From Candidatus Omnitrophota bacterium (lineage in GTDB: Bacteria > Omnitrophota > Gorgyraeia > Zapsychrales > JANLHA01): DNA of 64,000 nucleotides. Below, piece after piece: positions 1 to 64,000 of the stretch; position 1 is the stretch's first letter, and each line of letters opens with the position of its first letter. The stretch lies in assembly GCA_022711395.1 (NCBI GenBank), contig JAKLFA010000003.1, forward strand, positions 34,509 through 98,508, given 5' to 3'. Made by a program: the position numbers and the translations under genes. Under the pieces are notes generated by a model that had not been told where the DNA came from, ran no database searches, and saw only the letters and a program-made list of their open reading frames with translations.

Positions 1-489
1 GCTGTTGGCCTTAAGATCATCGATGATCGCTCCGTAGCGCTGAGGATTGCTGATCACGGCCACGTTCCTGAAATTCTTGGCCGCGGCCCTCAACATAGTC
101 GGCCCGCCGACATCAATATTCTCGATCGCCTCTTCAAAATCGACCTTCTTTTTAGCGATCACTTTATCAAACGGATACAGATTAACGACGACCATATCGA
201 TCAAGCCGATGCCCAGTTCTTTCAATTGGGCCATGTGGTCCGCCGATTCCCGAAGGGCCAGCAAGCCGCTGTGGATCTTAGGGTGCAGCGTCTTGACCCG
301 GCCGTTCAAGATCTCGGGAAACCCCGTGTAATCAGCGACCTCTGTTACCGGGATACCGGCCTGCATCAAGCCTTTGGCCGTACCGCCGGTCGAAAGGATC
401 TCGACCCCCAGCGCTGAAAGCTCACGGGCGAATTCCACCAATCCTGTTTTATCGGAAACGCTGATCAAAGCGCGTTTGACCTTAATCAT
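1..489 (-). CDS. purH: Bifunctional AICAR transformylase / IMP cyclohydrolase PurH, N-terminal 163 codons only; the gene continues beyond the window start.
   Basis: Reverse-complement translation from the ATG at 487-489 gives [41 protein letters not shown]...VVVNLYPF..., the MGS-like N-terminal domain of PurH. No stop codon is reached before the window edge. Confidence 0.85.
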
Positions 490-560
490 TGCCTTAACCT
501 TTCGTTCGTTTGAATGTCCGCGGCGCGCCGCGTTCTTTATTAATATCAACCATGAATAAT

Positions 561-596
561 AAATCCCCTCTTCCATTTGCGCGGAACAGGGGATTT
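561..596 (-). terminator. Putative stem-loop terminator downstream of rpsU. The stem is AAATCCCCT / AGGGGATTT (9 bp) with a 19-nt loop, followed by a weakly U-rich tract on the minus strand.
   Basis: The inverted repeat was read directly. It lies about 40 nt downstream of the rpsU stop codon. Confidence 0.35.
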
Positions 597-637
597 AAAT
601 ATACAAAACCCGCTCATGAAGAGCTTCTAAACTGATT

Positions 638-790
638 TTAACTGTGTTTCTTTCGCTTTTTTTCTGACGGCTTCGTGTAATAACGGCGCTCTTTAAGCTC
701 CACCAAAAAGCCTTCTTTCTGACACAGTTTTTTGAACTGGCGCATGGCTTTTTCGAAACCGCCTTTATCGTTAACTTTAACTTCGATCAT
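638..790 (-). CDS. rpsU: 30S ribosomal protein S21
   Basis: Manual minus-strand translation gives MIEVKVNDKGGFEKAMRQFKKLCQKEGFLVELKERRYYTKPSEKKRKKHS*, a 50-aa basic protein with the S21 signature (FEKALRRFKK ... EKPSE..K). It is absent from the ORF track because it is under 60 aa. Confidence 0.85.
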   Translation of the reverse strand: MIEVKVNDKGGFEKAMRQFKKLCQKEGFLVELKERRYYTKPSEKKRKKHS

Positions 791-898
791 GAATAGTATT
801 CACCCGCCCTTCTGTGTTTTAAATATAAAATGAACAATAACAGTGCTTTATTATATTACACTTTTTTGAATTGTAAAGCCCCAAATCGGGCCGGCTGA

Positions 899-2164
899 TC
901 AGCCCAATCCGTAACGCAAGGTCAAAAAGACCATGACCAAAGTCAGCACAATGACCACCGCCACAGTCAAGACCGCTATGATATTAAAGGCCCGGCTGTT
1001 GACAAATTCACCCATCAGATCCCGGTCATTGATCAGGATCAGCATGTAGATCAAGATAAACGGCAGAAGGACCCCGTTTCCAACCTGCGAAAAATACATG
1101 ATCCCCAGCAAAGGAAAGTTCGGGACCAAGACCGATACCGCGCCGATCACGATCATCGCGGTATAAAGCCCAAAGAATCCCGGCGCCTCCTCAAAGCGCT
1201 TATCCACCCCTGCCTCCCATCCCATCCCTTCGCAGATCGAATAGGCTGTCGAAAGCGGAAGGACCGCCGCCGCAAAGATCGAAGCGATGAAAAGCCCAAA
1301 AGCAAAAAGCCATGACGCATAATTGCCCGCCAATGGCTGCAAGGCCAACGCGGCATCCTTGGCATCTTCGATATTGATCCCGGCCTTGAACATGGTCGCC
1401 GCGCAGGCCACCACGATAAAGAACGCCACCGCCGGCGCCAGAATACACCCTCCCACCACGTCCAAACGGACATGTTTATAATCCTCAGGCGTGATGCCTT
1501 TCTCCACGATCGAAGACTGCAGATAGAACTGCATCCACGGCGCAATCGTCGTACCGATGATGCCCACCAGCATGATCGTGTATTTCAGGTCAAAATGAAA
1601 TTCAGGAAGGAATGTTTCCCGAGCCACCTCACTCCAATCCGGTTTCGCGATAAACCCCGAGATAATATAAGCGATATAAAAAAAACACGCGAACAAAAAG
1701 ATCTTTTCCACGGACTTATAGGTCCCCCGCACGACCAGCATCCAGACAAAAAGCGCCGCCAGCGGCACCGAAATGAACTTGCTGACATGGAAGATCTCGA
1801 GGCTCGCTGCGACACCTGCGAATTCCGCCATGACGTTGGTGATGTTCACGCAAAACAGAACGAGCATCAAATAGAACGTGACCTTGACCCCAAAATTTTC
1901 TCTGATCAGATCGGCAAGCCCCTTACCGGTGGCGATCGCCATACGGGCGCACATCTCCTGGACAATGATCAATGCCAGCGTGATCGGGATCAAAGACCAT
2001 AAAAGCGTGTAGCCGAAATGAGCGCCGGCCAATGAATACGTCGCGATACCGCCCGCGTCATTATCCACGTTCGCGGTGATGATCCCCGGCCCCATGACCG
2101 CCAGAAAGATCCAGATATTCTTGAACCAAGGATGTTCTTTGAAAAATGTGATGATCTTTTTCAT
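899..2164 (-). CDS. NRAMP/SLC11-family divalent cation transporter, probably an NRMT-like variant.
   Basis: A 421-aa polytopic membrane protein. The TM1 motif reads GPGIITANVDNDAGGIATYSLAGAHFGY, i.e. DAGG in place of the canonical DPGN. The TM6 region reads IAPWMQFYLQ, i.e. Ala in place of the metal-binding Met of the MPH motif. Confidence 0.8.
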   Translation of the reverse strand: MKKIITFFKEHPWFKNIWIFLAVMGPGIITANVDNDAGGIATYSLAGAHFGYTLLWSLIPITLALIIVQEMCARMAIATGKGLADLIRENFGVKVTFYLMLVLFCVNITNVMAEFAGVAASLEIFHVSKFISVPLAALFVWMLVVRGTYKSVEKIFLFACFFYIAYIISGFIAKPDWSEVARETFLPEFHFDLKYTIMLVGIIGTTIAPWMQFYLQSSIVEKGITPEDYKHVRLDVVGGCILAPAVAFFIVVACAATMFKAGINIEDAKDAALALQPLAGNYASWLFAFGLFIASIFAAAVLPLSTAYSICEGMGWEAGVDKRFEEAPGFFGLYTAMIVIGAVSVLVPNFPLLGIMYFSQVGNGVLLPFILIYMLILINDRDLMGEFVNSRAFNIIAVLTVAVVIVLTLVMVFLTLRYGLG

Positions 2165-2171
2165 AATACTT

Positions 2172-3461
2172 TCAAACGAGTTTTTCCTTATACTTACTCC
2201 ACGCCAGCGCGATAAGCTCCTCCATCACGTCATCGGTCGTGATGACACCCTGCAACACCTCATGCGCGTCAACGACCGGGATCGATAAAAACTTGTATTT
2301 TTCCAGAAGAAGCGCGACCTCTTCCATCCCATCATCGGTCCGCACAAAAACATTTTTTGGAAAACAGACCTCCAGGATCGGCCGTTGCGGATCCTCATTG
2401 ATAAAACGCCTCAACGAGGTCGAACCCACGAGCCGGTGTTCGTCATCCACCACATAAAGCGTGTAAATGTTCCCGGGTGAATTCACATGGTCCTTGATCA
2501 TGGCCATGGCATCCGCCACGGTGGCGTCTCTGTTCAAATACAGATATTCCGTTGTCATCAACCCACCGGCGGAATCCTTAGCGAATCCCAAAAGCTTGCG
2601 CAGCTCTTTAGCCGTTTCATTCTCCATGCGGCGGGTCAGTTGCAGGATCTTTTCCTTCGAAAGCGTGGAAAGAACGTCCGTTGCCTCGTCAGCCGGAATA
2701 TTCTCAAGAAGATCGGCTGCTTCCATATCGCTCATCTGCTCAATCAAGTCCTGTTTTTCCTGCGTGGCCAGGTCCGTGAAGACCCTGCGCTGCAGAGGGA
2801 CTTCCAAAGATTTGAACAGCGACAGCCGTTCATAAATATCCAATCCTTCCATGATCTCAGCCAGGTCAGCCGGCAGGATCTGGGAAAGTTTTTTGCGGGC
2901 AATATCCAGCCTTAAAACGTTCTTTTGCCTCCCGAACGTCAGGATCTGCGTGTTCTTCCATGAAATAAAATCCTCCCGCGTCAAATACTGGGCCTTTGGC
3001 GCGAAAGACCTCACGACTGCGTCCACAAAAAGCGTCCACTCCAAACGCCGCACGATGCCGCGCAAGCCAACGTCCACATGAGCCAAATAAAGCCGGTTAT
3101 CAACACGCAACAGATGAATATCATTGACCCGGACGACCTTATGATTATCCGTGTCAACAACCTGTTGGTCTAAGACATCCACGCACAAGGTGAAGTCATT
3201 CTTCCACCATTTGTTCTGGAACTGAATCTCCTCGGCAAGAACGTTCAAAATGATCCTGTCATTCAACTGGGCGACATGATCAAACGGAACATGGGCATAC
3301 TTGTGTTTAAACAATCCCTTCTCAATGACCAGACCCGAGGCGCGCGGATAGATTTCAGTATTGATCCGCATGGAAATATCGCAGAGCTTCCCCACGACCT
3401 TGCCGTCACGGTCAATGATCTTACTTCCCAGGATTTCCGAAAGGTAGACAAATAATTTCAT
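2172..3461 (-). CDS. Cytosolic protein with a PRC-barrel-like N-terminus, an MgtE-N domain and a CBS pair, i.e. the Mg-sensing module of MgtE without the pore.
   Basis: ADLLENIPADEATDVLSTLSKEKILQLTRRMENETAKELRKLL reads as an MgtE N domain. It is followed by two CBS motifs (GGLMTTEYLYLNRDATVADAMAMI..., ...FLSIPVVDAHEVLQGVITTDDVMEEL). There is no transmembrane segment. Confidence 0.7.
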   Translation of the reverse strand: MKLFVYLSEILGSKIIDRDGKVVGKLCDISMRINTEIYPRASGLVIEKGLFKHKYAHVPFDHVAQLNDRIILNVLAEEIQFQNKWWKNDFTLCVDVLDQQVVDTDNHKVVRVNDIHLLRVDNRLYLAHVDVGLRGIVRRLEWTLFVDAVVRSFAPKAQYLTREDFISWKNTQILTFGRQKNVLRLDIARKKLSQILPADLAEIMEGLDIYERLSLFKSLEVPLQRRVFTDLATQEKQDLIEQMSDMEAADLLENIPADEATDVLSTLSKEKILQLTRRMENETAKELRKLLGFAKDSAGGLMTTEYLYLNRDATVADAMAMIKDHVNSPGNIYTLYVVDDEHRLVGSTSLRRFINEDPQRPILEVCFPKNVFVRTDDGMEEVALLLEKYKFLSIPVVDAHEVLQGVITTDDVMEELIALAWSKYKEKLV

Positions 3462-3479
3462 AAATAGACGACCCAGCCC

Positions 3480-4142
3480 TTATCGTGAGGTTGTCACGCC
3501 GCGTCTTTGACACAGATCCGCGACCACGCAGCGCGAACACAACGGAGAAATAGGTCTACAGACATTCTGCCCCCAGATCACAAGAATCGTATTATATTCA
3601 ATCCAGTATTGTTTAGGAAGCTTTTTTCTTAAAGCCCACTCTGTCTCTTCCGGCGAACCGGTCTTGACATAACCGAACCGGTTGGAGATCCGGTGCACAT
3701 GCGTATCCACGCAGATCCCCGGTTTGCCAAAACCTTCGGTCACGACCAGATTGGCGGTCTTGCGGCCCACGCCGTGCAAAGTCAACAGTTCATCGATAGT
3801 GTCCGGGACCTTTCCTTCAAAACGCCCGATCAGATCGCGACAGATGCTCTGAATGGTCCTGGCCTTGGTCCGATAAAACCCTACGGGATAGATCGCCTTC
3901 TCTATATCACGGACCTCAAGCTTTAACATCTCCCTGGGTGATTCCGCCAAGGAAAACAAACGCTCACTGGCCGGCAACGTTGTCTCATCTTTCGTCCGCA
4001 AACTTAAAATACATGAGATCAAAACCAGAAACGGGCTCTTCCAGCGCTTTCCGACCAAAGTCACTGAGGGATCCGGCCATTGCTTGATCCCAACCCGCAA
4101 CCGCTTCACGACCAGGTCGATATTGGAATTGTTCACCGCCAT
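3480..4142 (-). CDS. nth: Endonuclease III (DNA glycosylase / AP lyase)
   Basis: HhH-GPD motif LTLHGVGRKTANLVV, catalytic VDTHVHR, and a C-terminal 4Fe-4S cluster CRPISPLCSRCVVADLC. Confidence 0.85.
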   Translation of the reverse strand: MAVNNSNIDLVVKRLRVGIKQWPDPSVTLVGKRWKSPFLVLISCILSLRTKDETTLPASERLFSLAESPREMLKLEVRDIEKAIYPVGFYRTKARTIQSICRDLIGRFEGKVPDTIDELLTLHGVGRKTANLVVTEGFGKPGICVDTHVHRISNRFGYVKTGSPEETEWALRKKLPKQYWIEYNTILVIWGQNVCRPISPLCSRCVVADLCQRRGVTTSR

Positions 4143-4172
4143 TTTGCCTGGCCCCTCCCTAAAGATCGATCA

Positions 4173-4841
4173 CTATGCTTTAAGATCTGTCCCGATATGA
4201 CGGACCTTAATCCGCCCGCACTGTTTCGGTCCCTCGCCTTTACATAAACCGCTCTTAACGGCCTGAAATGTCACCGTCCGGTCCGCTTTAACACAGGACC
4301 CCCATGTCCGGCCTGTTGTGGCATCCAGCCCCGATGGGATATCCAACGCGACGACTTTCCGCGAGTGTTCATTGATCGCATGGATGACAGAGCAAAAAGG
4401 CTCTTCGATCCGACGATTAAGGCCAATGCCGAATACCGCGTCCACCGTGATATGCGAATTCCGAAGCGAACGCTCAAGTTGAACGGTTGTTCCTTCAACG
4501 GGGTGGACCTCAATACCTGAATTTTTTACGATCCTAAATTGAACGAGCGCATCGCCTTTGAGGGCCTGAGGATCAGCGGTCAAAAAACACCGAACAAAAA
4601 CTCCCGCGATCTTCAAATGCCGGGCGACCACAAATCCATCCCCGCCGTTATTGCCGGGACCGCAAACAATGCAAACCTTGGGTCTCAAAACATGCCGAAC
4701 CATCGAAAAGATTTCCTCTGCCGCGCTGCGGCCGGCGTTCTCCATCAAAATGATCGACGGGATCTTTTGTTCCTCTGTCGCCTTCCGTTCCAAAGCCTGC
4801 ATCCGCTTTGCCGAAATCGTTCTGTTATTTTTTTTCTTCAT
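4173..4841 (-). CDS. NAD(P)H-hydrate epimerase (YjeF N-terminal domain protein)
   Basis: VCGPGNNGGDGFVVARHL and ALDIPSGLDATTG motifs. At 222 aa it is the standalone N-domain. Confidence 0.75.
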   Translation of the reverse strand: MKKKNNRTISAKRMQALERKATEEQKIPSIILMENAGRSAAEEIFSMVRHVLRPKVCIVCGPGNNGGDGFVVARHLKIAGVFVRCFLTADPQALKGDALVQFRIVKNSGIEVHPVEGTTVQLERSLRNSHITVDAVFGIGLNRRIEEPFCSVIHAINEHSRKVVALDIPSGLDATTGRTWGSCVKADRTVTFQAVKSGLCKGEGPKQCGRIKVRHIGTDLKA

Positions 4842-4856
4842 GAATTTTTTTGAATT

Positions 4857-5789
4857 TTATAAAAAGTCGTATCCCATCTCTAAAAGCATCGTATCATTGT
4901 CACGCCAGCCCTTCTGGACCTTGACATGGAGATCCAGAAAGACCTGCTGGCCGAGCAGTTCCTCTAAATCTTCCCGCGCCATGGCCCCGGCCCTTTTCAC
5001 TGTCGAGCCCTGATGCCCGACAATGATCTTCTTTTGCGAATCGCGTTCCACATACACGACCGCTTCGATCCGGAACGTCTTTCCCCGCACCGCCCGCAGG
5101 CTCTCCACCACCACGGCGATCGAATGGGGAAGCTCCTCTTTGAGGATATAATAAAATTTTTCCCGTATGATGTCCGAGATCGCCATTTTTTTCGGCATAT
5201 CCGTCAAAGCATCTTCCGGATAAAGCATCGGCCCTTCAGGCAAATACTGAAAAATCGCCTCATACAGCTCCTCCATATGAATCCCGGTCTTGGCTGAAAG
5301 CGGCAGGATCGTAAAATCCTTAAACTCCGTCGCCGGCCTGCCCTGGACGCTTTCCCAGAGCTTGATATACTCCGACAAGTGCTTTGCGTTCATGTCCACC
5401 TTGTTCAATCCCAGAATGATGGGACATTTCAAAACGGCGAGACGTTTGACAAGCCGCTCCTCATCTTCTCCCACTCGGTCCATGGTATCGACCAGATGAA
5501 TAACGCAATCCGCCCCTTCCGCGCTGAAATCAACGGACTTGTTCATAAAATCATCCAGCCGGTCACGGACAGCGTGGATCCCCGGCGTGTCAATAAAGAT
5601 GATCTGACCGCGTTCATCCGTGTAAATACCCCGGATCTGATTGCGCGTGGTCTGAGGAACATTGGAAACGATCGCCACCTTAGCCCCGACCAGCTGGTTC
5701 AGCAAAGTCGATTTTCCGACGTTCGGGCGGCCGATGATCGAGACCATGCCGCACTTTAACATTTGTTCTTTATCTTGTTTCTTCGTCAC
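4857..5789 (-). CDS. era: GTPase Era. The true start is possibly MLKCG at 5762.
   Basis: G1 motif IIGRPNVGKSTLLN, DTPG, NKVD, and a C-terminal KH domain (VVYVERDSQKKIIVGHQGSTVKR). Confidence 0.9.
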   Translation of the reverse strand: MTKKQDKEQMLKCGMVSIIGRPNVGKSTLLNQLVGAKVAIVSNVPQTTRNQIRGIYTDERGQIIFIDTPGIHAVRDRLDDFMNKSVDFSAEGADCVIHLVDTMDRVGEDEERLVKRLAVLKCPIILGLNKVDMNAKHLSEYIKLWESVQGRPATEFKDFTILPLSAKTGIHMEELYEAIFQYLPEGPMLYPEDALTDMPKKMAISDIIREKFYYILKEELPHSIAVVVESLRAVRGKTFRIEAVVYVERDSQKKIIVGHQGSTVKRAGAMAREDLEELLGQQVFLDLHVKVQKGWRDNDTMLLEMGYDFL

Positions 5790-5793
5790 TGCC

Positions 5794-6060
5794 TCACCCT
5801 CTCTCTTTCCAATTGCGATATTTCAAAACAGTGATGGCCACACAGCTGAAAAGGGCCACGTTCATGAAATTGAATGTGCGCCATACGATATCCTCGGACT
5901 GAAATCCCGACGGGGCCATCAGCAAGATGCAGATCCAGACCCCCAAGGCCCAGCTCAAACTGATGTCGTTTGATGATTTTCTTTGAACGATCCGCACGAT
6001 GAGCGGAATATTGAACAACGGCAGAATAACAGCGGTCACCAGCGCGATCTTTTCGAACAT
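5794..6060 (-). CDS. Small three-TM membrane protein, possibly a PQ-loop / SemiSWEET-like transporter. The start used is the internal Met (MFEKIALV).
   Basis: About 89 aa and hydrophobic. PLFNIPLIVRIVQRKSSNDISL resembles the PQ-loop motif. It lies immediately downstream of a sugar kinase. Confidence 0.4.
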   Translation of the reverse strand: MFEKIALVTAVILPLFNIPLIVRIVQRKSSNDISLSWALGVWICILLMAPSGFQSEDIVWRTFNFMNVALFSCVAITVLKYRNWKERG

Positions 6061-6073
6061 CAGCGAACATCCT

Positions 6074-6979
6074 TTATTCAGGTTGAATAAAAACAAGGAA
6101 CTCCTTTAAACGTGCTTCGACATCCTTCACCGACAAGATAGCCGTTCTTGAAGGCCCAAAGCCCTCAACATTGAACGACGCGCAAACCGTCGCGTATAGG
6201 CAGGCCCGCTTCAAATTGGCCCTCGTCAAACGCCCTGTCTTGGCCAGATACCCCATCAACCCGCCGGCAAACGTATCCCCCGCCCCCGTGGGGTCCAGCA
6301 CGCGCATCACCGGGAACGCCGGAAAAGAGAAGCAGAATTCATCACAAAAAAAGATCACCCCGTGCTCTCCCTTCTTGACCACGATCAATCGAGGCCCCAT
6401 CTTCCGCAGGGCGCGGGCCGCAGAAAACAAGTTCTGCTCTCCGGTGAGCATTTGTGCTTCGCGGTCATTGGCGACAAACAGATCCACCCTCTTCAAAAGC
6501 CCGAGCAAGGGTTTACGCATATGCGTGATCCACAAATTCATGCTGTCCAAGCCGACCAGTTTTGGGCTGCGGACCTGGTCAAGAACGGCCTTTTGCAAAT
6601 CCGGCGTGTTATTGGCTAAAAAAACATACGGCAGGCGCTTCTGCGCCTCTGTGATCCGCGGCGCATACCCTTCCAGGACCCCCAATTCCGTCTGCTTCGT
6701 GACCGCCGTGTTCCAGTCCTTGGCGTCATAAGCCCCGCTCCAATGGAATGTCCTTCCTTGGGAAATCTCTACCGAACTTAGGTCCACCCCCTTTGATCTT
6801 AAAAGAGCGATGTGCCTCTTAGGGAAATCCTCCCCGACGATCCCGACCAGATGGACCTGCGTAAAAAGGCTCGCGCTCATCGCGCAGTGCGCGCCCGATC
6901 CGCCCAAAAGATTCTTTCGCGCCTGTTTGGATGTCTCAATATCATCCAGGGCCACTGTTCCCATAACCAATAAACTCAT
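6074..6979 (-). CDS. PfkB-family carbohydrate kinase (ribokinase superfamily)
   Basis: C-terminal DPTGAGDTFAGGL anion-hole motif and GG dipeptide LLGGSGAH near the N-terminus. Confidence 0.8.
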   Translation of the reverse strand: MSLLVMGTVALDDIETSKQARKNLLGGSGAHCAMSASLFTQVHLVGIVGEDFPKRHIALLRSKGVDLSSVEISQGRTFHWSGAYDAKDWNTAVTKQTELGVLEGYAPRITEAQKRLPYVFLANNTPDLQKAVLDQVRSPKLVGLDSMNLWITHMRKPLLGLLKRVDLFVANDREAQMLTGEQNLFSAARALRKMGPRLIVVKKGEHGVIFFCDEFCFSFPAFPVMRVLDPTGAGDTFAGGLMGYLAKTGRLTRANLKRACLYATVCASFNVEGFGPSRTAILSVKDVEARLKEFLVFIQPE

Positions 6980-7013
6980 GCCTTCTCCTTATCCTTTTCT
7001 CTCTACCCCTACC

Positions 7014-7037
7014 AATTGTGGCCCGCGGGCCACAATT
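7014..7037. promoter_or_regulatory. Perfect 24-nt palindrome AATTGTGGCCCGCGGGCCACAATT in the pfkB upstream region. It is flanked by a direct repeat CTCTCTACCC and polypyrimidine tracts.
   Basis: Read directly at 7014-7037, 35-60 nt upstream of the pfkB start codon. It could be an operator or a stem-loop; a T-run follows on the plus strand. Confidence 0.35.
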
Positions 7038-7101
7038 CCTTTTCCGTTTCCTTTTTTTCCCTCGACTCTCTACCCTTTTCGTTTTGCACTTTATCCTGTA
7101 T

Positions 7102-7518
7102 CTATTCCCCGATGATCTTGACCAGGACCCGCTTTCTGCGGCGGCCGTCAAATTCCCCGTAAAAGATCTGTTCCCAGGGACCGAAATCAAACTGTCCATC
7201 GGTGACCGCCACCACGACCTCCCGGCCCATGACCTGCCGTTTCATGTGCCCGTCGGCGTTATCCTCGCCGACATTATGCCGATAGCCGGAAACCGGCTCA
7301 TGAGGGGCAAGCTTTTCCAGCCAGTCATCAAAATCCTTTAATAGCCCGCTTTCATTGTCGTTAATAAAAACGCTCGCCGTGATATGCATCGCATTGACCA
7401 GGCACAACCCCTCTTTCACCCCGCTCTCCTTCAAACATTGTTCGACATCAGGCGTGATATTGATATAATCCCGGCGATGGGGTGTGTTAAACCACAGCTC
7501 TTTCCTGTAGCTTTTCAT
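7102..7518 (-). CDS. YjbQ / UPF0047-family protein (secondary thiamine-phosphate synthase enzyme family), copy 1.
   Basis: From the internal Met: [25 protein letters not shown]...[12 protein letters not shown]...DNADGHMK...[33 protein letters not shown] ribosome-binding site precedes the ATG at 7518. Confidence 0.8.
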
Positions 7519-7580
7519 GTTCGACCTCCTTCCGTGATCCAAAACAACGACAATGGAACACGCACCTGACATGTCCTGTT

Positions 7581-10421
7581 CTAAAACACGCTGTTGATCC
7601 CAAACCACACATGCGGATCTTCCTCAGAGTCATTCACCGCTTCCGCCACATCGACCCGGACCACCGCTTTTTCCAGAAATCCCAACAAATCCACATGGAC
7701 GCGGATGCCAAGTCCGACGTCCTTTTTAAGCTCTGAATCCGTAAACGAGCTGAACCACGCCTGACCCGCCTCGACAAAGGCCGCCCCGTCGATTTGACGC
7801 AACCCGAAAATCCTGTCAAAAACATACCAATCGATGTTCCTAACCAACGGGACGCGGTATTCCGCGACACCTAAAACGGCGTTAGCGCCGCGGACAGTCT
7901 TACGGCCATAACCGCGCAAACCATCGATCCCGCCAAGCTGAAAAAGGTCCTTGTCATCCGGATAACCCAGGCCGGCCTTAGCCCGCAAGGCCAGCTTTGT
8001 GTCCCCAACGACCGGAGCATAATAATGAACGTCTGCCCCACCGCGGTAAAAATACGATCCGCCATGCGCGAAATGCCCGGCCTGTTCGGCGAAACTGTTG
8101 ACCCGAAAGCCGCCTTTGGGATCAGGATACGGGCCAGAACGGTTCACGTGGTGCGAAACCCCGATGATCGATTCGCGCCGTCGTTTATATTCGATATTCC
8201 GAATATCCTCCGCGCCGGCCAGCCCTTCATCAAAATCCCCCGGCCGCTGATTGTGAATGAAATACAAACTCACATGGTCCTGGACGTCCATCATCCCGTA
8301 TTCCACCGGCCACAAATTACGCCTCATATAGATCTTCGTGCTGAACAGATCTTCCGGCCCGCCACTGGCGTCTTTCACATTGCGGACCTCCGCTCCCGCA
8401 TCCGTCGGAGAAGCAAAAACATTTTTCAATTGATAACCCGCGCGCGATGTCCACAGTTCATTTCCAAAATCATAATCGCTGCCCGTGTAAGCGACCGCTT
8501 TATAAGGCTTCTGAACACTGGCTTTTAGTCCGATCCCCTCATAGATCTCCGGCCCGACCACAACATTATACGAATCCTCCGGCAAGAAAAGAGGATTGTC
8601 CCAAAGGCCGAAATACAACGGCACCGGCTTAACACGTATCGCCCTGGGCCATTGATTATTGACCCTGTCCCTATCAAAAAATTTCTGCTCCGGGTCGATC
8701 GCGATCCGTTCCAACGGTTTTCCAAAATCAACGGCTTCCCGGGCGCGGCTTTGCCAGACACGCTTCTCATCCGTCCCGTCTCGGTATTCAACCGTCATCT
8801 CGACCGCATCCTGGATCTTCCCTGAGTTTTTCAAGACCGCCCGGCTGCCTCTGACGGCGTAAACCCCCGGATCAAACCCTTCAGCGGAAAACACCCAGTC
8901 CTGAAAAAACGCGGTGAGGTCTTTGCCCGACTCTTCTTCGCACATCCTTTTAAGACTTTCGATCGTCCAATTCCCGAAACGATGTTCCTCAACGACACGC
9001 GCCAGCACCCGGTCAAAGGCCTCTGCGCCGACCTGGCTTTCCAATGTTTCAAAGGCCCTGACGCCTTTTCCATAAACAAGCGCGAAGATCAGGCTCGGTT
9101 CAGAAAACCCATCCAGCGAACCGGCCAACGGCCCGTCGTAACCGGCATAGACCCCTGATTTATACCGGTAATCCCGCAATCGCCGGAACGAAGGGCTGGG
9201 AAAGATCCATTCATAATCTTTAAACCATTTCGGAAACTTGACAATGCCCGTGTCACGGCCGTAACGCTCTTCGATATACCTTAAGGTCAAAAAAGAATTC
9301 AGCCCCTCTTCCAGCCACATCTCGCGCTGTTCCTGCACGCCGACTATATTGTAGATCCACTGATGCCCGGTCTCATGAACGATCAACCATTCAAAATACT
9401 TGTCCAATAACCCCGGCAACTTAAAGGCCCGCGTATCAATGAAGATCATGTTCGGCATCTGCTCACCTCCGTAGCCCAGATGGACCGGCGCGACAGAGAA
9501 CTCGTCATACGGGTATCGCGCACGGAACATCCGCTCATAAAACTCCATCGCAGACTGCACATGTCGCAAGGCATCCTCCGCCCGTTTCAGATCTCCGTCA
9601 AGATAGAACACCCGGATGACCGTCTCATGATGCCTGCCCGTGATTTGTTTATACTCCGGGCTCATGGCAAATGAAAATGAACGCACCGGCAGAGACGCCT
9701 CAAGGACCATGGTCTTTTTACCGGCATCCGTCGTTTCTGACCTGAACGTTCCTGAATGGATCACGGTTTGACCTTGATCAACTTTTAATTCCACCCTGTA
9801 AGTCGACGCTTCTGAAAAGAACGGTCGGTGGAACGGATAAAAAAGCGACCGGTCCCACCCTTCGGCGGTCTGAACGGCCAGGATCGGATACCAATACGCC
9901 GCCTTCATGATCCCATCATTCCAGCCCAGCCGTCCGTAGGAACGTGCGAACTTAAATGAAAAATCCATCTCCAGGTCCATCTTCTGGCCGGGATCCAGGG
10001 GCCTGCTCAACATAACGCGCAGCAGTGTCCGGTCCTTGCCCTCGATCGAAAAAACAAGTTCCGTCCCGTCCGCGGCCTGAACGTTATGGACAGAAAAATG
10101 ATTGGACTGGAACCCTTGCGGGAACGGATCGACCTTGAAATAACCGGCATAACGCAAAAGGAGGGATTTTTCCTGCGGCGTATAATCCCTGTTGGGATAA
10201 ATATGGAAGATCGCCTCATTGATCGGCCGATCCTGACGGTTCGTGAACGAAACCCGCTGACGGGCGGTCAACATTCTTTCAGAATCATCGACGGATGCGT
10301 AAATCTGGTAATGATCCGGATTTTGAGCACGGGCACAAACGGGGCAAAAAACAAAGACGCCTCCTAAAATAAAGGCGCAGCATATTATTCTTTTGGTTCG
10401 GAATAAATTAAGAATGTTCAT
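7581..10421 (-). CDS. Fusion protein: signal peptide, then an M1-family gluzincin aminopeptidase-like domain, then a C-terminal Omp85 (bacterial surface antigen D15) beta-barrel.
   Basis: Signal peptide [33 protein letters not shown]. Zinc motif HETGHQW followed 18 residues later by WLEEG (HEXXH-X18-E). The C-terminal roughly 300 aa is a beta-barrel region (…[31 protein letters not shown]…FVEAGQAW…GLGIRV…) ending in …WFGINSVF with a terminal Phe. The start was chosen at the Met that begins the signal peptide. Confidence 0.65.
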
Positions 10422-10806
10422 GAGATACGGATTCTTCCGGGCGATTCTCGACTTTTGATAAGAACTTCTGAAAACCGGGGTCAGCCAACAGGTGTGCCAG
10501 GTCAGGATCGCTCCGCATAAATTGAAAATCATGATACCCGCACTCAACGGCAAGCTGCATCGCTTCCAAAGCCAGGTCCAGCTTCCGTAAAAGAGAATAA
10601 CTGCACGCCAGATTATACAAAGCGTACGGATCGTTCGGCCTCATCGACACGATCTGCTTATCGATCCGCAACCCGTCCTCAAAACGCCCGGCGCGCGTGT
10701 AAAGGTCCCCCAGAACCGAAAGTGTTTCAAAAAACTGCGGGCTGCGTTTAAGGACTCCCTCATAAAAAGGGATCTCAAAATCGAAATCTATTTTCTTCTC
10801 CGCCAT
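10408..10806 (-). CDS. TPR-repeat protein
   Basis: 132 aa with TPR-like helical repeats (YALYNLACSYSLLRKLDLALEAMQLAVECGY...). It overlaps the start of the downstream fusion gene by 14 nt, suggesting translational coupling. Confidence 0.55.
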   Translation of the reverse strand: MAEKKIDFDFEIPFYEGVLKRSPQFFETLSVLGDLYTRAGRFEDGLRIDKQIVSMRPNDPYALYNLACSYSLLRKLDLALEAMQLAVECGYHDFQFMRSDPDLAHLLADPGFQKFLSKVENRPEESVSHEHS

Positions 10807-10813
10807 AACATCC

Positions 10814-11995
10814 CTAACTGTTTCCCTGAGAAGGAATGGTTTGAATATACTCTTTCATCCGCTTAACCGCCTCTTTGAGGCTGTCATAACTCGAGGCAAA
10901 GGCCATGCGCACATGGTATTCCAGGCCGGAACCGAACGCCGTGCCGGGCACGATCGCCACGCGTTTTTTCATGAGCAGCGTTTCAGCGAACGTCAACGCG
11001 TCCTGACCTGTTGAACGCACCGATGGAAACACATAGAACGTCCCCTGCGGGACATGACAGCTCAAACCCATCTCATTCAGCGAATCCACAATGAACCTGC
11101 GTCGGCGTATATATTCTTTTCTCATCTCAACGACGGACTTGCGGCTGTTGCGCAATGCTTCAATCCCCGCCATCTGTCCGGTGATCGGAGCGCACATGAT
11201 CGTGTACTGATGGATCTTGGTCATCGCCGCGACAATATCCTTCGGCCCGCAGACCCAGCCGATCCGTGAACCCGTCATGGCATAACCTTTGGAAAGGCCG
11301 TTCAAATACACCGTGCGGTCCTTCATCCCGGGCAGGGACGGGAACGGCGTGTGATCAAACTCGAACGACAGCTCATCGTAGACCTCATCACTGATCACGA
11401 TCAGGTCATATTTACGGACCACCCTGGAGATGGCCAAAAGTTCTTTGCGGGTATACGACGTTCCCGTCGGATTGCAAGGATAGTTGATCAAAATCGCTTT
11501 CACGTTCTTGTGAGAACGGCACACTTTTTCGATATCTTCCGGCTGAAGCTTGAACCCTTTCTCCGCTTTTGTCGCGATAACGACCGCCTCGCCTCCCGCC
11601 AAAACGGTCATGGGCTTATACGAAACATAGCTGGGCTCGACCACGATCACTTTCTCTCCGGGATTCAGGATCGCGCGCATGACCAGATCGACCCCCTCAC
11701 TGACCCCAACGGTGATCAGCATTTCCTGTTCCACATCGTAGTGCAGATCATAGCGGCTCTTAAGAAAATGCGCGATCTCTTTGCGAAACTCCACCAGACC
11801 CTTGTTCGACGTGTATGATGTGTAGCCCTGTTCCAACGAATCGATCGCTTTCTCACGGATATTCCAGGGCGTGACAAAATCCGGCTCTCCAACGCCGAGG
11901 GACACCACGTCCTTCATCCCCAGAACAAGATCAAAGAATTTGCGTATACCTGACGGAGGCAGGTCCTGGACAACTTTTGAAATGCGTTCACTCAT
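10814..11995 (-). CDS. PLP-dependent aminotransferase, class I/II (aspartate / aromatic aminotransferase-like)
   Basis: 393 aa. NPTG at INYPCNPTG, and a PLP-lysine region SKGYAMTGSRIGW. Confidence 0.85.
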   Translation of the reverse strand: MSERISKVVQDLPPSGIRKFFDLVLGMKDVVSLGVGEPDFVTPWNIREKAIDSLEQGYTSYTSNKGLVEFRKEIAHFLKSRYDLHYDVEQEMLITVGVSEGVDLVMRAILNPGEKVIVVEPSYVSYKPMTVLAGGEAVVIATKAEKGFKLQPEDIEKVCRSHKNVKAILINYPCNPTGTSYTRKELLAISRVVRKYDLIVISDEVYDELSFEFDHTPFPSLPGMKDRTVYLNGLSKGYAMTGSRIGWVCGPKDIVAAMTKIHQYTIMCAPITGQMAGIEALRNSRKSVVEMRKEYIRRRRFIVDSLNEMGLSCHVPQGTFYVFPSVRSTGQDALTFAETLLMKKRVAIVPGTAFGSGLEYHVRMAFASSYDSLKEAVKRMKEYIQTIPSQGNS

Positions 11996-12010
11996 GATTT
12001 TCTTTTATCC

Positions 12011-12496
12011 TTAATAACCGATATTTAAACGGCGGCTGCGGTCTTTCTTTTTAAAGATATGGCCGTCCTCTTTATATTTCTTAAGCAAAAAATGCGTCGT
12101 GGTGCTGCGCACGTGCGGCATGGGCGAAAGCTTGGACGCCACAAAATCCGCCACCGTCTGGATCGTCTCGCCTTCGATAATGACCAGAAGGTCATACGTC
12201 CCTGACATCAGGTAGCAAGTCCGAACCTCCGGAAACTGATAGATACGCTCCGCGATATGATCAAAGCCCACGTCTTTTTGGGGCATGATCCCTACCTCGA
12301 TCAGGGCCAGAACAAAAGGGTCTCCGTTATCGAGCAGGGACCGGTTGATCACGGTCTTATATTTCGCGATGATCCCGCTTTTTTCATAACTTTTGATCGT
12401 TTTTTTGACTGAAACAACGCTTTGGCCGGTCAATTTTGCGATCTCTTCCGCTGTGGTCCGGGCATCAGACTCTAAAATCTGCAGGATCTCATCCAT
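12011..12496 (-). CDS. Lrp/AsnC-family transcriptional regulator. The track ORF starts at a TTG at 12529; the likely real start is the ATG of MDEILQIL at 12496.
   Basis: HTH region ARTTAEEIAKLTGQSVVSVKKTIKSYEKSGII and a C-terminal RAM/ACT-like domain. Confidence 0.8.
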   Translation of the reverse strand: MDEILQILESDARTTAEEIAKLTGQSVVSVKKTIKSYEKSGIIAKYKTVINRSLLDNGDPFVLALIEVGIMPQKDVGFDHIAERIYQFPEVRTCYLMSGTYDLLVIIEGETIQTVADFVASKLSPMPHVRSTTTHFLLKKYKEDGHIFKKKDRSRRLNIGY

Positions 12497-12623
12497 AACG
12501 AATCCCTTTCTTAAAATAAAAGTTAACAAATAATAAGTATAAATAACTGTATTATTATATAAGAATTTAAAAAATAGTCTATGACTTTAAAAGACCGAAC
12601 CACGGGGATAATCGAGGGATAAT

Positions 12624-13652
12624 TTATGGAATGGCCGGCTGAGAACCTTGCGCGCCCTTCATCAGCTCATCGATGCGGGTCCGCAATTCCTGATTTTCAT
12701 TATCTAGCCGCATGATCTCATCCATCAGCTGGCGCTTCTTTTGGACCACCGCGGAAGATTCCTCAACCGATGACTTCACGGCCTTGAGCTGTTGCTCCAA
12801 AGATTGGATCTCCTTTTCCAGCACCTTCTTTTGATCCAGAAGGTCCCGCGGGATCTCTTCAGCCGTTAAAGCAAGTTTCTGATTTTCCTTATCCAGGACC
12901 TCATTTTTCTTGTCCTGTTCAGCTTTTTGCTGCTGAAGGGCAAAAAGCTCAGCTTCCAACTCTTTATTTTTCACCGCAGCGGATTCCAACTCTTCCGGAA
13001 GACCCTGGTATTCTTTCTTTTTCTGCCGGATCATGGCATCCAAGCCCTCTTCCTTCTGTTGATACTCCTTCAATTCCTGCTTCAGTCGCTCGATCTCTTC
13101 ATCTTCGCCCTTTTCAAGTTCCTGACGGGAGATCTCCTGAAGTTTAAGCTCGAGCGTCAATTCACGCTTCTTAACCTGAAGTTCGGACAATTGGGTCTGC
13201 CAAAGATCGTTCTTCTTCTCTTCCTCTTCCAGCTTCTTCATGAATTGTAATTTATTCGCTTCCAGATCGGCGATCTCTTTCTTGGTCTGCTCCATCTTAT
13301 CTTTGATCATCTGCGCCGTGGCCAACTGATCCTGCCGATACCGCTCAAGGTTCTTGGTCTCACTTCTCTGGGATTCAAGATCATTTTTCAACTGAAGGAC
13401 GGTCGTCTGAAGGGCAGACATCTTTTCCTTCAAAAATTCATATTCGCTGTTCAGGCGTTCATTCTCATCAAGCAGGCTCTTTGTTTCCTGTTTTGCGCTT
13501 TCGATCGTTTTTTGCCATTCTTCATAACTTAAGGATTTGGCTTTGGAAGGCGTAATATCGTGGGCCGTTGTTTGCGCCGAGACGGCGACCGGGCAGCAGG
13601 CCAGAGCGGCAATTATGAAAACACTCATGGATGTTCTGTTCATGGATTTCAT
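12624..13652 (-). CDS. Secreted/periplasmic long coiled-coil protein
   Basis: Signal peptide MKSMNRTSMSVFIIAALACCPVAVSAQ, then about 300 aa of E/K/Q/L-rich heptad sequence. Low-complexity antisense ORFs on the opposite strand are artefacts of this region. Confidence 0.55.
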   Translation of the reverse strand: MKSMNRTSMSVFIIAALACCPVAVSAQTTAHDITPSKAKSLSYEEWQKTIESAKQETKSLLDENERLNSEYEFLKEKMSALQTTVLQLKNDLESQRSETKNLERYRQDQLATAQMIKDKMEQTKKEIADLEANKLQFMKKLEEEEKKNDLWQTQLSELQVKKRELTLELKLQEISRQELEKGEDEEIERLKQELKEYQQKEEGLDAMIRQKKKEYQGLPEELESAAVKNKELEAELFALQQQKAEQDKKNEVLDKENQKLALTAEEIPRDLLDQKKVLEKEIQSLEQQLKAVKSSVEESSAVVQKKRQLMDEIMRLDNENQELRTRIDELMKGAQGSQPAIP

Positions 13653-13702
13653 TATAAGCACATCTGATTTTCCTGGCAATTGAAACTTGAAATTTCTGCC
13701 TC

Positions 13703-15136
13703 TTAGGCTTTGCGGCGGACGATATAAACAGGCTCTTTTTTGACCGGATGGAACGATTCTTTGGCCCGGCGCACACCCTCCAGCCCCATGGCATCCATCA
13801 CGTTGATATAGCGGTAACTTGCAAGCTCCGGCGAGGCGCAGAACTCGCGAAAAATAAACGTTGGTATTCCCTTGTAGTCAGGGTCCGTCACTTCAAAAAG
13901 GACACAGAACGTCTCCTCATTCAGCGGATAACCGAACGTATAACCGCAAAGTTTCCCGTTAGCCAAAAGGACCCTTCCGAAGACCCCCAGATCCTCCATG
14001 TTCTCCATCACGATACGGTGCGCCCAGCGACTGTCCTCGAGCATGTATCGGGACATGTCATCTTCACAGCCCTGCCTCTTCACATCCGCCCAGCGGTCAA
14101 ACAGTTTGAGGCAGCTCTCAGCATCCTTCTTCGAAAAATCCCTCAATTTAAGATCATAGGATTTTTCCGCGCGGTTATAATCTGAACGGTGTGATTTATA
14201 AACATTGCCTTTAAGATCGATCAATTCCTGGCGCAAATAACAATATTCTTCCGTCTTAAATTCGCTTTCATAGCGGTCCGGCGGAAACATCCCCAGTTGC
14301 GACTGAGAAACATGCTCAACGCGCGAAACGCCTTGTCCGCTGTTGACCTGGTCCATCATATCAAAACATTTTTCGATCACCGCAGGAACGAGCGCCTCGG
14401 TGACCGGCGGCATGTAGAGGAAGGTCCCCGCCTGATCGCTGGCAAAAACACATAACGCCCCGTCGATCATGCGGTTCTCAAATGAAAAAAAATCGCTCCA
14501 GATCGCCATACCCGCAAAAGATTGCGCTGAGATCTCCGGCTTCTGCCCCTTCATCACCTCTTCAAAGGCCGGCTTAAGCGCCATCAGAAAAGGCCCGATC
14601 TGAAATGAGCTCCATTCCACCGGGCAGACATGCTCCAGCTCATGCTCAAACCCCAGATATTCATGGAACAACGACGGGTTGCGGCGTAAAAACTGCTGGA
14701 CCCCGGGGCCGCTCAACCATTCCCGCATGAACCGGACATGCCCCTGAAACTCATCTGTATGAATGCGGTCTCGGACATACGGGCACGGCAAATGGACCGA
14801 AAGCCAGCGCTCTTCGCCTTTGCGGTAAAACACGAACGGATACAGCGCGCATTCAAACGGCCTGCGCCCGTAGACCACGCAAGAATAATCCTTCATTGAA
14901 AAATACTGGCAGGGAAAACACGTGTCCGTGCAGCGCGTCGCGTGCAGATACCCCCGCGCATCAATGGTCCGGGCGCTCAAGGGCACGTCCGTCAACTCCT
15001 CATTAACGGCGCGAACGCGCTCCTCTTGACAGACCAATGGTCTCCATTCGGTCGTGTCCGACTCAAAGCGGCAGCAGCCCTCACACTGAAGGCAAACGTT
15101 CGATGGAACGATCTGTTTCAAACCATACGACCTCAT
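13703..15136 (-). CDS. Two-domain protein: an N-terminal YkgJ-like cysteine cluster (CxxCxxCC) and a C-terminal DUF2156-like domain (the fold of the MprF/lysyl-PG synthase C-terminus).
   Basis: CLQCEGCCRF plus further Cys pairs at the N-terminus. The C-terminal domain is only loosely assigned. The start was taken at MRSYGL to avoid overlapping the upstream gene. Confidence 0.5.
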   Translation of the reverse strand: MRSYGLKQIVPSNVCLQCEGCCRFESDTTEWRPLVCQEERVRAVNEELTDVPLSARTIDARGYLHATRCTDTCFPCQYFSMKDYSCVVYGRRPFECALYPFVFYRKGEERWLSVHLPCPYVRDRIHTDEFQGHVRFMREWLSGPGVQQFLRRNPSLFHEYLGFEHELEHVCPVEWSSFQIGPFLMALKPAFEEVMKGQKPEISAQSFAGMAIWSDFFSFENRMIDGALCVFASDQAGTFLYMPPVTEALVPAVIEKCFDMMDQVNSGQGVSRVEHVSQSQLGMFPPDRYESEFKTEEYCYLRQELIDLKGNVYKSHRSDYNRAEKSYDLKLRDFSKKDAESCLKLFDRWADVKRQGCEDDMSRYMLEDSRWAHRIVMENMEDLGVFGRVLLANGKLCGYTFGYPLNEETFCVLFEVTDPDYKGIPTFIFREFCASPELASYRYINVMDAMGLEGVRRAKESFHPVKKEPVYIVRRKA

Positions 15137-15552
15137 GATTCCCCCATGCATTGAACAACCAGTTGGCGCCTGCGCGCACGGTTGTCAAAATCAATAAAAA
15201 TGACCTGCTGCCAAGTCCCCAGCAGCAAAGATCCCTTTGAAAACGGAATGCTCAAAGACGGCCCGATCAAAGAAGACCTCAAGTGCGAATGCCCGTTGCC
15301 GTCTCCCCAGGCCTTGTCATGCTGATAACTTCCCGGCGGGACCAGCTTTTGCATAAGCTCACCGATATCCTCAACCAGGCCGGGCTCATATTCACACGTT
15401 GTGACCGCGCCCGTCGACCCGATCACGCTCACCGTCATAAGCCCTTCCTTGACGCCAGAGCGCCCCACCAGACGCGACACGTCTTCCGTGATATTGATCA
15501 CCTGCGCATTGCCTTCAGTGGAATATTTGAGATACTCTGTGACAACCGTCAT
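15133..15552 (-). CDS. YjbQ / UPF0047-family protein, copy 2.
   Basis: VINITEDV...GLMTVSVIGSTGAVTTCEYEPG...DGNGHSHLRSSLIGPSLSIP...LLLGTWQQVIFIDFDNRARRRQLVVQCMG. A paralog of the gene at 7102..7518. Confidence 0.8.
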   Translation of the reverse strand: MTVVTEYLKYSTEGNAQVINITEDVSRLVGRSGVKEGLMTVSVIGSTGAVTTCEYEPGLVEDIGELMQKLVPPGSYQHDKAWGDGNGHSHLRSSLIGPSLSIPFSKGSLLLGTWQQVIFIDFDNRARRRQLVVQCMGES

Positions 15553-15568
15553 GGTCTGTTCTTTTGAT

Positions 15569-15895
15569 TTACCGGACCTTGGCCCCCAGCGGGACGTCTC
15601 CGTCAGGAGTCAATAAAACCGGGCCGCGCTCACCGCTTGCGGCCAACAGCATGCCCTGCGATTCCTGCCCCCTGATCACCGCGGGCTCTAAATTATTGAT
15701 CATAATGATCCGCTTTCCGACAAGCTGCTCAGGGCCGTAACTCTTACGGATACCGGCCACAAGCTGTTTCATCCCGGACCCGGTCTCCACCTGCAGGACA
15801 TACAATTTATCCGCATCCGGATGTTCCTTAACCTCTTTGATTTCAGCGACAATGAACTCGAAATTCATGAAATCCTGTATGGTGACCATAAACAT
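15569..15895 (-). CDS. tRNA-binding domain protein (CsaA / EMAP-II / MetRS-C-like OB fold)
   Basis: About 105 aa. FEFIVAEIKEVKEHPDADKLYVLQVETG...LVAGIRKSY is typical of the Myf tRNA-binding domain. Confidence 0.7.
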   Translation of the reverse strand: MFMVTIQDFMNFEFIVAEIKEVKEHPDADKLYVLQVETGSGMKQLVAGIRKSYGPEQLVGKRIIMINNLEPAVIRGQESQGMLLAASGERGPVLLTPDGDVPLGAKVR

Positions 15896-15965
15896 CCTTC
15901 CTTAAAACCCGTCTTTGAACTCAATCCTTAAAAAACCCCGGATCAAATAATGTCCTATACTATAC

Positions 15966-16601
15966 TCAAGGATTTTCCGCTGTCAACCTCTTATTCCTCG
16001 CCGTTCGCTCTTGGGTCTCGGAATCCTCTGTTTTATTCTTTCCTGAGAAGATCCGTTTGATAAAACGGAACATCAGGCGCAGAAACCAGATCGAGACCAC
16101 GATAAAAAGGATAACGCAAAGCGTGGCGATGATCGGATGTTTCATGATCAAATACATAATCCCTACAACACTGGCATCTTCAGCGACGCTAGCCGCCGAA
16201 TTACTAAAAGGCTCAGGCGAAGTGTTGATCGCGGCGCGCGACGTGGCCTTGGTCAAATGCGCGTCCAAGGATATGGTGCCGGTCAGGACCGCCACCGGCA
16301 CCTGCAAAGCAGGAGAAGCGCCAGCCATCGCCAAATACCCCAAAGCCGCCCCTCCCGCGGGCCGGATAAAGGTGTGAACACTGTCCCAGGCAGAATCCAC
16401 GAACGGGACCTTGTCCGCCACAAATTCAATCGCATACAGCAGGACCGCCAGAACGATCACCACGGGATGCGCGATCGCGCTCAGGTCTCCAGGGAGTTGG
16501 ATCCAATCCATGCGGTGGGCAATTCCAAGAATGGCCGTCGTCAAATAGACATTCACCCCTGAGGCCCAAGATCCGCCGAGCAAAAGCGCTAACGTCCCCA
16601 T
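15966..16601 (-). CDS. DUF4126-like inner-membrane protein
   Basis: 211 aa with 4-5 predicted TM helices and a charged C-terminal tail. Confidence 0.5.
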   Translation of the reverse strand: MGTLALLLGGSWASGVNVYLTTAILGIAHRMDWIQLPGDLSAIAHPVVIVLAVLLYAIEFVADKVPFVDSAWDSVHTFIRPAGGAALGYLAMAGASPALQVPVAVLTGTISLDAHLTKATSRAAINTSPEPFSNSAASVAEDASVVGIMYLIMKHPIIATLCVILFIVVSIWFLRLMFRFIKRIFSGKNKTEDSETQERTARNKRLTAENP

Positions 16602-16625
16602 GACTTCCTCCCTGATGAAATTTTT

Positions 16626-16718
16626 TTACTTCTTTCCTTCTTTGGATGCAGGACGGCATTTGCCGTGTGTCCCGCGCCAGATCTTCCCACGTTTTGTCCT
16701 TCGGTCTCCCTTTCCCAT
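16626..16718 (-). CDS. 30S ribosomal protein Thx (bTHX)-like small basic peptide
   Basis: Manual translation gives [30 protein letters not shown], which nearly matches the Thermus Thx consensus [24 protein letters not shown]. An AGGAGGGGGG ribosome-binding site sits 4-13 nt upstream. It is absent from the ORF track because it is only 30 aa. Confidence 0.7.
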
Positions 16719-16781
16719 AACCCCCCTCCTGTCATATTGAAAATGGTTTCATTTTAAAATACGAACCGGTAAATTAAACCC

Positions 16782-18464
16782 TTAACGGTCTGTGACCGCG
16801 CCTTGGGCTGCCGAACTGACCGCCCTCTGATATTTTCTCAAAACCCCTGAACGATAGCGCGGCTCCGGCTGCGCCCAGCGCGAAAGCCGTTTATCGATCT
16901 CCTCTTGAGCGACCAGTAAATTGATCGTGCGTTTGGAGGCGTCGATCTCGATCGTGTCCCCATCCTCAACGATGGCGATCACGCCGCCTTCATACGCTTC
17001 CGGCGTAATGTGCCCCACGACAAATCCATGGCTCCCGCCGGAAAAACGGCCGTCTGTGATGAGCGCCACCTCTTTGCCCAGCCCGCGGCCCATGATCGCG
17101 GACGTCGGCGAAAGCATCTCCCTCATCCCGGGGCCTCCCTTAGGGCCTTCATAACGGATCACCACCACATGACCTTTTTTGACAGACCCGTCGAGAATAC
17201 TTTTAAGCGCCGCCTCTTCCGATTCAAACACCCGCGCCTCACCCACAAACCGTTCGCCCTCTTTTCCGCTGATCTTGGCGACCGCGCCGGTCTGCGCAAG
17301 GTTCCCGTAAAGGATCACCAAGTGCCCTTCTTTTTTGATCGGGTCCGTCAAAGGGCGAATGACCTCCTGCCCTTTGGGATACGGTTTGACCTTGGCAAGA
17401 TTTTGTGCCAGCGTCTTACCGGTGACCGTCAGGCAGTCCCCGTGAAGAAGCCCGGCGTCCAAAAGCATTTTCATGCAGGGCGTCAGCCCGCCGATGGCGA
17501 CAAGCTCCGCGGTCACGAACCGGCCGCTGGGCTTTAAGTCCGCCAAGACCGGGACCCTTTTGCCGATCTCGGTAAAATCATCCAGCGTCAATTTGACCCC
17601 GATCGAATGGGCGATCGCCAGCAAATGCAATACCGCGTTGGTGGATCCCCCCAACGCCATCACGACGGTGATCGCGTTCTCGAAAGCCTTGCGGGTCATG
17701 ATGTCTTTCGGCCGGATGCCTTTCTTGAGCATGTTCAAGACCGCTTCTCCGGCGCGCAGGCAATCGTCTTCCTTGTCCTTGGAAACCGCTGTCTGCATCG
17801 AACTGTTGGGCAGGCTCATGCCCAGCGCTTCGATCGCTGAGGCCATGGTGTTGGCCGTATACATCCCGCCGCAGGCGCCAGGACCGGGGATCGCGCGCGT
17901 TTCGATCCCCTTCAATTCCTGAGCTGAAATTTTTTTATTGGCATACGCACCGACGGCCTCAAAGACCGAGACAATGTCGATCTTCTTCTTTTTGTAGGAA
18001 CCGGGAAGGATCGTTCCACCATAAATAAATACCGACGGCCGGTTCAAACGCGCCATGGCCATCACGCATCCCGGCATGTTCTTGTCGCAGCCGCCGATAG
18101 CGATCAGCCCGTCAAATCCTTCGCATCCGCAAACGGTCTCGACCGAATCCGCGATGACCTCTCTGGAAACAAGGGAATATTTCATCCCTTCGGTCCCCAT
18201 CGATATTCCGTCAGCAACCGTGATCGTCCCGAAAATAATGCCTTTGCCTCCGGCGCGGTCCACCCCTTGCGCCGCCTTCCTGGCCAATTGGTCAATATGC
18301 ATGTTGCAGGGAGTGAGCATGCTCCAGGTCGAGGCCACGCCAACCTGCGCCTTTTTAAAATCCGCGTCCTTAAACCCGACGGCCCTTAACATCGAACGGT
18401 TGGGCGCCCGGTCATAGCCTTCGGTCACAGCGCTTGAAAATGGACGGATATTTTTTTTGCTCAT
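16782..18464 (-). CDS. ilvD: Dihydroxy-acid dehydratase
   Basis: 560 aa. ILVD/EDD signature CDKNMPG and a C-terminal SGGSHGFVVGHITPEA motif. Confidence 0.9.
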   Translation of the reverse strand: MSKKNIRPFSSAVTEGYDRAPNRSMLRAVGFKDADFKKAQVGVASTWSMLTPCNMHIDQLARKAAQGVDRAGGKGIIFGTITVADGISMGTEGMKYSLVSREVIADSVETVCGCEGFDGLIAIGGCDKNMPGCVMAMARLNRPSVFIYGGTILPGSYKKKKIDIVSVFEAVGAYANKKISAQELKGIETRAIPGPGACGGMYTANTMASAIEALGMSLPNSSMQTAVSKDKEDDCLRAGEAVLNMLKKGIRPKDIMTRKAFENAITVVMALGGSTNAVLHLLAIAHSIGVKLTLDDFTEIGKRVPVLADLKPSGRFVTAELVAIGGLTPCMKMLLDAGLLHGDCLTVTGKTLAQNLAKVKPYPKGQEVIRPLTDPIKKEGHLVILYGNLAQTGAVAKISGKEGERFVGEARVFESEEAALKSILDGSVKKGHVVVIRYEGPKGGPGMREMLSPTSAIMGRGLGKEVALITDGRFSGGSHGFVVGHITPEAYEGGVIAIVEDGDTIEIDASKRTINLLVAQEEIDKRLSRWAQPEPRYRSGVLRKYQRAVSSAAQGAVTDR

Positions 18465-18488
18465 AAACAGCTCCCGCGTTTGCTTCCG

Positions 18489-19859
18489 TTAAACCTTGGG
18501 AAGGCCGGTCAATGACGCGGCCAAAGATTTCTCAAGCTCCTCTTCAGGAAGGGAATAACTGGTCAACTCCCCTCGTAAATAACGATCATATCCCAGCATG
18601 TCCATCATCCCGTGCCCGCTGTAGCAAAAGAGGATCACTTTCTCTTTTCCTTCCTCGCGCGCCTTGATCGCCTCATCAACGGCCCCGGCGATCGCGTGGC
18701 TGGTTTCAGGCGCGCAGATCGCGCCCTCAGTCTTGGCCCACAAAAGGGCCGCTTCATAACTGGCGACCTGATCATAGGCGCGCGGTTCGAGCAACCCCTC
18801 TTCAACCGCCTGACTCACCAGCGGCGACATCCCGTGATAACGCAATCCTCCGGCGTGAATAGGCGCCGGCACAAAATTGTGCCCCAGCGTATGCATGGCC
18901 AACAATGGCGTCTGGCCGGATTTGTCGCCGAAATCATACGTGAACGGCCCCCTCGTCAACGTCGGACAGGCCGTGGGCTCGACCGGAACGATCGTGATCT
19001 TCGCCCCGTTGATCTTATCGTGAACGAACGGGAACGAAACGCCCGCGAAATTACTTCCTCCGCCCGCGCAGCCGATCACAACATCCGGAGAACGCTCGCC
19101 GATCAGCGTAAGCTGCTTTTTCGCTTCAAGCCCGATAATGGTCTGATGCAGCATGACATGGTTCAAAACGCTGCCCAGTGAATATTTGGTCTGACCGCTT
19201 TGATCTTCCAGCGCCTGTTCAATGGCCTCGCTGATCGCGATCCCCAGACTTCCCGGAGTATCCGGCGTCTCTTTTAAGACCTGACGCCCCGTCGCTGTTT
19301 CCTGGCTGGGACTGGCCACACAAGTCCCTCCCCAGATATTCATCATGATCCGGCGGAGCGGTTTTTGATCAAAACTGATGCGCACCATAAACACCTTGCA
19401 CTCCAAGCCGATCAGGCTGCAGGCAAAGGACAAAGCACTTCCCCACTGGCCGGCACCGGTCTCGGTGGTCAGACGCTTGGTGCCGAACTGTTTGTTATAC
19501 CAGGCCTGCGGCACGGCCGTATTAGGCTTGTGACTCCCGGCAGGGCTTACGCTTTCATCCTTGTAATAGATCCTGGCCGGCGTCTTAAGATGTTTCTCTA
19601 AATATCTAGCCCGGCGAAGCGGCGCAGGACGCCAACGATACAAAATTTCTAAAATTTCTTCGGGAATATCCACCCAGCGGCTTTGGGTCATCTCCTGTTC
19701 CAAAAGATTGGCCGGAAAGATCCTCGCCATCTGCTCAGGCGTCACCGGTTTTCCATCCGGCCCTAACGGCGGATGCATGGGGCCTTTAAGGTCAGCTCCC
19801 AGATTGTACCATTGACGCGGAATGTCTTTTTCGCTTAACGTCACTTTGATCTCGTTCAT
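18489..19859 (-). CDS. trpB: Tryptophan synthase beta-chain-like protein of the TrpB2 type. The start was taken at MNEIKV; the track ORF starts 13 codons further upstream.
   Basis: PLP-lysine region SPAGSHKPN and [10 protein letters not shown]. The N-terminal IPRQWYN extension and roughly 455 aa length are typical of TrpB2. There is no trpA in the window. Confidence 0.85.
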
Positions 19860-19928
19860 AAACCGCCTTTTGTTAATGATCCTTTGCTTGAGGAACAATG
19901 ACAGCCGCTCCCAAATTCCTTCATCCCT

Positions 19929-20336
19929 TTATTCATCCCAGGCGATATCGGATGCGGAAAATTCCGCCGGGGACTCTTGCGCGGCTCCGCCTTCCGCGGC
20001 CGGGCCTCCGTCGCCTTTTTTGGGCATAAAATGCACGTTGTTAGCGGCGATGCGCACACGGCTTTGGGTCTTGCCGTCTTTTTCCCAACGGTCCTGCCTG
20101 AGGCGCCCTTCCACGATGATCCCGCTCCCTTTTTTTAAATATTTGGAGCAATTTTCCGCCATCGGCCCCCAGACCTCGACATCAAAAAACGAAACTTCCT
20201 GGACCTTCTCCCCGTTCTTTGTGTAGACCCGGTTGTTGGCAATGGAAAGATTGCAGACCGCTTTTCCCGCCGGAGTGTAGCGGATCTCAGGATCCCTGGT
20301 TAAATTTCCCATTATGTTCACGCTGTTGAGGCTCAT
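19929..20336 (-). CDS. ssb: Single-stranded DNA-binding protein
   Basis: OB-fold region NIMGNLTRDPEIRYTPAGKAVCNLSIA... and a Gly/Ala-rich acidic tail ending in DIAWDE. Confidence 0.85.
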   Translation of the reverse strand: MSLNSVNIMGNLTRDPEIRYTPAGKAVCNLSIANNRVYTKNGEKVQEVSFFDVEVWGPMAENCSKYLKKGSGIIVEGRLRQDRWEKDGKTQSRVRIAANNVHFMPKKGDGGPAAEGGAAQESPAEFSASDIAWDE

Positions 20337-20392
20337 GGCTTTCCTTTCTGAAAGAGATGGATTTTATAAAATAAATGCCGCACTATTTTAGC

Positions 20393-20427
20393 AGAAAAGC
20401 CCGCGACGTAAAGCCCGCAGGGCTTTT
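20393..20427 (-). terminator. Putative intrinsic terminator after the second giant gene. Stem AAAAGCCC ... GGGCTTTT, or the inner stem AAAGCCC-TGC-GGGCTTT.
   Basis: Inverted repeats read directly, 26-60 nt downstream of the stop codon at 20453. Confidence 0.4.
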
Positions 20428-20452
20428 GCTCAAAAAAACCATTTGTTAACCA

Positions 20453-23400
20453 CTATTCTGTCGCGACGTTCCAAGTCCCATCCATCTGGACTGCATATTT
20501 AAAAGTGATGGTCTTGGGATCCGAACCCGAGATGCCGGTGACCTCCATCTTGCCGTAATAGCCGTCATCGGTCCTAAACACGAACACCTTCCCAACTGAT
20601 ACTGAAAACCCCATCCCGTCCCAAGTAAAATTATATGTTGAGCTGTCCGGCGCTTCCGAAATCGCGTCAAAACTGTCCGATGCGGCTTTGAACCTGGCTT
20701 CCCGGATCGGCATCAGCCTTACATCGTCCGGATTGAATTGGATATCGTTCGGGAACGGGCAGTCTCCCAGGCTGACCCCATCGGAGAAATCGAAAAAGAA
20801 ATTATGATGAGTATAGGACGTGATCGATCCCGTTTTGACCGGCAGACCGGCCGTCTGCGGTGTCAGCTCCTGTGCCGGTTCCAGTTCCGATCCATCTCCA
20901 GACTCCAAAAGCCCGGGATCCCGTTTCTCATTGGCCTCGCGGATCTTTTCGACCATTTTAGATGACAATCCGCTGGCCTGCGCGACCTCCGGTGACAGCG
21001 ACGCAAACAACAGGTCCCCTCTTAAATTGTGCACAAGCATCTGCGCATCACCCAGGGTGAAGATCAGGGTGGTCTTGCCCGCCGCCTTCTGCAGCTCCCC
21101 GCTTGAACGCGCTGTCTGGCTCTTTTCCCATTTGACCTCAGCAATGAACTTGTCTTTCTGCTTTTCAATGCGGTTGATCCTCACCAGGATCTTCGTCCCT
21201 TGAAAGATCTCAAAATCGAACTGCGCGCCCGAAACAAGCGCTGATTTTCCTCCAAGGAACTGTTCTGATATCCCGTCACTGAACACGGAAAGATTGGCAG
21301 ACTCATAAGCATCCGCCAGACGTTGGATCGCCTCCACAACAAGCTGCTGATAGGACACATCCTTATACGTCAAAGATGACAGTTCAGGAAACGGGTTCAG
21401 CTCATATTTTTCTTCTCTGTCCGTGATAACGCGAAGACGAAGCAGATAGCCGGCATCGGGCAGCGGAGCGAACACGTATTTGATCTTCTGTGCCTTTGCG
21501 AGCGGCTTCCAAGTCCCCCCGCCATCAAGGGAGATCTGAACGCCCGCCACGCCTGTCATATGATTAAACGTTCCGGTGATCTCGATCTGACCGTTCTTAA
21601 GATCTTCTTTGGTAAACAAAACATCTCCCTTGAGGGACATGGGCGTAAAAGCGTTCAGCTTGACATCGCCCACCGAATACCCCTGCCGTCGCGCCTGTTC
21701 TTCCTGAACCTGTTCCTGCTCTTCCTGCGCCTTCTTTTTATCCGCTTGGGCCCTGGCCGCGGCTTCCGCCGCCGCCTGGTCCTGAAGTTCTTTATTTTTT
21801 AGAGCCATCAGCGCCTCGTTCCTGGCAAGAGCCAACCTCGCGACCTCGACGTACAGTCGCCCGAGATCATGCTGCAAGCGCGCATCGTTCAAGGCGGAAC
21901 GGACATTGTCATTCACCGAATAATCCGGTGCCGGCAATCCCCGCCCGGTTGTCTTTTTCACATACTCTTCCGCTGTGGCCATCCCATATTCCTTCGCCCT
22001 CTGTTCAAGCGCTGCGCGGTCACGGTCAGACATCGCGCGCAGCAGGCCCGGAACAAGATCAGCGACCTGCGCCATTTTCTGCTCGTAATCCGAAAACGGT
22101 TCCTGAAGAGAGGACAGGATCTTCAATGCCCCCTCCAGGTCGCTCTTATAAAGAATATGTCCCGACAAAGGAGAAACAAAGTTCGCTTCCCGCGCCGGCG
22201 TGACGTGCGACATCGACAGCATCGCTTGCATCGCCTTGTCATACAACGGAGCATATTGCTTGATAAATTCGTAACCCTTATAATTCGGCCAATCCCCGGC
22301 AATGTTTGAAGCATACGCGCTCAATTCACTGGCTGTCATCGCATGCGGGAACGGCTCGTTCTTCAAGGCCATCCCCTCAATGCGCTCTTTCGGTGCGGCG
22401 ATCTGATAACCGTTTGCCGCAGGTTCAAAATGGCCTTTTTTGACCTGCGCGTTGATGAACGCCTGAACCTCGCGCGATTTCTGCTGCAGCCAATACGCGT
22501 CCCGCTCGCGGTTCTCTCCATCGGTGGCGGATAATTGCATCAGCTCCCTTACCGAAGCCATCATGGCCTCACAGATCGCCGGCGTCGAGCTGGCCACACT
22601 GTCGATAGCGGCCATCCGCCCCCGCGGATCGAAACTGCCATCGATGAACGCCTGGATCTCCTTAATATCGTTCGGGCTCAAATCCGGGATTTTTTGCCAC
22701 TGCTCTACGGCCCTAAGCCATATTTTTTTCATGCGTTCGGCGTCAACCGCATACGCGCTCACCGCCGATGGGGCATACACCCCTGCCAGGATCTCCCCCG
22801 CCTTCATCTGAATAATATTAGGAAGCGACGGAAGCGTGTCGCCGTCGTTAGGGCCTAATTGCGCTACGGCGGTATGAACATTGTCCTTCAGGGCCTGCAA
22901 AGCGACATTGATGGAACTGATCACATGGCAGGGGTCCGCCAGCGGCAGCAACTGTCCCAACCTTTTCGGATCGCGCGCGGCGGTGACAGGAAGGTCGCGT
23001 TCGGCCGCGGCCATTGCGTCGTTATAAAGATTATATTGCCGGGCGCGGGCGCCGGCCAATCCGCCATAGGCAGATATCACTTCTTCGAGAGTCGCCATCG
23101 CTGACTGGTACTCAGCGTTCACTGCGGCAATAATGTTGTTCCTGACAATGTCCGCTTTCCCGTAAGCGACATTCAACCCATCCCTTGCGGCATCTGAAGC
23201 TCCGCCTCCAATAGGCTTCGGAGCCTTAAAGATCTTCTCTTCTGCCTGTTCTTGATAAAAACGGATCTCCACCAAAACGGCGTTGGACCACATCCGTCTT
23301 AGATCATTGGCCTGGCCAACAGCCCCCATATCAACAAGCTCCACACATTTTTTAACAAATGCTTTCGGATCGGCTGACGGCACGCCGCCGCCCATACGCT

Positions 23401-24790
23401 CCAGGACCCGACCCCAATCAAAGGGCTTAAGATATTGCTTAAACGCTGAGTAATACTTTTGCGCATACGAAATGACTTCCGGACTCGGCGGCGGAGTGTT
23501 GCCCCCTGCCGGTTGACTATCAACGACCTGCTCCGCAGCAGAGGCCGCCTGTGAAGCGTTCCGTCCAATAAAATCTTTTATCGTTCCTAGAACGGCGAGC
23601 CAGCCGTTCCGCGCGCCGCTCAATTGTTTCGCCAAAGCCTCTTCGCGCAAGATCGCAGCCCGGCCGCTCGCCTGCAACAGGTCAAGCGACCATGTGTTCG
23701 CCATGTCAAAAAGGGCCTGCGCCTCCGGCATATTTGCCGCGGTCAGGCCGTTGAAACGCTTTTGAAACTCATTTAAAGCGGCAGCGCTTTCTTTCACCAT
23801 GAGCCGCATCTCGGGAAGCTTCTTGATATATTCCCGGATGGACAAAAATTCATGGAACGCCTGTTCAAGGTCTTCATGATAAAATCTGCCGACACGGTTC
23901 GCGAAAAGCTGAAATTCCGCCATCATTTGACGCACGCGCGTCTGCCCCCAGGCGACCCGGGCTTGTTTATTGACATCCTTGATGAGCTGCGAGATCCACG
24001 TTCGGCCTTTATTTTTCCAGGTTGTCGCGAGGGCTTCGATCTCGGCGCTGCGGGCCGTGTCCTCACCGGAACCGACCGCCATCCAGCTCGCCGCGTATTC
24101 TGACCAGCTTTGTTCCGGCCATTCATCGCCAAGGACCTTCTCGACGTAGGACCTAAGCATCTGCCGGGCACTGTCGTTGGTCATCACATACTTATCAAAA
24201 AAATAATCCGCGCTGGCGGCGGTCTCCGGTATCAAGGCCGGTGAGTCGGCATTCGGATTAATGACACCCATCAAGCGCCGGTCATTGGACATCATGCCGT
24301 AGAGCGTTTCGATCTCCAGCGCGGCCTGGCTCGCCGCGACTTCTTTATGGGACTGATAGGTGAGTTTGGCCATCTGCCAGGTCACAGACACGAGCGGATG
24401 GTCGAGAACATCCGTGATCTGATCGACCGCTGTAATGAGCGCGTCATCATAACGTCCTTCGATGATCGCAAGGGCCGCTGTTTCAATGGCCTGCATCCGC
24501 TCGACGAATTTCTTGATCTTGTCCTTCGCCTTGACGATCTCGGCCTCATCGTTCTGGAAGATGATCCGTTCATAACCGCCGATCGAGTCCCACAGCCAGT
24601 CCGACCACTTGTCCTGCATGACGGACTTCAGCCCTTCTCCCACGCTCTTCTGTTCCGCCATGGCCTTGGCGACATCTAACCCAAGCTTGATCGGTTTTGG
24701 GGTATTATCCTCATCTTCGGCAAAAACGCTATGACAGAAAAAAACCGACAGAACCATTGCGGTGATAAAAGCTGTTTTCATTCTGTTCAT
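20453..24790 (-). CDS. Giant secreted protein B (1445 aa), family unrecognised, paralog of the gene at 24937..29352.
   Basis: Signal peptide MNRMKTAFITAMVLSVFFCHSVFA. The N-terminal roughly 250 aa are close to the paralog: RYDDALITAVDQITDVLDHPLVSVTWQMAKLTYQSHK... versus KYDDAAFAAIDQVVSTVNHPLVSLTWEMAKLTYESHK.... It is mostly helical, has a central Q/E/A/K coiled-coil region, and carries one Asp-box-like motif SLDGGGTWKP. An AAGAGGGG ribosome-binding site precedes the start. Confidence 0.7.
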   Translation of the reverse strand: MNRMKTAFITAMVLSVFFCHSVFAEDEDNTPKPIKLGLDVAKAMAEQKSVGEGLKSVMQDKWSDWLWDSIGGYERIIFQNDEAEIVKAKDKIKKFVERMQAIETAALAIIEGRYDDALITAVDQITDVLDHPLVSVTWQMAKLTYQSHKEVAASQAALEIETLYGMMSNDRRLMGVINPNADSPALIPETAASADYFFDKYVMTNDSARQMLRSYVEKVLGDEWPEQSWSEYAASWMAVGSGEDTARSAEIEALATTWKNKGRTWISQLIKDVNKQARVAWGQTRVRQMMAEFQLFANRVGRFYHEDLEQAFHEFLSIREYIKKLPEMRLMVKESAAALNEFQKRFNGLTAANMPEAQALFDMANTWSLDLLQASGRAAILREEALAKQLSGARNGWLAVLGTIKDFIGRNASQAASAAEQVVDSQPAGGNTPPPSPEVISYAQKYYSAFKQYLKPFDWGRVLERMGGGVPSADPKAFVKKCVELVDMGAVGQANDLRRMWSNAVLVEIRFYQEQAEEKIFKAPKPIGGGASDAARDGLNVAYGKADIVRNNIIAAVNAEYQSAMATLEEVISAYGGLAGARARQYNLYNDAMAAAERDLPVTAARDPKRLGQLLPLADPCHVISSINVALQALKDNVHTAVAQLGPNDGDTLPSLPNIIQMKAGEILAGVYAPSAVSAYAVDAERMKKIWLRAVEQWQKIPDLSPNDIKEIQAFIDGSFDPRGRMAAIDSVASSTPAICEAMMASVRELMQLSATDGENRERDAYWLQQKSREVQAFINAQVKKGHFEPAANGYQIAAPKERIEGMALKNEPFPHAMTASELSAYASNIAGDWPNYKGYEFIKQYAPLYDKAMQAMLSMSHVTPAREANFVSPLSGHILYKSDLEGALKILSSLQEPFSDYEQKMAQVADLVPGLLRAMSDRDRAALEQRAKEYGMATAEEYVKKTTGRGLPAPDYSVNDNVRSALNDARLQHDLGRLYVEVARLALARNEALMALKNKELQDQAAAEAAARAQADKKKAQEEQEQVQEEQARRQGYSVGDVKLNAFTPMSLKGDVLFTKEDLKNGQIEITGTFNHMTGVAGVQISLDGGGTWKPLAKAQKIKYVFAPLPDAGYLLRLRVITDREEKYELNPFPELSSLTYKDVSYQQLVVEAIQRLADAYESANLSVFSDGISEQFLGGKSALVSGAQFDFEIFQGTKILVRINRIEKQKDKFIAEVKWEKSQTARSSGELQKAAGKTTLIFTLGDAQMLVHNLRGDLLFASLSPEVAQASGLSSKMVEKIREANEKRDPGLLESGDGSELEPAQELTPQTAGLPVKTGSITSYTHHNFFFDFSDGVSLGDCPFPNDIQFNPDDVRLMPIREARFKAASDSFDAISEAPDSSTYNFTWDGMGFSVSVGKVFVFRTDDGYYGKMEVTGISGSDPKTITFKYAVQMDGTWNVATE

Positions 24791-24854
24791 AACCCCTCTT
24801 TTCGTTCAATACGAATTTGACCATGAACAGCAGGCAGAAAACTGTTAACAATCG

Positions 24855-24887
24855 AGAAAAAAGGAGATCTGATCGATCTCCTTTTTT
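24855..24887 (-). terminator. Strong rho-independent terminator between the two giant paralog genes. Stem GGAGATC / GATCTCC with a 5-nt loop, flanked by A8 and T6, so it is bidirectional in form.
   Basis: Read directly as aaaaaaaaGGAGATCtgatcGATCTCCtttttt, 50 nt downstream of the upstream paralog's stop codon (24937) and about 65 nt upstream of the downstream paralog's start (24790). Confidence 0.7.
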
Positions 24888-24936
24888 ATTAATGCTCTGG
24901 CCTTATCCTCTGGCGTCTTTCCCGGTCCCGCAGATC

Positions 24937-27900
24937 TTAGAAAAGCGAGAACGTCCCATCTGAAGTATCGCTGATGTTCGGATCCTCGACCGCCGTGATC
25001 CTGACCTGACAATTAGGAACAGGCGGAAGGAACCCATCGATATCCCATGAATACGTCCCTGCCGCCGCCGGTGTGGAAGCCACCAAAGGAACCCACCATC
25101 CTTCCCAATACTCAATTGAAACAGCCACAACGCCGGAACTGGTCCAGGTAATGTTCTGCGTTGATCCAAGGGCCCAGCTCTCTCCGCCATTGGGGCTGGT
25201 CACCGTGATCGAGGCCTCCTCATCATCCGATGATGATGTCACACCGCCTGAATCTTCCGTTGTGCCCGCACCGGGCTGCGTGGGATTGCGGTCATCGCGG
25301 GCCGTGCGGATCTCATCCACAACGCTTGAATTCTTTCCTGAAGCCTGCGCGATCTCCGGTGAAAGGGTGGCATAGATCAGATCTCCCCGCAGATTCTTGA
25401 TCCGCATCTTCCCCTCTTCCAGGACAAAGGTGAACGTTGTCTTTCCGCTGGTCCTTTGTTCCTCGCCGGTATTGCGGGGGGTCTGGGTCTTGTCCCATTT
25501 GGTCTCAACGACGAACATGTCCCCGCGCTGCTGGATCCGGTTAATATAGATCGTCAGACGGATGTTGATGAACATATCAAAATCAAACCGCACGCCTTCT
25601 TCAAGGGCGGACTTATTGCCAAGATAGTCCGATGAGATGTGATCACTGAAAACGGTCATGTTGGCCTGCTCATAAGCATCCGCGATCCGTTTGACCGTCT
25701 CCGGAACAAGCTGCTCAAAATCCACATCCCGATAGGTGATGCTGTCTACCATGCTGAAGATCCTGACCTGCGGCTCACGCTGATCCGTGGTCTTGATTCG
25801 CAAAATAAAATCATACTCCCGGTCAGGAAGCGGGCTGAAACGGACGCTGATATCCTGAGAAAGCCCGATATCCTGCCAGGTCCTTCCCCCGTCATCCGAC
25901 AAAAGGATCGTCTGCGCCTTATCGATCGTGAACAGCCGCGCTTCAATGATCATCTGGCCGGTGATCAGGTCCGCCTTTGACAGGATCACGTCACCCCGCA
26001 CATCCGCCATCGAACGGGAATTAAGTCTCGGATTCTCGATCGAATAACCGTAATAGGACGCCATCCCGAACGGGCCCGACTCATCGATCCTCCGTTCGCC
26101 TTCAGCGATCGCTTGGCGCATGGCCTCTTCATCCCGGCGCCGCATCTCCTCACGAGTCTGCTGCTCTAAGATACTTTGCTGCTCCATCACCGCTGCCGTA
26201 TGATGCCCTTCCACGAGCGCCTTGACCTTATCCCGCAATTCAAGATACTTTTTCCCCAGCTCATGGGTCCCCAGGCCGTCGCCGGCGAGGTCTATATCTC
26301 TCATGGTATAACTCGGCTGAGATAAAGACTTGCGCAAGACCTTCTTTTGGTACTCTTCCAATGTCATCCCATAAAGCTTGGCCTGTCTCTCATAATATGC
26401 CTTTTCATTGTCCGTTGCCACGTCCAATACATACGGCAAATATTTGGCAACCGCGGCTATTTGCTCTGTATAATCGTTCCCTGTCGGAGACATCTTCTTG
26501 ATCAGGTCTTCAGCCTTTTTCAGGTCGCTCGCATAAACGACTTCCGTGCGCACGATCAAATTTTCTTCCTTCGCGCCGCTGATCCCGGGAAGCGAAAGGA
26601 CCTTCAAAAGCGCCTCGTGATGGCCAGGCAAATATTTCTGCATGATCGCGAAAGCCGGAGAAGCCTTATAATCATCCATAATGGCCTTCTCGAGCGCATC
26701 AAGCTCCGCCTGTAACAGGTAATGCGGATACGGCTCATACGTCTTGACCATTCCGTTCTCGACCGGCCCGGGCAGGGCGACCTGCAGGGAACCCTGATCG
26801 TTCCTCAGCCGGCCTTTGTCAAACTGCTCTCTAAAAAAGCGGTCGATGACCCTGGCCTTCTCGATCAGCCAATACGAATCTTTGTCGCGGTTATCCCGGT
26901 CGGTTTCGGCAAGCTGCAGCTTTTTGTCCAGGATCGCCGTGATCCGGGCAGGGGCTGAGCCAGCGGCCACAACAGCCTCATTGATCGCTTTGATCTCTTT
27001 TTGAAGATCAAAGTCCGGCTTAACAAGGACCTGGATCTCCGCAATATCGGCATCATCGATCGGAGCCTTCGTGTTCCACATCTCAGAAGCCTGCTTCCAG
27101 GTGGAGAATAGTTTCTCATAGCTCCCTTTTTCCTCCATGACCCATGACGGAGAGGACCCTTGTGATGCCAGCTGTGTCGCAAGGCTGATGAGCGACGCGC
27201 CCGCGTAAACAGGATGGGGATTGTCTTCCCGTAACGGCGTGATATACGTGTGCGCTTCCTCGCCCATGCGCTTTAAATCGTCCTGCAGGCTGGAAACCAG
27301 CTGATCAACGTCCATCGGGATCGTCTTCCTGATATAATCCATCATTTCCTTGAGCTTGTCATATTGCTGCTTCCGGGCGTCCGCTAAGCTCTGAAACGCG
27401 TTCACCACTTCAGCAGCGGCGGAAATATTTTCAGAATAGGTCTTCTCCGCCATGACGGTCAAACGGCCCGCCGTTTCCTTAGCTTTAGCTGTTGCGGCAA
27501 CCCATCCATTCTGCACTGCAGCGCTTTCCTTTTGCAGAGCCCAGAGCCTGTTCTTAACCGGAGGGATCTGCGCGTCAAATGCCTGCATGGTCGCCGTGTT
27601 CGAATTTATGATCCGCTGACATTGCTCCTCACTGCCGTTTTCCGGGCAATTCGGAAGGCTCGCCACTAAAGCTGCCCGGGCCTTTGAAATAGTTTCAAGC
27701 TCTGCATAAATACCATTTAAAGCAGTGTTCATCGCCGCCGTCTTCTGCGCAAATGATTCTGTTTCCGGCACTTTGTCAAGGACGGGGGCCATGGCCGCCT
27801 TCCAATCATCAAAATGCTTCTTCGCCGCCCCCTGCCAGACGGAGTATATGGCCAAAGCCTCCGCAATATTCCCCATGTTGCATTCTTTTAAAAGAATTTC

Positions 27901-29352
27901 TTTTGTGCTTTCCACATCTCCAGAAAGAGAATACGTTGCCCCGGACTTGACCGTAACAGGATCCACATCAAAGATCCATTCCATTTCCTTCAAAGAAAAC
28001 TGCTTCGAAATATCCTCAAAGTATTGTTTCGCGTAAGGGATCATCATCTGATAAAAATCAGAATCTCCCTGCTGCGCGATCTCTGCAGAGATCTCATCTT
28101 TCGCGTTATTGACGACCTGGCCCTCCTGAGCCTCCATAAACTGTCCAAGCTGGTCCAAAAGCGTCTTCCACTGGGATTGTTCCTGCTTAAAACTGCCGGC
28201 CAGCCCTTTCTCATTGACCATCTCCGCCCTGGAAGAATACGACAGGCACTTATAATACCAGCCATCGGCGACATTCCTTAATCCGCCGACCGCCTTAAGG
28301 TCTTTCGGCTTTAACGCCGCGACCTTTGAAGAGACGTTCTTCCGTTCAGCCTGGCTTTGGGCCAGATAGCTCGGATACTGCGGGATCTCCTGCTGGATCT
28401 TCTTAATGTCCAGGAACTCTTTGAGCATCTGGGCGAAATCACCGTTATAGAAATGGCCCACACGCTCCGCGAACTTCTGGAACTCCGCCAACTGCTGACG
28501 GAGCCTCGTCTCAGCCCATGACTGCCTGGCCATCTTATTGACTTCTTTGATCACTTTCATGATCCAGGTTCGGCCTTTTTGGCGCCATTCATCGCCCATC
28601 ATCTCGATTTCAGCGCTCCGGGCGGTATCAACCCCCGAACCGATCGCTGCAAAGCTGCTGATCCATTCTCCCCAGCTTTGCTCTGGCCATTCTTCTCCCA
28701 ACACCGTGGTAACATACGCCTGCAACGCGGCCCGCGCGCTGTCATTGGTCATCACGTATTTGTTGAAAAAATAATCCGCGCTGGCGGATGTTTCCGGGAT
28801 GGTCGGAGGCGTGTCCGATTTCGGGTCGACCGTCCCCATCAAACGGCGGTCATTGTTCATCATGCCATAAAGCACTTCCACCTTCAGGGCGGCCCCGGAT
28901 TCCTGGACCATCTTATGCGACTCATAGGTCAGTTTTGCCATTTCCCACGTCAACGATACCAGCGGATGGTTCACGGTCGAAACAACCTGGTCAATAGCCG
29001 CGAAGGCCGCGTCATCATATTTTCCCTCGGTCATCGCGATGCAGAACTTTTCGATCTGACCGACAATATTAACGATATTATTGATCTTGTCTTTGACCAC
29101 CGGAAGGTCGGCTTCGCTGTTCTGGAACATGAATTTCTCCATCCCGCCGATCGCTTCCCACATCCAGTTGGTATATTCATCTTTGGCCGCGGTCTTGAGG
29201 CCCTTGACCACGTCTTTCTCAGAGGCCATGGCTGTCGCCGCACTGAGCCCCAGTGAGATCAGTTTTGGAGGGTCATCATCAGCGAACGCGCAACGGTTAA
29301 AGGCCACTGTCAAGCACAGCACAGCCAGCAAAAAACTTTTTCGAAATGACAT
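24937..29352 (-). CDS. Giant secreted protein A (1471 aa), family unrecognised, paralog of the gene at 20453..24790.
   Basis: Signal peptide MSFRKSFLLAVLCLTVAFNRCAFA. Asp-box-like motif LSDDGGRTWQD. Its unique C-terminal roughly 90 aa (GGESWALGSTQNITWTSSGVVAVSIEYWEGWWVPLVASTPAAAGTYSWDIDGFLPPVPNCQVRITAVEDPNISDTSDGTFSLF) resemble a Kre9/KNH-like GPI-anchored-family Ig-like domain. A GGAG ribosome-binding site sits 10 nt after the lipoprotein gene's stop. Confidence 0.7.
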   Translation of the reverse strand: MSFRKSFLLAVLCLTVAFNRCAFADDDPPKLISLGLSAATAMASEKDVVKGLKTAAKDEYTNWMWEAIGGMEKFMFQNSEADLPVVKDKINNIVNIVGQIEKFCIAMTEGKYDDAAFAAIDQVVSTVNHPLVSLTWEMAKLTYESHKMVQESGAALKVEVLYGMMNNDRRLMGTVDPKSDTPPTIPETSASADYFFNKYVMTNDSARAALQAYVTTVLGEEWPEQSWGEWISSFAAIGSGVDTARSAEIEMMGDEWRQKGRTWIMKVIKEVNKMARQSWAETRLRQQLAEFQKFAERVGHFYNGDFAQMLKEFLDIKKIQQEIPQYPSYLAQSQAERKNVSSKVAALKPKDLKAVGGLRNVADGWYYKCLSYSSRAEMVNEKGLAGSFKQEQSQWKTLLDQLGQFMEAQEGQVVNNAKDEISAEIAQQGDSDFYQMMIPYAKQYFEDISKQFSLKEMEWIFDVDPVTVKSGATYSLSGDVESTKEILLKECNMGNIAEALAIYSVWQGAAKKHFDDWKAAMAPVLDKVPETESFAQKTAAMNTALNGIYAELETISKARAALVASLPNCPENGSEEQCQRIINSNTATMQAFDAQIPPVKNRLWALQKESAAVQNGWVAATAKAKETAGRLTVMAEKTYSENISAAAEVVNAFQSLADARKQQYDKLKEMMDYIRKTIPMDVDQLVSSLQDDLKRMGEEAHTYITPLREDNPHPVYAGASLISLATQLASQGSSPSWVMEEKGSYEKLFSTWKQASEMWNTKAPIDDADIAEIQVLVKPDFDLQKEIKAINEAVVAAGSAPARITAILDKKLQLAETDRDNRDKDSYWLIEKARVIDRFFREQFDKGRLRNDQGSLQVALPGPVENGMVKTYEPYPHYLLQAELDALEKAIMDDYKASPAFAIMQKYLPGHHEALLKVLSLPGISGAKEENLIVRTEVVYASDLKKAEDLIKKMSPTGNDYTEQIAAVAKYLPYVLDVATDNEKAYYERQAKLYGMTLEEYQKKVLRKSLSQPSYTMRDIDLAGDGLGTHELGKKYLELRDKVKALVEGHHTAAVMEQQSILEQQTREEMRRRDEEAMRQAIAEGERRIDESGPFGMASYYGYSIENPRLNSRSMADVRGDVILSKADLITGQMIIEARLFTIDKAQTILLSDDGGRTWQDIGLSQDISVRFSPLPDREYDFILRIKTTDQREPQVRIFSMVDSITYRDVDFEQLVPETVKRIADAYEQANMTVFSDHISSDYLGNKSALEEGVRFDFDMFINIRLTIYINRIQQRGDMFVVETKWDKTQTPRNTGEEQRTSGKTTFTFVLEEGKMRIKNLRGDLIYATLSPEIAQASGKNSSVVDEIRTARDDRNPTQPGAGTTEDSGGVTSSSDDEEASITVTSPNGGESWALGSTQNITWTSSGVVAVSIEYWEGWWVPLVASTPAAAGTYSWDIDGFLPPVPNCQVRITAVEDPNISDTSDGTFSLF

Positions 29353-29362
29353 AGAGTCTCCT

Positions 29363-29827
29363 TTAAAAAGTAAAGATCGAATTCCCTTGAATTTTGTATA
29401 TAAGCCATTGACCGTTCTGATTTTGATAAACGGTCGTGCAACGTCCTTCTTTCAATATCAAGCTCCCCGTGGAGCGGCTTGCTGCTTTTTTCTGCCAGGA
29501 AAAAGTAACGGCGAGCTTTTGGCCCTGCATCAACGCCTTGTCGATCGTGAATGAAAAATTGAGCGGAGTTGCCGAGTGAAAGGACGCTTCTGTCTCGTTC
29601 AAAAACGCGTATTTGTCCGGCATGAACTCATCCGAAACGCGGTCGGAAAAATCCTGCCGTTGAAAACCGGCGAACAGGTCCCAATCCCGCTGAACAAGCT
29701 GCTGCGCCAGCGCCCTCTTATTAAGAGAAGGCCCCTGCTGCGCGGCAGGAACGGACCGGCCGCTCGCGCAGGAAGCGAGCAAAACGGAACACAATACCAA
29801 GCACCCGGGCCAAGAGATCTTTTTCAT
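29363..29827 (-). CDS. Small lipoprotein (154 aa)
   Basis: Signal peptide with lipobox MKKISWPGCLVLCSVLLASC. It is translationally coupled to the beta-barrel gene upstream (11-nt gap with a GAGGAAAAA ribosome-binding site) and to giant gene A downstream (10-nt gap). Confidence 0.65.
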   Translation of the reverse strand: MKKISWPGCLVLCSVLLASCASGRSVPAAQQGPSLNKRALAQQLVQRDWDLFAGFQRQDFSDRVSDEFMPDKYAFLNETEASFHSATPLNFSFTIDKALMQGQKLAVTFSWQKKAASRSTGSLILKEGRCTTVYQNQNGQWLIYKIQGNSIFTF

Positions 29828-29838
29828 GGATTTTTCCT

Positions 29839-31569
29839 CTAGAAATTAATAACACATTTCAAAATGAGCTGATGCTCTTTATAATTCAATGTGCCGTCTT
29901 CATGCATGTAACGGTTAATGTCCCCCCTGAGGACGATATGCCGGTCACGGTCCTTGCCCAGCGTCCAATCCAATTCCATGAACGAACGGTTGTTGGTGTA
30001 ATCCGCGTTGGCCTTGGCGTTATTGCTGTCCATCAAATTGTGCCCGAACCGGGTCAAAAAATTCTTTGAAATATCGTATTGCCCGGAAAACCCTAACGAG
30101 GCGTTGACGTCATAATTATCATCTGTCTTGATCCGCCGGAAATCCATGCCCGGATTAAGGGAAAGATACAGGCGGCGAGCCACAACATAATATTCCCGGG
30201 CAAAGGTCATCCCCAGACGGTTGAAATAATCCGACGCGCTTTTATCATGCCGGTTGCTAAAGGCCCGGTACTGATACGAAAACCCGACATCCGTTTCTTT
30301 GAACCGGTCATAGAGCCCAAACCCGGAGGTAAATGTGCTGCTTTCCAGCGTGTTGGCAACATCATCGGAATTGCGTAAATTATATCCTGTGTTCAGGCGC
30401 ACCCGAAAAGTCTCGCGGGAGGCTAACGGCAAAAAATTCATCGTCACGCTTTTTTCATCATTGATCGTCCGTTTTGTGCGCGAACTGCCGGTCAAATGGT
30501 CCCAATAATAATTATGCAAAAGCGACACGGACGCCCGTTTGCTGAAGCGATGGTCCACGGTCGTCTGATGCTGGACCTTATCCGGCGAGGCGGAACCCAC
30601 GTCCGCATAAAACTGCGGCTGCGTGTAACCGTAAAGATGCCGCACCGTGGTCTTGCCGAACTTCAGCTGAGGCGTCACCCTCAAGGCGTTGCCGTAGCTC
30701 TGGTCCTTGACCGTTGCCGAATCCTCATCCGCCAGATACATACTGCGGGCCAGTTCATAGTTCAGGGAAAAATACCGGACAAACGCCAGGTCCCCGTCGA
30801 CCGAAAGGACGCTGTTGCGCAGGTCCGTAAACGATGAGGTCCGGTCAGGGTCCGAACTGTCATCCTGCACGGTCACCGCCTGAAAACCAAGCCGGGAATT
30901 GGAGACCGTTTCGGAATCCTTGAACCAGAACGTGTCGAATTTTGTCCCAAAGACATTCCGTTGAAACGTTGATGCCGCCTCATCAGGACCATCCTGACGC
31001 GCCGCGATGTATTTCATGGCAAGGGTTTCGTTGGGCTTGACCTCAGCGGTCAACCCTTCCAAAGACGATCCCATAGTCAAAGGGCTCAATTCGCCATAAA
31101 AATCCCCGGCAAGGAACAGATTGTCGGGGTTGGAAACTTTCAATGAATATTCTTTGATGCGGACATCCCTTCGGGGCTCTATGCGGGGATTGTCGGTCTT
31201 GCGCATCATGAGCTGGCCTTCCATATTATAATCGCTCCACAGCTTTTCCTGCATGTTGAGGTCCATCTCGGTCAGATAATCCCATCCTTTATCAAGGAAT
31301 GATTTTGACTTGTTGCCGCTGACCTTATCATACTCCGCCTGGGTGAGAACAGAACCGCTGATCCGGCCGGAGCGCTCGGACATGGGGCGGTCAGAACTGA
31401 GGTCCATCAGGTCCTTAAAACGCTGTGAAAGCGGATAGCTCTTATTTTGCTCTGATTTTTCTCCGCCGCCATTGCCAAAATAATAGACCTCAGCGGAAAA
31501 GGCGTAAGGTGTTGAAAAAAAACAGCATAGAACTGAGAACAAAACTAATTGGTAGATAGTTTTTTTCAT
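29839..31569 (-). CDS. Outer-membrane beta-barrel protein (576 aa), family unrecognised
   Basis: Signal peptide MKKTIYQLVLFSVLCCFFSTPYAFSA. Alternating hydrophobic / Y,R,N,D,S,T-rich beta-strand pattern throughout, with a C-terminal ...ILKCVINF ending in the aromatic residue typical of the outer-membrane-protein signature. An AT-rich promoter region lies upstream at 31570..31673. Confidence 0.7.
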   Translation of the reverse strand: MKKTIYQLVLFSVLCCFFSTPYAFSAEVYYFGNGGGEKSEQNKSYPLSQRFKDLMDLSSDRPMSERSGRISGSVLTQAEYDKVSGNKSKSFLDKGWDYLTEMDLNMQEKLWSDYNMEGQLMMRKTDNPRIEPRRDVRIKEYSLKVSNPDNLFLAGDFYGELSPLTMGSSLEGLTAEVKPNETLAMKYIAARQDGPDEAASTFQRNVFGTKFDTFWFKDSETVSNSRLGFQAVTVQDDSSDPDRTSSFTDLRNSVLSVDGDLAFVRYFSLNYELARSMYLADEDSATVKDQSYGNALRVTPQLKFGKTTVRHLYGYTQPQFYADVGSASPDKVQHQTTVDHRFSKRASVSLLHNYYWDHLTGSSRTKRTINDEKSVTMNFLPLASRETFRVRLNTGYNLRNSDDVANTLESSTFTSGFGLYDRFKETDVGFSYQYRAFSNRHDKSASDYFNRLGMTFAREYYVVARRLYLSLNPGMDFRRIKTDDNYDVNASLGFSGQYDISKNFLTRFGHNLMDSNNAKANADYTNNRSFMELDWTLGKDRDRHIVLRGDINRYMHEDGTLNYKEHQLILKCVINF

Positions 31570-31673
31570 ACCCTGTCCTGTTTGGTGAGTGATAAAAATG
31601 GAAATATGAAATATTATATATAGAAAAAATATAAAAACAAATGAAAATTATCGCTTTTTTACTGAAACAGCCT

Positions 31674-32531
31674 TTAAAAAATGTGCTGAACAATATAATC
31701 CGCAATATACTGATTGGCCTTGAAATTCGGATGCGAGTCATACCTGCTGATAGCATATTGACCGGGGTCTTGCTGATATCCCGGCAGGATATCCTTGATC
31801 TGATGCACTGTGATCCCCGCGCGCTGAAAACGTTCCAGGAGGTCCTCGTCACGCTCCACGTGCTTTTTATTATGACTATCCCGCGCCCCCCAATAGACCA
31901 CATGAAATTCCAACCCGGGAAATTTATCCTGCAGGGCCTCTTTTGCAGAAAGAATGATCGCAAGATAAGTTTTAAGGTCCTTTTCACAAGCAGGGTCGCA
32001 CTCTCTAAAAAACCTCTGATAAACAGCGCTTTTCTGAAACAAACGCCTAAGGATCATCCGGCACTTATGATCATCAAAACGACCGTCATGAACGGACGCT
32101 CCGGCGGGAGACAGGACATAGTGCGGGCCATGGCTCCCCCACCACTTTTTCCCCGCAGCCCGGGACACATGGGAAAATTCCGTCTGAAAGATCGCGTATC
32201 GTGGCCGGCAGCGAACAGCCCCGTCAACAACTCCATGCTCGATCGCGCTCAGCATCTGATGGGGCCCATAACCATGAAACCCGAAATTATAGGTCTTCCT
32301 GTTGGAGATCTTCCCGGCCAGATAAGGTATGGTTTCCTCATCCTCCAGCCCCTCTCCGAAGGTCATGGAACATCCAAAAAACAAGACCGCCGCATCGCAT
32401 GGCTCCGTCGCGGCCGCGAAAGACCGTCTCAATCCGTCCTCATCGATCGAATAGGTCACATCATAGACCGTCTCGTTATTGCAAACCCGACGGACCCTGT
32501 TGCGCGTGTTGCGGGCCGGCACGGTCCCCAA
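31674..32531 (-). CDS. SGNH/GDSL-type hydrolase (putative esterase / O-acetyltransferase-like). Its N-terminal membrane-anchor region appears to be cut off by an in-frame TGA.
   Basis: Block I FFGCSMTFGEG (Ser in a GDS-like context) and a C-terminal catalytic RYDSHPN (D..H). The track ORF starts at a TTG at 32531. The upstream in-frame sequence encodes hydrophobic segments with no start codon (see finding). Confidence 0.6.
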   Translation of the reverse strand: MGTVPARNTRNRVRRVCNNETVYDVTYSIDEDGLRRSFAAATEPCDAAVLFFGCSMTFGEGLEDEETIPYLAGKISNRKTYNFGFHGYGPHQMLSAIEHGVVDGAVRCRPRYAIFQTEFSHVSRAAGKKWWGSHGPHYVLSPAGASVHDGRFDDHKCRMILRRLFQKSAVYQRFFRECDPACEKDLKTYLAIILSAKEALQDKFPGLEFHVVYWGARDSHNKKHVERDEDLLERFQRAGITVHQIKDILPGYQQDPGQYAISRYDSHPNFKANQYIADYIVQHIF

Positions 32532-32726
32532 GACCTCATCTTTCTGGAAATAACCCTGTGTTTCGTTTGTCTGACAACGGACCTGGAACGACCGCGAGAC
32601 AGCCGCCCCCGCCTCCAGAATCCCAAGGCAGGCGAAAAGAACGGCCGCGTTATAAAAAAACAGCCGTTTAAACGTTGCCGTCCCGCTGCCAAGGCGCGCA
32701 AAAAACGCAGCAGCGCAGCAGAACAG

Positions 32727-32864
32727 TCAAATATAAGGATAACAATTGTATTTAAGATCCAGGACGGTCAATATGACCAAAACCAGAACCGCCGCGCCCT
32801 GCCAAAAACCAGCACGGGTTGAGGCGGCAAAAAGATCTTTCCAGTTGGCGATGGGATTTTTCAT
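32727..32864 (-). CDS. Small 45-aa TM peptide ORF in the same frame as, and terminating 195 nt upstream of, the SGNH hydrolase ORF.
   Basis: Manual translation gives MKNPIANWKDLFAASTRAGFWQGAAVLVLVILTVLDLKYNCYPYI followed by TGA. Continuing in frame gives LFCCAAAFFARLGSGTATFKRLFFYNAAVLFACLGILEAGAAVSRSFQVRCQ..., which runs into the hydrolase domain. Confidence 0.3.
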   Translation of the reverse strand: MKNPIANWKDLFAASTRAGFWQGAAVLVLVILTVLDLKYNCYPYI

Positions 32865-33064
32865 AGAGAATATTCTGTCTCAAAGTGGATTTTCTGTCGA
32901 TGTATTTTCGCTTTATTTTTAGCTGACCCCGCGCCAACAGGGCTCAGTCTTTCCTAAATAAAAAGGTTCCCGGCATGAATGCGAAGCCTTTTGGGGACGG
33001 CCCACAGCATCCCTCGGACATTCCGTCCTCGGTCGCTGCCTCGACCAAGAACTTCTTATTCAAT

Positions 33065-33099
33065 AAAAAAGGCACCCCGCAAAACAGGATGCCTTTTTT
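33065..33099 (-). terminator. Rho-independent terminator downstream of tRNA-Asp. GC stem-loop GGCACC.../...GGATGCC flanked by A6 and T6, so it is bidirectional in form.
   Basis: aaaaaaGGCACCCCGCAAAACAGGATGCCtttttt read directly. The tRNA 3' end is at 33107. Confidence 0.65.
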
Positions 33100-33106
33100 A
33101 TTTAAA

Positions 33107-33183
33107 TGGCGGGGCTGACGAGACTCGAACTCGCGACCTCCGGCGTGACAAGCCGATATTCTAACCAACTGAACTACAGCCCC
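33107..33183 (-). tRNA. tRNA-Asp (anticodon GTC), CCA encoded
   Basis: Reverse complement: GGGGCTGTAGTTCAGTTGGTTAGAATATCGGCTTGTCACGCCGGAGGTCGCGAGTTCGAGTCTCGTCAGCCCCGCCA. It folds as a cloverleaf with anticodon stem TCGGC/GCCGG and loop TTGTCAC. Confidence 0.85.
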
Positions 33184-33192
33184 AAAAATCAA

Positions 33193-33275
33193 GACACAGA
33201 ACACTAGACACAGGACACATAAAAACCACAAACCAAACAAGGCCCTACCGCTCCCTGTGTCGTGTGTCGTGTGTC
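33193..33275. repeat. Heptamer-array inverted element A. Left arm GACACAG-AACACTA-GACACAG-GACACAT, 34-nt spacer, right arm CTGTGTC-GTGTGTC-GTGTGTC. Lies between tRNA-Asp and tRNA-Val.
   Basis: Tandem 7-nt units read directly. The arms are mutually reverse-complementary, forming an imperfect long hairpin. Confidence 0.7.
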
Positions 33276-33286
33276 ATCGTCGTATA

Positions 33287-33359
33287 TGGGCGGTGCTGGG
33301 CTCGAACCAACGACCACTTGAATGTAAGTCAAGTGCTCTACCAACTGAGCTAACCGCCC
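33287..33359 (-). tRNA. tRNA-Val (anticodon TAC), CCA not encoded
   Basis: Reverse complement: GGGCGGTTAGCTCAGTTGGTAGAGCACTTGACTTACATTCAAGTGGTCGTTGGTTCGAGCCCAGCACCGCCCA. Anticodon stem CTTGA/TCAAG with loop CTTACAT. Confidence 0.85.
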
Positions 33360-33421
33360 TGAAAATCAGTGATCAACTAACAATGAACAATGAAAAATTT
33401 CCAACCTCTCAAGAATGAGGA

Positions 33422-33450
33422 ATAATACTATAAAAGGTATTTACTGTCAA
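33422..33450 (-). promoter_or_regulatory. Sigma-70-type promoter for the tRNA-Val / tRNA-Asp unit: -35 TTGACA, 17-nt spacer, -10 TATTAT.
   Basis: The minus strand reads TTGACAgtaaataccttttatagTATTAT, about 60 nt upstream of the tRNA-Val 5' end. A half array AACTAAC-AATGAAC-AATGAAA (33375-33395) lies in the leader. Confidence 0.6.
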
Positions 33451-33469
33451 CTAGAAAAAATCTCCGTCA

Positions 33470-33550
33470 GACACCAGACACACGACGCATGACACAGGAA
33501 AACCTCAAATTTTCAACCCCCCTTGTGTCCTGTGCCCTGTGTCTTGTGTC
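33470..33550. repeat. Heptamer-array inverted element B. GACACCA-GACACAC-GACGCAT-GACACAG, 25-nt spacer, TTGTGTC-CTGTGCC-CTGTGTC-TTGTGTC. Lies 17 nt downstream of the atpK stop codon.
   Basis: Read directly. Same unit family as elements A and C. Confidence 0.7.
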
Positions 33551-33566
33551 AGCTCGCAGATGCAAA

Positions 33567-34022
33567 CTATGGCGCGATCGCGTTGGCTGAAATCATGAAA
33601 AACACCATGACAAACAGCGCCACGGTCTCGATAATACCCAGAACGATCATGTAATTGGTGAACCCTTTTCCGGTCTCCGCTAAGGCGTCGCAGGCGCTTG
33701 CCGCGGCCTTCCCCTGCATCATGGCCGAAACGCCCAGCGCCAGGCCTCCGAAGATCCCGAAACCCCACGCATAAACGCCCTGAGCGACCAGGCCGCGCAA
33801 GGTCAACAGGAGCAAAAATCCGTAGATCGTCTGTGTCAAAGGAGCGCCGACAAAAGCCAGCAGCAAAAACGGCGCGGCCTTGCCCTGCGCGTAGCATTTT
33901 TTCCAGGCCCCGACCGCCGCCATCCCCGCGTAGCCGGCCCCCAACCCTGAGCCCACGGCAGCCAAAGCGACTGCGGCCGAGATCCCCAGGTCCTTCAATT
34001 GAGCTAAAACTGTCGCATCCAT
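33567..34022 (-). CDS. atpK: V-type ATP synthase subunit K (proteolipid c subunit, double hairpin)
   Basis: 151 aa with 4 TM helices, Gly/Ala-rich (GLGAGYAGMAAVGAW...), and the conserved carboxylate in ...GIIETVALFVMVF. Confidence 0.85.
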   Translation of the reverse strand: MDATVLAQLKDLGISAAVALAAVGSGLGAGYAGMAAVGAWKKCYAQGKAAPFLLLAFVGAPLTQTIYGFLLLLTLRGLVAQGVYAWGFGIFGGLALGVSAMMQGKAAASACDALAETGKGFTNYMIVLGIIETVALFVMVFFMISANAIAP

Positions 34023-34049
34023 GTATGGTTCCTTTCTTAAAACTTAAAC

Positions 34050-34119
34050 GACACACGACACAAGACACATGACACAAGAAACTACAATTCCCTGTGTCAT
34101 GTGTCCTGTGTCTTTGTGC
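34050..34119. repeat. Heptamer-array inverted element C. GACACAC-GACACAA-GACACAT-GACACAA, 14-nt spacer, CTGTGTC-ATGTGTC-CTGTGTC-TTTGTGC. The right arm overlaps the last 7 codons and the stop of atpI.
   Basis: Read directly. The atpI C-terminal TKTQDT* is encoded by the array. Confidence 0.7.
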
Positions 34120-35869
34120 CTGCCCTTAATGGTTTATACTCAAACCCTGTCCATTGAATGTTCATATGATTGGAAAATTCCAAAACATTTAACCGAACGC
34201 CGTGCACCAGGATCGCCATCGATCCCAGGACAATGTTCAAGACATGCCCCGTTACCAGGATCGCCGCCGTGATAACGCCGGTGAACACGTTCCCGAAGCC
34301 GACACTTAAAGCGATGTCATTGAACGCATCCGCGATCGCAACTCCCGCCAGGCCGACGGCGAACAAACGGATATAGGAGATCACGTCCGTAAAAGTATTG
34401 ATAAATCCCCCGAAGAACGCCCCCATGCCCTGTCCTGCCGTTTTCAGGATATTTTTGCTCGGCGCGGAATAAAAAATGACCAAAAGCGCTCCTAAAACCA
34501 TCAGCCCCGGAGCGAACACCGGCATCGGCTCTTCAATAATAAGCTGTTTGACCAAAAAGAACATCCCCCAGATCCACGCCGCCCAACCGAATTCCCCAAA
34601 CGCCGAAAAAGACGGCGAACGAAGGATCCCTCTCCAGATATGGGCGAAGCTGAGCTGAACTGCCCCGATCAGAAAACACACCTTCTGCACATTGGCGTTA
34701 TCGGTCAACCACGGCGACAAAGGAGCGATCAAGCCGTGCAGCCATTTCTGGCCGAACCATGTCCCGGTCAACGCGCCCCAGGCGATCGTCATGGCGGCAA
34801 GAATATACATTAAATAAAAAGGCTCTTTGCGCGCGATCTTCTCGCCGGCCTTCCACTGGATCAAAGCCGTCCCCAGCGCGAACACGGCGCCGTAGCCGGC
34901 ATCCCCGATCAGAATGCCGAAAAAGATCGAAAAGAAAAATAAGAACGCGAAACTGATATCCAACTCCCGGTAGCCGGGCAGGACATTGATCAGCTTCAAG
35001 ACAGGATTAACGATATTCACCCATTCCGGATTACGCAAAAGCGTGGGGACCTGGTCTTCTTCGGAAGGATCTTCCATGATCAGCGCCCACTGGTGTTGCC
35101 GGGCCGCCGCTTCAATTTCCTGGCAGGCGTCCTCCGGGCAAAATCCCCTGATCACGCTTAAAGGCCCGTCCACATTCCGGCCGCAAAGGGCTTCATGATA
35201 TGACAGCTGCGCCTGAAGCTTGTTAAGCGCGTCCTCGAACGATCCGCAGTATTTGGCGCAATCCCGGATAAAATCCTGCAGGTCCTGACGTTCATTATTG
35301 GACCGCTGGATCAATTCCTGAAATTGCTCAACGCTGTGTTTCGGAGGAACGACCTCATCAAAATCAAGCTTGACCCGCTGCGACGAAAAGACCGCCAAAC
35401 GCGTCAGGCCGTCCGCGGTAAAAATGTGCTCGACCGTCAGCCCTTCCGGGATCTCCGCCAGTTTGCTTTCCGGGACCCGGAACAACTGGACATGGATCCC
35501 CTTTTTCTGAAGGGCCTCAATGTCCGCCGGATCCAAGTTGCCCCAACGCTGCCAGCGGTGAAGCTGACTCTCAAGTTCAATGATCTCTTCTTCCAATTCC
35601 TTACTGCGCTCTTCCGCCGTCAGGACATTGATGAACATCTGCTCCCAATGCTCACAGGGGACCTGCGGGGCCTGTCCTTTAAGGGGCTCAAGGATGTTGA
35701 GAACCTCTTCCATGCGCTCGATCTCGGCGCGGAGCCGTTCGACCCGCTCCCCTTTGGGAAGCTGATCGTGCTCGACATGAAGGACCCCCATCCCCGCCAG
35801 AACATCCAGCGCGTTATGGATATCCTTATCCTCCAGCACGACATAAATTTTTTTCATGGGAACGATCAT
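34097..35869 (-). CDS. atpI: V-type ATP synthase subunit I (a subunit)
   Basis: 590 aa. An N-terminal coiled-coil cytosolic domain, then a C-terminal polytopic membrane domain. Confidence 0.85.
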   Translation of the reverse strand: MIVPMKKIYVVLEDKDIHNALDVLAGMGVLHVEHDQLPKGERVERLRAEIERMEEVLNILEPLKGQAPQVPCEHWEQMFINVLTAEERSKELEEEIIELESQLHRWQRWGNLDPADIEALQKKGIHVQLFRVPESKLAEIPEGLTVEHIFTADGLTRLAVFSSQRVKLDFDEVVPPKHSVEQFQELIQRSNNERQDLQDFIRDCAKYCGSFEDALNKLQAQLSYHEALCGRNVDGPLSVIRGFCPEDACQEIEAAARQHQWALIMEDPSEEDQVPTLLRNPEWVNIVNPVLKLINVLPGYRELDISFAFLFFFSIFFGILIGDAGYGAVFALGTALIQWKAGEKIARKEPFYLMYILAAMTIAWGALTGTWFGQKWLHGLIAPLSPWLTDNANVQKVCFLIGAVQLSFAHIWRGILRSPSFSAFGEFGWAAWIWGMFFLVKQLIIEEPMPVFAPGLMVLGALLVIFYSAPSKNILKTAGQGMGAFFGGFINTFTDVISYIRLFAVGLAGVAIADAFNDIALSVGFGNVFTGVITAAILVTGHVLNIVLGSMAILVHGVRLNVLEFSNHMNIQWTGFEYKPLRAGTKTQDT

Positions 35870-35891
35870 ACGTTTTCACTTCATTTAAAAA

Positions 35892-35952
35892 GACACTGGG
35901 GCACTCTGACACTCAGGCGCTGGTGTCTCAGTGCCATAGTGCCTTAGCGCCC
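35892..35952. repeat. Octamer-array inverted element D. GACACTGG-GGCACTCT-GACACTCA, loop GGCGC, then TGGTGTCT-CAGTGCCA-TAGTGCCT-TAGCGCCC. The right arm overlaps the atpD stop codon.
   Basis: Read directly. Base pairing was checked by hand: about 20 bp of imperfect stem. Confidence 0.7.
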
Positions 35953-36585
35953 TACTGTTGCCAACTCAATCTTCTTCTTCGCCACTTTACTGATGCCGAC
36001 GGCATTCGCCTGCTGGTCCCCCAGATAGATCGTGATCTTGCGGATATTCTCCTGGCATTCTGGGATCTTGACCTTTTCAAAAAGATTGACCCTCTGCGTC
36101 GTTGTCCGCAGCTCAATCCCCAAACAGCGGATCTCCTCTTCAATGACCTGCACTCTCACCAGGCATTCCACATAGGCCTTGAGCTGTTCGATCCCGCGGT
36201 CCAGCCACAAAGGCGCCAAGAACGGATCGCGTTCAACGGCCGGGCACATGATCTTGTTAAAGACCGGCACATACGCCCCGGCGACATTGGCCTGGCCCAG
36301 CATAATATCAAGAGGAAGGACCGCTTTCTGAAGGTCGCAGACCGGGCCCGCGCCCTGAGGGCCCTGCTTTAAAGACGGGTCCGCCAGAAGACCGACCCAG
36401 CGGGCGATCAAATCCTTCTTCTGCTTCAGCTCTTCCTGCTGCTGCGAAAGGCTGCGCTGCGCCTCAAAGATCTTCATCTGAAGCTGCTGTTTCTTGAGCT
36501 GCAGCGTGGGAAGATACCTTTTGAACTGCCCGAGGGCGTCCCGCTGGCGCTTCAATTCGCCTTTTGTTAATTTGATCTTAGCCAC
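35944..36585 (-). CDS. atpD: V-type ATP synthase subunit D (GTG start)
   Basis: 213 aa. N-terminal MAKIKLTKGELKRQRDALGQFKRYLPTLQLKKQQL is the subunit D signature helix. Confidence 0.85.
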   Translation of the reverse strand: MAKIKLTKGELKRQRDALGQFKRYLPTLQLKKQQLQMKIFEAQRSLSQQQEELKQKKDLIARWVGLLADPSLKQGPQGAGPVCDLQKAVLPLDIMLGQANVAGAYVPVFNKIMCPAVERDPFLAPLWLDRGIEQLKAYVECLVRVQVIEEEIRCLGIELRTTTQRVNLFEKVKIPECQENIRKITIYLGDQQANAVGISKVAKKKIELATVGR

Positions 36586-36603
36586 TTTGAACTTTCTTAT
36601 AAA

Positions 36604-36732
36604 GGAAAATGGAGCATGGAAAACAGATTACGGAAAAACCAAACAACATAAACTTAAAACCCTCAAAACTTTTAACTCTTCCTACGTGTTGTTTTTTGTC
36701 TTCCGTTCTCCGTCCTCCATTTTCCATATCCC
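36604..36732. repeat. Octamer-array inverted element E. GGAAAATG-GAGCATGG-AAAACAGA-TTACGGAA-AAACC, 60-nt spacer, TTCCGTTC-TCCGTCCT-CCATTTTC-CATATCCC. It ends 8 nt before the atpB stop codon.
   Basis: Read directly. The left arm is nearly identical to element K (AAAACAGCTTACGGATAAACCC). Confidence 0.65.
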
Positions 36733-36740
36733 TATCAGTA

Positions 36741-38033
36741 TTATTTTTTCCAGTATTTCTTAACCAGCGCGTCCTTGATCCCTGTTTCTTCCGGGTCAAA
36801 AATATCGGACAGGATCCTCCATCCCAGATCAAGGGCCTCCTCCAGCGGAATGTTGACCGACAGCGACATCAATTCCTCTTCAAACCGCTTGCCGTATTTC
36901 AATAATTTCTCGTCCCAGGCGCTCATCTGAAATCCAAGCGCTTTTTTCTCAAGTGTGGAGCGGTAATCCGCGAACAGCTGGATCATGCGGTCCATGATCG
37001 CGCGGTGGTCAGGCCGGGTGTCGCCGTTGACCTGCTGCTTCAAACGGCTCAAAGACCCGAACGGCTCGATATGCCCACCTTTAAGGTAGAACTGTCCCTC
37101 GGTGATATAACCGGTGTTGTCCGGCACAGGATGGGTCACGTCGTCCCCCGGCATGGTGGTGACCGCAAGGACCGTAATGGAACCCGCCCCGTCAAAGTCG
37201 ACTGCCTTTTCATAACGGGCCGCCAACTGGCTGTAAAGGTCTCCGGGATACCCGCGATTCGACGGGATCTGTTCCATGGTGATGGCGATCTCTTTCATGG
37301 CGTCCGCGAAGTTGGTCATGTCCGTCAAAAGCACAAGCACGCGCTTCCCCTGCAGGGCGAACTGCTCGGCCACCGCCAGGCACATGTCCGGCACCAGAAG
37401 GCATTCGACCGTCGGATCAGAGGCTGTGTGAATAAAAAGCACCGAGCGGGAAAGGGCCCCGTGTTCTTCAAAGGTGTCCTTAAAGAAAAGGTAGTCATCA
37501 TATTTCAAACCCATGCCGCCCAAAATGATCATATCGACCTCGGCCTGCATGGCAATGCGCGCCAAAAGCGGGTTATACGGCTCTCCGGCGATCGAAAAAA
37601 TGGGAAGCTTCTGGGATTCCACCAGCGTGTTGAAGACGTCGATCATCGGAATGCCGGTGCGCACCATCTTCCTGGGAATCACGCGCTTTGCCGGGTTGAC
37701 CGAAGGCCCGCCGATCTCGGTCATGCGTTCCTGCAGGACAGGGCCGTTATCCCTGGGCTGGCCGCTGCCGTCGAACACGCGACCAAGAAGGTCATCGCTG
37801 ATCGAAACCTGCATCGGCCGTTTTAAGAACATTACCCTGTCATTGGTCGATATCCCGCGGCTGCCGGCCAGGACCTGCAAAGAGACCTTTGCCCCGTCCA
37901 TGCGGATGACCTGAGCCAGGGATGTTCCCTGCGCGGTCCTGATCTGGGCCAGTTCGCGGTAAGCCACATCTTCAGCCTCAACAGTGATGACGTCTCCGGC
38001 GATCTGAATGATTTCATTATAAACTTTTTGCAT
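36741..38033 (-). CDS. atpB: V-type ATP synthase subunit B. The start was taken at MQKVYNEII.
   Basis: Non-catalytic subunit signature, with no intact P-loop, and homology to the A/B family throughout (…[10 protein letters not shown]…, …[11 protein letters not shown]…). Confidence 0.85.
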
Positions 38034-38062
38034 AAACAATCCTTTTAGAAAAATTAATAAAT

Positions 38063-38217
38063 GACACCAAGACACTAGGACACTACGGCACTAAAAACCT
38101 TAAATCCTTAAAACCTAAAAACAAAAATGTCTTTTTTTAATTTTTCGTTTTCACGTTTTCACTTTTAACATTTTCCCGTTCTTCCCGGTGCCTCAGTGCC
38201 TCAGTGCCTTAGTGCCC
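38063..38217. repeat. Octamer-array inverted element F. GACACCAA-GACACTAG-GACACTAC-GGCACTAA, an AT-rich spacer carrying a second array GTTTTCAC-GTTTTCAC-TTTTAACA-TTTTCCCG-TTCTTCCC, then CCGGTGCC-TCAGTGCC-TCAGTGCC-TTAGTGCC. The right arm overlaps the atpA stop codon by 9 nt.
   Basis: Read directly. Confidence 0.7.
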
Positions 38218-39933
38218 GATTTTCTCAAATATCCCCTTTTCCATCTGTTTAAAATCGCCGCTTTCAAACTCTGCCGAGTTCCAGTTAATGAACCTTTGCC
38301 GCAGGTCCTGAAAAGACCGGCGGGCCTCATCCTTATGTTTAAAATTGAACGGCGCTTCAAGGACCTGAACCAGCCTGTCAAAAACATAGACCTGCCGTTC
38401 TTTCGGGGTATATTCATCGACCTTATCGAACGCGTTCTGCTGCAAATAGACGGAATCAAAGAATTCCGCTTTTAAATAGACCACAAAATCGTCCATGGAG
38501 GTCCCCTCTTCACCGACGACCTTCATCATCTGTCCGATGTTGCTGCCTTTGCGCAGGATGCTGACCGCTTTCTGGATCTTTCCGGCATCGATAAAACTGC
38601 TGTATTTGCTCCAGCTGTCCAGCGGGTCGATGGCCGGGTACCGGCGCGCGTCCGAACGCGCCCGTGACAACCCATGAAAAGCGCCCACGACCTTCAGCGT
38701 CCCCTGGGTGACCGGCTCTTCAAAGTTCCCCCCGGCGGGTGAAACGCTTCCGCCAATAGTGATCGATCCGGTCTCCCCGTTCCTGAGCTGAACAAGCCCC
38801 GCCCGTTCATAAAAAGACGCGATACGGGACTCCAGATAAGCCGGAAACGCCTCCTCTCCGGGGATCTCTTCAAGGCGCCCTGACATCTCACGCATCGCCT
38901 GGGCCCAGCGCGACGTGGAGTCCGCCAACAACAAAACATTCAATCCCATCTGGCGGTAATACTCCGCCAGGGTCACTGCCGTGTAAACCGAAGATTCGCG
39001 CGCGGCGACCGGCATCGAACTGGTGTTGCAAATGATGATCGTGCGCTCCATCAGGGTCTTTCCGGTCCGCGGGTCATGCAGTTTGGGAAATTCCCTCAAG
39101 ACTTCCACGACCTCACCGGCGCGCTCACCGCAGGCGGCAATCACCACGATATCGACCTCCGCGTGACGGCTCAACAAATGCTGAAGGACCGTCTTTCCGG
39201 CGCCGAACGGCCCCGGCGTGCAGAACGTTCCGCCCAGCGCCACCGGCACCAGCGTGTCGATGATGCGGATCTTGGTGACCATCGGGTCCACCGGCTTCAA
39301 TTTCTGAGCATAGGCCGTGATCGGGACCTTGACCGGCCAGGTTTGATACATCGTCACCTCGTGCACCTTGCCGGCGGTGTCCTTGACCTTGGCGATCACA
39401 TCACGGATCTTATATTTCCCTTTTTGTGCGACCTCGACGACTTCCAGGATCTCGTTCTGAAAGCGGAACGGGACCATGATCCAATGTTCAAAGATCCCCT
39501 CGGGCACGCTGCCCAGCTTATCGCCTGAACGGACCTTGTCCCCGCGTTTGGACTTGGGCGTGAATTCCCACTGCGCCTGAAGGTCCAGCGCCGGAAGATA
39601 AACGCCCCGCTTTAAAAAGAAACCATGCTGCTGGGCAAGCTCCGGAAGCGGGTTCTGCAACCCGTCAAAAACCTGGGTCAAAAGCCCCGGCCCAAGCTCC
39701 ACGCTTAAAAGTTCACCGCTGAATTCCACCCGGTCATTGACCTTTACCCCACTGGTATCCTCAAAGACCTGAAGGTCCGCGCGCTTGCCTCTTACGCGAA
39801 TGACCTCCGCTTTGAGACTTTCCTCCCCGCGCTGAATATAGGCCACCTCGTTCTGCATGACGCGGTCCTCAAAGCGGACCGCGACCATGTTCCCGTTTAT
39901 GCCGATCACTGACCCTTCACGTTTATCGCTCAC
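38209..39933 (-). CDS. atpA: V-type ATP synthase catalytic subunit A
   Basis: 574 aa. Walker A GPFGAGKTVLQ and an N-terminal beta-barrel domain. Confidence 0.9.
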   Translation of the reverse strand: MSDKREGSVIGINGNMVAVRFEDRVMQNEVAYIQRGEESLKAEVIRVRGKRADLQVFEDTSGVKVNDRVEFSGELLSVELGPGLLTQVFDGLQNPLPELAQQHGFFLKRGVYLPALDLQAQWEFTPKSKRGDKVRSGDKLGSVPEGIFEHWIMVPFRFQNEILEVVEVAQKGKYKIRDVIAKVKDTAGKVHEVTMYQTWPVKVPITAYAQKLKPVDPMVTKIRIIDTLVPVALGGTFCTPGPFGAGKTVLQHLLSRHAEVDIVVIAACGERAGEVVEVLREFPKLHDPRTGKTLMERTIIICNTSSMPVAARESSVYTAVTLAEYYRQMGLNVLLLADSTSRWAQAMREMSGRLEEIPGEEAFPAYLESRIASFYERAGLVQLRNGETGSITIGGSVSPAGGNFEEPVTQGTLKVVGAFHGLSRARSDARRYPAIDPLDSWSKYSSFIDAGKIQKAVSILRKGSNIGQMMKVVGEEGTSMDDFVVYLKAEFFDSVYLQQNAFDKVDEYTPKERQVYVFDRLVQVLEAPFNFKHKDEARRSFQDLRQRFINWNSAEFESGDFKQMEKGIFEKIGH

Positions 39934-39963
39934 AATGCACTCCTTTTATCTCTCATCGACCTT

Positions 39964-40518
39964 TTATTTAAAAGTCCTGATTTTTTCGTCCTTCATCTTC
40001 AGGACGTTCACTTCGATCGCCTCAAAGATCTGCCGCCCCTCCTGGGAGGCGAAGACCGACAACCGCTCCAGGATCTTCAATTTCGCGGCATAGATCAAAA
40101 TGCACTCCAGATCAAAAAAATGGTTCAAACTCATATGTTCCAGCCGGTCCCATTGAAGCCGCATCACCATTTTTTCAGCGGTCAAAAGGTCCCCTTCCTT
40201 GAAGGCCTGATTGACAATGTCCACGACCTCGGAGTCGAACCCCCGCTCAAAATTCAATGCCGCTCCGGCCCCCTGATGGGACAGGCGATGCCAGGCGATC
40301 TCCGCCTGCAGTTCATGGACAAACCTCTGCCATTGCGCTAGCAACGGATTAAACGGAGCGCCATTCCGCAGCCCCAGGGCGCGCTCAACGTCCTCGTAAT
40401 CTTCCTTTTTTAAAAGGCGTTCACAATCAATACGGAACTCCTCGACCGTGAGCGGTGAACTTCCGTTAAAGGCCAGTGTGGGTAACGTCGCGACAAAATA
40501 ATAATACGAGGAACTCAT
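39964..40518 (-). CDS. V-ATPase operon-associated protein (184 aa), possibly DUF2764 / subunit C-like
   Basis: It sits between atpE and atpA, as in the E, accessory, A, B, D, I, K operons of Bacteroidota, Chlamydiota and Spirochaetota. The protein is helical and I recognise no catalytic motif. Confidence 0.4.
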   Translation of the reverse strand: MSSSYYYFVATLPTLAFNGSSPLTVEEFRIDCERLLKKEDYEDVERALGLRNGAPFNPLLAQWQRFVHELQAEIAWHRLSHQGAGAALNFERGFDSEVVDIVNQAFKEGDLLTAEKMVMRLQWDRLEHMSLNHFFDLECILIYAAKLKILERLSVFASQEGRQIFEAIEVNVLKMKDEKIRTFK

Positions 40519-41144
40519 GACATCCCGGCTTCTTTCAAAAGTTTAGCGACCTCCGCGTTGACAAAAGCGCTCATATAGGAAGTCAGGCTTTCATTGGAAA
40601 AATCAAAACTGGATTTCCCGCCATCAAAACTGATCAAAAAACCGGAAGAGAGCTGGTCCGCCCGCTCCAGCGTGATCGAAGCTTTAAGCTGACCCTGCAA
40701 CGCCTTAAGCGAACCGTCGGAGAAGGCCTTAAGCTGCTGCTCCGGCAAAGCCACGCGGATGTCCGAGACCCCGGGATGCTTTGCGACATAGGCTTTTACG
40801 ACTTCCGTCAACAAACTCGCCACCTGTTCCGGTTTCAGGCCTTCTTTAACCTGGGCCGAAACGATGGCCTTCAGACGACGGAGGATCTCCGAACGGAGAG
40901 AAAGAAGCGTGTCGCGCGCGGCCTGTTTTAAAGTCGCGTTGGTCGCGGTTTCCTGCTTTTTCGCCTGGTCCTTAGCCTGCGAAACGATCTGCTCGGCCTG
41001 CGCCCTGGCTTTGGCCACGATCTCTTCAGCTTTCCGCTGCGCGGCCTGTTCGATCTCCTGGGCCTTTTTTGAGGAAGCCTCCACTCCTTCGGTCTTAATT
41101 TTATTGATCAAATCCTGAATATTCTGCGTCATGATAGTCTCCAT
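40515..41144 (-). CDS. atpE: V-type ATP synthase subunit E
   Basis: 209 aa. The N-terminal half is a long A/E/K/Q-rich helix (KKAQEIEQAAQRKAEEIVAKARAQAEQIVSQAKDQAKKQ), followed by a globular C-terminus. Confidence 0.8.
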   Translation of the reverse strand: METIMTQNIQDLINKIKTEGVEASSKKAQEIEQAAQRKAEEIVAKARAQAEQIVSQAKDQAKKQETATNATLKQAARDTLLSLRSEILRRLKAIVSAQVKEGLKPEQVASLLTEVVKAYVAKHPGVSDIRVALPEQQLKAFSDGSLKALQGQLKASITLERADQLSSGFLISFDGGKSSFDFSNESLTSYMSAFVNAEVAKLLKEAGMS

Positions 41145-41153
41145 TTAATGAAT

Positions 41154-41237
41154 GAACAATGAACAGATAACAATGAACAATTATGAGCGCACTGGAAGCA
41201 CGCGCCATCATTGTTAATTATTAATTATTAGTTGTTA
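41154..41237. repeat. Heptamer-array inverted element G. GAACAAT-GAACAGA-TAACAAT-GAACAAT, a GC-rich 28-nt core containing its own small hairpin, then ATTGTTA-ATTATTA-ATTATTA-GTTGTTA. The right arm overlaps the pyrF stop codon.
   Basis: Read directly. It occupies the whole pyrF-atpE intergenic region. Confidence 0.7.
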
Positions 41238-42020
41238 ACTGCTTTTTTGAATTTCCTCCAGGATCTTCAACGCAGCCTGTTGTGGGTCAGGAGCTTTAAC
41301 GATTGGACGGCCTACGACCAAAAAACTGCTTCCGCTTTGAACGGCCAGGGAAGGCGTCGCTACCCTTTTTTGGTCGCCGACATCAGCCCCAGCGGGCCGG
41401 ATGCCGGGTGTGACAATAACAAAATCTTTTCCGAACTCTTTCCGGATCGCAGAAGCCTCTGCGCAGGAAGAAACAACCCCATCTAATCCGGCGCGTTTAG
41501 CCGCCTCCGCACGCTTTAACACTAAGGTTAGTATATTATCGCTGACTTCTCCGCCTGTCAACCCCGCGGCCTGCGTCTTTTGATCCTGTGAGGTCAAGAC
41601 CGTGACCCCAACCGTAAGAGGCCGTCGGACCTTGAGCGTTTCGGCCGTCTGAGCGGCAGCCTGCGAGGCGGCCCTCATCATCTCTTCACCGCCGGAAGTG
41701 TGGACCGTATACATCAAAAGCTCTCCCATCCTGACCTCCTGCCCGCTGGCAGTCAGGCTGCTGCGGCCGACCGCGGTGCTTAAATTGACAGCGTTGGCAA
41801 CCGCATGGGCCACTGTATTGGGAATATCATGAAACTTGAGGTCCAGAAAAACTTCCTTCCCCCTCGCCATAAGAAATCTCGCTGCGGCAGGGCCGCAAGA
41901 AGTGAAGACCTGGCTTCCGACCTTATAAATTTTAACCGCGTCGCCGATCCCATCAACGATCTCTTGAAGCTCCGCCAAGCTGTCAACATCCAGCGCGACG
42001 ATCAACTCAGGCTTTTTCAT
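41235..42020 (-). CDS. pyrF: Orotidine-5'-phosphate decarboxylase
   Basis: 261 aa. LIVALDV..., FLDLKFHDIPNTV and a TIM-barrel OMPdecase pattern. Confidence 0.85.
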   Translation of the reverse strand: MKKPELIVALDVDSLAELQEIVDGIGDAVKIYKVGSQVFTSCGPAAARFLMARGKEVFLDLKFHDIPNTVAHAVANAVNLSTAVGRSSLTASGQEVRMGELLMYTVHTSGGEEMMRAASQAAAQTAETLKVRRPLTVGVTVLTSQDQKTQAAGLTGGEVSDNILTLVLKRAEAAKRAGLDGVVSSCAEASAIRKEFGKDFVIVTPGIRPAGADVGDQKRVATPSLAVQSGSSFLVVGRPIVKAPDPQQAALKILEEIQKSS

Positions 42021-42041
42021 AAGAAATTCCTTTTAAAAACT

Positions 42042-42149
42042 CACAGATAACAGTGAACAACTAACAATTGATGTGCGCCCTTTGGGCGCTAAATCTTTAG
42101 GCCGCGCAGCGGCACCACGACTGTTAATTATTATCTGTTAATTGTTAAC
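42042..42149. repeat. Heptamer-array inverted element H. CACAGAT-AACAGTG-AACAACT-AACAATT, a core with two GC hairpins (GCGCCC-TTT-GGGCGC and GCCGC-GCA-GCGGC), then TGTTAAT-TATTATC-TGTTAAT-TGTTAAC. It abuts the pyrD stop codon.
   Basis: Read directly. Confidence 0.7.
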
Positions 42150-43057
42150 TAAACAGCACATCCTATCAACTCTTTAATATCTTTTATGCCATTATCTTTC
42201 ATATACTGTTCAATACCTTCCAGGACCTGAAACGGCGCCAAGGGGTCGACAAAATTCATCGTTCCCACGGCGACCATGGTCGCCCCCGCCATAATGAACT
42301 CCAGCGCGTCATGGGCATTAACGATCCCGCCCATGGCGATGATCGGGATCCCGACCGTTGAAAAGGCCTCATAGACCATGCGCACGGCGACCGGCTTGAT
42401 CGCCGGGCCGCTCAATCCCCCGGTCACGTTCCCGAGCACCGGCCTGCGCTTTTTGACATCGATCGCCATCGCCGAAAGCGTGTTGATCAGGCTCAAGCCA
42501 TCAGCGCCCCCGTCCTGCGCCCCGCGGGCAATGACCTTGATATCGGTGACATTCGGCGTCAATTTGGCGATTACCGGAAGCTTCGTCGCTTTTTTGATCC
42601 TGTGGACCGTCTGACGCGTAAGCTCCGGGTCCTGGGCGATCAAAACTTTTTTTCGCAGGTTAGGGCAGGATAAATTCACCTCAAGGGCCGCAACACCCGG
42701 TATCCCGTTAAACCGCTGGGCCAGCTCGACAAATTCCTTCTCGTCATGCCCCAGGATGCTGGGAATAACCGGCACGCCCGTCCGCAAAAGTCCGGGCAGC
42801 TTATTGGCGATAAAATCATCCACTCCGCCATTCTCAATACCGATCGCGTTCAGCATGCCCGACGGTGTCTCGGCCACCCTTGGGGGAGGGTTCCCCTCCT
42901 GCGCGCGCAGCGTCACGGTCTTGGGAACGATCGCCCCAAAACGACGCATCTCCTCATCCGAATAATATTCCGGTTTATACCAGAACGTCCCGCTGGCAAC
43001 CGTCAAGGGGTTCTGGAACTCAACATTTGCGATCTTAACTTTAAGGTTTTTGCTCAT
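42149..43057 (-). CDS. pyrD: Dihydroorotate dehydrogenase catalytic subunit (class 1B)
   Basis: 302 aa. FMN-binding TIM barrel, with ...NLSCPN... and the active-site Cys region. Confidence 0.85.
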   Translation of the reverse strand: MSKNLKVKIANVEFQNPLTVASGTFWYKPEYYSDEEMRRFGAIVPKTVTLRAQEGNPPPRVAETPSGMLNAIGIENGGVDDFIANKLPGLLRTGVPVIPSILGHDEKEFVELAQRFNGIPGVAALEVNLSCPNLRKKVLIAQDPELTRQTVHRIKKATKLPVIAKLTPNVTDIKVIARGAQDGGADGLSLINTLSAMAIDVKKRRPVLGNVTGGLSGPAIKPVAVRMVYEAFSTVGIPIIAMGGIVNAHDALEFIMAGATMVAVGTMNFVDPLAPFQVLEGIEQYMKDNGIKDIKELIGCAV

Positions 43058-43410
43058 TTTAAAAATACCATTTTGATCCCGATCACGATCATATAAACAC
43101 CGAACAACTTTTTCAGGGCCGCGTCCGGCGTCGCCTGCGCGTAATGGGCGCCGACAAGCCCTCCCATGGTCAAACCGACCGCCACGATCAGCGCCACCGG
43201 AACATTCACGTGGCCTTCATGATAATATTTCAAGACCGCCAGGATGAAGACCGGCGCCAGCATCGCCGCCAGTGATGTTCCCTGCGCCTGATGCTGGCTC
43301 ATGCTGAAGAACATCATAAAAAACGGGATCATGATGCTTGCCCCGCCGATCCCCAGAAATCCGCTCAAAAGCCCTGCTAAAAACCCGACCATCAAATACC
43401 AGAAGGGCAT
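43054..43410 (-). CDS. Small TauE/SafE-like membrane protein (half-size, 4 TM)
   Basis: 118 aa. The GFLGIGGASI motif is typical of the TauE/SafE anion exporter repeat unit. Confidence 0.5.
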   Translation of the reverse strand: MPFWYLMVGFLAGLLSGFLGIGGASIMIPFFMMFFSMSQHQAQGTSLAAMLAPVFILAVLKYYHEGHVNVPVALIVAVGLTMGGLVGAHYAQATPDAALKKLFGVYMIVIGIKMVFLK

Positions 43411-43423
43411 CTTCCCTTCCTTT

Positions 43424-44200
43424 CTAAAAGATCACTTCATGCAGCCCAAAGACCGGCCCGTCATGGCAAACCGTCTTATAACCATTGACCGTGCGGACCA
43501 CGCATCCCAGGCAGGCCCCGATCCCGCAGGCCATGGCGGATTCACAGGACACTTCGCCCCGGATATTCTGCTCCCGGGCGAATTCCTGCACCGCGGCCAT
43601 CATCGCGTTAGGACCGCATGTATAGATCCAGGTCGCATTCGGGTCCCATGAAATATCGGAAAACAGCCTGGAAACCCTTCCTTTGACCCCGACGCTCCCG
43701 TCCTCCGTCGCGATCATGATGCGGCAGCGGTTGCGTTCCAGGTCATCCATGTTGAAGGTATGTTCAAAGGTCCGGGCCCCGTAAAGGAGCGTGAGCTTTA
43801 AGCCCTCATGCGCTTCCAGCGCATCCGTCAGGATCTGAAATGGAGCAACCCCGATCCCTCCGGCGATCATCACCACATGTTCAGTTCCCGATGGTGGAAG
43901 GCTGAATGGCTGGCCCAAAGGCCCCAGGACATCCAGCACATCACCGGACTTTTTCTGTGCCAGGACCTTGGTCCCCCGGCCCAGCACTTCATAAAACAAC
44001 TCCACCTCGCCGTTCAAGGCACGGTAAACACTGAAGGGCCGCCTTAAAAGAGGTTCTGTTCCCGCGCTGACGCGGATATTCACGAACTGCCCCGGCTCGA
44101 TCACCGAAGCCAGATCCGGCGCTTCCAAAACCAAATGTTTGAACTTCGGGCTCAAGTCCTGATTGATCTTTACTCTATAATGTCCCTGTAATTCTCTCAT
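43424..44200 (-). CDS. pyrK: Dihydroorotate dehydrogenase electron-transfer subunit
   Basis: FAD/NAD-binding ferredoxin-reductase-like fold (…MIAGGIGVAP…) and a C-terminal 2Fe-2S cysteine cluster CESAMACGIGACLGC...C. Confidence 0.8.
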   Translation of the reverse strand: MRELQGHYRVKINQDLSPKFKHLVLEAPDLASVIEPGQFVNIRVSAGTEPLLRRPFSVYRALNGEVELFYEVLGRGTKVLAQKKSGDVLDVLGPLGQPFSLPPSGTEHVVMIAGGIGVAPFQILTDALEAHEGLKLTLLYGARTFEHTFNMDDLERNRCRIMIATEDGSVGVKGRVSRLFSDISWDPNATWIYTCGPNAMMAAVQEFAREQNIRGEVSCESAMACGIGACLGCVVRTVNGYKTVCHDGPVFGLHEVIF

Positions 44201-44207
44201 GACCCTA

Positions 44208-45026
44208 TCACTGTTGACAGTTTGAACAAAAAAATGTGCTTCGCTGAGCTTGCACGGTCTTTCGGATTATTTCCCCGCAATCCGGACAAAGATCCCCTTC
44301 TTTCTGATAGACCCTGATCTTCTCCAAAAATCTTCCCTTGCGGCCCCGTCCATCCACATAAGTATTGACCGATGATCCCCGTAACCTTACGGCCTGTTTT
44401 AAGACCGACTTAACCGCTTCCCAAAGCCGCCTGATCTCCTCCGGCCGAAGCGAACGCGCCGGACGCCGGGGATCGATCCTGGCCTTAAAAAGGATCTCTG
44501 ACGCGTAAATATTTCCTATCCCGGCGATGAACGCGTGGTCCAACAACAACGGCTTAATAGGCCGTTGACTGCCGCTGATGCGTTCGCTCAGGACTTCGGC
44601 AGTAAATCCATCTGCCAGCGGTTCCGGGCCGAGGACGCGCAAATATTTAACCTCGGCCGTGTCCCGGATGATCTGCCAGCGGCCGAAGACCCTCTGGTCG
44701 TTGTAATAGAGCCGCTGGCCGTCCTCAAGATCCAGCACAATGCGGCAGGTCTTCGGTTCTAAATTTTCTGCCGAGATCACCAGCTGCCCGGTCATCATCG
44801 GCTGAATGACCAGCATATACGGCCCGCGGGCCAGTTCAAAGATCAACGCCTTTCCACGGCGCGTAATTTTCTTAAACGAATTCCCAACCAAGGTTTTTTT
44901 CAGGATATCCGGCGTCGCCGAACGGATCACCCGCCGGTCCCGGACCTCAACGCCTTTGATCCTTCGACCGAGGATCGCGGCGTTCAAGTCCCTGCAGATT
45001 GTTTCGACTTCCGGAAGTTCGGGCAT
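44208..45026 (-). CDS. mutM: Formamidopyrimidine-DNA glycosylase
   Basis: N-terminal MPELPEVE with the catalytic Pro2, an H2TH domain, and a C-terminal zinc finger CPDCGEIIRKTVQAQRSTFFCSNC. Confidence 0.85.
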   Translation of the reverse strand: MPELPEVETICRDLNAAILGRRIKGVEVRDRRVIRSATPDILKKTLVGNSFKKITRRGKALIFELARGPYMLVIQPMMTGQLVISAENLEPKTCRIVLDLEDGQRLYYNDQRVFGRWQIIRDTAEVKYLRVLGPEPLADGFTAEVLSERISGSQRPIKPLLLDHAFIAGIGNIYASEILFKARIDPRRPARSLRPEEIRRLWEAVKSVLKQAVRLRGSSVNTYVDGRGRKGRFLEKIRVYQKEGDLCPDCGEIIRKTVQAQRSTFFCSNCQQ

Positions 45027-45050
45027 AACGCTCTAGCATTCAGGCCGCTG

Positions 45051-45530
45051 TTATTCCTTGCCATCACGCTGGCTCAAACACTGCCGAATGGCCTGCGGCA
45101 ACTCGCTAAGGCCGCTAACCTTCACCATACCCTCGATATTCCAGCCGCCCAGGTCAATGACCGGGCGCTTATAAACAAAGGCATAAGAAATTTCACAACT
45201 GGTGCCGTAACTTCCCGGTAAAGCGATGAGAACATCTGCCGAGGCTGCTACCATAGCATTGCGGGCAAATCCGATGGTTGTGGGAAGGGCGATGTCAACG
45301 TAAGGGTTGGCATCAGACTTGGATTTGCCGGGAAGAAGTCCTATTGTCCATCCTCCCGCGCTTTTTGCTCCTTTACAGGCCGCCTCCATGACTCCTGAAA
45401 GGCCGCCACATACTAAAATACAATCCATTTTGGCAATGATCTCGCCAACTTTATGGGCCAAGCTCTCCACTTCGGCTGTGCAGTCATGGCCGCCAATTAC
45501 AGAGATCGTTGTCTTTTTTGAGTTTTCCAT
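45051..45530 (-). CDS. TIGR00725-family / LOG-like Rossmann-fold protein
   Basis: ISVIGGHDC...ILVCGGLSGVMEAACKGAKSAGG...PGSYGT is typical of the TIGR00725 family. Confidence 0.6.
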   Translation of the reverse strand: MENSKKTTISVIGGHDCTAEVESLAHKVGEIIAKMDCILVCGGLSGVMEAACKGAKSAGGWTIGLLPGKSKSDANPYVDIALPTTIGFARNAMVAASADVLIALPGSYGTSCEISYAFVYKRPVIDLGGWNIEGMVKVSGLSELPQAIRQCLSQRDGKE

Positions 45531-45700
45531 TTGCTAAGAAAATTGGCCTGAATTTTCGCAAAGTCACGCCACAAACACAACATTTTTCAAAAATCTATGG
45601 GCTTAACATTCCACTTTAATAAAAATCGGTCTTTTGGATAAATTTTATAATTTTTAAGCATTTTTACATTATCAGATCCATGCTCTCCACATGAAATCAA

Positions 45701-45772
45701 AGGCCCCGTCGGGAATCGAACCCGAACCACAGGAACCGGAGTCCTGGACTCTATCCATTAAGCTACGGGGCC
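45701..45772 (-). tRNA. tRNA-Arg (anticodon CCG)
   Basis: Reverse complement: GGCCCCGTAGCTTAATGGATAGAGTCCAGGACTCCGGTTCCTGTGGTTCGGGTTCGATTCCCGACGGGGCCT. Anticodon stem CAGGA/TCCTG with loop CTCCGGT, and T-arm TCGGG-TTCGATT-CCCGA. The discriminator base appears to be U, so the ends are uncertain by plus or minus 1. Confidence 0.7.
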
Positions 45773-45780
45773 TTAACCAT

Positions 45781-45864
45781 CGAAAACGGAAAACCAAAAA
45801 CAGCTTACGGATAAACCCTCAAACCTTCTCCGCACTCCGTTTTCCGCGCTCCGTTATCTATTTT
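45781..45864. repeat. Octamer-array inverted element K. CGAAAACG-GAAAACCA-AAAACAGC-TTACGGAT-AAACCC, spacer, CTCCGCAC-TCCGTTTT-CCGCGCTC-CGTTATCT. It abuts the pyrC stop codon and lies just upstream of tRNA-Arg.
   Basis: Read directly. Same unit family as element E. Confidence 0.6.
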
Positions 45865-47142
45865 TCATCTCTCAAAGACCACTTTGCCGCCACAGATCGT
45901 TTTTTCGACCAAACCGTGCAACTTCCATCCAAAGAACGGAGAGTTCTTTCCCTTGGAAACAAAATCCTCTTTGCGAACCTCCCATTCAGCCTCAGTATCA
46001 ACGATCACCAGATCAGCATCGGCGCCCTCTTCGATCCTGCCTTTATTTTTAAGGCCGGCAATTCGCGCGGGGGATTGGCACATTTTATCCACTAAACCGG
46101 CCAAAGTCAAAACCTTTGTGCGGACCAGATGGGTCACGCAAAGACCGAACGCTGTTTCAAATCCGGAAATGCCAAACGGCGCGTGATCAAACCCCTCTTC
46201 TTTATCCTCCAGCGTGTGCGGGGCATGGTCCGTTGAAACGCAGTCCAGCGTCCCATCGGCCAGCGCCGCCTTGATCGCCTCCACATCGTCCGCCGTCCGC
46301 AAAGGCGGATTGACCTTGGTGTTGGGATCAAAGCCCTTCACCGCCTCATCGGTCAGCGTGAAATGATGCGGACAGGCTTCCGCCGTGACCCTGACGCCCT
46401 GGGACTTGGCGAAGCGGATCAATTCACAGCTGCGTTTTAAGCTGATGTGGGACAGATGGATCCTCGCCTGCACATAATTGGCCAGTTCGATATCCCGTCC
46501 GACTATCACGGTCTCAGAAACGCCCGGGTCCCCGCGCATTCCCAGGACACTGGCGGTTAAACCTTCATTCATCACGCCCTTGCCGCTGATCAAAGGGTCC
46601 TGGCAATGTTCCATCAAAAGAAGCCCGACCATATCGGCGTAACGTAAGGCCAAAAGCATCAGCTGGCTGTTATTGACCGCCTTCCCGTCGTCGGAAAGAG
46701 CCAGGCATCCGGCGGCCTTCATTTCATACATGTCCACCATTTCCTGGCTGTTCTGCCCTTTGGAGATCGCGCCCACAGGATACACGTTCGCCAGCCCGAC
46801 GCGCCTGGCCTCCTTGATCACGCCCTCCACGATCATCCCATTATCGATCGGAGGCCTGGTGTTGGGCATACAGAACAAAGACGTAAACCCGCCCTTGACC
46901 GCCGCCCGGCAGCCCGTCTCGATCGTTTCCTTATGCTCCTGACCGGGCTCACGCAAATGACAATGCAGGTCGATAAACCCCGGCAGGACCTTTTTCCCGG
47001 AGGCATCCACGACCTTCACGCCATCCGCGGAAAGATCCTTGCCGATCTTTTCGATCGTCGAGCCCTTGATCAAAATATCCTGAGATGCCTTTTTTTCACC
47101 GTCGGCATTAACGATCACAGCGTTCTTGATGAGTAATGACAT
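45865..47142 (-). CDS. pyrC: Dihydroorotase
   Basis: 425 aa amidohydrolase. Metal ligands DLHCHLREPG and ...DHAPH..., plus the carboxylated-Lys region. Confidence 0.85.
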   Translation of the reverse strand: MSLLIKNAVIVNADGEKKASQDILIKGSTIEKIGKDLSADGVKVVDASGKKVLPGFIDLHCHLREPGQEHKETIETGCRAAVKGGFTSLFCMPNTRPPIDNGMIVEGVIKEARRVGLANVYPVGAISKGQNSQEMVDMYEMKAAGCLALSDDGKAVNNSQLMLLALRYADMVGLLLMEHCQDPLISGKGVMNEGLTASVLGMRGDPGVSETVIVGRDIELANYVQARIHLSHISLKRSCELIRFAKSQGVRVTAEACPHHFTLTDEAVKGFDPNTKVNPPLRTADDVEAIKAALADGTLDCVSTDHAPHTLEDKEEGFDHAPFGISGFETAFGLCVTHLVRTKVLTLAGLVDKMCQSPARIAGLKNKGRIEEGADADLVIVDTEAEWEVRKEDFVSKGKNSPFFGWKLHGLVEKTICGGKVVFER

Positions 47143-47180
47143 GTCGCTAAACTCCTCTTATAAAATTAAATTGCGATCAA

Positions 47181-48103
47181 CTATCGTTGCGCCCCCGCCA
47201 AAAGATACAGCACCGCCATGCGCACCGCCACGCCATTGGTGACCTGGTCCAGGATCACCGACCGGGGATCGTCCGCGACCTCGGCGGTCAATTCCACCCC
47301 CCTGTTGGTCGGGCCCGGATGCATGATCACGACATTCTTCTTCGCCTTCTTCAAACGTTCAGGGCCGACCCCGAAGACCTGCGCGTATTCACGGATGGAA
47401 GGCAGGAACTGCTCTTCCTGGCGCTCGCGCTGAAGCCGCAAAAATATCAGCACATCGCTTTCCGCGACCACATCATCCACGCAATAGGTCTTTCGCGCGC
47501 CCATCTGCTCGATCCCGATCGGGATCAGGGTCGACGGGCCGCAAACCGTGACCTGGGCTCCCATTTTTGTCAACCCCACAATATTGGAACGGGCCACCCT
47601 GGAGTGCAGAATGTCGCCGATGATCCCGACTTTCAGGCCTTCGATCCTTCCCAGCTTTTCCCGGATGGTGAACATGTCGAGCAGCGCCTGCGTGGGATGC
47701 GCGCGGCACCCGTCGCCCGCGTTGATGATCGAAGAGCTCAAATGGTCCGCCAGGATCTTGGGAACACCGGCCGATTTATGCCTCACCACGATCATGTCCA
47801 CGTTCATGGCCTCGATATTGCGCGCCGTATCCAGGACCGACTCCCCCTTGGAAAGGGAACTGGCGCTCGCCGAAATATTCAGCGTGTCCGCCGACAAACG
47901 TTTGGCGGCCAGCTCAAACGAGATCCTGGTCCGCGTCGACGGCTCAAAAAACAGCATGACAACGGTCTTGCCGCGCAGGGCCGGGACCTTCTTGACGTCA
48001 CGCGTGGAGACCTCTTTGAACGATTTTGCCGTCTCCAGGATCAGCTCGATCTCCGCCCTGGACAAGTCCTGCAGATCAAAAAGATCGTGTCTCTTCCACT
48101 CCA

Positions 48104-48104
<1 letters not shown>
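47181..48104 (-). CDS. pyrB: Aspartate carbamoyltransferase catalytic subunit
   Basis: Carbamoyl-phosphate-binding motif STRTR, and the HPGP / HCLP-like region (IMHPGP). Confidence 0.9.
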
Positions 48105-48667
<563 letters not shown>

Positions 48668-48694
48668 TCAATATCCAAAAGCCCGCACGCGGAC

Positions 48695-48729
48695 AAAAAA
48701 AATGCCCGCTTCCTTCGAAGAAAGCGAGC
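48695..48729 (-). terminator. Leader terminator of a probable PyrR-dependent attenuator. Hairpin GCUCGCUUUCUUC / GAAGGAAGCGGGC followed by U8, about 40 nt upstream of the pyrR start codon.
   Basis: Base pairing was checked by hand: 11-13 bp including two G-U pairs, with a TCGA-type loop. A candidate PyrR-binding loop AUCCAAUGAGAUUG (compare the consensus UCCAGAGAGGCU) lies about 50 nt further upstream, and a possible antiterminator AGCUU...AAGCU overlaps the 5' arm. Confidence 0.5.
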
Positions 48730-48952
48730 TTCTATACATCACAAGCTGAAAATTTTTAAAATTTTTCAATCTCATTGGATCCTTTACGGCCTCACAGGAC
48801 CGCTTTAAAGGTTGTATATTGATGCAAATATAGCACTTCCGATGCCATCTGTCAAGCAAATGAAAAATCCGCTTCACGAAAAGAAAACGCTTCCTAAATA
48901 AGTGGATTCGGAATTGAAGTCAAAATCGTTATATACTATACTCATATTAACT

Positions 48953-51250
48953 ATGAAACGCTTTCTACTTATATGTATTTTAATTCTAGGGGTTACACAC
49001 AACGCGTCATCCCAAACGACCCCGAGCACTCTTCGCATCAGGTCATATTATCCCGTTCCTAATATAAGTTTTTATCAATTCCTTCTTTCCCCTATTCTGG
49101 AGCAAACGGGCCTTCCCTGCCCGATCGGGACATTCTACAATAACACGGATGACGGCAACCGATTGTATTATTGCCGCGACTCCGGAGCGGGAGTTCCCAT
49201 ATCAAAATGGGACCCCCTGCCTGAGGTCTGGCTCGAGAATCAGGACGAGCCGGACATTTTGATCTACCCCGCGGACCAAACGAACCCCCAGGCAAAAAAG
49301 ATCGGGATCGGAACAAGCACCCCCGCTTTTAAACTGACCCTGGAACACAACGCCGGGATCTTGGCAAAAGGGGCGTTTAACTCGGCCACGGCTCCCACAC
49401 ACATGCCGCTTTCAGACGGCGCCTATTTCATCTGGTGGACCAAAAAGGCCGCCCTGCGGGCCGGAACGGTCAATTACAACTATAACGACGGGGTTGGCGT
49501 CGAAACTGATGAGCCAAACCGCACGGCATGGGACCCCACCCTTATCGGCAGCCATTCGGTCGCGTTCGGTTACAATACCCGCGCGGTCGGCAACAGATCC
49601 GTTGTGGCGTCCGGCGCGAACAACCGGATCGGAGAATACAACAATGAAAATCCCGATCCGACGCCGTACTGCGGCCCGTATTCCACGATCGCCGGCGGAG
49701 AAAGCAATCAAACAAACCTCGGGAACGCTTTTCTTACCATCGGCGGCGGTCAATACCACAATCTGGGAGGATATCTCAACTCAGGCCTGTCCTGCTCAAG
49801 CGGGGCGACCTATGAATTTGTCGGGGGAGGCCGGGGATATATCCTTGGAAAAAACTACACGACGATCATCGGCGGCGAAGGAAACTATTACCCCACGTCC
49901 GAACACACTATTCCTGGCCCTTACAATTCGATCGGGGGCGGCTCGTTAACAGGCGCAAGCCAAAACTTTGACGCGATCTCTTTTTTGACCTCTGTCGGCG
50001 GGAAGAACCATCAGATCAATCCTTCAAGCGCGCACTACGGGACAGTCGCCGGAGGGGCCAGCCACTCTCTGGCCGGACAATACAGTTTTATCGGAGGCGG
50101 GCTAGCAAACTCCACGACCGGAGACTTTGCCGTTATAGCCGGCGGACAGGGCAACTCCGCCGCCAGCTACTCCAGTGTTTTGGGGGGATCCGCTAACCTG
50201 GCCACCGGAAATTTCAGCACGATACTGGGCGGGCAGAACATGCGCGCCTACGGTACCTATTCTTCTTCCGGAGGCGGTTACTCCAGCCAAAGCCTGGCCC
50301 CGTATTCATTTGTCGGCGGGGGTTATTTAAACCGCGTTCTAGCGCTCTCCAATGAAAGCGCCATCATTTCCGGGTATTACAATTTGATCCAGCACGACGC
50401 GAACTCATCGGGACAGAATTCCTTTATCGGCGGCGGGCAACAAAACACGATCACAGGCAATTTTTCCGCGGTCCCGGGAGGCCGGACGAACACCGTCTCC
50501 TCCAACCATTCACTGGCGATCGGCTGGAACATGAGGGTCAATTCCGATAACACCTTCGCCTTTGGAGCGCCATCCGTGACGGTGGACATCAACGCGCCGG
50601 ACTCTTTCATTGTCTACGCCACCACCGGAACGCCCGCCGTGGATACCAGAGTCGGGATCGGCACGGCCTCTCCATCGGAAAGGCTGCATGTAAAAGATGG
50701 ACATATCCGAATCGAAAACGGTTCCCTGATCATTGAGCATCCTCCGGTAGGACTCCCTTCGCCGAGCCCTCTGGTGCGGGATGACACGACCGGGGCCATT
50801 GGTTTTGACCTGGCCGAACGCTTCCCGGTCTCAGAGGAAGCGCAAAGCGGTGATGTGATGGTCGTGGACGCGGATTCTGAAACCGTTGCGTTGCGCCGAA
50901 GTTCTCAATCCTACGACAAAAGAGTGGTCGGCGTTGTCTCGTTCGCTCCGGCGATGGTCTTGAGCAGTGAGACCCTGGAAATGACCTCCGGCGCCAAACT
51001 CGCGGACAGCAAAGACCTTCCCATCGCGTTAAGCGGACGGGTTCTCTGCAAAGTCTCTCTGGAAAACGGACCGATCTCCTATGGGGATCTTTTAACGACA
51101 TCGTCTCTGCCCGGGCACGCGATGAAGGCCGATCGCGCGACATCATTCGGCACAGTGATCGGAAAGGCTCTGGAACCTTTCCCGGCGGAAGACGGCAACA
51201 CGGACCAAACACAAACAGGGGCTATCCTGATCATGGTGACCCTGCAATAA
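48953..51250 (+). CDS. Secreted fibrous beta-repeat protein, paralog 1. YadA-head / Hep_Hag / tail-fibre-like GGxN repeats with conserved N- and C-terminal modules.
   Basis: Signal peptide MKRFLLICILILGVTHNASSQ. N-terminal Cys pair (LPCPIGTFYNNTDDGNRLYYC). Two GIGT(S/A)xPxxKL collar motifs (IGIGTSTPAFKLTL; VGIGTASPSERLHV). About 350 aa of repeats such as YSFIGGGLANSTTGDFAVIAGGQGNSAASYSSVLGGSANLATGNFSTILGG. Conserved C-terminal ...GDLLTTSSLPGHAMKA...VIGKALEPF...ILIMVTLQ. The track ORF starts at a GTG at 48902; the ATG at 48953 begins the signal peptide. Confidence 0.7.
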   Translation: MKRFLLICILILGVTHNASSQTTPSTLRIRSYYPVPNISFYQFLLSPILEQTGLPCPIGTFYNNTDDGNRLYYCRDSGAGVPISKWDPLPEVWLENQDEPDILIYPADQTNPQAKKIGIGTSTPAFKLTLEHNAGILAKGAFNSATAPTHMPLSDGAYFIWWTKKAALRAGTVNYNYNDGVGVETDEPNRTAWDPTLIGSHSVAFGYNTRAVGNRSVVASGANNRIGEYNNENPDPTPYCGPYSTIAGGESNQTNLGNAFLTIGGGQYHNLGGYLNSGLSCSSGATYEFVGGGRGYILGKNYTTIIGGEGNYYPTSEHTIPGPYNSIGGGSLTGASQNFDAISFLTSVGGKNHQINPSSAHYGTVAGGASHSLAGQYSFIGGGLANSTTGDFAVIAGGQGNSAASYSSVLGGSANLATGNFSTILGGQNMRAYGTYSSSGGGYSSQSLAPYSFVGGGYLNRVLALSNESAIISGYYNLIQHDANSSGQNSFIGGGQQNTITGNFSAVPGGRTNTVSSNHSLAIGWNMRVNSDNTFAFGAPSVTVDINAPDSFIVYATTGTPAVDTRVGIGTASPSERLHVKDGHIRIENGSLIIEHPPVGLPSPSPLVRDDTTGAIGFDLAERFPVSEEAQSGDVMVVDADSETVALRRSSQSYDKRVVGVVSFAPAMVLSSETLEMTSGAKLADSKDLPIALSGRVLCKVSLENGPISYGDLLTTSSLPGHAMKADRATSFGTVIGKALEPFPAEDGNTDQTQTGAILIMVTLQ

Positions 51251-53395
51251 ATGACGATGAAAAAACTTTTACTGACAATCTGCCTCCTGCTTTTGACGCG
51301 AACCGCGGCCGCTCAGACCATCCTCTTGAGCGAATACACCGTCTCGCCGCAAGCAAAATATCAACGCCTGATGCTGGTCCCCAGGGCAGAACTTGACGGC
51401 GGCCTCGGCTCAAGCTGCAGCGAGGACGGGACCCTCTATGTGAACAAAGACGACCAGAGCCTGCCGCATTTCTGCCTGAATGGCTCCTGGGGTTTCCTTT
51501 CCGGGATCTGGCAGCAAACCGGCGATATCATCTCTCTTTGGGACACATCCTCTCCGATAACAAAAATGGTCGGCATCGGAACCGCTTCTCCTTCTTTAAA
51601 ACTCACGCTGGATGTCGATGGCGGGATCTTCTCTCAAGGGACCTATGACCCCGCGAGTTTGTCTTTGGCGAACTTGCCAAATTTAAACCCCGGCCTTTAT
51701 TTCATCTGGTATCCCAAAAAAGCCGCTCTTTGGGCCGGAGAGTTCAACGCCGGTTCTTTCGCAAGCGGGCTGCTGGACTCTCATATCGGCAACTTCTCCG
51801 TCTCGTTCGGGTCGAACAATCTGGCCTCCGGATCCGGCAGCGGCGTCCTGGGAGGAAACCGCAACCGCGTTCTGTCCGGAGCGGATTATTCCGTGATCGT
51901 TTCAGGCCAGAACAACACGATCAACGCGAACTCTGATTACAACATCATTTCCGCCGGGCACGACAATCAGATCACCGGAAACCACAACTTTATCGGCGGC
52001 TGCGAGAATTGCGACCTTATTGGTGATTTTATAACGGTCTTAAGCGGATCGAGCAACGATATCGACGGGCGGTCCTCCAATTCATTCATCGGATCGGGCT
52101 ACAACAACGTTATCCATGGATTTAACCAAACCAAGGGCGCGGACACCCATAATGTGATCGCCACCGGGCAGGGGAATAGCATTTATGGCGGGTTGAACAC
52201 GATCACAGGCGGCATCAATAATTCGATCGGCCGAAGCACCGACACCTCCGCCACCCTTTATTCCTTTATCGGGTCCGGCGGCTCCAATCAGGTGGTCCAA
52301 TCCCCCTACTCCATGATCGGGTCCGGCTCCGAAAACTTTTGTTTAACGATCGCTTCGCATCAGACGATCATCAACGGTTCACTGAACCAGTCCAGCGGTC
52401 AATTTGCCACGATCGGAGGCGGACAGCAGAACGTTTTGGCTAACGGTCTACAAAATATCATAGCGGGCGGGTCAAACAATTCCATCGGCGCCGGATCCCA
52501 GCGCTCTTTTGTCAGCGGACACACCAACACGATCAGCGGCACTCTCCACTCTTCCGGCATTATCGGCGGAATGAACAACACGATCAATTCCTACTATGAT
52601 TTTATCGCGGGGAGCAATAATGTCGTGATCGGCGCCAACGATCAACACAACTCCGTCATCACCGGACAGGATATAACGGTCGACAGGTCCAACAATTTCA
52701 TCATGGGGACCAATATCAACCTTTCATCCAGCTACGCGTTCATCTGGGGACATTATTCCGAACCGGAAAATATCTCTTCAGCCAGCAACCATTTCATCAT
52801 CGGCACCGGAAACGTCGGCATCGGCACCCTAGATCCATCCGAAAGGCTTCATATCGTCGGCGACATGAAGATCTCGGACGGCAGCCTTTCGATCTCCGTG
52901 CCGGTATTGGACGCGACAGGACCCCAGTTAAAAAGAGAGGGCTCCACCGGAATGATCGGGCTCGACCTCGCCGAACGCTTCCTCTCTCAGGGGGAAGTGG
53001 ATCCCGGCGATATCCTGATCATCGCGGAAGACGGCCGCGTCCTGAAAAGCTCCCGGGCCTATGATCAACGCGTTATCGGCATTGTTTCACGCGCCCCCGG
53101 AGCGCTGCTGGAGGGAACACAGATGCAGTTTTCACCCGGCGGTATCACATTTACTGGAGGGGACAATCCTCCGGTGGCCCTTGCGGGAAGGGTCCACATC
53201 AAGGTGTCCCTGGAAAACGGCCCGATCGAGGCCGGCGACCTTTTGGCATCCTCATCATTGCCCGGGCACGCGATGCGCGCAGAGGATCCTGAAAGCGCCA
53301 GCCACGCGGTCGTGGCAAAAGCCCTGGAACGGTTCACTGGAGGGCCGGAGGGCCAGGAAACAGGAATGATTCAAGCGATCGTAACATTGAGATAA
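51251..53395 (+). CDS. Secreted fibrous beta-repeat protein, paralog 2.
   Basis: Signal peptide MKKLLLTICLLLLTRTAAAQ. Same architecture as paralog 1: SSCSEDGTLYVNKDDQSLPHFC, VGIGTASPSLKLTL, repeats, IGTLDPSERLHIVGD, and ...GDLLASSSLPGHAMRA...VVAKALERF...IQAIVTLR. The start codon immediately follows the paralog 1 stop codon. Confidence 0.7.
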   Translation: MTMKKLLLTICLLLLTRTAAAQTILLSEYTVSPQAKYQRLMLVPRAELDGGLGSSCSEDGTLYVNKDDQSLPHFCLNGSWGFLSGIWQQTGDIISLWDTSSPITKMVGIGTASPSLKLTLDVDGGIFSQGTYDPASLSLANLPNLNPGLYFIWYPKKAALWAGEFNAGSFASGLLDSHIGNFSVSFGSNNLASGSGSGVLGGNRNRVLSGADYSVIVSGQNNTINANSDYNIISAGHDNQITGNHNFIGGCENCDLIGDFITVLSGSSNDIDGRSSNSFIGSGYNNVIHGFNQTKGADTHNVIATGQGNSIYGGLNTITGGINNSIGRSTDTSATLYSFIGSGGSNQVVQSPYSMIGSGSENFCLTIASHQTIINGSLNQSSGQFATIGGGQQNVLANGLQNIIAGGSNNSIGAGSQRSFVSGHTNTISGTLHSSGIIGGMNNTINSYYDFIAGSNNVVIGANDQHNSVITGQDITVDRSNNFIMGTNINLSSSYAFIWGHYSEPENISSASNHFIIGTGNVGIGTLDPSERLHIVGDMKISDGSLSISVPVLDATGPQLKREGSTGMIGLDLAERFLSQGEVDPGDILIIAEDGRVLKSSRAYDQRVIGIVSRAPGALLEGTQMQFSPGGITFTGGDNPPVALAGRVHIKVSLENGPIEAGDLLASSSLPGHAMRAEDPESASHAVVAKALERFTGGPEGQETGMIQAIVTLR

Positions 53396-53399
53396 AGAC

Positions 53400-55685
53400 A
53401 TGACTAGAAACGCCGTTCACAATTTGCGCCTTTTCAGATCACGAGCAGCGAAACTTTCACTGGCCTTTGGCCTGTTTTTGTCCTTTAACCCGTCGGTCCT
53501 TTCAGCACAAACACGTTCTTTAACGATCCGGACCTACCTGTCTCCGCCGATCGAAGCGTTTGACCGAATACGCCTCATACCGAACCTGCCGGCGGCAAAC
53601 GGCTCATCCTGTGACCCGGGATCGTTCTATCTGAATTCATCCGCAGGCCCATTGTTCTGCGACAACGGCACATGGCGGTCCTTCTCATCCGTATGGAGCA
53701 AGAACGACGACATTCTCACTCTGAAGAACACGGATTGGCAATACCAGCGGGTCGGCATCGGAACAAGTGAGCCTCAATTCAAGCTTTCACTGGACCAAGA
53801 CGGCGGCATCCTGGCCAAAGATGTTTTAGCGGCCGGCAGCTCCAGTTATTCGAATCCTCCTGAGATCAGAGACAGCGCCGCCCTGCTCTGGTCGCCCAGA
53901 ACTGCCAGCCTGAGAGCCGGAGAGGTGCGGGGTCCGACCCTGTGGCGCTCCACAAACATCTCGTCATATTCGACAGTTTTCGGGCTCAACAACACAACGA
54001 CCAGCGTGGGATCTGCTTACAGTTCGATCCTGGGAGGGGAAAACAACTTGATCGCGAACACAAATTTTTCAACGATCATCGGGGGCATGAATAACGCGCT
54101 CAACGCTCCCTCCTCGGGAAATTTCCAGGCGATCTTAGGCGGAAGCGGGAATCTGATCGGCAGCTATAACTGCAACGGCTGCCTGATCGGCGGAGGCCAA
54201 TCGAACACGATCAGAACAAGCTTCTATTCGGCCATCGGCGGCGGGAGCGGCAACTTCATGGACCGGGGAAACGGTTACAATGCCATTATCGGCGGTTCCG
54301 GCAATATGATCCAGCTGAACGAAAAATCTTTCATCGGCGGCGGGCAGAATAATTTATTAACAATGGAAACGCTTTATGACGCCCAAAACCTCTCGCTTAT
54401 TCCAAACTCCCAGCCCGCTTTTTCGAGCATCATCGGCGGCGGCGGGAACGGATTCACCCCTGTCAACGGCCTGCCCTCCCAGGGAAACCTGATCGGGGGA
54501 AGCGCGTATTCCATGATCGGCGGCGGGAGCGGCAATCAGGTCCGCGGCCTTTTTTATAACGTGGTTTACGGCGGGCAAAACAACCGGATCGTGGCCCTTA
54601 ACGCAAGCCTGCAGCCTAAGAATATCCACGCCAGCTCGATCGGCGGAGGAAAGTCCAATACCGTATTGAGTTCTTTTTCTCTTATCGGGGGAGGCGAAAG
54701 CAATGTCGCCGGCCTGGCAGCATCAAGCCATGAAGCCAACAGCTACGCCACAGTCATCGGCGGGTTCAACAATGAGGCCAGCGGCCACTATTCGTTTGTG
54801 GGCGGCGGGCAGAACAACACCGCCAGCGGCGACTATGCCACGGTCGGGGGCGGTAACGGCAACACCGCCAGCGGGGACTACTCTTTCGTCGGAGGAGGGT
54901 CAAGCAATTCCGCCCAGGGCGACTATTCCGCGGTATTCGGCGGCCAGAACAACGCCGCTTTCGGGGACCATTCCTTTGCCGGCGGACGCAATATGGCCGC
55001 GTTGGGGGCCCGCACCTTTATCTGGGGCCACGACGATACCGTGCGCACGGCCTCGAGAAGCGACACCTTCATCATCATGTCCCAAAAAGTCGGGTTCGGA
55101 ACCCTTGCTCCTGAGGCCAAACTGCACGTCAAGGGAAATGTCCTGATCGAATCAACATCCATCCCATATTCTTTGATCCTGAGCAATCCTCCGACGCTAA
55201 CAACATCGTCATGGCCAATGAACGTTGACACCTCCATCGGGACCATCGGCTTCGATATCGCCGAGGAGTTCGCCTCCACGCAGGCCATTTCAGCCGGAGA
55301 TGTCCTGGTAATGGACACTGAGAACCCCGGACATCTCAAAATCAGCGACACCGCCTACAGCCCCCGCGTGGTCGGAGTGGCTTCCCAGGCCCCGGCCGTG
55401 ATCCTCAAAGGGTCACAAATGGAACTGAAACCCAACGCGATCAGCTTTGAAACTGGAACGACCCCGCCCGTCGCCCTGAAAGGGCGGGTGGCCGTCAAGG
55501 TCTGCCTTGAGAACGGGCCCATCATGCCGGGGGACGCCCTCACCACCGCCTCCATTCCCGGACACGCCATGCGCGCGGCCGACAACGCGCTCTCAACAGG
55601 TGCGATCATCGGAAAAGCGCTGGAGCGCTTCGACGGCAGCGAAAACCAGACCGGCATGATCGCCGTGTTCGTTTCGTTATATTAA
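53400..55685 (+). CDS. Secreted fibrous beta-repeat protein, paralog 3.
   Basis: Signal peptide ending SVLSAQ. SSCDPGSFYLNSSAGPLFC, VGIGTSEPQFKLSL, repeats SFVGGGQNNTASGDYATVGGGNGNTASGDYSFVGGGSSNSAQGDYSAVFGGQNNAAFGD, FGTLAPEAKLHVKGN, and C-terminal GDALTTASIPGHAMRA...IIGKALERF...IAVFVSLY. Its stop overlaps the convergent rsmI stop by 4 nt. Confidence 0.7.
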   Translation: MTRNAVHNLRLFRSRAAKLSLAFGLFLSFNPSVLSAQTRSLTIRTYLSPPIEAFDRIRLIPNLPAANGSSCDPGSFYLNSSAGPLFCDNGTWRSFSSVWSKNDDILTLKNTDWQYQRVGIGTSEPQFKLSLDQDGGILAKDVLAAGSSSYSNPPEIRDSAALLWSPRTASLRAGEVRGPTLWRSTNISSYSTVFGLNNTTTSVGSAYSSILGGENNLIANTNFSTIIGGMNNALNAPSSGNFQAILGGSGNLIGSYNCNGCLIGGGQSNTIRTSFYSAIGGGSGNFMDRGNGYNAIIGGSGNMIQLNEKSFIGGGQNNLLTMETLYDAQNLSLIPNSQPAFSSIIGGGGNGFTPVNGLPSQGNLIGGSAYSMIGGGSGNQVRGLFYNVVYGGQNNRIVALNASLQPKNIHASSIGGGKSNTVLSSFSLIGGGESNVAGLAASSHEANSYATVIGGFNNEASGHYSFVGGGQNNTASGDYATVGGGNGNTASGDYSFVGGGSSNSAQGDYSAVFGGQNNAAFGDHSFAGGRNMAALGARTFIWGHDDTVRTASRSDTFIIMSQKVGFGTLAPEAKLHVKGNVLIESTSIPYSLILSNPPTLTTSSWPMNVDTSIGTIGFDIAEEFASTQAISAGDVLVMDTENPGHLKISDTAYSPRVVGVASQAPAVILKGSQMELKPNAISFETGTTPPVALKGRVAVKVCLENGPIMPGDALTTASIPGHAMRAADNALSTGAIIGKALERFDGSENQTGMIAVFVSLY

Positions 55686-56365
55686 TCTTGATGGAATAAC
55701 TCTTCCCGTTGAGAGATCAGAATGACGACCTCTCCTTTGGGCTTGCGGGACATGAAATGCTCAGAGACGGACCTGGCGTCTCCCTGGCGGACCTCTTCGA
55801 ACTTTTTTGTCAGCTCCCGGCCGACCATCACATGCGGATTGCCCAGGACCTCCGCGATATCCCCTAACGCCTTGACCAGGCGGTGCGGCGATTCATACAG
55901 AACGATCGTCCGTTCTTCACTCTTCAATTCCGTGAGCCGGCGGACGCGCCCGGAGGACTTCTGCGGCAAAAACCCTTCAAAAACAAACCTGTCCGTCGGA
56001 AATCCGGACAAGCTCAAAGCAACGACCGCCGCGCACGCGCCGGGGACCGCCGTCACTTCAATGCCCTGTTCCCTCGCCGCCCGGACCAAACGATAACCCG
56101 GATCGCTGATGGCCGGCGTGCCCGCGTCAGAGACAAGGGCCACGGACTTGCCCTCCTTCAAAAGGCCGATCAAATACTCTTCTTTATTGTTCCTGCTATG
56201 CTCAAAATAACTGGTCTGGGGAGTCTGGATCCCGAAATGTTTTAAAAGGATCCCTGTGTGGCGGGTATCTTCCGAGGCGATCAGGTCGACGGACTTTAAG
56301 ACCTCCACCGCCCGGAAGGTCATGTCCTTTAAATTTCCAATTGGAGTGGAGACGATATAAAGCAT
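55682..56365 (-). CDS. rsmI: 16S rRNA (cytidine1402-2'-O)-methyltransferase
   Basis: MLYIVSTPIGNLKDMTFRAVEVLKSVDLIASEDTRHT is the tetrapyrrole-methylase-fold RsmI N-terminus. Confidence 0.85.
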   Translation of the reverse strand: MLYIVSTPIGNLKDMTFRAVEVLKSVDLIASEDTRHTGILLKHFGIQTPQTSYFEHSRNNKEEYLIGLLKEGKSVALVSDAGTPAISDPGYRLVRAAREQGIEVTAVPGACAAVVALSLSGFPTDRFVFEGFLPQKSSGRVRRLTELKSEERTIVLYESPHRLVKALGDIAEVLGNPHVMVGRELTKKFEEVRQGDARSVSEHFMSRKPKGEVVILISQREELFHQD

Positions 56366-56372
56366 AGGCAAG

Positions 56373-56466
56373 CTAACAGATATCAATTATGTATTCCTTC
56401 GGAATGCTGAATGCCGGGTCGCGAAGCGACTCCTCAATTGTTATCTGTTCGTTGTTAATTGTTAAT
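56373..56466. repeat. Heptamer-array inverted element I. AACAGAT-ATCAATT-ATGTATT, a 40-nt core with small hairpins, then AATTGTT-ATCTGTT-CGTTGTT-AATTGTT. It lies between the glmS stop and the rsmI start.
   Basis: Read directly. AACANNN / NNNTGTT unit family, as in elements G and H. Confidence 0.65.
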
Positions 56467-56472
56467 CCTATA

Positions 56473-58305
<1,833 letters not shown>

Positions 58306-58340
58306 AATGAATGTGAACCGTGAAAGGTGAAAAGTGAAGC
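58306..58340. repeat. Tandem heptamer half-array J, forming the glmS 5' leader immediately upstream of the ATG. The mRNA sense reads GCTTCAC-TTTTCAC-CTTTCAC-GGTTCAC-ATTCATT-AUG.
   Basis: Read directly. No Shine-Dalgarno sequence lies between the array and the start codon. Confidence 0.6.
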
Positions 58341-58407
58341 GCTGATGCAACTCTAAAAAGCCGAAAAAAGCCTTTCAAATGGTGACACGCCGCTTCTCAC
58401 GCAGGGT

Positions 58408-58659
58408 TTATTTTTTTTCGACCGGTCGAATATTAACGCATGTCACGACTTTATTATACCGGTTCTTTTTACGGGTAAAATAAACTTCTCCCTCACAAGC
58501 CGCCGTCAAATGCATTTGACCGGTGACGTTGATCCCCGGCTTCCATTTATGACCCTGACGCGTCAAGACGCTTCCCGCCTTAACTGTTTGGCCGCCACTC
58601 ACTTTGAGCCCGCGTGTTTCGGTATAAAATTTTGATGTCGTCCCGCCAACTTTTGTCAT
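58408..58659 (-). CDS. rpmA: 50S ribosomal protein L27 (divergent)
   Basis: GGQTVKAGSVLTRQGHKWKPGINVTGQMHLTAACEGEVYF aligns with [43 protein letters not shown] of bL27. An AAGGAGGG ribosome-binding site lies upstream. There is no rplU partner adjacent. Confidence 0.7.
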   Translation of the reverse strand: MTKVGGTTSKFYTETRGLKVSGGQTVKAGSVLTRQGHKWKPGINVTGQMHLTAACEGEVYFTRKKNRYNKVVTCVNIRPVEKK

Positions 58660-58828
58660 AGACCCTCCTTAAACCACTTTCAAACCTATCTTTTTTTGGC
58701 AAATGAAAGGGGTCATATTACCAGAAAAAAAAGGAAATGTAAATATTTTTATTCTGGAGACCTTCTTTTTCATCCGATCAGGCCAAAACTGATCACCAAC
58801 AAAACCCGCATGCCGCTCTTAAGCCGCC

Positions 58829-59632
58829 CTAGCGGTTGGCCAAGATCGCATCGATCTCGCTCTTCAGCTCTTCCACTGTTCTGGCCATGGTCTTTTTGCC
58901 CTGAATAAAAAACGTCGGTGTGCCGCGCACATCCACGTTCATGCCCAATTGGGTGTCTTTCGCGATCAGCTCAGACCATGCCTTGTCATTGACTTCCAGG
59001 TCTTTTTTGAATTTCGCGACGTTCAAACCCAGCTGTTTGGCGAATTCCTCATACTTGGCCTGTCCGAGTTCGCGGTTGTTCTTCAAAATAAGGTCCATCA
59101 TTTCAAAATACTTCCCTTGTTCTCCAGCCGCCAGGACCGCTTTCGCGGCAGGAGCCGCCTCCTGGTGAAAAGACAGCGGGAAATGTTTGACCGCGTATTT
59201 CACTTTACCCGGGTAAGCCGCGACCGCTTCATCAAAGACCGGCTGAAAACGGGCGCTGAAAGGACATTGAAGGTCCAAAAAGCCAACGATCGCGATCGGA
59301 GCGCCGGCCTTACCTTTAAAGACAGCGCCTTCCAGCGGGATCGTATAAACTTTATCATAATCCTCTTGCGGAGGTTCCGGAGGCTGTTCAGCCGGGCGGG
59401 CATTCTTGAAGAACGCCGCGATGCCATCGATCTTTTGCTCCATGGCGGCCAAACGCCCGTTCGTGTTGGCTCCCTGAGCCACGGAACCGGAGCGCAGGAG
59501 GTTCAAGACTTCCGCCTGCTGAGCGATGATCTGAGAAAGCAGCGACTCATTGACTTTGTGCGCCAAAAGCGTGATCGCGACAAAAACAGAGATCAGGACA
59601 ACAATGGCGATCGTCATAAAACGGTTATTCAT
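58829..59632 (-). CDS. DsbA-family thiol:disulfide oxidoreductase (membrane-anchored / periplasmic)
   Basis: N-terminal signal anchor, and a thioredoxin fold with the active site CPFS (FLDLQCPFSARF). Confidence 0.75.
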   Translation of the reverse strand: MNNRFMTIAIVVLISVFVAITLLAHKVNESLLSQIIAQQAEVLNLLRSGSVAQGANTNGRLAAMEQKIDGIAAFFKNARPAEQPPEPPQEDYDKVYTIPLEGAVFKGKAGAPIAIVGFLDLQCPFSARFQPVFDEAVAAYPGKVKYAVKHFPLSFHQEAAPAAKAVLAAGEQGKYFEMMDLILKNNRELGQAKYEEFAKQLGLNVAKFKKDLEVNDKAWSELIAKDTQLGMNVDVRGTPTFFIQGKKTMARTVEELKSEIDAILANR

Positions 59633-59723
59633 TTTCTTTCCTTTCTTCCTGCGGTTTTAGCAAATACACTTCGACATTCTAACGCAATTCTTCGGAATTT
59701 TCAAACCTTATCCCCATCTTTCT

Positions 59724-60569
59724 CTAAAGCGCCACGCCCCCGTAACGGGAAACGATATGTTTGATGTCTTCCCATCGCCGGCTGCAACCGAACACCGCAA
59801 TAATGCAGACGTCCTTTCCCTTCATAAAATATCCGACAAAACAGGACTGGGCAGAACGGGTGTATCCGGTCTTTCCGTAGATCTTCTGTTTCCAGTCAAA
59901 GAACAGGATCTTATTGTGGCTCCGTAAGGCGAACGTCCGTCCTCCCAACGATTTGATCGTGCGGGATTTCTGCTTGATCGCGGAACGGAAGAACGGATGC
60001 TTGAGCGCCGCGCGGAAGATCAGATACATATCATAAGCGGTCGTGTATTGTTCCCCTTTGGAAGGCAGGCCGTGAGAATTCTGGAACCTCGTGTTCTTTG
60101 CGCCCAGCTGCTTGGCCCGCTTGTTCATCATCTGGACAAATTCCCATTCGCTGCCCGCCACCGCTTCGGCCAGAACGACCGAGGCGTCATTGGCGGATTT
60201 CAAAAGGACCGCGTATAACAGGTCTCTCACGCGGAACTTTTCCCCCGCGCGCAGATGCAGCTTGGTGGGCTGCGGAGATGTGGCGTGGCTGCTGACCGTG
60301 ACCACCTTATCCAAAGAAAGCTTTTCCAGGACCAGAAGAGCGGTCATGACCTTGGTCGTGCTCGCCGGAGAGACCTTCATGTGAACATTTTTTCCGTAAT
60401 ACCGTTCTCCTTTGGTGCTATTGGAAAAGATCGCCGCTCTCGCCGAAACAGAGCTCGCGCTGCTTTTGGCCTCGGCCAGCTGAAGATCGGCCCCGGTAAA
60501 CGCGCAGAGCGCTGATGCCAGAACACACACAACAAAAACCTTCGACCGTTGAAAGAACGAGAATGTCAT
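59724..60569 (-). CDS. D-alanyl-D-alanine carboxypeptidase (peptidase S11, PBP5/6-like)
   Basis: Signal peptide, SxxK motif SPASTTKVMTA, SxN motif (…LKSANDAS…), and a KTG motif (GKTGYT). Confidence 0.8.
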   Translation of the reverse strand: MTFSFFQRSKVFVVCVLASALCAFTGADLQLAEAKSSASSVSARAAIFSNSTKGERYYGKNVHMKVSPASTTKVMTALLVLEKLSLDKVVTVSSHATSPQPTKLHLRAGEKFRVRDLLYAVLLKSANDASVVLAEAVAGSEWEFVQMMNKRAKQLGAKNTRFQNSHGLPSKGEQYTTAYDMYLIFRAALKHPFFRSAIKQKSRTIKSLGGRTFALRSHNKILFFDWKQKIYGKTGYTRSAQSCFVGYFMKGKDVCIIAVFGCSRRWEDIKHIVSRYGGVAL

Positions 60570-61549
60570 AGCCCCCCTCTGCCGCTTTGCTCGACCGCCC
60601 GCGAAACCAGTTCAATCGCGCGGGCCACTCCGTCGGAAGGAACGACCTGCTGACCTCCCATCTTAAGGACGCACCATCCCTTTTCGGTGCTCACGATCCC
60701 GATAAAAACATGCTGCGTCAAATGCGGCTCGGAAACGACCACCTGGACCACGCCTTTTTTCTGCCTGGGGTCATAAAGAAAATCTTTGAAGATCACGGCC
60801 TGGCCGGCGCTTTCATCGGTCAGAACAAAACGCTCAGGCTCGAATTTTTGATGATAATACGCTTTCAATGAAATATCCTCCTTCAAAGGCATGTCCACGT
60901 TCCGGGCCTTTGTAAATTCCATACGGTAAAAAACATCCTGGCCGGCGGCGCGCCACTTGCGCTCAAATTTTGTGTCAAAACGCGAACCCGTTTCTTCGAG
61001 CTTCAGGTCAAAGCCCGTGTCCGCGGCCCGCGCCTGCTCTTCGATCCACTGCGCGTAGGGCAAATGGTCGGTCACGACCGTCAACGCCTTCCCCTCTTTT
61101 AAACGGCTGTTCAAAACCCGCAAAAATTCATTGGAAAACAGCCGGTGATGCTCGTGCCTGTCCTTTGGCCAAGGGCAGGGAAAAAGGCAGACCAGCTCAT
61201 CCAGCGTCCTCGGGGCGCACATCCGTTCAAAAAAGATCCACGCATCCACATGAAAGATCCTGATCCTGTCGACGGCATTCTTTCGTTCCCGTTCCTCCAG
61301 GCGCGCCACGCGCTGGCAGATCTTACGCACGCGGCCCCAATCCATCTCAATGCCGATATAGCGGCATTGCGGCCTCTCCAGGGCCTGCTGGACCAAAAAT
61401 TCCCCCTGGCCGGAGCCCACCTCGACCACAAGCTCCGAGGATCCCTGGAACAGCCGCTCGACCTGCATAGGACGCCGATATTCATGAAAGGGAACAAAGA
61501 TCTGACTCGCTACTTCGTTATCAAACACAACGCGCATCTCCACTGACAA
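60566..61549 (-). CDS. trmB: tRNA (guanine46-N7)-methyltransferase TrmB domain with a roughly 100-aa C-terminal extension of unknown function
   Basis: SAM motif LVVEVGSGQGEFLV...YIGIEM. At 327 aa it is longer than the typical 210-240-aa TrmB. Confidence 0.65.
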   Translation of the reverse strand: MSVEMRVVFDNEVASQIFVPFHEYRRPMQVERLFQGSSELVVEVGSGQGEFLVQQALERPQCRYIGIEMDWGRVRKICQRVARLEERERKNAVDRIRIFHVDAWIFFERMCAPRTLDELVCLFPCPWPKDRHEHHRLFSNEFLRVLNSRLKEGKALTVVTDHLPYAQWIEEQARAADTGFDLKLEETGSRFDTKFERKWRAAGQDVFYRMEFTKARNVDMPLKEDISLKAYYHQKFEPERFVLTDESAGQAVIFKDFLYDPRQKKGVVQVVVSEPHLTQHVFIGIVSTEKGWCVLKMGGQQVVPSDGVARAIELVSRAVEQSGRGGL

Positions 61550-61590
61550 CCATAGCCCATAGTTATATCCTGTAACCGGGAAAAAACCAA

Positions 61591-62016
61591 TTATTTTTTT
61601 AACGGTTTGATCTTCCGGTTAAAATAATCCCACCCGTGGCCGATCAAGACATCATTATAAAAGACCATCGGGACCAGCTCATTATCCGAAACTTCCCCGT
61701 CGCCGGTCTCGATCCCCAAAAGATAAAAATCCACCGCGTAAGACTTCTCTCCCTGCCGATATGTTTCTGTTTTGTAAGGATTCGCCTGCGTAATGGGGCT
61801 GTACTGCTGGGCCTGAAGGTCGGCCATCTCATAGCCCACGACAACCTGCCGGCCAAGAAGGCTGTTGACCTCGGACCTCTTTAGACCGTTGCGGACGTCG
61901 TTCAAGCTGATGAACCGCCGCGCCATCGGAGCCGCCTCCGGGACGGTCACCGCATTATAATTGACCGAACATCCGCCGCACAAAAACGCCGTGATGATCA
62001 GCGCTCGTATCTTCAT
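61591..62016 (-). CDS. Lipoprotein (about 140 aa), function unknown
   Basis: Start taken at MKIRALIITAFLCGGCS (lipobox). The track ORF has a longer N-terminus. Confidence 0.5.
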   Translation of the reverse strand: MKIRALIITAFLCGGCSVNYNAVTVPEAAPMARRFISLNDVRNGLKRSEVNSLLGRQVVVGYEMADLQAQQYSPITQANPYKTETYRQGEKSYAVDFYLLGIETGDGEVSDNELVPMVFYNDVLIGHGWDYFNRKIKPLKK

Positions 62017-62035
62017 GGAACGATCCTCCGTTTTT

Positions 62036-62485
62036 TCAATACGCTTGATGGTCCGGCCGCTGTTTCCACAGTTCAAAAAGACGGACACACTCATCCTTCA
62101 GGACCCCGCTTACGATCTCGATCCCCGCTTTTCCCAGATCATTGAGCGTGCTGTTGGAGATCCTCAGCTCGTCAAAACCCGCGTTCCCGGCATCTTCAAT
62201 GGAAGCGCCGTAAACGATCCGCCCGATGTTGGCCCAATGGATCGCGCTGAAACACATCGGACAGGGCTCGCAGGTCGAATAGATCGTGCAGCCTGACAGG
62301 TCAACCGTCCCGAGACCGGCGCATGCTTTTCGGATCACATGGACTTCCGCATGCGCTGTGATATCGGTCGTTGCCCAGACCACATTGTGCCCTCCGGCGA
62401 CCAGCCGGCCGTCCTTGACCACACAGGCCCCGAACGGGGTCTGACCGGCGCTGATCCCCGAAAGAGCCTGCTCGACAGCCGACCT
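62036..62485 (-). CDS. CMP/dCMP-type zinc deaminase (TadA / guanine-deaminase-like nucleoside deaminase)
   Basis: Zinc ligands HAEVHVI and CEPCPMC. The start was taken at MRSAVEQAL; the track ORF begins further upstream and would overlap the next gene. Confidence 0.7.
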   Translation of the reverse strand, partial: RSAVEQALSGISAGQTPFGACVVKDGRLVAGGHNVVWATTDITAHAEVHVIRKACAGLGTVDLSGCTIYSTCEPCPMCFSAIHWANIGRIVYGASIEDAGNAGFDELRISNSTLNDLGKAGIEIVSGVLKDECVRLFELWKQRPDHQAY

Positions 62486-62507
62486 CATGAATGCAAGGTC
62501 TTCGTCA

Positions 62508-64000
62508 TTATTCCTGCTCAGGGAGCCTTCCCTTTTCAATATAATCCTCCAATTCCTTGACCCGCTCGCCCAACGCGACGTTCTTGTCCAGGATATCAAA
62601 ATAATCCTTCGCCAGGTCCTCACTTTCCTGCGTCATCGTCTCGATCTTCGCGTCCCGCTCTTTTAAGAGCGCCTGAACATCACGGACCTGGATCTCCTTC
62701 TGATCGATCATTTCATACAACGAACGGATCTTGTCTTCCGACGTGTCCTTCTCCTGGGAGAACTGCCGGATCAGCTCATCCTGCGCCTTCAAGGATTCGG
62801 CCTTCAGGCGTTCGATCTCCTGATTGACAAAAATATTTTCCTTCTGCGTGGAAGCCAGCGCCGCCGTCAGTCCGTCGGCCTCTTTCTGAAGAGCGGACAG
62901 TGTCTGCTGGCGGTCAGCGACGGCCTTCTCTTTTTGAGCGAGATCCGCCTGAAGCGCCTGGATCTTCTGGGCCGCCTCGCTCTGAGCCTGGGCGATCTTC
63001 TGCGGAAGCTCTTTTTTCATCTGATCGACCGTCGACTCCAAAGACGCGATCTTCTCTTCCAAAGGCTTTTTCGCCGAAGCGATATTCTGGGCCTCTTTGG
63101 CCTTCTGCGCTTCGATCGCTTTTTGAAGACGGGCGATCTCCTCCTGCAGCGGCTTTTTCGCCTGGTCGATCTGCGGTCCGACCGAGGCCTGAAGGTCTAG
63201 GATCTGTTTCTGCGCCAACGCCGCTGAATCCTTTTCCTGCTCAAGTGACCTCTCCAGATCCAAGACCCGCGCCAAAAGGCCCGTCTTCTCGTTCTCAAGA
63301 GATCTCAACCTTTCGCCCTGCCCCTGCGAAAATTTCTGAAGCTCGGCGAGCTCGCGTTGAAGCGAGGCGATCTCATCCTGCAAAGGCTTCTTTCCTTCCG
63401 CCACCTGCTGCGTGACGGCCTTCTTCTCGTTGACCAAATCCTGCTGAAGTTTTTCGACCTGCGCCTCAAAAGAGGCTCTCATCTGAGCCAGTTTTCCGGC
63501 CTCCTCATTTTTAGACCGGACCGCCGCATCCTTCAACTGAACGATCTCATCCTGCAAAGGCTTTTTGGCATTCTCGATCTGCGGCGGGATCCCGTCCTTG
63601 ATCTTCTGAATGTCCCCGATCAGAAAAGAGATCTTCTCCTGCAAAGGCTCTTTGGCCTGAAGGATCTTGACCTCGACCGACTTTTGTTCATCCGCGAGGG
63701 CCTGTTTCAAATTCCGGATTTCCTGCTCCAGCGGCTGCTTGGCAGCAGCGGCCTGCGCTGCCCCGTCGGACTTTGCCTTCGCGAGATCGGCCTTCAACTG
63801 GTCGATCGTTTTGAATAACGGGGCCTTCGCCTCATCGATCGCCTTTTGCTGTTGGGCCTTCTGCGCCTGAAGCTGACCGTCCCATTGCTGTTCTTTGGCC
63901 TTGTGGTCCGCTTTCAGCTGTTCGATCGTCTTGGCCTGTTCCTGTTTATCTTTTGCGGACTGAGCTTCAAGCTGACCGCGCTGCTCTTCAAGTGCCCGGC
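62508..64000 (-). CDS. Long coiled-coil repeat protein, C-terminal part; the gene continues beyond the window end.
   Basis: Repeated approximately 35-45-aa units, each containing AKKPLQDEI-type motifs (AKKPLQDEIVQLKD, GKKPLQDEIASLQRELAEL, AKKPLQEEIARLQKAIEA, AKKPLEEKIASLEST). The reading frame stays open upstream of the track's TTG start at 63797 through to position 64000. Confidence 0.6.
   Translation of the reverse strand, partial: RALEEQRGQLEAQSAKDKQEQAKTIEQLKADHKAKEQQWDGQLQAQKAQQQKAIDEAKAPLFKTIDQLKADLAKAKSDGAAQAAAAKQPLEQEIRNLKQALADEQKSVEVKILQAKEPLQEKISFLIGDIQKIKDGIPPQIENAKKPLQDEIVQLKDAAVRSKNEEAGKLAQMRASFEAQVEKLQQDLVNEKKAVTQQVAEGKKPLQDEIASLQRELAELQKFSQGQGERLRSLENEKTGLLARVLDLERSLEQEKDSAALAQKQILDLQASVGPQIDQAKKPLQEEIARLQKAIEAQKAKEAQNIASAKKPLEEKIASLESTVDQMKKELPQKIAQAQSEAAQKIQALQADLAQKEKAVADRQQTLSALQKEADGLTAALASTQKENIFVNQEIERLKAESLKAQDELIRQFSQEKDTSEDKIRSLYEMIDQKEIQVRDVQALLKERDAKIETMTQESEDLAKDYFDILDKNVALGERVKELEDYIEKGRLPEQE

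Follow-up and report, generated by a model that had tools for sequence, protein, structure and literature searches.

An M1-type zinc peptidase fused to a C-terminal Omp85-type barrel in Omnitrophota

The window analysed here is a stretch of 64,000 nucleotides from a Candidatus Omnitrophota bacterium (contig JAKLFA010000003.1). A preliminary description of this DNA had reported a secreted fusion of an M1-type zinc aminopeptidase with an Omp85-family barrel, preceded by a translationally coupled TPR protein. It had proposed a domain search, structure prediction and a survey of related taxa as checks, and had named a C-terminal region that does not score as Omp85, or a frameshift between two genes, as the points to look at. 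It had given no strand; both genes lie on the minus strand:

7581..10421, minus strand: complete gene of the M1 peptidase-Omp85 barrel fusion (946 aa, single ORF, stop codon 7581-7583)
10408..10806, minus strand: upstream gene of a 132-aa TPR protein (Pfam TPR_17, 35.4 bits against a cut-off of 24.4; NCBIfam TPR_END_plus)

Gene structure, neighbourhood and distribution

The reading frame of the fusion gene is open from 10553, with Met at 10421 and the coding end at 7584, and is uninterrupted. Both expected Pfam domains score above their curated thresholds and far beyond chance, Peptidase_M1 (PF01433) with 66.8 bits against a cut-off of 27.7 (aa 284-509) and Omp85 (PF01103) with 45.9 bits against a cut-off of 24 (aa 655-907). 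Full-length homologs display 44-100% identity at 96-100% length coverage. Both domains are present in all 120 homologs among the matches listed, which measure about 920-1090 aa, and hence the ORF represents one gene rather than two joined by a frameshift. A merger of neighbouring peptidase and Omp85 genes through a sequencing or assembly error has practically no probability left, given the intact frame, the conserved motif at the junction (see below), and a relative encoded in 354 species genomes that stem from many studies and assemblers. The core of the preliminary description, a secreted M1-type gluzincin and an Omp85/D15 barrel ending in Phe within one polypeptide, is thus borne out by Pfam, structure prediction, fold search, PDB profile search and family conservation.

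Nearly all of the 354 species genomes are labelled Omnitrophota, and more divergent fusions are found in Gemmataceae (Planctomycetota), Latescibacterota and Gemmatimonadota. The fusion architecture, represented by at least 200 clusters at 90% identity, has been conserved within Omnitrophota, apparently by vertical descent across the whole phylum, and in at least three further phyla. Many members have a barrel that Pfam's Omp85 profile fails to recognise, so domain databases list fewer cases of this architecture than exist. No second Omp85 or stand-alone peptidase copy was found in the window and 80 related loci (about 0.8 Mb). Literature searches on M1 peptidases fused to Omp85, and on the protein in Omnitrophota papers, returned no description, and the architecture is previously uncharacterised.

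The stop of the TPR gene overlaps the start of the fusion gene by exactly 14 nt (ATGAACATTCTTAA), as described before, and further Pfam TPR models match the upstream protein below their cut-offs. The TPR protein of the window has no hydrophobic N-terminus, and a signal peptide was found neither in it nor in its homologs. The protein should therefore be cytoplasmic, which excludes the role of a periplasmic adaptor that the coupling might suggest. Of the 72 loci with enough flank, 48 have a TPR homolog upstream in the same orientation, which directly adjoins the fusion gene in only about 28; otherwise an M48 protease and/or a PilZ protein is encoded in between. The tight coupling seems to be a lineage-specific trait rather than a feature of the family. 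Together with two apparent in-frame TPR fusions (L035 and P0038), it might reflect a cytoplasmic targeting or holding role of the TPR protein.

Around the fusion gene there is a conserved block comprising Era, YjbQ, PfkB, an aminotransferase and AsnC. Neighbours related to the envelope or to proteolysis occur in various lineages (M48 and S41/PDZ proteases, a PDZ protein, LpxL, DUF4292, another Omp85), while neighbourhoods outside Omnitrophota are variable, with no single recurrent partner.

Peptidase module, junction and barrel

Within the fusion gene the following features were assigned (all minus strand):

10326..10421, minus strand: signal peptide, aa 1-32 (sequence and hydropathy; predicted cleavage after A-R-A, before QN)
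9597..10316, minus strand: M1 domain I (N-terminal beta domain), aa 36-275 (AF2 secondary structure; Foldseek)
8892..9590, minus strand: M1 catalytic (thermolysin-like) domain, aa 278-510 (Pfam PF01433; HMMER alignments to aminopeptidase A and PSA)
9450..9470, minus strand: variant exopeptidase motif G318-G-E-Q-M-P-N324 at the GxMEN site
9306..9377, minus strand: zinc-binding motif H349-E-T-G-H353 ... E372
9063..9074, minus strand: catalytic Tyr motif Y450-G-K-G (YxKG of M1), aligned to Y-S-K-G of aminopeptidase A and PSA
8697..8870, minus strand: M1 domain III-like small beta-sandwich, aa 518-575 (AF2: six strands, no helices; not POTRA)
8571..8696, minus strand: conserved junction/linker, aa 576-617 (mean conservation 0.72; hhalign-aligned)
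7584..8570, minus strand: 16-strand Omp85-type beta-barrel with Phe end (beta-signal), aa 618-946 (AF2 strands, PF01103, PDB profile search, Foldseek)
7908..7922, minus strand: loop-6 lid-lock motif G834-L-R-G-Y838, aligned to SVRGYD of TamA
7764..7778, minus strand: strand-13 motif F882-V-E-A-G886 (FxDxG-type)

The most hydrophobic 15-residue window of the N-terminus reaches a mean Kyte-Doolittle value of 2.84, and signal-like N-termini recur in the aligned homologs and in 31 of 34 more distant fused relatives.

Membership of the module in peptidase family M1 is indicated by the profile score, the zinc site, the catalytic Tyr and the fold of domains I-II-III, which in Foldseek matches IRAP/ERAP/F3 with E-values down to 4.6e-27 over about 580 columns. 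The gluzincin motif HETGHQW-X18-WLEEG (H349, E350, H353, E372) has the canonical HExxH-x18-E spacing; its zinc ligands and the Tyr motif are invariant in 37 of 37 aligned homologs. Two elements of classical M1 enzymes are missing. Helical domain IV, typical of M1 if not universal, is absent, and the AF2 model passes from the beta-sandwich directly to the barrel. Furthermore, the GxMEN exopeptidase motif with its N-terminus-binding Glu is replaced by the family-invariant GGEQM[S/A/P]N, with Q321 at the canonical Glu position. This assignment follows a gapless multi-clade alignment, which supersedes a gapped HMMER alignment that had put P323 there; in other relatives the site reads GGMEYP or GGNE[S/C]S. 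The adjacent E320 is near-invariant (36 of 37 aligned homologs) and might compensate for the missing Glu. A search with the domain-I profile against PDB sequences for a residue binding the substrate N-terminus gave matches that were too weak (best E 0.005, at the end of domain I only). The NCBIfam equivalogs for PepN and LTA4H are not reached (TIGR02412, 42.7 against 591.2 bits; TIGR02414, 15.1 against 718.2; TIGR02411, 34.9 against 761.7).

Hence, of the original label "M1 zinc aminopeptidase" the M1 type stands, whereas "aminopeptidase" is unproven in view of the altered GxMEN site of this clade. With the helical cap missing and the Glu replaced, the protein is probably not a classical strict aminopeptidase. 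The mutation E271Q is listed in PMC3405069 among those impairing LTA4H activity; Q321 resembles this change, so that the activity of the fusion enzyme could be altered or weak. Going further, the M1 domain may be imagined as a mainly peptide- or protein-binding module of chaperone- or receptor-like type, catalytically altered or inactive. The Gln at the Glu position would agree with this, as would the relatives P0121, whose GGVQSS has no Glu at either position, and P0168 and P0242, which are devoid of HExxH. Such a loss appears very improbable for the protein of the window, since it retains, as do all 37 close relatives, every zinc ligand together with Tyr450 and the catalytic Glu350, a conservation that is hard to explain without catalysis.

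Between module and barrel, the linker motif IDPD...NR.NN..PR is common to fused relatives of other phyla and to stand-alone peptidase forms of about 615 aa. As these stand-alone forms carry its first half (IDPD...NR.NN) too, this half is part of the peptidase module, which weakens the idea that the linker acts as a barrel plug. In the AF2 model, the segment ahead of the barrel consists of an all-beta sandwich and a short linker. Pfam detected no POTRA family in the fusion protein at E<=1; at E<=0.01-0.1 it found none either in a set of 20 proteins made up of remoter fused relatives and stand-alone forms. Several recognised Omp85 subfamilies are likewise devoid of POTRA (PMC4104836).

Structure prediction yielded a confident full-length model (pLDDT 89.6, pTM 0.88) with a barrel of 16 predicted strands, the number also found in a barrel-only model (pLDDT 80.9). 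A PDB profile search with the barrel retrieved F. nucleatum BamA (1.1e-9) and TamA (5e-5), and the best 50 Foldseek matches of the barrel-only model are all TamA/BamA (E 6.8e-9 to 1.1e-6). The last residue, Phe946, corresponds to a terminal Phe in 37 of 37 aligned homologs. Throughout this set G-L-R-G of loop 6 is invariant and continues with Y in 26 sequences and with F in 11; F and G of the strand-13 motif are invariant as well, and its middle residue is always D or E. In divergent clades the loop-6 motif is degenerate. According to model and alignment, the loop-6 motif falls between strands 11 and 12, and strand 13 contains FxDxG. Strand 16 is short in both models (6 residues versus 8-18 in the other strands). 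Profile score, 16 predicted strands, lid-lock motifs and fold match all place the barrel in the Omp85 superfamily, POTRA being the one absent hallmark. The BamA equivalog (NCBIfam TIGR03303) is not reached, with 20.3 against 297.15 bits and no POTRA against five in BamA. Some members carry the automatic NCBI name "BamA/TamA family outer membrane protein", which overstates the similarity.

Orientation and possible function

The preliminary description had called M1 peptidases normally soluble. This misses that the M1 subfamily concerned here is exported and usually membrane-anchored, be it by a hydrophobic segment at the N-terminus, by a TM helix at the C-terminus, or by a barrel. A barrel as localisation device fits with such varied anchors.

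Based on this dataset, and in part by analogy, we lean with slightly better than even confidence towards a periplasm-facing peptidase that is anchored in the outer membrane by its Omp85 barrel and hydrolyses peptides or unfolded segments as envelope housekeeping. The gene would give rise to one exported polypeptide, which the signal peptide would carry over the inner membrane. Guided by the C-terminal beta-signal with its terminal Phe, the 16-strand barrel would be inserted in the outer membrane, and the three-domain M1 module (about 540 aa, about 60 kDa) would be kept periplasmic against the inner face of this membrane, tied to barrel strand 1 via the short conserved linker. Probable substrates would be peptides, or stretches of unfolded polypeptide, on the periplasmic side close to the outer membrane.

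As to orientation, which had been left open between surface and periplasm, the evidence favours the periplasm, if short of proof. The position of loop 6 between strands 11 and 12 and of FxDxG in strand 13 suggests the standard Omp85 topology, with strand 1 starting at the periplasmic face. Only 42 residues, the first half of them owned by the peptidase, separate the folded module from strand 1, and the full-length model is compact as well as confident. Experiments on PlpD, of all enzyme-Omp85 fusions the one studied best, found its enzyme domain to be periplasmic, and export of a folded 31 kDa domain was argued to be implausible (PMC11116518); the M1 module measures about 60 kDa. The conservation of periplasmic turns versus extracellular loops displays a mild skew only, too little to tell the two orientations apart. 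A housekeeping role is supported by the relatives in 354 species genomes and by the place in the conserved Era/YjbQ/PfkB block, and the neighbours of envelope or protease type in various lineages also count in favour of the periplasmic reading.

Alternatively, the peptidase may reach the cell surface, one of the two sides named in the preliminary description, by way of its own barrel or next to it, in the manner of type V secretion, and trim environmental or prey peptides there for uptake. Cells of Omnitrophota are ultra-small, and many depend on a host or live as predators (PMC10066038); a peptidase at their surface would be ecologically sensible. The stand-alone relatives, which include one from the Firmicute Thermotalea metallivorans (cluster P0164), seem to act outside the cytoplasmic membrane, and by analogy a surface role is conceivable; secretion of the PlpD enzyme domain was originally proposed as well (PMC4104836). 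However, the PlpD secretion model was overturned by experiment (PMC11116518), the M1 module is a globular zinc enzyme of three domains and about 60 kDa rather than a beta-helical passenger, the AF2 model contains neither POTRA nor a long lumen-spanning helix, and strand 1 would start in the periplasm by homology. We hence consider surface display decidedly unlikely.

The barrel may also be more than an anchor. BamA-like substrate handling, either by beta-signal binding at the seam of strands 1 and 16 or by peptide conduction, might feed the docked peptidase, which would degrade or process what the barrel has engaged. The protein would then bring its own protease for quality control of outer-membrane protein assembly, comparable in function to BepA together with BamA. 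The nearest sequence and fold relatives of the barrel are BamA and TamA, not TpsB; the lid-lock motifs RG[Y/F] and Fx[D/E]xG are invariant in the 37 aligned homologs, and the short strand 16 is reminiscent of BamA-type seams. Protease and envelope-biogenesis neighbours in several lineages, and the retention of the fusion in P0168 and P0242 despite the lost HExxH, hint in the same direction, the latter at a role beyond catalysis. However, POTRA, the substrate-handling module of all characterised Omp85 insertases, is absent, and M1 active sites normally process short peptides. The lid-lock motifs are structural and are kept also in noNterm Omp85s of unknown function (PMC11358297), while the loop-6 motif degenerates in divergent clades. 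On balance a working barrel of this kind seems rather unlikely. Its fullest form, a self-contained outer-membrane proteolytic machine whose POTRA-less BamA-like barrel captures polypeptides that bear a beta-signal or are unfolded, or conducts peptides, and passes them to the cap-less M1 peptidase docked below, we regard as unlikely. If true, the protein would be a protease for quality control or processing that is coupled to Omp85 and conserved in Omnitrophota, Planctomycetota, Latescibacterota and Gemmatimonadota, and it would define an eleventh Omp85 subfamily, in which the scaffold serves a new function. The homologs of Gemmataceae and Gemmatimonadota may be experimentally tractable relatives in which to address topology, substrates and a link to outer-membrane protein turnover.

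Comparison with known systems

BamA and TamA provide the best barrel matches and share the loop-6 RGY, FxDxG and terminal Phe motifs with the fusion protein, which differs by the absence of POTRA. BepA of E. coli is a periplasmic M48 zinc metalloprotease with a TPR domain that works at BAM, an Omp85 machine. The likeness is a functional analogy only, and the peptidase families differ. In some Omnitrophota the gene of an M48 protease separates the TPR gene from the fusion gene; this neighbour is an integral membrane protein of the Ste24 type, unlike BepA, and the TPR protein is cytoplasmic.

With classical M1 enzymes (PepN, ERAP1/2, IRAP, APN, tricorn factor F3, LTA4H) the fusion protein shares domains I-III, HExxH-x18-E and YxKG, whereas it is without domain IV, has GGEQM[S/A/P]N for GxMEN, and is exported and barrel-anchored. 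The two-domain M1 enzyme of Deinococcus radiodurans (PDB 6iff), an active aminopeptidase with the canonical motif, also lacks the C-terminal domain and sets a precedent for the absence of domain IV. Unlike the fusion protein, it is soluble, measures 474 aa and has no barrel; it is a weak match of the domain-I profile (E 0.017; Agrawal et al., 2019, as cited in PMC7575645).

PF00149, which we take to be the calcineurin-like phosphoesterase family, is not a peptidase family. It is the "Metallo" domain of Heinz and Lithgow (2014), whose non-POTRA Omp85 subfamilies (noNterm, WD40, "Metallo") share a lid-lock barrel without POTRA with the fusion protein (PMC4104836, PMC11358297); an M1 peptidase occurs in none of the ten published Omp85 subfamilies (PMC4104836).

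The closest architectural parallel may be PlpD/FplA, the patatin-like Omp85 proteins formerly termed "type Vd secretion", which likewise combine a signal peptide, an N-terminal enzyme and a 16-strand Omp85 barrel, and whose enzyme most likely resides in the periplasm, fixed beneath the outer membrane (PMC11116518). PlpD is a dimeric patatin phospholipase with one POTRA, whereas the fusion protein is an M1 zinc peptidase; neither patatin nor POTRA was detected in its Pfam scan, and the type Vd combination of patatin, POTRA and Omp85 barrel does not apply to it, the common ground being the general layout of an enzyme with an Omp85 barrel. Omp85 proteins are central to outer-membrane biogenesis, and reuse of the barrel as a platform for periplasmic enzymes became accepted only recently, via PlpD. 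The M1-Omp85 family adds a protease to the enzymes on Omp85 platforms, and does so without the POTRA often held as defining.

Gene, domains and predicted structure

The fusion gene (window 7581-10421) lies on the minus strand. Its reading frame is open from 10553, and the Met at 10421, which is at or near the point where alignments with homologs start, yields a protein of 946 aa running down to 7584, followed by its stop codon (7581-7583). The N-terminus displays the n-, h- and c-regions of a Sec-type signal peptide (32 residues, then QN; sequence and hydropathy), and Pfam matches Peptidase_M1 at aa 284-509 (66.8 bits, cut-off 27.7) and Omp85 at aa 655-907 (45.9 bits, cut-off 24). The preliminary description of one secreted protein joining an M1 zinc motif to an Omp85 barrel is thus borne out by a single ORF, an export signal and two domains above their cut-offs. 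AlphaFold modelled the full-length protein with a mean pLDDT of 89.6 and a pTM of 0.88.

Segments of the fusion protein in the full-length AlphaFold model
N-terminus: signal helix
aa 36-275: N-terminal beta domain
aa 278-510: thermolysin-like catalytic domain
aa 518-575: six-strand beta-sandwich
aa 576-617: linker of 42 residues
aa 618-942: sixteen barrel strands

In Foldseek, the N-terminal part aligns with IRAP, ERAP1/2 and tricorn factor F3 over about 580 columns (E down to 4.6e-27). The helical domain IV of classical M1 enzymes is absent from the model, for which an M1 protein of 474 aa (PDB 6iff) provides a precedent. With a barrel-only model (pLDDT 80.9), the top 50 Foldseek matches are TamA and BamA only (E 6.8e-9 to 1.1e-6). 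All chains matched by the barrel profile among PDB sequences belong to the Omp85 superfamily, namely F. nucleatum BamA (1.1e-9) and TamA (5e-5), with E. coli BamA and Toc75 as weak matches; chain 9ccg was identified through the Foldseek search. The loop-6 motif lies between strands 11 and 12 and the F-x-[D/E]-x-G motif in strand 13 (model and alignment), which indicates standard Omp85 topology. No POTRA domain was found in the fusion protein, either by Pfam at E<=1 or in the model.

Active site and family distribution

Conservation was assessed in an alignment of 37 family members. The zinc centre is intact: H349, E350, H353 and E372 are invariant, as are Y450 of Y-G-K-G, the loop-6 G-L-R-G followed by Y or F, and the strand-13 F-x-[D/E]-x-G. 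The terminal Phe of the barrel's beta-signal, already pointed out in the preliminary description, is invariant as well. The GxMEN position reads GGEQM[S/A/P]N. HMMER aligned this region with a two-residue insertion; a joint cross-clade alignment is gapless. In it, stand-alone and divergent-barrel relatives have GGMEYP and intermediate clades GGNE[S/C]S; GGHE[S/T]S, GGVQSS and GGTQNA occur where the Omnitrophota-type group borders on these, and the window's clade has GGEQM[S/P]N. From this gapless series, the canonical N-terminus-binding Glu position corresponds to Gln321, one residue downstream of the nearly invariant Glu320, which might take over its role. Hence, the earlier reading as an M1 zinc peptidase stands on the Pfam match and the invariant zinc and Tyr sites, but the label aminopeptidase is not established, since GxMEN is altered. 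Judged by these motifs, the name M1-family zinc metallopeptidase would be more suitable. Two distant fused members, P0168 (LARQLARAWW) and P0242 (LANEICLQWF), have lost HExxH and kept the barrel; they are possible pseudo-peptidases.

Both Pfam domains occur in all 120 listed homologs, which come from at least 200 clusters at 90% identity (about 920-1090 aa; 44-100% identity over 96-100% of the query). A relative is encoded in 354 genomes of a scan covering one genome per GTDB species; the best 80 of these nearly all carry the label Candidatus Omnitrophota or coarse automatic labels such as 'uncultured Planctomycetales'. This distribution, a sign of long evolutionary conservation, excludes a frameshift artefact.

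A profile search of 1.84 billion cluster representatives returned 3,259 proteins at E<=1e-30, the top 150 of which were sorted with custom HMMs. M1 is combined with a recognisable barrel in 35 and with an unrecognised C-terminal region of about 310-435 aa in 36; 75 are M1-only proteins or fragments, and four are barrel fragments. The five unrecognised regions scanned (in proteins P0161, P0162, P0167, P0170 and P0250) are without a Pfam match, and many of the 36 show an alternating pattern at their end, with Phe as the last residue. Comparison of the Omnitrophota barrel profile with these tails by hhalign (99.1% probability, E 1.3e-18, over 313 columns that take in the junction motif) identifies them as divergent Omp85 barrels. 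Named cluster members extend the fusion to Candidatus Latescibacterota, in which a C-terminal fragment carries the NCBI name 'BamA/TamA family', Gemmatimonadota and Gemmataceae (Planctomycetota). In none of the clades did the scans reveal a POTRA domain.

Among the stand-alone relatives of about 500 aa is an M1 family metallopeptidase from the Firmicute Thermotalea metallivorans. A hydrophobic N-terminal segment in nearly all members and an additional TM-like C-terminal helix in 6 of 13 checked forms of 580-700 aa show that export and anchoring are general in this peptidase subfamily; the barrel resembles an outer-membrane counterpart of such an anchor.

Genomic neighbourhood

Genes of the window
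7102-7608, minus strand: YjbQ/UPF0047 ORF; listed start a GTG inside the fusion gene's 3' end
10408-10806, minus strand: TPR ORF, 132 aa (Pfam TPR_17 above cut-off, NCBIfam TPR_END_plus)
12624-13679, minus strand: 351-aa protein with signal peptide, highly charged, coiled-coil-like, without Pfam match
20453-24790 and 24937-29352, minus strand: pair of very large neighbouring ORFs (1445 and 1471 aa), no Pfam match at E<=1e-5
29839-31569 and 48902-51250: ORFs of 576 and 782 aa without Pfam match at E<=1e-5
34097-39933, minus strand: V/A-type ATPase genes (A subunit matches strong, subunit I-like match weak)
51251-53395, plus strand: 714-aa protein with beta-roll match LbR_Ice_bind (36.1 bits, cut-off 30)

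Giant, poorly annotated proteins are known from Omnitrophota (PMC10066038). The YjbQ/UPF0047 family match starts only at about aa 37-50 of the listed ORF, which suggests that a downstream Met is probably the true start and the 28-nt overlap with the fusion gene merely apparent.

In Omnitrophota, a conserved co-directional block comprises a secreted coiled-coil protein, AsnC, an aminotransferase, TPR, M1-Omp85 (in some loci preceded by a Ste24-type M48 protease and a PilZ-TM protein), YjbQ, PfkB, a small TM protein and Era. A counterpart of the window's 351-aa protein occupies the corresponding place in the gene order in 26 of the 80 related loci. The end of the TPR ORF overlaps the start of the fusion gene by 14 nt (ATGAACATTCTTAA), as first described. 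Upstream TPR homologs occur in 48 of the 72 loci with enough flank, directly adjacent (overlap or short gap) in only about 28 of the 72; in the other TPR-bearing loci M48 and/or PilZ genes intervene (for instance, at the related loci L031:2746-3987 and L033:897-2012 and 2015-3976), and 17 loci display the PilZ protein alone within the available flank. The M48 protein of many other Omnitrophota is a Ste24-type integral-membrane zinc protease, and the PilZ neighbour a 653-aa PilZ-TM-coiled-coil protein. The window has neither gene between TPR and fusion genes, and no M48 homolog anywhere. The coupling is therefore real in the window but lineage-specific.

The TPR protein had also been proposed as a chaperone or adaptor. 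TPR homologs are all about 100-165 aa with hydrophilic N-termini, which places them in the cytoplasm and excludes a periplasmic adaptor; a role in the cytoplasm is conceivable. Two independent in-frame TPR-M1-Omp85 ORFs, in related locus L035 (3053-6256) and homolog P0038 (1067 and 1088 aa), retain the signal segment internally. Either indels have artificially joined the overlapping ends of two genes, or the fusions are genuine and leave TPR on the cytoplasmic side.

Outside Omnitrophota, neighbours are variable and often envelope-related: an LpxL-type acyltransferase overlapping the M1-barrel gene start in one case, TPR with DUF4292 and an S41/PDZ protease, elsewhere a nearby S41 protease, or a PDZ protein immediately upstream. 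In one lineage (loci L085 and L086:1-2130), another non-canonical Omp85 gene, with DUF5686 and Omp85 domains, lies about 3 kb upstream of the M1-barrel gene.

Orientation and comparison with known systems

By Omp85 homology, barrel strand 1 would begin on the periplasmic side. The linker is short, part of it belonging to the peptidase module, and the peptidase would be a globular three-domain enzyme of about 60 kDa rather than a beta-helical passenger. In PlpD, a patatin-like protein and the sole enzyme-Omp85 fusion dissected experimentally, the enzyme stays in the periplasm (PMC11116518). Taken together, these points favour a peptidase held beneath the outer membrane and facing the periplasm as the most likely arrangement, and make its display on the cell surface rather improbable. 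The missing cap domain and altered N-terminus recognition would probably admit longer or unfolded substrates, not just short peptides with a free N-terminus. The core-gene character, together with nearby envelope and protease genes, suggests a housekeeping function in the envelope. We somewhat favour this overall picture of a periplasm-facing, outer-membrane-tethered peptidase acting on such substrates in envelope housekeeping. A stronger version, in which the barrel would itself handle substrates by analogy with the BamA-BepA pairing, appears unlikely.

The fusion protein genuinely belongs to Pfam M1 and to the Omp85 superfamily, and scores below the NCBIfam equivalog thresholds of PepN, LTA4H and BamA. 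It shares with PlpD the layout of enzyme and Omp85 barrel; however, it has neither the patatin nor the POTRA domain of the PlpD family and hence is not a member. The architecture is not among the ten Omp85/TpsB subfamilies of Heinz and Lithgow, whose 'Metallo' class is PF00149 (PMC4104836), nor is it mentioned in the recent Omp85 and Omnitrophota literature searched. Public database names of members are automatic only ('M1 family aminopeptidase' or 'BamA/TamA family outer membrane protein'). The M1-Omp85 fusion is solid, widespread and uncharacterised, and it fits the picture, now taking shape, of an Omp85 scaffold reused for periplasmic enzymes.

Follow-up and report, generated by a model that had tools for sequence, protein, structure and literature searches.

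Four adjacent genes in a Candidatus Omnitrophota bacterium encode an outer-membrane beta-barrel, a small NTF2-like lipoprotein and two large secreted helical proteins of 160 kDa. The module matches no described system and is probably a new cell-envelope machine, and none of the four proteins falls into a curated family. The genes lie in a window of 64,000 nucleotides of JAKLFA010000003.1, which is the whole stretch of DNA that was analysed.

Organization and expression signals of the gene cluster

All four open reading frames lie on the minus strand, as do all features located below, and follow one another in the order barrel, small lipoprotein, giant A and giant B, with lengths of 576, 154, 1471 and 1445 aa as given in the preliminary description. 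The barrel gene (29839..31569) encodes a signal peptide, a conserved N-terminal extension of ~45 aa (AEVYYxG...) and a 26-strand domain (aa 68-575). It is followed by the genes for the lipoprotein (29363..29827; pI 9.3), giant A (24937..29352; 25 homologues) and its secreted paralogue giant B (20453..24790). At 1,445-1,471 aa the latter two are large, but they fall short of what "giant" denotes in Omnitrophota, namely ORFs of >20 kb (PMC10066038).

Gaps of 10-11 nt with ribosome-binding sites had been proposed throughout the cluster. This holds between barrel and lipoprotein (11 nt) and between lipoprotein and giant A (10 nt), where purine-rich ribosome-binding sites are present (AGGAAAAA and AGGAG), but not for giant A and giant B, which are separated by 146 nt. 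That gap contains a terminator-like hairpin (24857..24887) with a 13-bp stem and a U-run behind it (dG -18.7 kcal/mol, z -4.56; none of 200 shuffles equally stable), and giant B is therefore not tightly coupled to giant A as had been supposed. The AT-rich region described 5' of the barrel gene is present as a stretch of ~100 nt (31570..31680) and could serve as promoter and 5' UTR of the cluster. A perfect TATAAT can be read in it, although a consensus scan called no minus-strand promoter there because the -35 element is weak, and the same region holds no Rfam element.

The barrel protein

The AlphaFold2 (AF2) model of the 576-aa protein is a barrel of 26 strands (pLDDT 88.6) with loops of at most 14 aa and no plug domain of its own, and the C-terminus (...VINF) ends in an aromatic residue as described beforehand. 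The family is small, comprising 65 clusters. To our knowledge, solved barrels of at least 22 strands all have their lumen blocked, either by a plug or by another protein, as in TonB-dependent transporters, ushers, LptD-LptE and MtrB-MtrA. With 26 strands and no plug, it is thus reasonable to suppose that a partner protein occupies the lumen. Lumen-facing residues are conserved above lipid-facing ones (0.69 vs 0.51, p 3e-9), an excess that is common among barrels and hence not specific, and the putative extracellular loops exceed the periplasmic turns in conservation (0.60 vs 0.48), with L7, L8, L1 and L3 the best conserved. Conservation of the lumen and of these four loops would be expected if a conserved partner covered them.

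The small NTF2-like protein

The lipobox noted earlier in the 154-aa protein (LLAS|C) is present in the window's copy. It is not a feature of the family, as only roughly 14 of 33 orthologues have one and the rest carry ordinary signal peptides. The window's protein approaches DUF4440 (PF14534) without reaching threshold (E 0.002-0.003; 18 bits, cut-off 25.2), and 5-7 of 21 family members match DUF4440 or SnoaL, with DUF4440 found in five and SnoaL_2 and SnoaL_3 in one each. Comparison of the family with the PDB gave weak hits to NTF2-like entries (3rob, E 0.06; 3soy, E 0.93). The window's protein is homologous to aa 1215-1327 of giant A (BLASTP E 2e-8), and the lipoprotein HMM matches all giants (E 1e-11 to 1e-18). 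As judged from these alignments, the small lipoprotein is a paralogue of an NTF2-like domain inside both giants. The NTF2-like segment that had been suspected in the giants is supported as a putative domain, although every NTF2 or DUF4440 library match falls below threshold.

The two large helical proteins

Both large proteins carry Sec-type signal peptides, as had been claimed. These are of the signal-peptidase-I type without a lipobox, and no further hydrophobic segment was found in either protein. The two were thought to share only their N-terminal third, but homology runs through nearly the whole of both (aa 1-516, 41% identical; aa 610-1357, 32%), and they diverge mainly in the C-terminal domain. 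The earlier view that they belong to no recognizable family is borne out by the lack of any curated family match or solved-structure relative, on which S-layer, adhesin and toxin families were also rejected; the AF2 model of giant A aa 1-1200 likewise yielded no fold or family relative.

In giant A the conserved N-terminal domain (aa 26-320; 28393..29277) bears the family signature HPLVS.TW..KLTYESH...NDRRLMG...DYFF.KY...WPEQ. It is the most conserved part of the family (0.6-0.76), although AF2 models it with low confidence, and a family profile found only 83 representatives among 1.84 billion proteins, so that this family too is small, with the domain N-terminal in every one. A long alpha-helical region with a poorly conserved centre follows (aa 321-1100; 26053..28392), and then an Ig-like domain (aa 1101-1205; 25738..26052) with beta strands in the AF2 model, for which Ig-like Foldseek matches were of high probability but had non-significant E-values (0.1 or higher). 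This domain contains the Asp-box-like motif SDDGGRTW. As the preliminary description stated, there is a single such motif in each giant, with BNR E-values of 0.038 and 0.28, below the Pfam threshold, and a sialidase-like BNR/Asp-box propeller was rejected on that count and on the location of the motif in an Ig-like sandwich. The NTF2-like domain (aa 1215-1327; 25372..25710) is followed by a Ser/Thr/Asp-rich linker and the C-terminal type-1 domain (aa 1380-1471; 24940..25215), which is Ig-like and weakly resembles Kre9/KNH (Pfam Kre9_KNH E 0.018, below threshold). The type-1 domain occurs in the proteins P0001, P0003, P0004 and P0009.

Giant B has its NTF2-like domain at about aa 1150-1262 (21005..21343), which aligns with that of giant A, and its near-identical orthologue P0018 in the syntenic locus L005 matches the lipoprotein HMM with E 7e-16. 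Its C-terminal type-2 domain (aa 1301-1445; 20456..20890) is predicted to be HmuY-like, as a profile of this domain (A5) matched PDB entries 8b6a (B. fragilis HmuY-Bf2; E 6.4e-9), 6eu8 (E 4e-4) and 3h8t (HmuY; E 9e-4). Pfam HmuY (PF14064) matches 5 of 15 type-2 members (best E 3.6e-5), while giant B alone scores E 0.025 (15.1 bits vs a cut-off of 27). The alignment A5 holds no conserved His or Met column that could supply haem ligands, although some true HmuY proteins, including 8b6a, are also without them (PMC12106395). By homology, giant B and most relatives are predicted to end in a HmuY-like domain and giant A in an Ig-like one, and this C-terminal domain has been exchanged both between paralogues and between orthologues. 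In the window's proteins themselves, neither the HmuY-like nor the NTF2-like assignment reaches the curated thresholds.

Co-occurrence across genomes

The barrel and giant families keep their order in about 40 loci with unrelated neighbours, and the co-occurrence that the preliminary description asked to check was found. In all of the ~39 informative loci, which come from Omnitrophota, from one genome of Thermodesulfovibrio and from further lineages, an NTF2-domain gene lies directly 3' of the barrel gene, even in loci without a large protein or without a small protein. One to three large helical proteins come next in nearly all of them; in four (L030, L009, L024, L037) the barrel and NTF2 protein stand without a recognizable large protein. 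Gaps within the module are 10-17 nt, or the genes overlap, and no other gene family recurs nearby across 38 loci. Judged from these sequences, Omnitrophota hold a fused form of the module, whereas Thermodesulfovibrio (Nitrospirota) and other distant lineages hold a split form. Comparative evidence of this kind supports a conserved functional module.

Comparison with known envelope systems

The barrel and small lipoprotein had been likened to LptD/LptE-type and Slam-type translocons. A 26-strand plug-less barrel encoded with a small protein is indeed present, but the pair is neither LptDE nor Slam. LptD likewise has 26 strands and no plug of its own, but its C-terminal barrel signature (PF04453) and N-terminal OstA beta-jellyroll (PF03968) were not found. 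Like LptE, the small protein is a partner of ~150 aa that is encoded with the barrel, is lipidated in this genome and could occupy the lumen. However, it does not match LptE (PF04390), its weak matches being to DUF4440 and SnoaL, and LptE is always a lipoprotein whereas over half of the small-protein orthologues have no lipobox. Slam, or type 11 secretion (DUF560, PF04575), combines 14 strands with TPR and transports lipoproteins; the barrel here has 26 strands, no TPR and no Pfam match, and the large proteins carry signal-peptidase-I signals. Shared with both Slam and two-partner secretion (TPS; TpsB/FhaC with TpsA) is a dedicated barrel gene beside one or more genes for large Sec-dependent cargo. 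In TPS the N-terminal TPS domain of the cargo is also its most conserved part, paralleling the large proteins, but TPS cargo is beta-helical and the proteins here are alpha-helical. The wider Omp85 group (BamA/TamA/TpsB; PF01103, PF07244) was rejected because the window barrel has no POTRA domain and 26 strands rather than 16.

MtrB also has 26 strands, and barrels of the MtrB/PioB type enclose a multihaem partner, but the MtrB_PioB signature (PF11854) is absent, no component contains a CxxCH haem motif and, in comparison with MtrB-MtrA(-MtrC), the partners here are helical. Fimbrial ushers (PF00577; FimD/PapC) have 24 strands, share 9% identity and differ further from the window barrel in carrying a plug inside the barrel and extra domains at both the N- and the C-terminus; the periplasmic chaperone and pilin-like cargo of chaperone-usher systems are missing too. 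The HmuY-HmuR system of Bacteroidota resembles the module in that the profile for the C-terminal domain of giant B and most relatives matches HmuY-family structures and HmuY acts at the surface beside a large barrel. Here, however, a domain of ~125 aa ends a protein of 1,445 aa, conserved haem-ligating His/Met are absent, the barrel is not a TonB-dependent transporter and giant A has an Ig-like replacement. In principle the module also recalls the eukaryotic nuclear export factor NXF1(TAP)-NXT1(p15), in which an NTF2-like domain is likewise part of a large protein and has a small stand-alone NTF2-like paralogue; the likeness goes no further than the principle, and pairing in the module is hypothetical.

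Proposed mechanism and alternative explanations

We tentatively propose that the module builds an outer-membrane complex that is self-contained and represents a new family, to which helical proteins are docked or through which they are exported, and on which exchangeable C-terminal binding domains are displayed. Every component would be exported by Sec and the 576-aa protein would form the 26-strand barrel. Its lumen would be filled or capped by an NTF2-like module, either the downstream small protein or the homologous domain of the large proteins, of which there are one to three paralogues per locus. These would dock through their conserved N-terminal domain, NTF2 domain or both and be kept at the outer membrane with the long helical body as a stalk, so that the C-terminal domain, of the HmuY-like type in giant B and the Ig-like type in giant A, may be shown at the cell surface and bind there. 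The stand-alone NTF2 protein, lipid-anchored in this genome, would probably pair with its counterpart domain in the large proteins and so serve as adaptor or plug.

Several observations would fit a single physical complex, among them the kept gene order, the NTF2-domain gene behind the barrel in every informative locus, and the plug-less lumen with its conserved residues and loops. NTF2-like domains commonly form homo- or heterodimers, as in NXF1-NXT1, which is why the paralogy of the small protein and the giant NTF2 domain is counted in its favour. A conserved N-terminus, variable centre and swapped C-terminal domain fit an anchored, outward-facing large protein, and one to three large paralogues per barrel fit one translocon or anchor with several clients. 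Characterized HmuY proteins are surface-exposed and lipidated and work with an outer-membrane barrel, and by analogy the relation of the type-2 domain to HmuY suggests surface display. Counting against the proposed complex, the module encodes no energy source or periplasmic chaperone, we know of no barrel through which a helical protein of 160 kDa is exported, over half of the small-protein orthologues lack a lipobox and four loci lack a recognizable large protein. Given the low confidence with which the N-terminal domain is modelled, its docking role is a guess. A more specific version, in which an NTF2-gated, plug-less 26-strand barrel exports or is threaded by ~130-170-kDa alpha-helical proteins with interchangeable ligand-binding tips as a secretion and anchoring system, is possible but doubtful.

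It is also possible, though rather unlikely, that the large helical proteins never leave the periplasm and form a periplasmic or trans-envelope scaffold, acting as a strut or tether from the outer membrane to the peptidoglycan or inner membrane. They would be held at the inner face of the outer membrane by the barrel and a periplasm-facing NTF2 lipoprotein or, in a threading variant, would place the NTF2 domain alone in the barrel and expose the C-terminal domain alone at the surface. The better conservation of the putative extracellular loops than of the periplasmic turns argues against such a scaffold, a variable centre and swapped C-terminal binding domains are more typical of exposed proteins, and no peptidoglycan-binding domain (OmpA, SLH, LysM) was detected.

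A role in ligand capture and uptake is improbable, despite the structural matches of the type-2 domain to HmuY and the conserved lumen. The HmuY-like or Ig-like tip would bind a tetrapyrrole or other scarce hydrophobic nutrient, NTF2-like cavities would relay it and the wide barrel would import it, as a TonB-independent analogue of HmuY-HmuR or BtuG-BtuB. NTF2-like folds do often bind small hydrophobic ligands. HmuY has a hemophore-like role, described binding modes and an adjacent TonB-dependent receptor, and acts beside a large outer-membrane barrel (PMC12106395). Against this, the haem ligands are not conserved, the domain is Ig-like in giant A and in some loci also in the sole large protein (P0004 in L001), a plug, TonB box, ABC importer and riboswitch are all absent from the module and its surroundings, and ~1,100 helical residues are left unexplained.

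Still less probable is the secretion of the large proteins through the barrel into the medium or onto the cells of prey or host as effectors or toxins, for example as alpha-helical pore formers. Omnitrophota have been proposed as epibionts or predators (PMC10066038), the cargo is helical with several divergent paralogues and a Foldseek match to XaxA was seen, albeit very weak and non-significant (probability 0.16), but there are no hydrophobic helices, toxin-family matches or immunity gene. The module in free-living Thermodesulfovibrio also argues against this reading and against any role specific to an epibiotic or predatory Omnitrophota lifestyle. A lipid or glycolipid insertase like LptD-LptE, in which the barrel with the small protein inside it delivers envelope lipid to the outer leaflet while the large proteins bridge the periplasm, is very improbable, even with the strand number of LptD, a small and sometimes lipidated protein encoded alongside and NTF2-like cavities that can hold lipids.

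Significance

Very wide outer-membrane barrels fall into very few known families, each of which has defined a major process of the envelope, be it LPS insertion, pilus assembly, extracellular electron transfer or gliding/T9SS. Added here is a confidently modelled, plug-less 26-strand family that is always accompanied by a predicted NTF2-fold partner and nearly always by large helical secreted proteins. If the proposed complex is real, it would represent a new type of machine made of a barrel and its partners. It would also offer a first way into the cell surface of Omnitrophota; the bacteria of this uncultured phylum are ultra-small and are believed to live on other cells. Were secretion and anchoring to hold as well, it would be a new diderm route that places large folded helical proteins on the surface and dispenses with Omp85, secretin, usher and T9SS components. 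Thermodesulfovibrio has cultivated members, and laboratory study would therefore be possible if a cultured strain carries the module.

Organisation of the gene cluster

The four genes form a module built from new protein families, in which an outer-membrane barrel is encoded with a putative dedicated partner and clients. Arranged head to tail on the minus strand, they encode the beta-barrel (29839..31569, 576 aa), the small lipoprotein (29363..29827, 154 aa), giant A (24937..29352, 1471 aa) and giant B (20453..24790, 1445 aa). These same-strand ORFs, with junctions of 11 nt between barrel and lipoprotein and 10 nt between lipoprotein and giant A, bear out the cluster proposed in the preliminary description, and Shine-Dalgarno-like sequences are present at both junctions. 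The equally tight coupling proposed for giants A and B does not hold, however: the gap is 146 nt and contains a terminator-like element in which a U-run trails a 13-bp hairpin (dG -18.7 kcal/mol, z = -4.6 vs shuffles), and so giant B is probably made separately or in smaller amounts. The barrel gene, the first of the cluster, is preceded by ~100 nt of AT-rich sequence containing a TATAAT box, and a search upstream for riboswitches or other known RNA elements found none.

Signal peptides begin all four products and, as had been described, Sec signals and a lipobox (LLAS|C) on the 154-aa protein can be seen in the sequences; a further hydrophobic segment or CxxCH motif is absent from all four. 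The pI is ~5 for the acidic giants and 9.3 for the basic small protein. Candidatus Omnitrophota MAGs are the source of one partial protein with 100% identity and of the majority of named homologues.

The neighbouring genes are housekeeping genes, with ssb, a PLP enzyme and ilvD downstream and tRNA-Asp, tRNA-Val and a V/A-type ATPase operon upstream. Immediately upstream is a 285-aa ORF (31674..32531, minus strand) with no Pfam match and a D-S-H-P-N motif at its end that is reminiscent of SGNH hydrolases; its position beside the module is not shared by other genomes. Ahead of it, from about 32863 and in a different frame, lies a short ORF encoding a membrane helix, so that a frameshift or misplaced start is possible. 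Around tRNA-Val there are two GACAC/GTGTC-rich inverted repeats (33190..33276 and 33470..33551; arms of 22-27 nt, 81-91% complementary), one between tRNA-Val and tRNA-Asp and the other upstream of tRNA-Val; they are candidates for processing stems or a small repeat element.

Conservation of the module

The barrel family is small (65 clusters at 90% identity). Similarly, an exhaustive search of 1.84 billion representatives with an HMM of the giants' N-domain found 83 proteins, all of them secreted, 1,100-1,600 aa long and with the N-domain at the N-terminus, and a further homologue search with this domain alone added only two new fragments. HMMs of the three families were run over the neighbourhoods of five giant homologues and over 34 genome loci, at species level, located through the barrel. 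Where there is enough DNA, nearly all loci have the order barrel, small NTF2 protein and then one to three giants, with an extra upstream giant in some loci and two systems apiece in two MAGs. The co-occurrence anticipated for the four genes is therefore found, among unrelated neighbours, and chance adjacency is excluded. When all ORFs of 38 loci were clustered, no other family recurred, and the module is therefore self-contained and autonomous, with neighbours that vary between genomes.

Among the exceptions, two loci (L030 and L009) have a small protein that is not followed by a recognisable giant, two others (L024 and L037) consist of just the barrel and a protein of ~445 aa, one (L012) is without the small protein, and one (L022) has a divergent secreted protein in the giant's place. 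The rule without exception is that an NTF2-domain gene lies directly 3' of the barrel gene. The L022 protein, from Omnitrophota (L022:3882-5534, plus strand), has a mature N-terminus, AEDVYYLE..., that resembles the barrel motif AEVYYLG.

A split form, in which the domains of the giant are spread over separate polypeptides, was found in four loci: L006, L041 and L043 (33-60% GC) and L044, which belongs to Thermodesulfovibrio (Nitrospirota) judging by its RefSeq-named neighbouring proteins, and has the barrel cluster WP_297210966.1. The split form comprises a 513-533-aa barrel, a 400-456-aa protein with Ig, NTF2 and C-terminal domains, and a protein of ~1,150-1,180 aa with the N-domain, helices and an NTF2 domain; the small NTF2 protein is sometimes also present. 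Directly upstream of the barrel in two of these loci (L043:3379-4641 and L044:3534-4844, both minus strand) is a divergently transcribed gene for a polytopic membrane protein that has a LuxR/GerE helix-turn-helix at its C-terminus; this protein may be a membrane-bound regulator of the module. On the 3' side of the split system in L044 are eight consecutive same-strand genes (L044:11612-19486, plus strand; 174, 436, 241, 195, 187, 143, 735 and 469 aa) without a Pfam match, which might extend the module in the Thermodesulfovibrio lineage.

Architecture of the encoded proteins

Homology between the giants had been placed in their N-terminal third, but they align at 41% identity over aa 1-516 and at 32% over aa 610-1357, and so are paralogous across nearly their whole length. 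Each has a signal peptide, the N-domain, helices, an Ig-like sandwich bearing a single Asp-box-like motif, an NTF2-like domain, a conserved NPxQPGAG motif with a Ser/Thr/Asp-rich linker, and a C-terminal domain. The N-domain (aa 26-320) is the best-conserved part of the family and has many invariant polar residues, whereas the centre of the helical body (~780 residues in long helices, pLDDT 85-93) is the least conserved. The C-terminal domain comes in two types. Type 1, found in giant A, is Ig-like with a weak Kre9/KNH match. Type 2, which giant B shares with most relatives, resembles HmuY: the profile of this domain family matched the PDB entries 8b6a (a B. fragilis HmuY homologue; E 6.4e-9), 6eu8 and HmuY itself (3h8t), and Pfam HmuY matches five of 15 members, giant B falling below the curated threshold (E 0.025). 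The usual haem-ligating His/Met residues are not conserved in this domain family; 8b6a binds protoporphyrin without iron ligation (PMC12106395). In the large proteins the N-terminus is conserved, the helical body varies and the C-terminal binding domain is exchangeable.

The small lipoprotein and the giants' NTF2-like domain are homologous (BLASTP E 2e-8), and every giant is matched by an HMM of the small proteins (E 1e-11 to 1e-18). Recurring matches below threshold, to DUF4440, SnoaL and NTF2-like PDB entries, are the basis of the NTF2-like assignment. Only ~14 of the 33 small proteins have a lipobox. Since NTF2-like domains often dimerise, the stand-alone protein may also pair with the NTF2 domain of the giants. 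The split form supports such pairing, because each separate polypeptide has its own NTF2 domain, as if in place of a covalent link.

The barrel lacks a plug and is very wide, and both its lumen and its outer loops are conserved. To our knowledge, all solved barrels of at least 22 strands are occluded, and we infer that this lumen must be as well. The NTF2 module is the obvious candidate, being of the right size (~130 aa, against ~170 aa for LptE) and invariably co-encoded.

Comparison with known families and systems

None of the four proteins had a match above threshold in Pfam, NCBIfam, PHROGs or PADLOC; the check for a known S-layer, adhesin or toxin family in the curated libraries found none. 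Against curated family libraries, 54 barrel homologues gave nothing above threshold generally, PF10082 (BBP2_2) matching only two. Family-profile searches of PDB sequences gave no match for the barrel, the helical region or the N-domain. The only domains with family-level relatives would be the HmuY-like and NTF2-like ones, and the window's own proteins fall below the curated threshold for both. The PHROGs search ruled out phage tape-measure or tail proteins, the PADLOC search a defence system, and the lack of CxxCH a multihaem conduit. The literature on Omnitrophota outer membranes and giant proteins, on 26-stranded barrels with lipoproteins and on Thermodesulfovibrio outer-membrane proteomics gave no account of the module; the Omnitrophota "giant ORF" papers deal with proteins of >6,000 aa (PMC10066038).

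The LptD/LptE- and Slam-type architecture that had been suggested is a resemblance in barrel-partner and gene logic and not membership, as the defining sequence signatures and domains of LptD/LptE, Slam, Omp85/TPS, usher and MtrAB systems were looked for and not found. The module would work most like LptD-LptE and MtrB-MtrA, barrel-plus-partner complexes with the same strand number, and can be likened to an usher whose plug is supplied in trans; its gene logic is similar to that of two-partner and Slam secretion.

Possible function of the module

The best explanation, offered tentatively, is that barrel and partner would form an outer-membrane complex by which the large helical proteins are docked or exported, with their C-terminal domains displayed. 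It is suggested by the conserved outer loops, by a body and tip that vary, by each barrel having several clients, and by the cell-surface position of those HmuY proteins that have been characterised. In the main alternative, though this is rather unlikely, the helical proteins remain periplasmic as a scaffold anchored to the outer membrane, the C-terminal domain alone possibly being threaded to the surface. The lack of an energy source for export, the rod-like helices, the default periplasmic orientation of lipoproteins and the presence of the module in a free-living sulfate reducer argue for a scaffold; the conserved outer loops and exchangeable tips favour the docking or export complex. Less likely than either are a ligand uptake system, for which the chances appear slim, released effectors, which are improbable, and an LptDE-like lipid insertase, which is very improbable indeed. 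The observations of the preliminary description were thus largely right and its translocon interpretation, drawn from sequence, is plausible but unproven; that the module is a truly new secretion or anchoring system is doubtful.

Other features of the window

A 990-aa ORF (7581..10553, minus strand) has Peptidase_M1 at aa 328-553 (E 3e-18) and an Omp85 barrel domain at aa 699-951 (E 7.6e-12), and would be an unusual fusion of a metallopeptidase and an Omp85-type outer-membrane barrel. A PyrR binding-site RNA (48695..48815, minus strand; RF00515, 64 bits, above the gathering score) precedes a run of ORFs on that strand, among them a dihydroorotase-like amidohydrolase (45865..47142), and together these look like a pyrimidine-biosynthesis operon. 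Three consecutive large plus-strand ORFs (48902..55685; 782, 714 and 761 aa), for which Pfam gives no family beyond a weak match of the second to LbR_Ice_bind (beta-roll), may be another uncharacterised envelope or secreted set.

Follow-up and report, generated by a model that had tools for sequence, protein, structure and literature searches.

Predicted hairpin repeats with arms of tandem heptamers turn over rapidly between genes of Candidatus Omnitrophota

Introduction

What are the paired, inverted arrays of short tandem units that lie in junctions of a V-ATPase operon and between the neighbouring tRNA and pyr genes, and does any role they have belong to the ATPase or to intercistronic RNA in general? 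The initial annotation of this locus proposed an evolving family of intergenic elements with 7- to 8-nt units. Here, we follow that proposal through a 64,000-nt stretch of DNA (hereafter the window) and through orthologous junctions of related genomes. The host of the window is a Candidatus Omnitrophota MAG.

Results

Arrays were defined as at least three units at a lag of 7 or 8 with no more than three mismatches, and the background was taken from 100 dinucleotide shuffles. The 64-kb window contains 18 merged segments of period 7 or 8 compared to 2.18 ± 1.49 (maximum 6) in the shuffles, and 17 of these fall in intergenic DNA, which constitutes 6.6% of the window and is expected to hold 0.30 ± 0.52. 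The eighteenth, the GTGAAAN half-array of Table 1, is also non-coding, as it precedes the actual start of glmS (MCGIIGY). TRF and an inverted-repeat finder independently retrieved the same arrays and arm pairs, including eight paired inverted elements (A-H) within 33186-42152. The arrays and hairpins first described are thus present at the positions given, and all are non-coding.

The proposed architecture, in which each array is followed by its reverse complement, holds for elements A-I; K is only a half-element, and the arrays at 33372-33400 and 58312-58341 are unpaired. A further half-array suggested at 828-878 failed the periodicity test, is no more stable than shuffles when folded (z +0.4) and is noise. 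Contrary to what had been stated, not every junction of the operon has an element: the E and X genes overlap by 4 nt, and X and A are separated by a 30-nt spacer that lacks one. The unit subfamilies were borne out, namely GACACAN (A, B, C), GRCACTNN (D, F), AACAnnn/TGTTAAT (G, H, 33372-33400 and 56436-56467) and ACGGAAAA-like (E, I). These subfamilies and the related copies at several loci, relatives included, support an evolving repeat family rather than isolated palindromes.

Table 1. Coordinates, architecture and predicted folding of the repeat features (MFE of the RNA in kcal/mol; z against dinucleotide shuffles)
Feature	Position	Strand	Location and architecture	MFE, sense	MFE, antisense	z
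Element A	33186-33282	-	Spacer between tRNA-Val (33287-33359) and tRNA-Asp (33107-33183); GACACAN-type hairpin, arms 33193-33214 and 33254-33275	-38.9		-3.6
Half-array	33372-33400	-	Leader between tRNA promoter and tRNA-Val; unpaired, AACAATG-type			
Element B	33463-33556	-	13 nt past the stop of subunit K; GACACAN-type hairpin	-38.9		-4.3
Element C	34044-34122	-	I-K junction; GACACAN hairpin of about 30 bp	-51.2	-34.1	-10.5
Element D	35886-35956	-	D-I junction; GRCACTNN (8-nt) hairpin, subunit D stop in 5' arm	-33.6		-4.5
Element E	36596-36732	-	B-D junction; GGAAAAT/ACGGAAAA-type arms, self-complementary interior	-48.9		-6.4
Element F	38058-38222	-	A-B junction; subunit A stop in 5' arm; nested, GRCACTNN arms outside and AAAACCTT / GTGAAAAC arrays inside; TRF arrays 38063-38094, 38094-38122, 38146-38180, 38188-38216	-63.1	-31.4	-8.0
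Element G	41145-41242	-	pyrF-E junction; AT-rich AACAATG/TGTTAAT arms, pyrF stop in 5' arm, GC-rich hairpin as interior	-25.8		-4.8
Element H	42030-42152	-	pyrD-pyrF junction; family of element G, two GC-rich inner hairpins	-40.6		-4.7
Element I	45776-45862	-	Between pyrC (45865-47142) and tRNA-Arg (45700-45773); ACGGAAAA-type hairpin	-32.1	-12.5	-4.8
Half-element K	56380-56472 (alternatively 56400-56472)	-	TGTTAAT-type array from the glmS stop codon, beside a small GC hairpin			-1.2
Half-array	58312-58341	-	glmS 5' UTR, 7-36 nt upstream of the real start; unpaired, GTGAAAN			

Sequence is shared piecemeal among these features. The arms of H match those of G at 86-94%, half-element K has a 20-nt stretch in common with G at 95%, the half-array of the tRNA leader shares stretches of 13-18 nt with G and H, and the loop motif TTTGAGGGTTT is common to E and I. 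Promoter-like hexamers occur inside the AT-rich arm of G and also in H. Element B is followed, 8 nt on, by a run of six U (AUUUUUU) and then by the near-consensus promoter of the tRNA genes (33450->33422), and may be where the operon ends; element D is followed by UUUUU.

Folded as RNA of the coding (minus) strand, the nine elements A-I reach -25.8 to -63.1 kcal/mol and surpass shuffled controls throughout (z = -3.6 to -10.5), and folded as DNA they score z -2.0 to -7.9; half-element K, folded whole, gives no significant fold. The hairpins are imperfect, with the periodic mismatches previously noted: helices of about 6 bp alternate with internal loops (1x1 or 2x2) that fall at the variable position of the unit.

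Pairing is strand-asymmetric. The sense fold is the stabler one in 9/9 window elements and in 41 of 55 co-directional junctions, compared to 14 in which the antisense fold is (Wilcoxon p = 1.4e-4), and long L-type elements yield, for sense vs antisense, -84 vs -50, -71 vs -36 and -59 vs -23 kcal/mol. Sense folds contain 342 G·U pairs and antisense folds 192, a ratio of 1.78 where base composition predicts 1.24 (G·U to A·C); with G·U disallowed, symmetric mismatches number 12 for G·U and 3 for A·C. In element C, for example, the arms differ at three positions, all of them G·U on the sense strand. Two single-base variants keep or better the pairing: element A differs from its copy in the sister haplotype L166 only by U·G to C-G, and a one-base variant of element D (L178 and L182) gains an A-U pair. 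Stabler sense folds together with excess G·U point to a constraint acting on mRNA, and the predicted folds make the suggested reading, in which the elements act as RNA inside operon transcripts, appear the most plausible. Base composition accounts for some of the excess of G·U, and the remainder could reflect a transcription-associated C-to-T bias of the non-template strand rather than selection.

The elements hold a consistent position relative to genes. The upstream stop codon lies inside the 5' arm in four of eight elements, as in C, where that arm covers the final 8 codons of subunit I together with its stop; three others begin 3-13 nt past the stop. The 3' base of each hairpin is 17-29 nt ahead of the next start codon. 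In relatives, arrays occur in 12.5% of co-directional spacers vs 5.4% of convergent and 7.3% (8/110) of divergent ones (Fisher p = 0.016), distances and orientations in this census being noisy owing to crude gene calls (longest open reading frames).

Heptamer arrays are widespread in Omnitrophota intergenic DNA: 50 arrays of period 7 compare with 1 in shuffles, and there are 6 of period 8 and 1 of period 9. A strong inverted partner accompanies 48 of 116 intergenic arrays, and a reversed-sequence control equals that score for 7 of 253 arrays overall. Spirochaete loci with the same operon contain no intergenic heptamer arrays. At the A-B and D-I junctions of most Omnitrophota, stop and start codons overlap or abut, and we therefore interpret the elements as insertions. 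Judged from sequence comparison, they are not conserved regulators of the V-ATPase.

Comparison at orthologous junctions, as the initial annotation advised, revealed elements that are present, absent or replaced among close genomes. Coding DNA of the operon is 99.95% identical in L166 (3 substitutions in 6.8 kb), and whole elements with different units are nonetheless found at three junctions, A-B, D-I and I-K. The replacements at D-I and I-K measure 203-227 nt vs 53-78 nt: element C gives way to a 227-nt GCGTARA element, and element D to a 203-nt element that is also of the GRCACTNN family, has a 140-nt interior and folds at -67 rather than -34 kcal/mol. The replaced cassettes include the last codons of the upstream gene, with synonymous changes, and the haplotypes' proteins are alike except for a few C-terminal residues in A, D and I. 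A third haplotype, L178, is recombinant and mixes elements of the other two. Both haplotypes are found in several independent assemblies, and the unrelated replacement alleles are all still rod-like, with 60-75% of bases paired.

Turnover extends to other junctions and species. Element F is replaced in L166, L170, L173 and L178 by a TTGAAACAC-type element of period 10-11, and the same junction of the related species L165 holds a member of the G/H family, so that three close genomes carry three different element families at A-B. Within L165, one 174-nt sequence occurs at two junctions with 98.3% identity, and a further pair of junctions has 64 nt in common at 93.8%. Element E is identical in 15/15 close contigs and missing from L164 and L165, where the B-D spacers are 23-28 nt, providing both filled and empty sites. 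Other copies are retained: element B is identical in L166, element G is identical in L166 and L170, and the L165 orthologue of element A has a one-unit indel in one arm. The idea of a V-ATPase-specific role in tuning stoichiometry fares poorly against the compact junctions of most Omnitrophota and the unrelated elements of near-identical haplotypes.

Discussion

From the observed anatomy, positions, strand-asymmetric pairing, turnover and intragenomic copies, we lean, somewhat cautiously, toward fast-turnover dispersed hairpin repeats that, if functional, serve as generic intercistronic mRNA stem-loops; transcription, an effect on mRNA and a mutational mechanism are what we infer. Each element is a small dispersed repeat without a reading frame, a self-complementary insert with arms of tandem 7-nt (sometimes 8-nt, rarely 10-11-nt) units. 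It sits between one gene's stop codon and the ribosome-binding site that follows, often providing that stop, and would be transcribed within the operon mRNA or tRNA precursor, where the RNA would be held to a rod-like hairpin rich in G·U pairs. Its effect would most likely be a general one, not adapted to the V-ATPase in particular, in that a strong stem-loop at a cistron 3' end may act as a barrier to 3'-exonucleases or a site for a double-strand RNase; folding would also compact the insert and keep the stop codon and next start near each other. Arrays would grow and shrink by slipped-strand changes, whole units at a time, and whole elements would move between junctions and lineages via recombination or gene conversion. 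This explanation gives no reason for the register of 7, and an account restricted to 3' stem-loops does not cover arrays in divergent spacers or the unpaired half-arrays in 5' leaders.

Alternatively, the elements could be pure by-products of DNA processes, with slippage-prone heptamer tracts and quasi-palindromes arising and spreading through slippage during replication, template switching and recombination, tolerated only where harmless (between a stop and the next ribosome-binding site), and with an RNA hairpin that has no role. The G·U bias would then be strand-biased mutation, and the ratio of 1.24 is indeed expected from base composition alone. Extreme turnover without sequence conservation, the lack of elements at most relatives' junctions and the one-unit indels all fit, as does the observation that, among long simple-sequence repeats, heptamers are the most frequent in many bacteria, which has been put down to slippage of the polymerase (PMC4679880, PMC4692102). 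We nevertheless consider a pure by-product rather unlikely, given that the sense advantage is large and consistent (41 vs 14 junctions, and in long elements as much as 34-36 kcal/mol), that unrelated replacement alleles keep the rod-like fold, that point variants keep or better pairing, and that this reading does not lead one to expect more arrays in co-directional spacers.

MITE or REPIN-like elements are improbable. Here, the tandem-unit arms would be terminal inverted repeats that offer arrays of binding sites to a transposase or RAYT-like enzyme encoded elsewhere in the genome, which would shift them from junction to junction; unit families are common to loci and close species at differing locations, and the three families at one junction, the 174-nt copies of L165, the filled and empty B-D junctions and a possible ATATGA duplication flanking the D-I insert of L164 are all compatible. 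Against mobility of this kind, the 64-kb window revealed no transposase or RAYT gene, and filled and empty B-D sites show no clear target-site duplication. Copies are mosaics with arms or halves in common rather than whole elements, the cassettes that carry upstream last codons with synonymous changes resemble homologous exchange rather than transposition, and terminal inverted repeats do not need strand-asymmetric G·U pairing.

A V-ATPase requires many K subunits. Leaky intrinsic terminators or attenuators, or conserved SRPS stem-loops, might fix such stoichiometry, and the elements do sit at 3' ends of cistrons for a heteromultimeric complex, several have U-rich sequence after them (D and B, above), and SRPS operons set a precedent (PMC4423207). 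We regard this as very doubtful: the earlier distinction from ordinary terminators is upheld, as a scan for the terminator consensus picks out nothing but the small inner GC hairpin of G, and a canonical short GC-rich terminator lies separately at 33059-33105; junctions are compact in most relatives; near-identical haplotypes carry unrelated elements of very different folding energy; and the energies after cistrons A (-63), B (-49), I (-51), K (-39) and D (-34) do not track the need for many K. Finally, arrays bound at 7-8 nt per monomer by a protein on single-stranded RNA or DNA (OB-fold or cold-shock-type) or on duplex DNA (a nucleoid protein), with the inverted arrangement secondary, would suit the sharp 7-nt register, the unpaired half-arrays in 5' leaders and the one heptamer bound per B. 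subtilis CspB protein (as reviewed in PMC4679880), and are highly improbable because units unrelated between families and lineages fit no sequence-specific reader, most arrays are tied up in hairpins with their partner and no candidate protein was found.

Among known systems, the closest analogue of the proposed intercistronic stem-loops is the cyanobacterial STRR hairpin. Tandem-heptamer STRR hairpins have been described between co-transcribed genes of filamentous cyanobacteria, including 7-bp repeats between hupS and hupL that are thought to increase transcript stability or couple translation (PMC2670836); a strict 7/8-nt register as such has precedents. Both are tandem 7-bp intergenic units, sometimes in inverted arrays that form a hairpin within one transcript, and nif spacers also hold STRR sequences; Omnitrophota, however, are not cyanobacteria, and their units are different and specific to each lineage. 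Further features here, some of which may also hold in cyanobacteria, are 8-nt and 10-11-nt units, an upstream stop often within the arm, and nested rods that reach about 290 nt, purine-rich in the 5' half and U/G-rich in the 3' half.

REP hairpins at cistron 3' ends stabilise upstream mRNA in enterobacteria and pseudomonads. Like REP/BIME (REPIN) sequences, the evolution of which is the subject of PMC3116915, the elements are short, species-specific intergenic palindromic repeats inside operons and are presumably transcribed; each REP family, however, is built on a single conserved palindrome of about 20-40 nt and relies on a RAYT transposase, whereas the present elements have no palindrome conserved among them, tandem heptamers of many families make up their arms, and the window contains no RAYT. 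Correia/NEMIS MITEs of Neisseria are 100-300 nt long with inverted-repeat ends, are co-transcribed with their neighbours as hairpins that RNase III could cleave, and can carry promoter-like hexamers. The inserts here share the size range, inverted-repeat ends, presumed co-transcription, predicted hairpins open in principle to RNase III, and promoter-like hexamers (G, H), but Correia copies are near-identical with TA target duplications, and these are mosaics with tandem-repeat arms and no demonstrable target duplication.

For a possible mode of action, the closest match is the SRPS operon, in which stem-loops at the cistron 3' ends of complex subunits set transcript ratios through their folding energies (PMC4423207). 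Those stem-loops are tuned and are conserved alongside the complex, whereas the present elements are missing in most relatives and swapped between near-identical strains. Other heptamer direct repeats, such as TAACTGA in Beggiatoaceae, GGGAATC in Xanthomonas and GGGGAYT in Nostoc (PMC4679880, PMC4692102), are over-represented intergenic tandem units that vary in length among close relatives and occasionally form inverted pairs. They comprise one dominant unit per genome, mostly in direct arrays upstream of starts or as G-quadruplex formers, in contrast to the many unit families that are mostly hairpin-paired after stop codons here.

Overall, because folding energy differs two-fold after the same cistron between near-identical haplotypes, any quantitative role of the stem-loops would be loose. 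Exchange of elements combined with slippage would give each lineage its own unit families and leave its gene junctions hypervariable.

Structure and position of the junction elements

Direct reading of the intergenic spacers confirmed the array structure described in the initial annotation: each holds three to five head-to-tail units of 7 or 8 nt, followed 6–90 nt on by the reverse-complement array. The units in the window are GACACAN, GRCACTNN, AACAATG, ACGGAAAA, and GTGAAAN. The same arrays and arm pairs were picked up independently by TRF (period-7 arrays of 2.7–4.4 copies, with 8-nt units in elements D and F) and by an inverted-repeat finder (arms of 19–34 nt, 76–89% complementarity). Pairing of TRF arrays by consensus rotation recovered one of eight elements and was superseded by a lag-autocorrelation detector combined with a reverse-complement-partner search. 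At lags 7 and 8, this detector counted 18 arrays across the window, where dinucleotide shuffles gave 2.18 ± 1.49; 17 are intergenic (0.30 expected, intergenic DNA being 6.6% of the window), and the other precedes the true glmS start. The window plus a 3.4-kb extension holds 12 elements or half-arrays (unpaired arrays), clustered at 33–42 kb, with zero arrays in the 3.4 kb beyond the window. Two earlier assignments did not survive: a half-array at 828–878 was not significant, and no element occurs at either the E-X or the X-A junction.

What the window elements have in common is arm units only, over 13–31 nt at 86–100% identity; no long duplicates were found among them. In four of eight elements the upstream stop codon (pyrF and subunits A, D, and I) falls inside the 5' arm, and the element therefore supplies the final residues of subunits A, D, and I. 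Every hairpin ends, at its 3' base, 17–29 nt short of the next start codon, and only the ribosome-binding site is left free.

Features of the window, with coordinates and strand
Feature	Coordinates	Strand	Remarks
V-type ATPase operon	~9-kb stretch	-	pyrD, pyrF before; tRNA-Val, tRNA-Asp after
Subunit E	40515-41144	-	
DUF2764/X	39964-40518	-	
Subunit A	38209-39933	-	
Subunit B	36741-38075	-	
Subunit D	35944-36585	-	
Subunit I	34097-35869	-	
Subunit K	33567-34022	-	
Elements A-H	33186-42152		A, tRNA-Val/tRNA-Asp; B, after subunit K; C, I-K; D, D-I; E, B-D; F, A-B; G, pyrF-E; H, pyrD-pyrF
Element I	45776-45862		pyrC/tRNA-Arg spacer
C-terminal tails of subunits I, D, A	34100-34120, 35947-35960, 38212-38225		Array-encoded, strain-variable
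Near-consensus promoter	33450->33422	-	TTGACA-17-TATTAT, 11/12 matches; ahead of tRNA-Val, tRNA-Asp
Canonical terminator	33059-33105		GC stem + U-tract, after tRNA-Asp
Terminator call in element G	41206->41186		Inner GC hairpin
Hexamer pairs in AT-rich arms of elements G and H	41210-41251, 42141-42169	-	Sigma-70-like, 9/12 matches
PyrR-binding attenuator RNA	48695-48815	-	Rfam RF00515, 64 bits, above gathering score; upstream of phosphoribosyltransferase (pyrR-like) gene and pyrB/pyrC
Perfect 24-nt palindrome	7014-7037		AATTGTGGCCCGCGGGCCACAATT; not made of tandem units; in pyrimidine-rich spacer 6980-7101 between PfkB kinase and UPF0047 gene
Very large ORFs	20453-24790, 24937-29352	-	1446 and 1472 aa; no family among neighboring gene calls inspected
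Terminator-like palindrome	24857-24887		Between the two large ORFs

Several features accompany the elements. From the RF00515 site, PyrR probably controls the pyrimidine genes that flank the V-ATPase operon. The hexamer pairs in the arms of elements G and H could be weak promoters for subunit E and pyrF; Correia elements supply promoters. A HIP1-like sequence, GCGATCGC, occurs 8 times against 3 expected and is unremarkable.

Distribution across Omnitrophota

The arrays are phylum-wide rather than a local oddity, the outcome that would have counted against a repeat family. Across ~2 Mb of Omnitrophota loci around the V-ATPase operon, surveyed at a uniform 82% self-identity threshold, intergenic DNA contains 50 period-7 arrays against 1 in shuffles, a sharp peak beside six arrays of period 8, four of period 11, and one of period 9. 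A strong reverse-complement partner lies within 300 nt of 48 of the 116 intergenic arrays; at the same partner score, the reversed-sequence control gave 7 of 253 (all arrays). Relatives' loci carry arrays throughout, such as the 14 in 22 kb of one Omnitrophota locus (L009), and 14 spirochaete loci with a V-ATPase operon carry none.

Unit sequence is far more restricted. Other Omnitrophota species have units wholly unlike those of the window (GGTGATA, GAGTAGA, ATAGACC, CTATCCG, and others), and the window's units were found again only in its closest relatives. A scan of 2.9 million viral contigs returned scattered matches to three tandem copies of GACACAN (48) and GRCACTNN (58), with no link to the lineage. 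Contigs identical to the window's are present in three assemblies, among them GCA_035452745.1. All of the nearest relatives at species level belong to Candidatus Omnitrophota, with subunit A identity of at most 75%; scans of genomes and metagenomes gave no match to subunit A above that value, and the close strains were found solely through the subunit D protein cluster. Some close V-ATPase relatives are labeled Planctomycetales, Methanomicrobiales, Methanoregula, or Elusimicrobia, yet their sequences sit among Omnitrophota, which suggests that these contigs are mislabeled or mis-binned; Omnitrophota attached to methanogens are perhaps the source.

A conserved device of the V-ATPase, as stoichiometry tuning would imply, is not borne out by the relatives. 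In most Omnitrophota, the subunit D stop overlaps the subunit I start (ATGA or GTGA), the last codons of subunit A overlap the start of subunit B, and I-K spacers are short. In the window's clade, inserts have opened up these compact junctions.

Turnover between strains and species

Between the window and the close strain L166 (GCA_029561995.1), 6.8 kb of V-ATPase coding DNA contains 3 substitutions (99.95% identity). Elements G, E, and B are identical in the two, and element A differs by one base, which converts a U·G pair to C-G. At the A-B junction, L166 has a TTGAAACAC-type element of period 10–11 in place of element F. At D-I, element D goes from 53 nt in the window to 203 nt, with a 140-nt interior; it still belongs to the GACACTNN family, and its arms match in the opposite orientation. 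At I-K, element C (78 nt, GACACAN units) gives way to a 227-nt element of GCGTARA units. The replaced tracts reach back over the final 3–8 codons of the preceding gene, which carry synonymous differences, and end exactly at the next start codon, where identity between the two strains resumes. For the tail codons of subunit D, the window version matches the neighboring species L164 and the L166 version matches another, L165.

A second close strain, L178, carries the L166 type of A-B element together with the window type of D-I element, which makes it a recombinant; a single base change in its D-I copy gains an A-U pair. Assembly artefact is ruled out, since each haplotype recurs unchanged in at least four independent assemblies or samples.

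The syntenic species L165 (subunit D identity 75%) extends this picture. Its pyrD-pyrF and I-K elements have 174 nt in common at 98.3% with differing 3' parts, so the copies are mosaic, and its I-K and D-I elements have 64 nt in common at 93.8%. Its A-B junction holds a member of the family of the window's elements G and H, and its tRNA spacer holds an orthologue of element A, one arm of which is one unit shorter. A single junction can thus carry three different families in three close genomes that share a family repertoire. This pattern matches dispersed repeats moving or converting one another, not structures built in place.

Where the arrays are translated until they supply the stop codon, they give the adjacent proteins variable C-terminal tails. 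Subunit I ends RAGTKTQDT or KGSVERKV depending on the strain, and subunit A of L165 ends NEANEQITTNR, from an AACAGAT array (L165 8540–8570).

Two further observations concern the same loci. Positions 31000–33000 are 97.7% identical to L166, with a 68-nt indel at 32993, adjacent to the V-ATPase operon at 99.95%; the genome seems to be mosaic and the operon recently homogenized. In L165, the compact 28-nt B-D spacer (9973–10001) contains a two-unit mini-array (GGTAGAGC GTAAAGG) of the GCGTARA type, which in L166 makes up the whole I-K element, and may be a seed or a remnant. Derivation of the units from the local gene end was also considered and is unlikely, as a given unit family turns up at junctions that are unrelated, and facing either way.

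Probable constraint on the transcript

The hairpins first proposed from hand pairing are upheld by folding: elements A to I give z = -3.6 to -10.5 as coding-strand RNA and -2.0 to -7.9 as DNA, with AU/GU-rich, mismatched stems of 20–60 bp. All nine window elements fold more stably in sense than in antisense. At the 55 co-directional junctions with arrays, sense is more stable in 41 and antisense in 14 (Wilcoxon p = 1.4e-4), and 34 versus 13 when the window's own elements are left out (p = 0.002). Sense folds of the 55 junctions contain 342 G·U pairs against 192 in antisense folds, with sense-strand G+T at just 0.508; the ratio of G·U to A·C is 1.78, against 1.24 expected from base composition. 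When G·U pairing is disallowed in folding, the symmetric mismatches comprise 12 G·U and 3 A·C (binomial p = 0.035). The long L166-type elements are rods, 60–75% paired, with purine-rich 5' halves and U/G-rich 3' halves (-84 vs -50, -71 vs -36, and -59 vs -23 kcal/mol, sense vs antisense). Arrays occur in 12.5% of co-directional, 5.4% of convergent, and 7.3% of divergent spacers (p = 0.016), the relatives' gene calls being longest-ORF approximations.

Ordinary signals are also in use. The tRNA promoter separates element B from the tRNA genes and the terminator after tRNA-Asp is separate from the elements, so the organism employs canonical promoters and terminators alongside heptamer hairpins. 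An intrinsic terminator consensus scan of the window called, among the elements, only the inner GC hairpin of element G; its total of 16 calls is not above the 18.2 of the shuffles. Taken together, sense-fold stability, the G·U excess, co-directional enrichment, and the separate promoter and terminator signals favor a constraint that acts on the transcript.

The most serious competing explanation is that the elements are purely a by-product of DNA processes. Heptamer repeats are over-represented in many bacteria, with polymerase slippage proposed as the cause (PMC4679880, PMC4692102), and strand-biased mutation may contribute to the sense and G·U asymmetry; set against the evidence for transcript-level constraint, we regard this explanation as unlikely, if still credible. 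Closure of three reading frames by a stop triplet in each unit was tested as a reason for the 7/8-nt length and was not supported (22 of 88 sense arrays vs 17 expected from unit-permuted controls).

Relation to described repeats

Knowledge of tandem heptamer repeats in bacteria dates back to 1990. The canonical STRR1–3 units are CCCCAGT, TTGGTCA, and CAACAGT; these repeats number of the order of 100 dispersed copies per genome and are known only from heterocystous cyanobacteria. The elements reported here resemble STRR in their tandem heptanucleotide units, with an intergenic period spectrum that peaks at 7, and in inverted arrays that can fold into a hairpin between putatively co-transcribed genes. 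They differ in unit sequence and in host. One report places hairpin-forming STRR, usually of 7-bp repeats, in the hupS-hupL spacer of several filamentous cyanobacteria, where they may raise transcript stability or couple translation (PMC2670836). STRR are the closest described counterpart, and the Omnitrophota elements are STRR-like by heptamer and hairpin, not by unit sequence or taxon.

Other families are more distant. Each REP, BIME, or REPIN family has one conserved palindrome of ~20–40 nt, and none is common to the elements; CRISPR repeats are 23–50 nt with unique spacers, whereas here units of 7–8 nt follow one another head to tail with no spacer and have an inverted array as partner. 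Terminal inverted repeats are a likeness to Correia-like MITEs, and the L164 D-I insert is possibly flanked by ATATGA. No transposase or RAYT (TnpA-REP) gene was found among the window's proteins, and comparison of the filled B-D site of the window with the empty site of L164 revealed no clear target-site duplication; a true MITE mobilized by a trans-acting enzyme seems improbable.

As stem-loops at the 3' ends of cistrons in an operon for a protein complex, the elements resemble SRPS, and by analogy their action could be that of REP, Correia, and SRPS stem-loops (SRPS: PMC4423207). SRPS stem-loops adjoin processing sites, and their folding energies correlate with transcript ratios. Leaky terminators or SRPS tuned to their operon would nevertheless be a very unlikely account, given the terminator scan and the compact junctions of most relatives. 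Arrays of protein-binding sites, which the regular unit register might suggest, are more doubtful still beside unit sequences that change from species to species.

No Rfam family matched the elements at gathering score, where only tRNAs and the PyrR site passed; at E <= 1, element C had weak microRNA-like hairpin matches only, far below threshold. A literature search combining Omnitrophota with repeats, hairpins, or intergenic regions found no report of such elements. They are a new instance, in Omnitrophota, of a known kind of heptamer repeat.

Proposed mechanism and implications

On balance, we lean toward the elements being dispersed, ORF-less hairpin repeats whose arms are tandem heptamers; they would be transcribed as part of operons and maintained in a foldable form. 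They would most likely serve as generic 3' stem-loops, either exonuclease barriers or substrates for double-strand RNases, and once folded, the insert would take up little room between one gene's stop codon and the following start. They would evolve by slippage of units and by exchange between elements and between lineages, through recombination or gene conversion.

More speculatively, and with rather low probability, the junction hairpins may constitute an active ORF-less cassette-exchange system. Breaks at an extruded or transcribed hairpin would be repaired from divergent donor DNA, such that whole elements and a few flanking codons are converted between lineages in a homing-like manner, co-conversion tracts being very short. 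In a related scenario, the rod may hold the terminating ribosome near the downstream start, a bacterial counterpart of ribosome shunting that would keep the translational coupling of the ancestral overlapping stop and start. If cassette exchange were true, operon junctions would be the fastest-evolving sites of the genome.

In many genomes, no long simple-sequence repeat is commoner than the heptamer. In Omnitrophota, an independent lineage, heptamer repeats are abundant and mostly hairpin-paired, and the junctions are strain markers. Metagenomic populations catch their turnover in the act, with three whole elements swapped against three point substitutions in ~7 kb. With existing reads and the complete Omnitrophota genomes now emerging, this contrast opens to test the level, RNA or DNA, at which the constraint acts, the way in which elements move between junctions, and the importance for operon expression of an intercistronic hairpin whose sequence is arbitrary.
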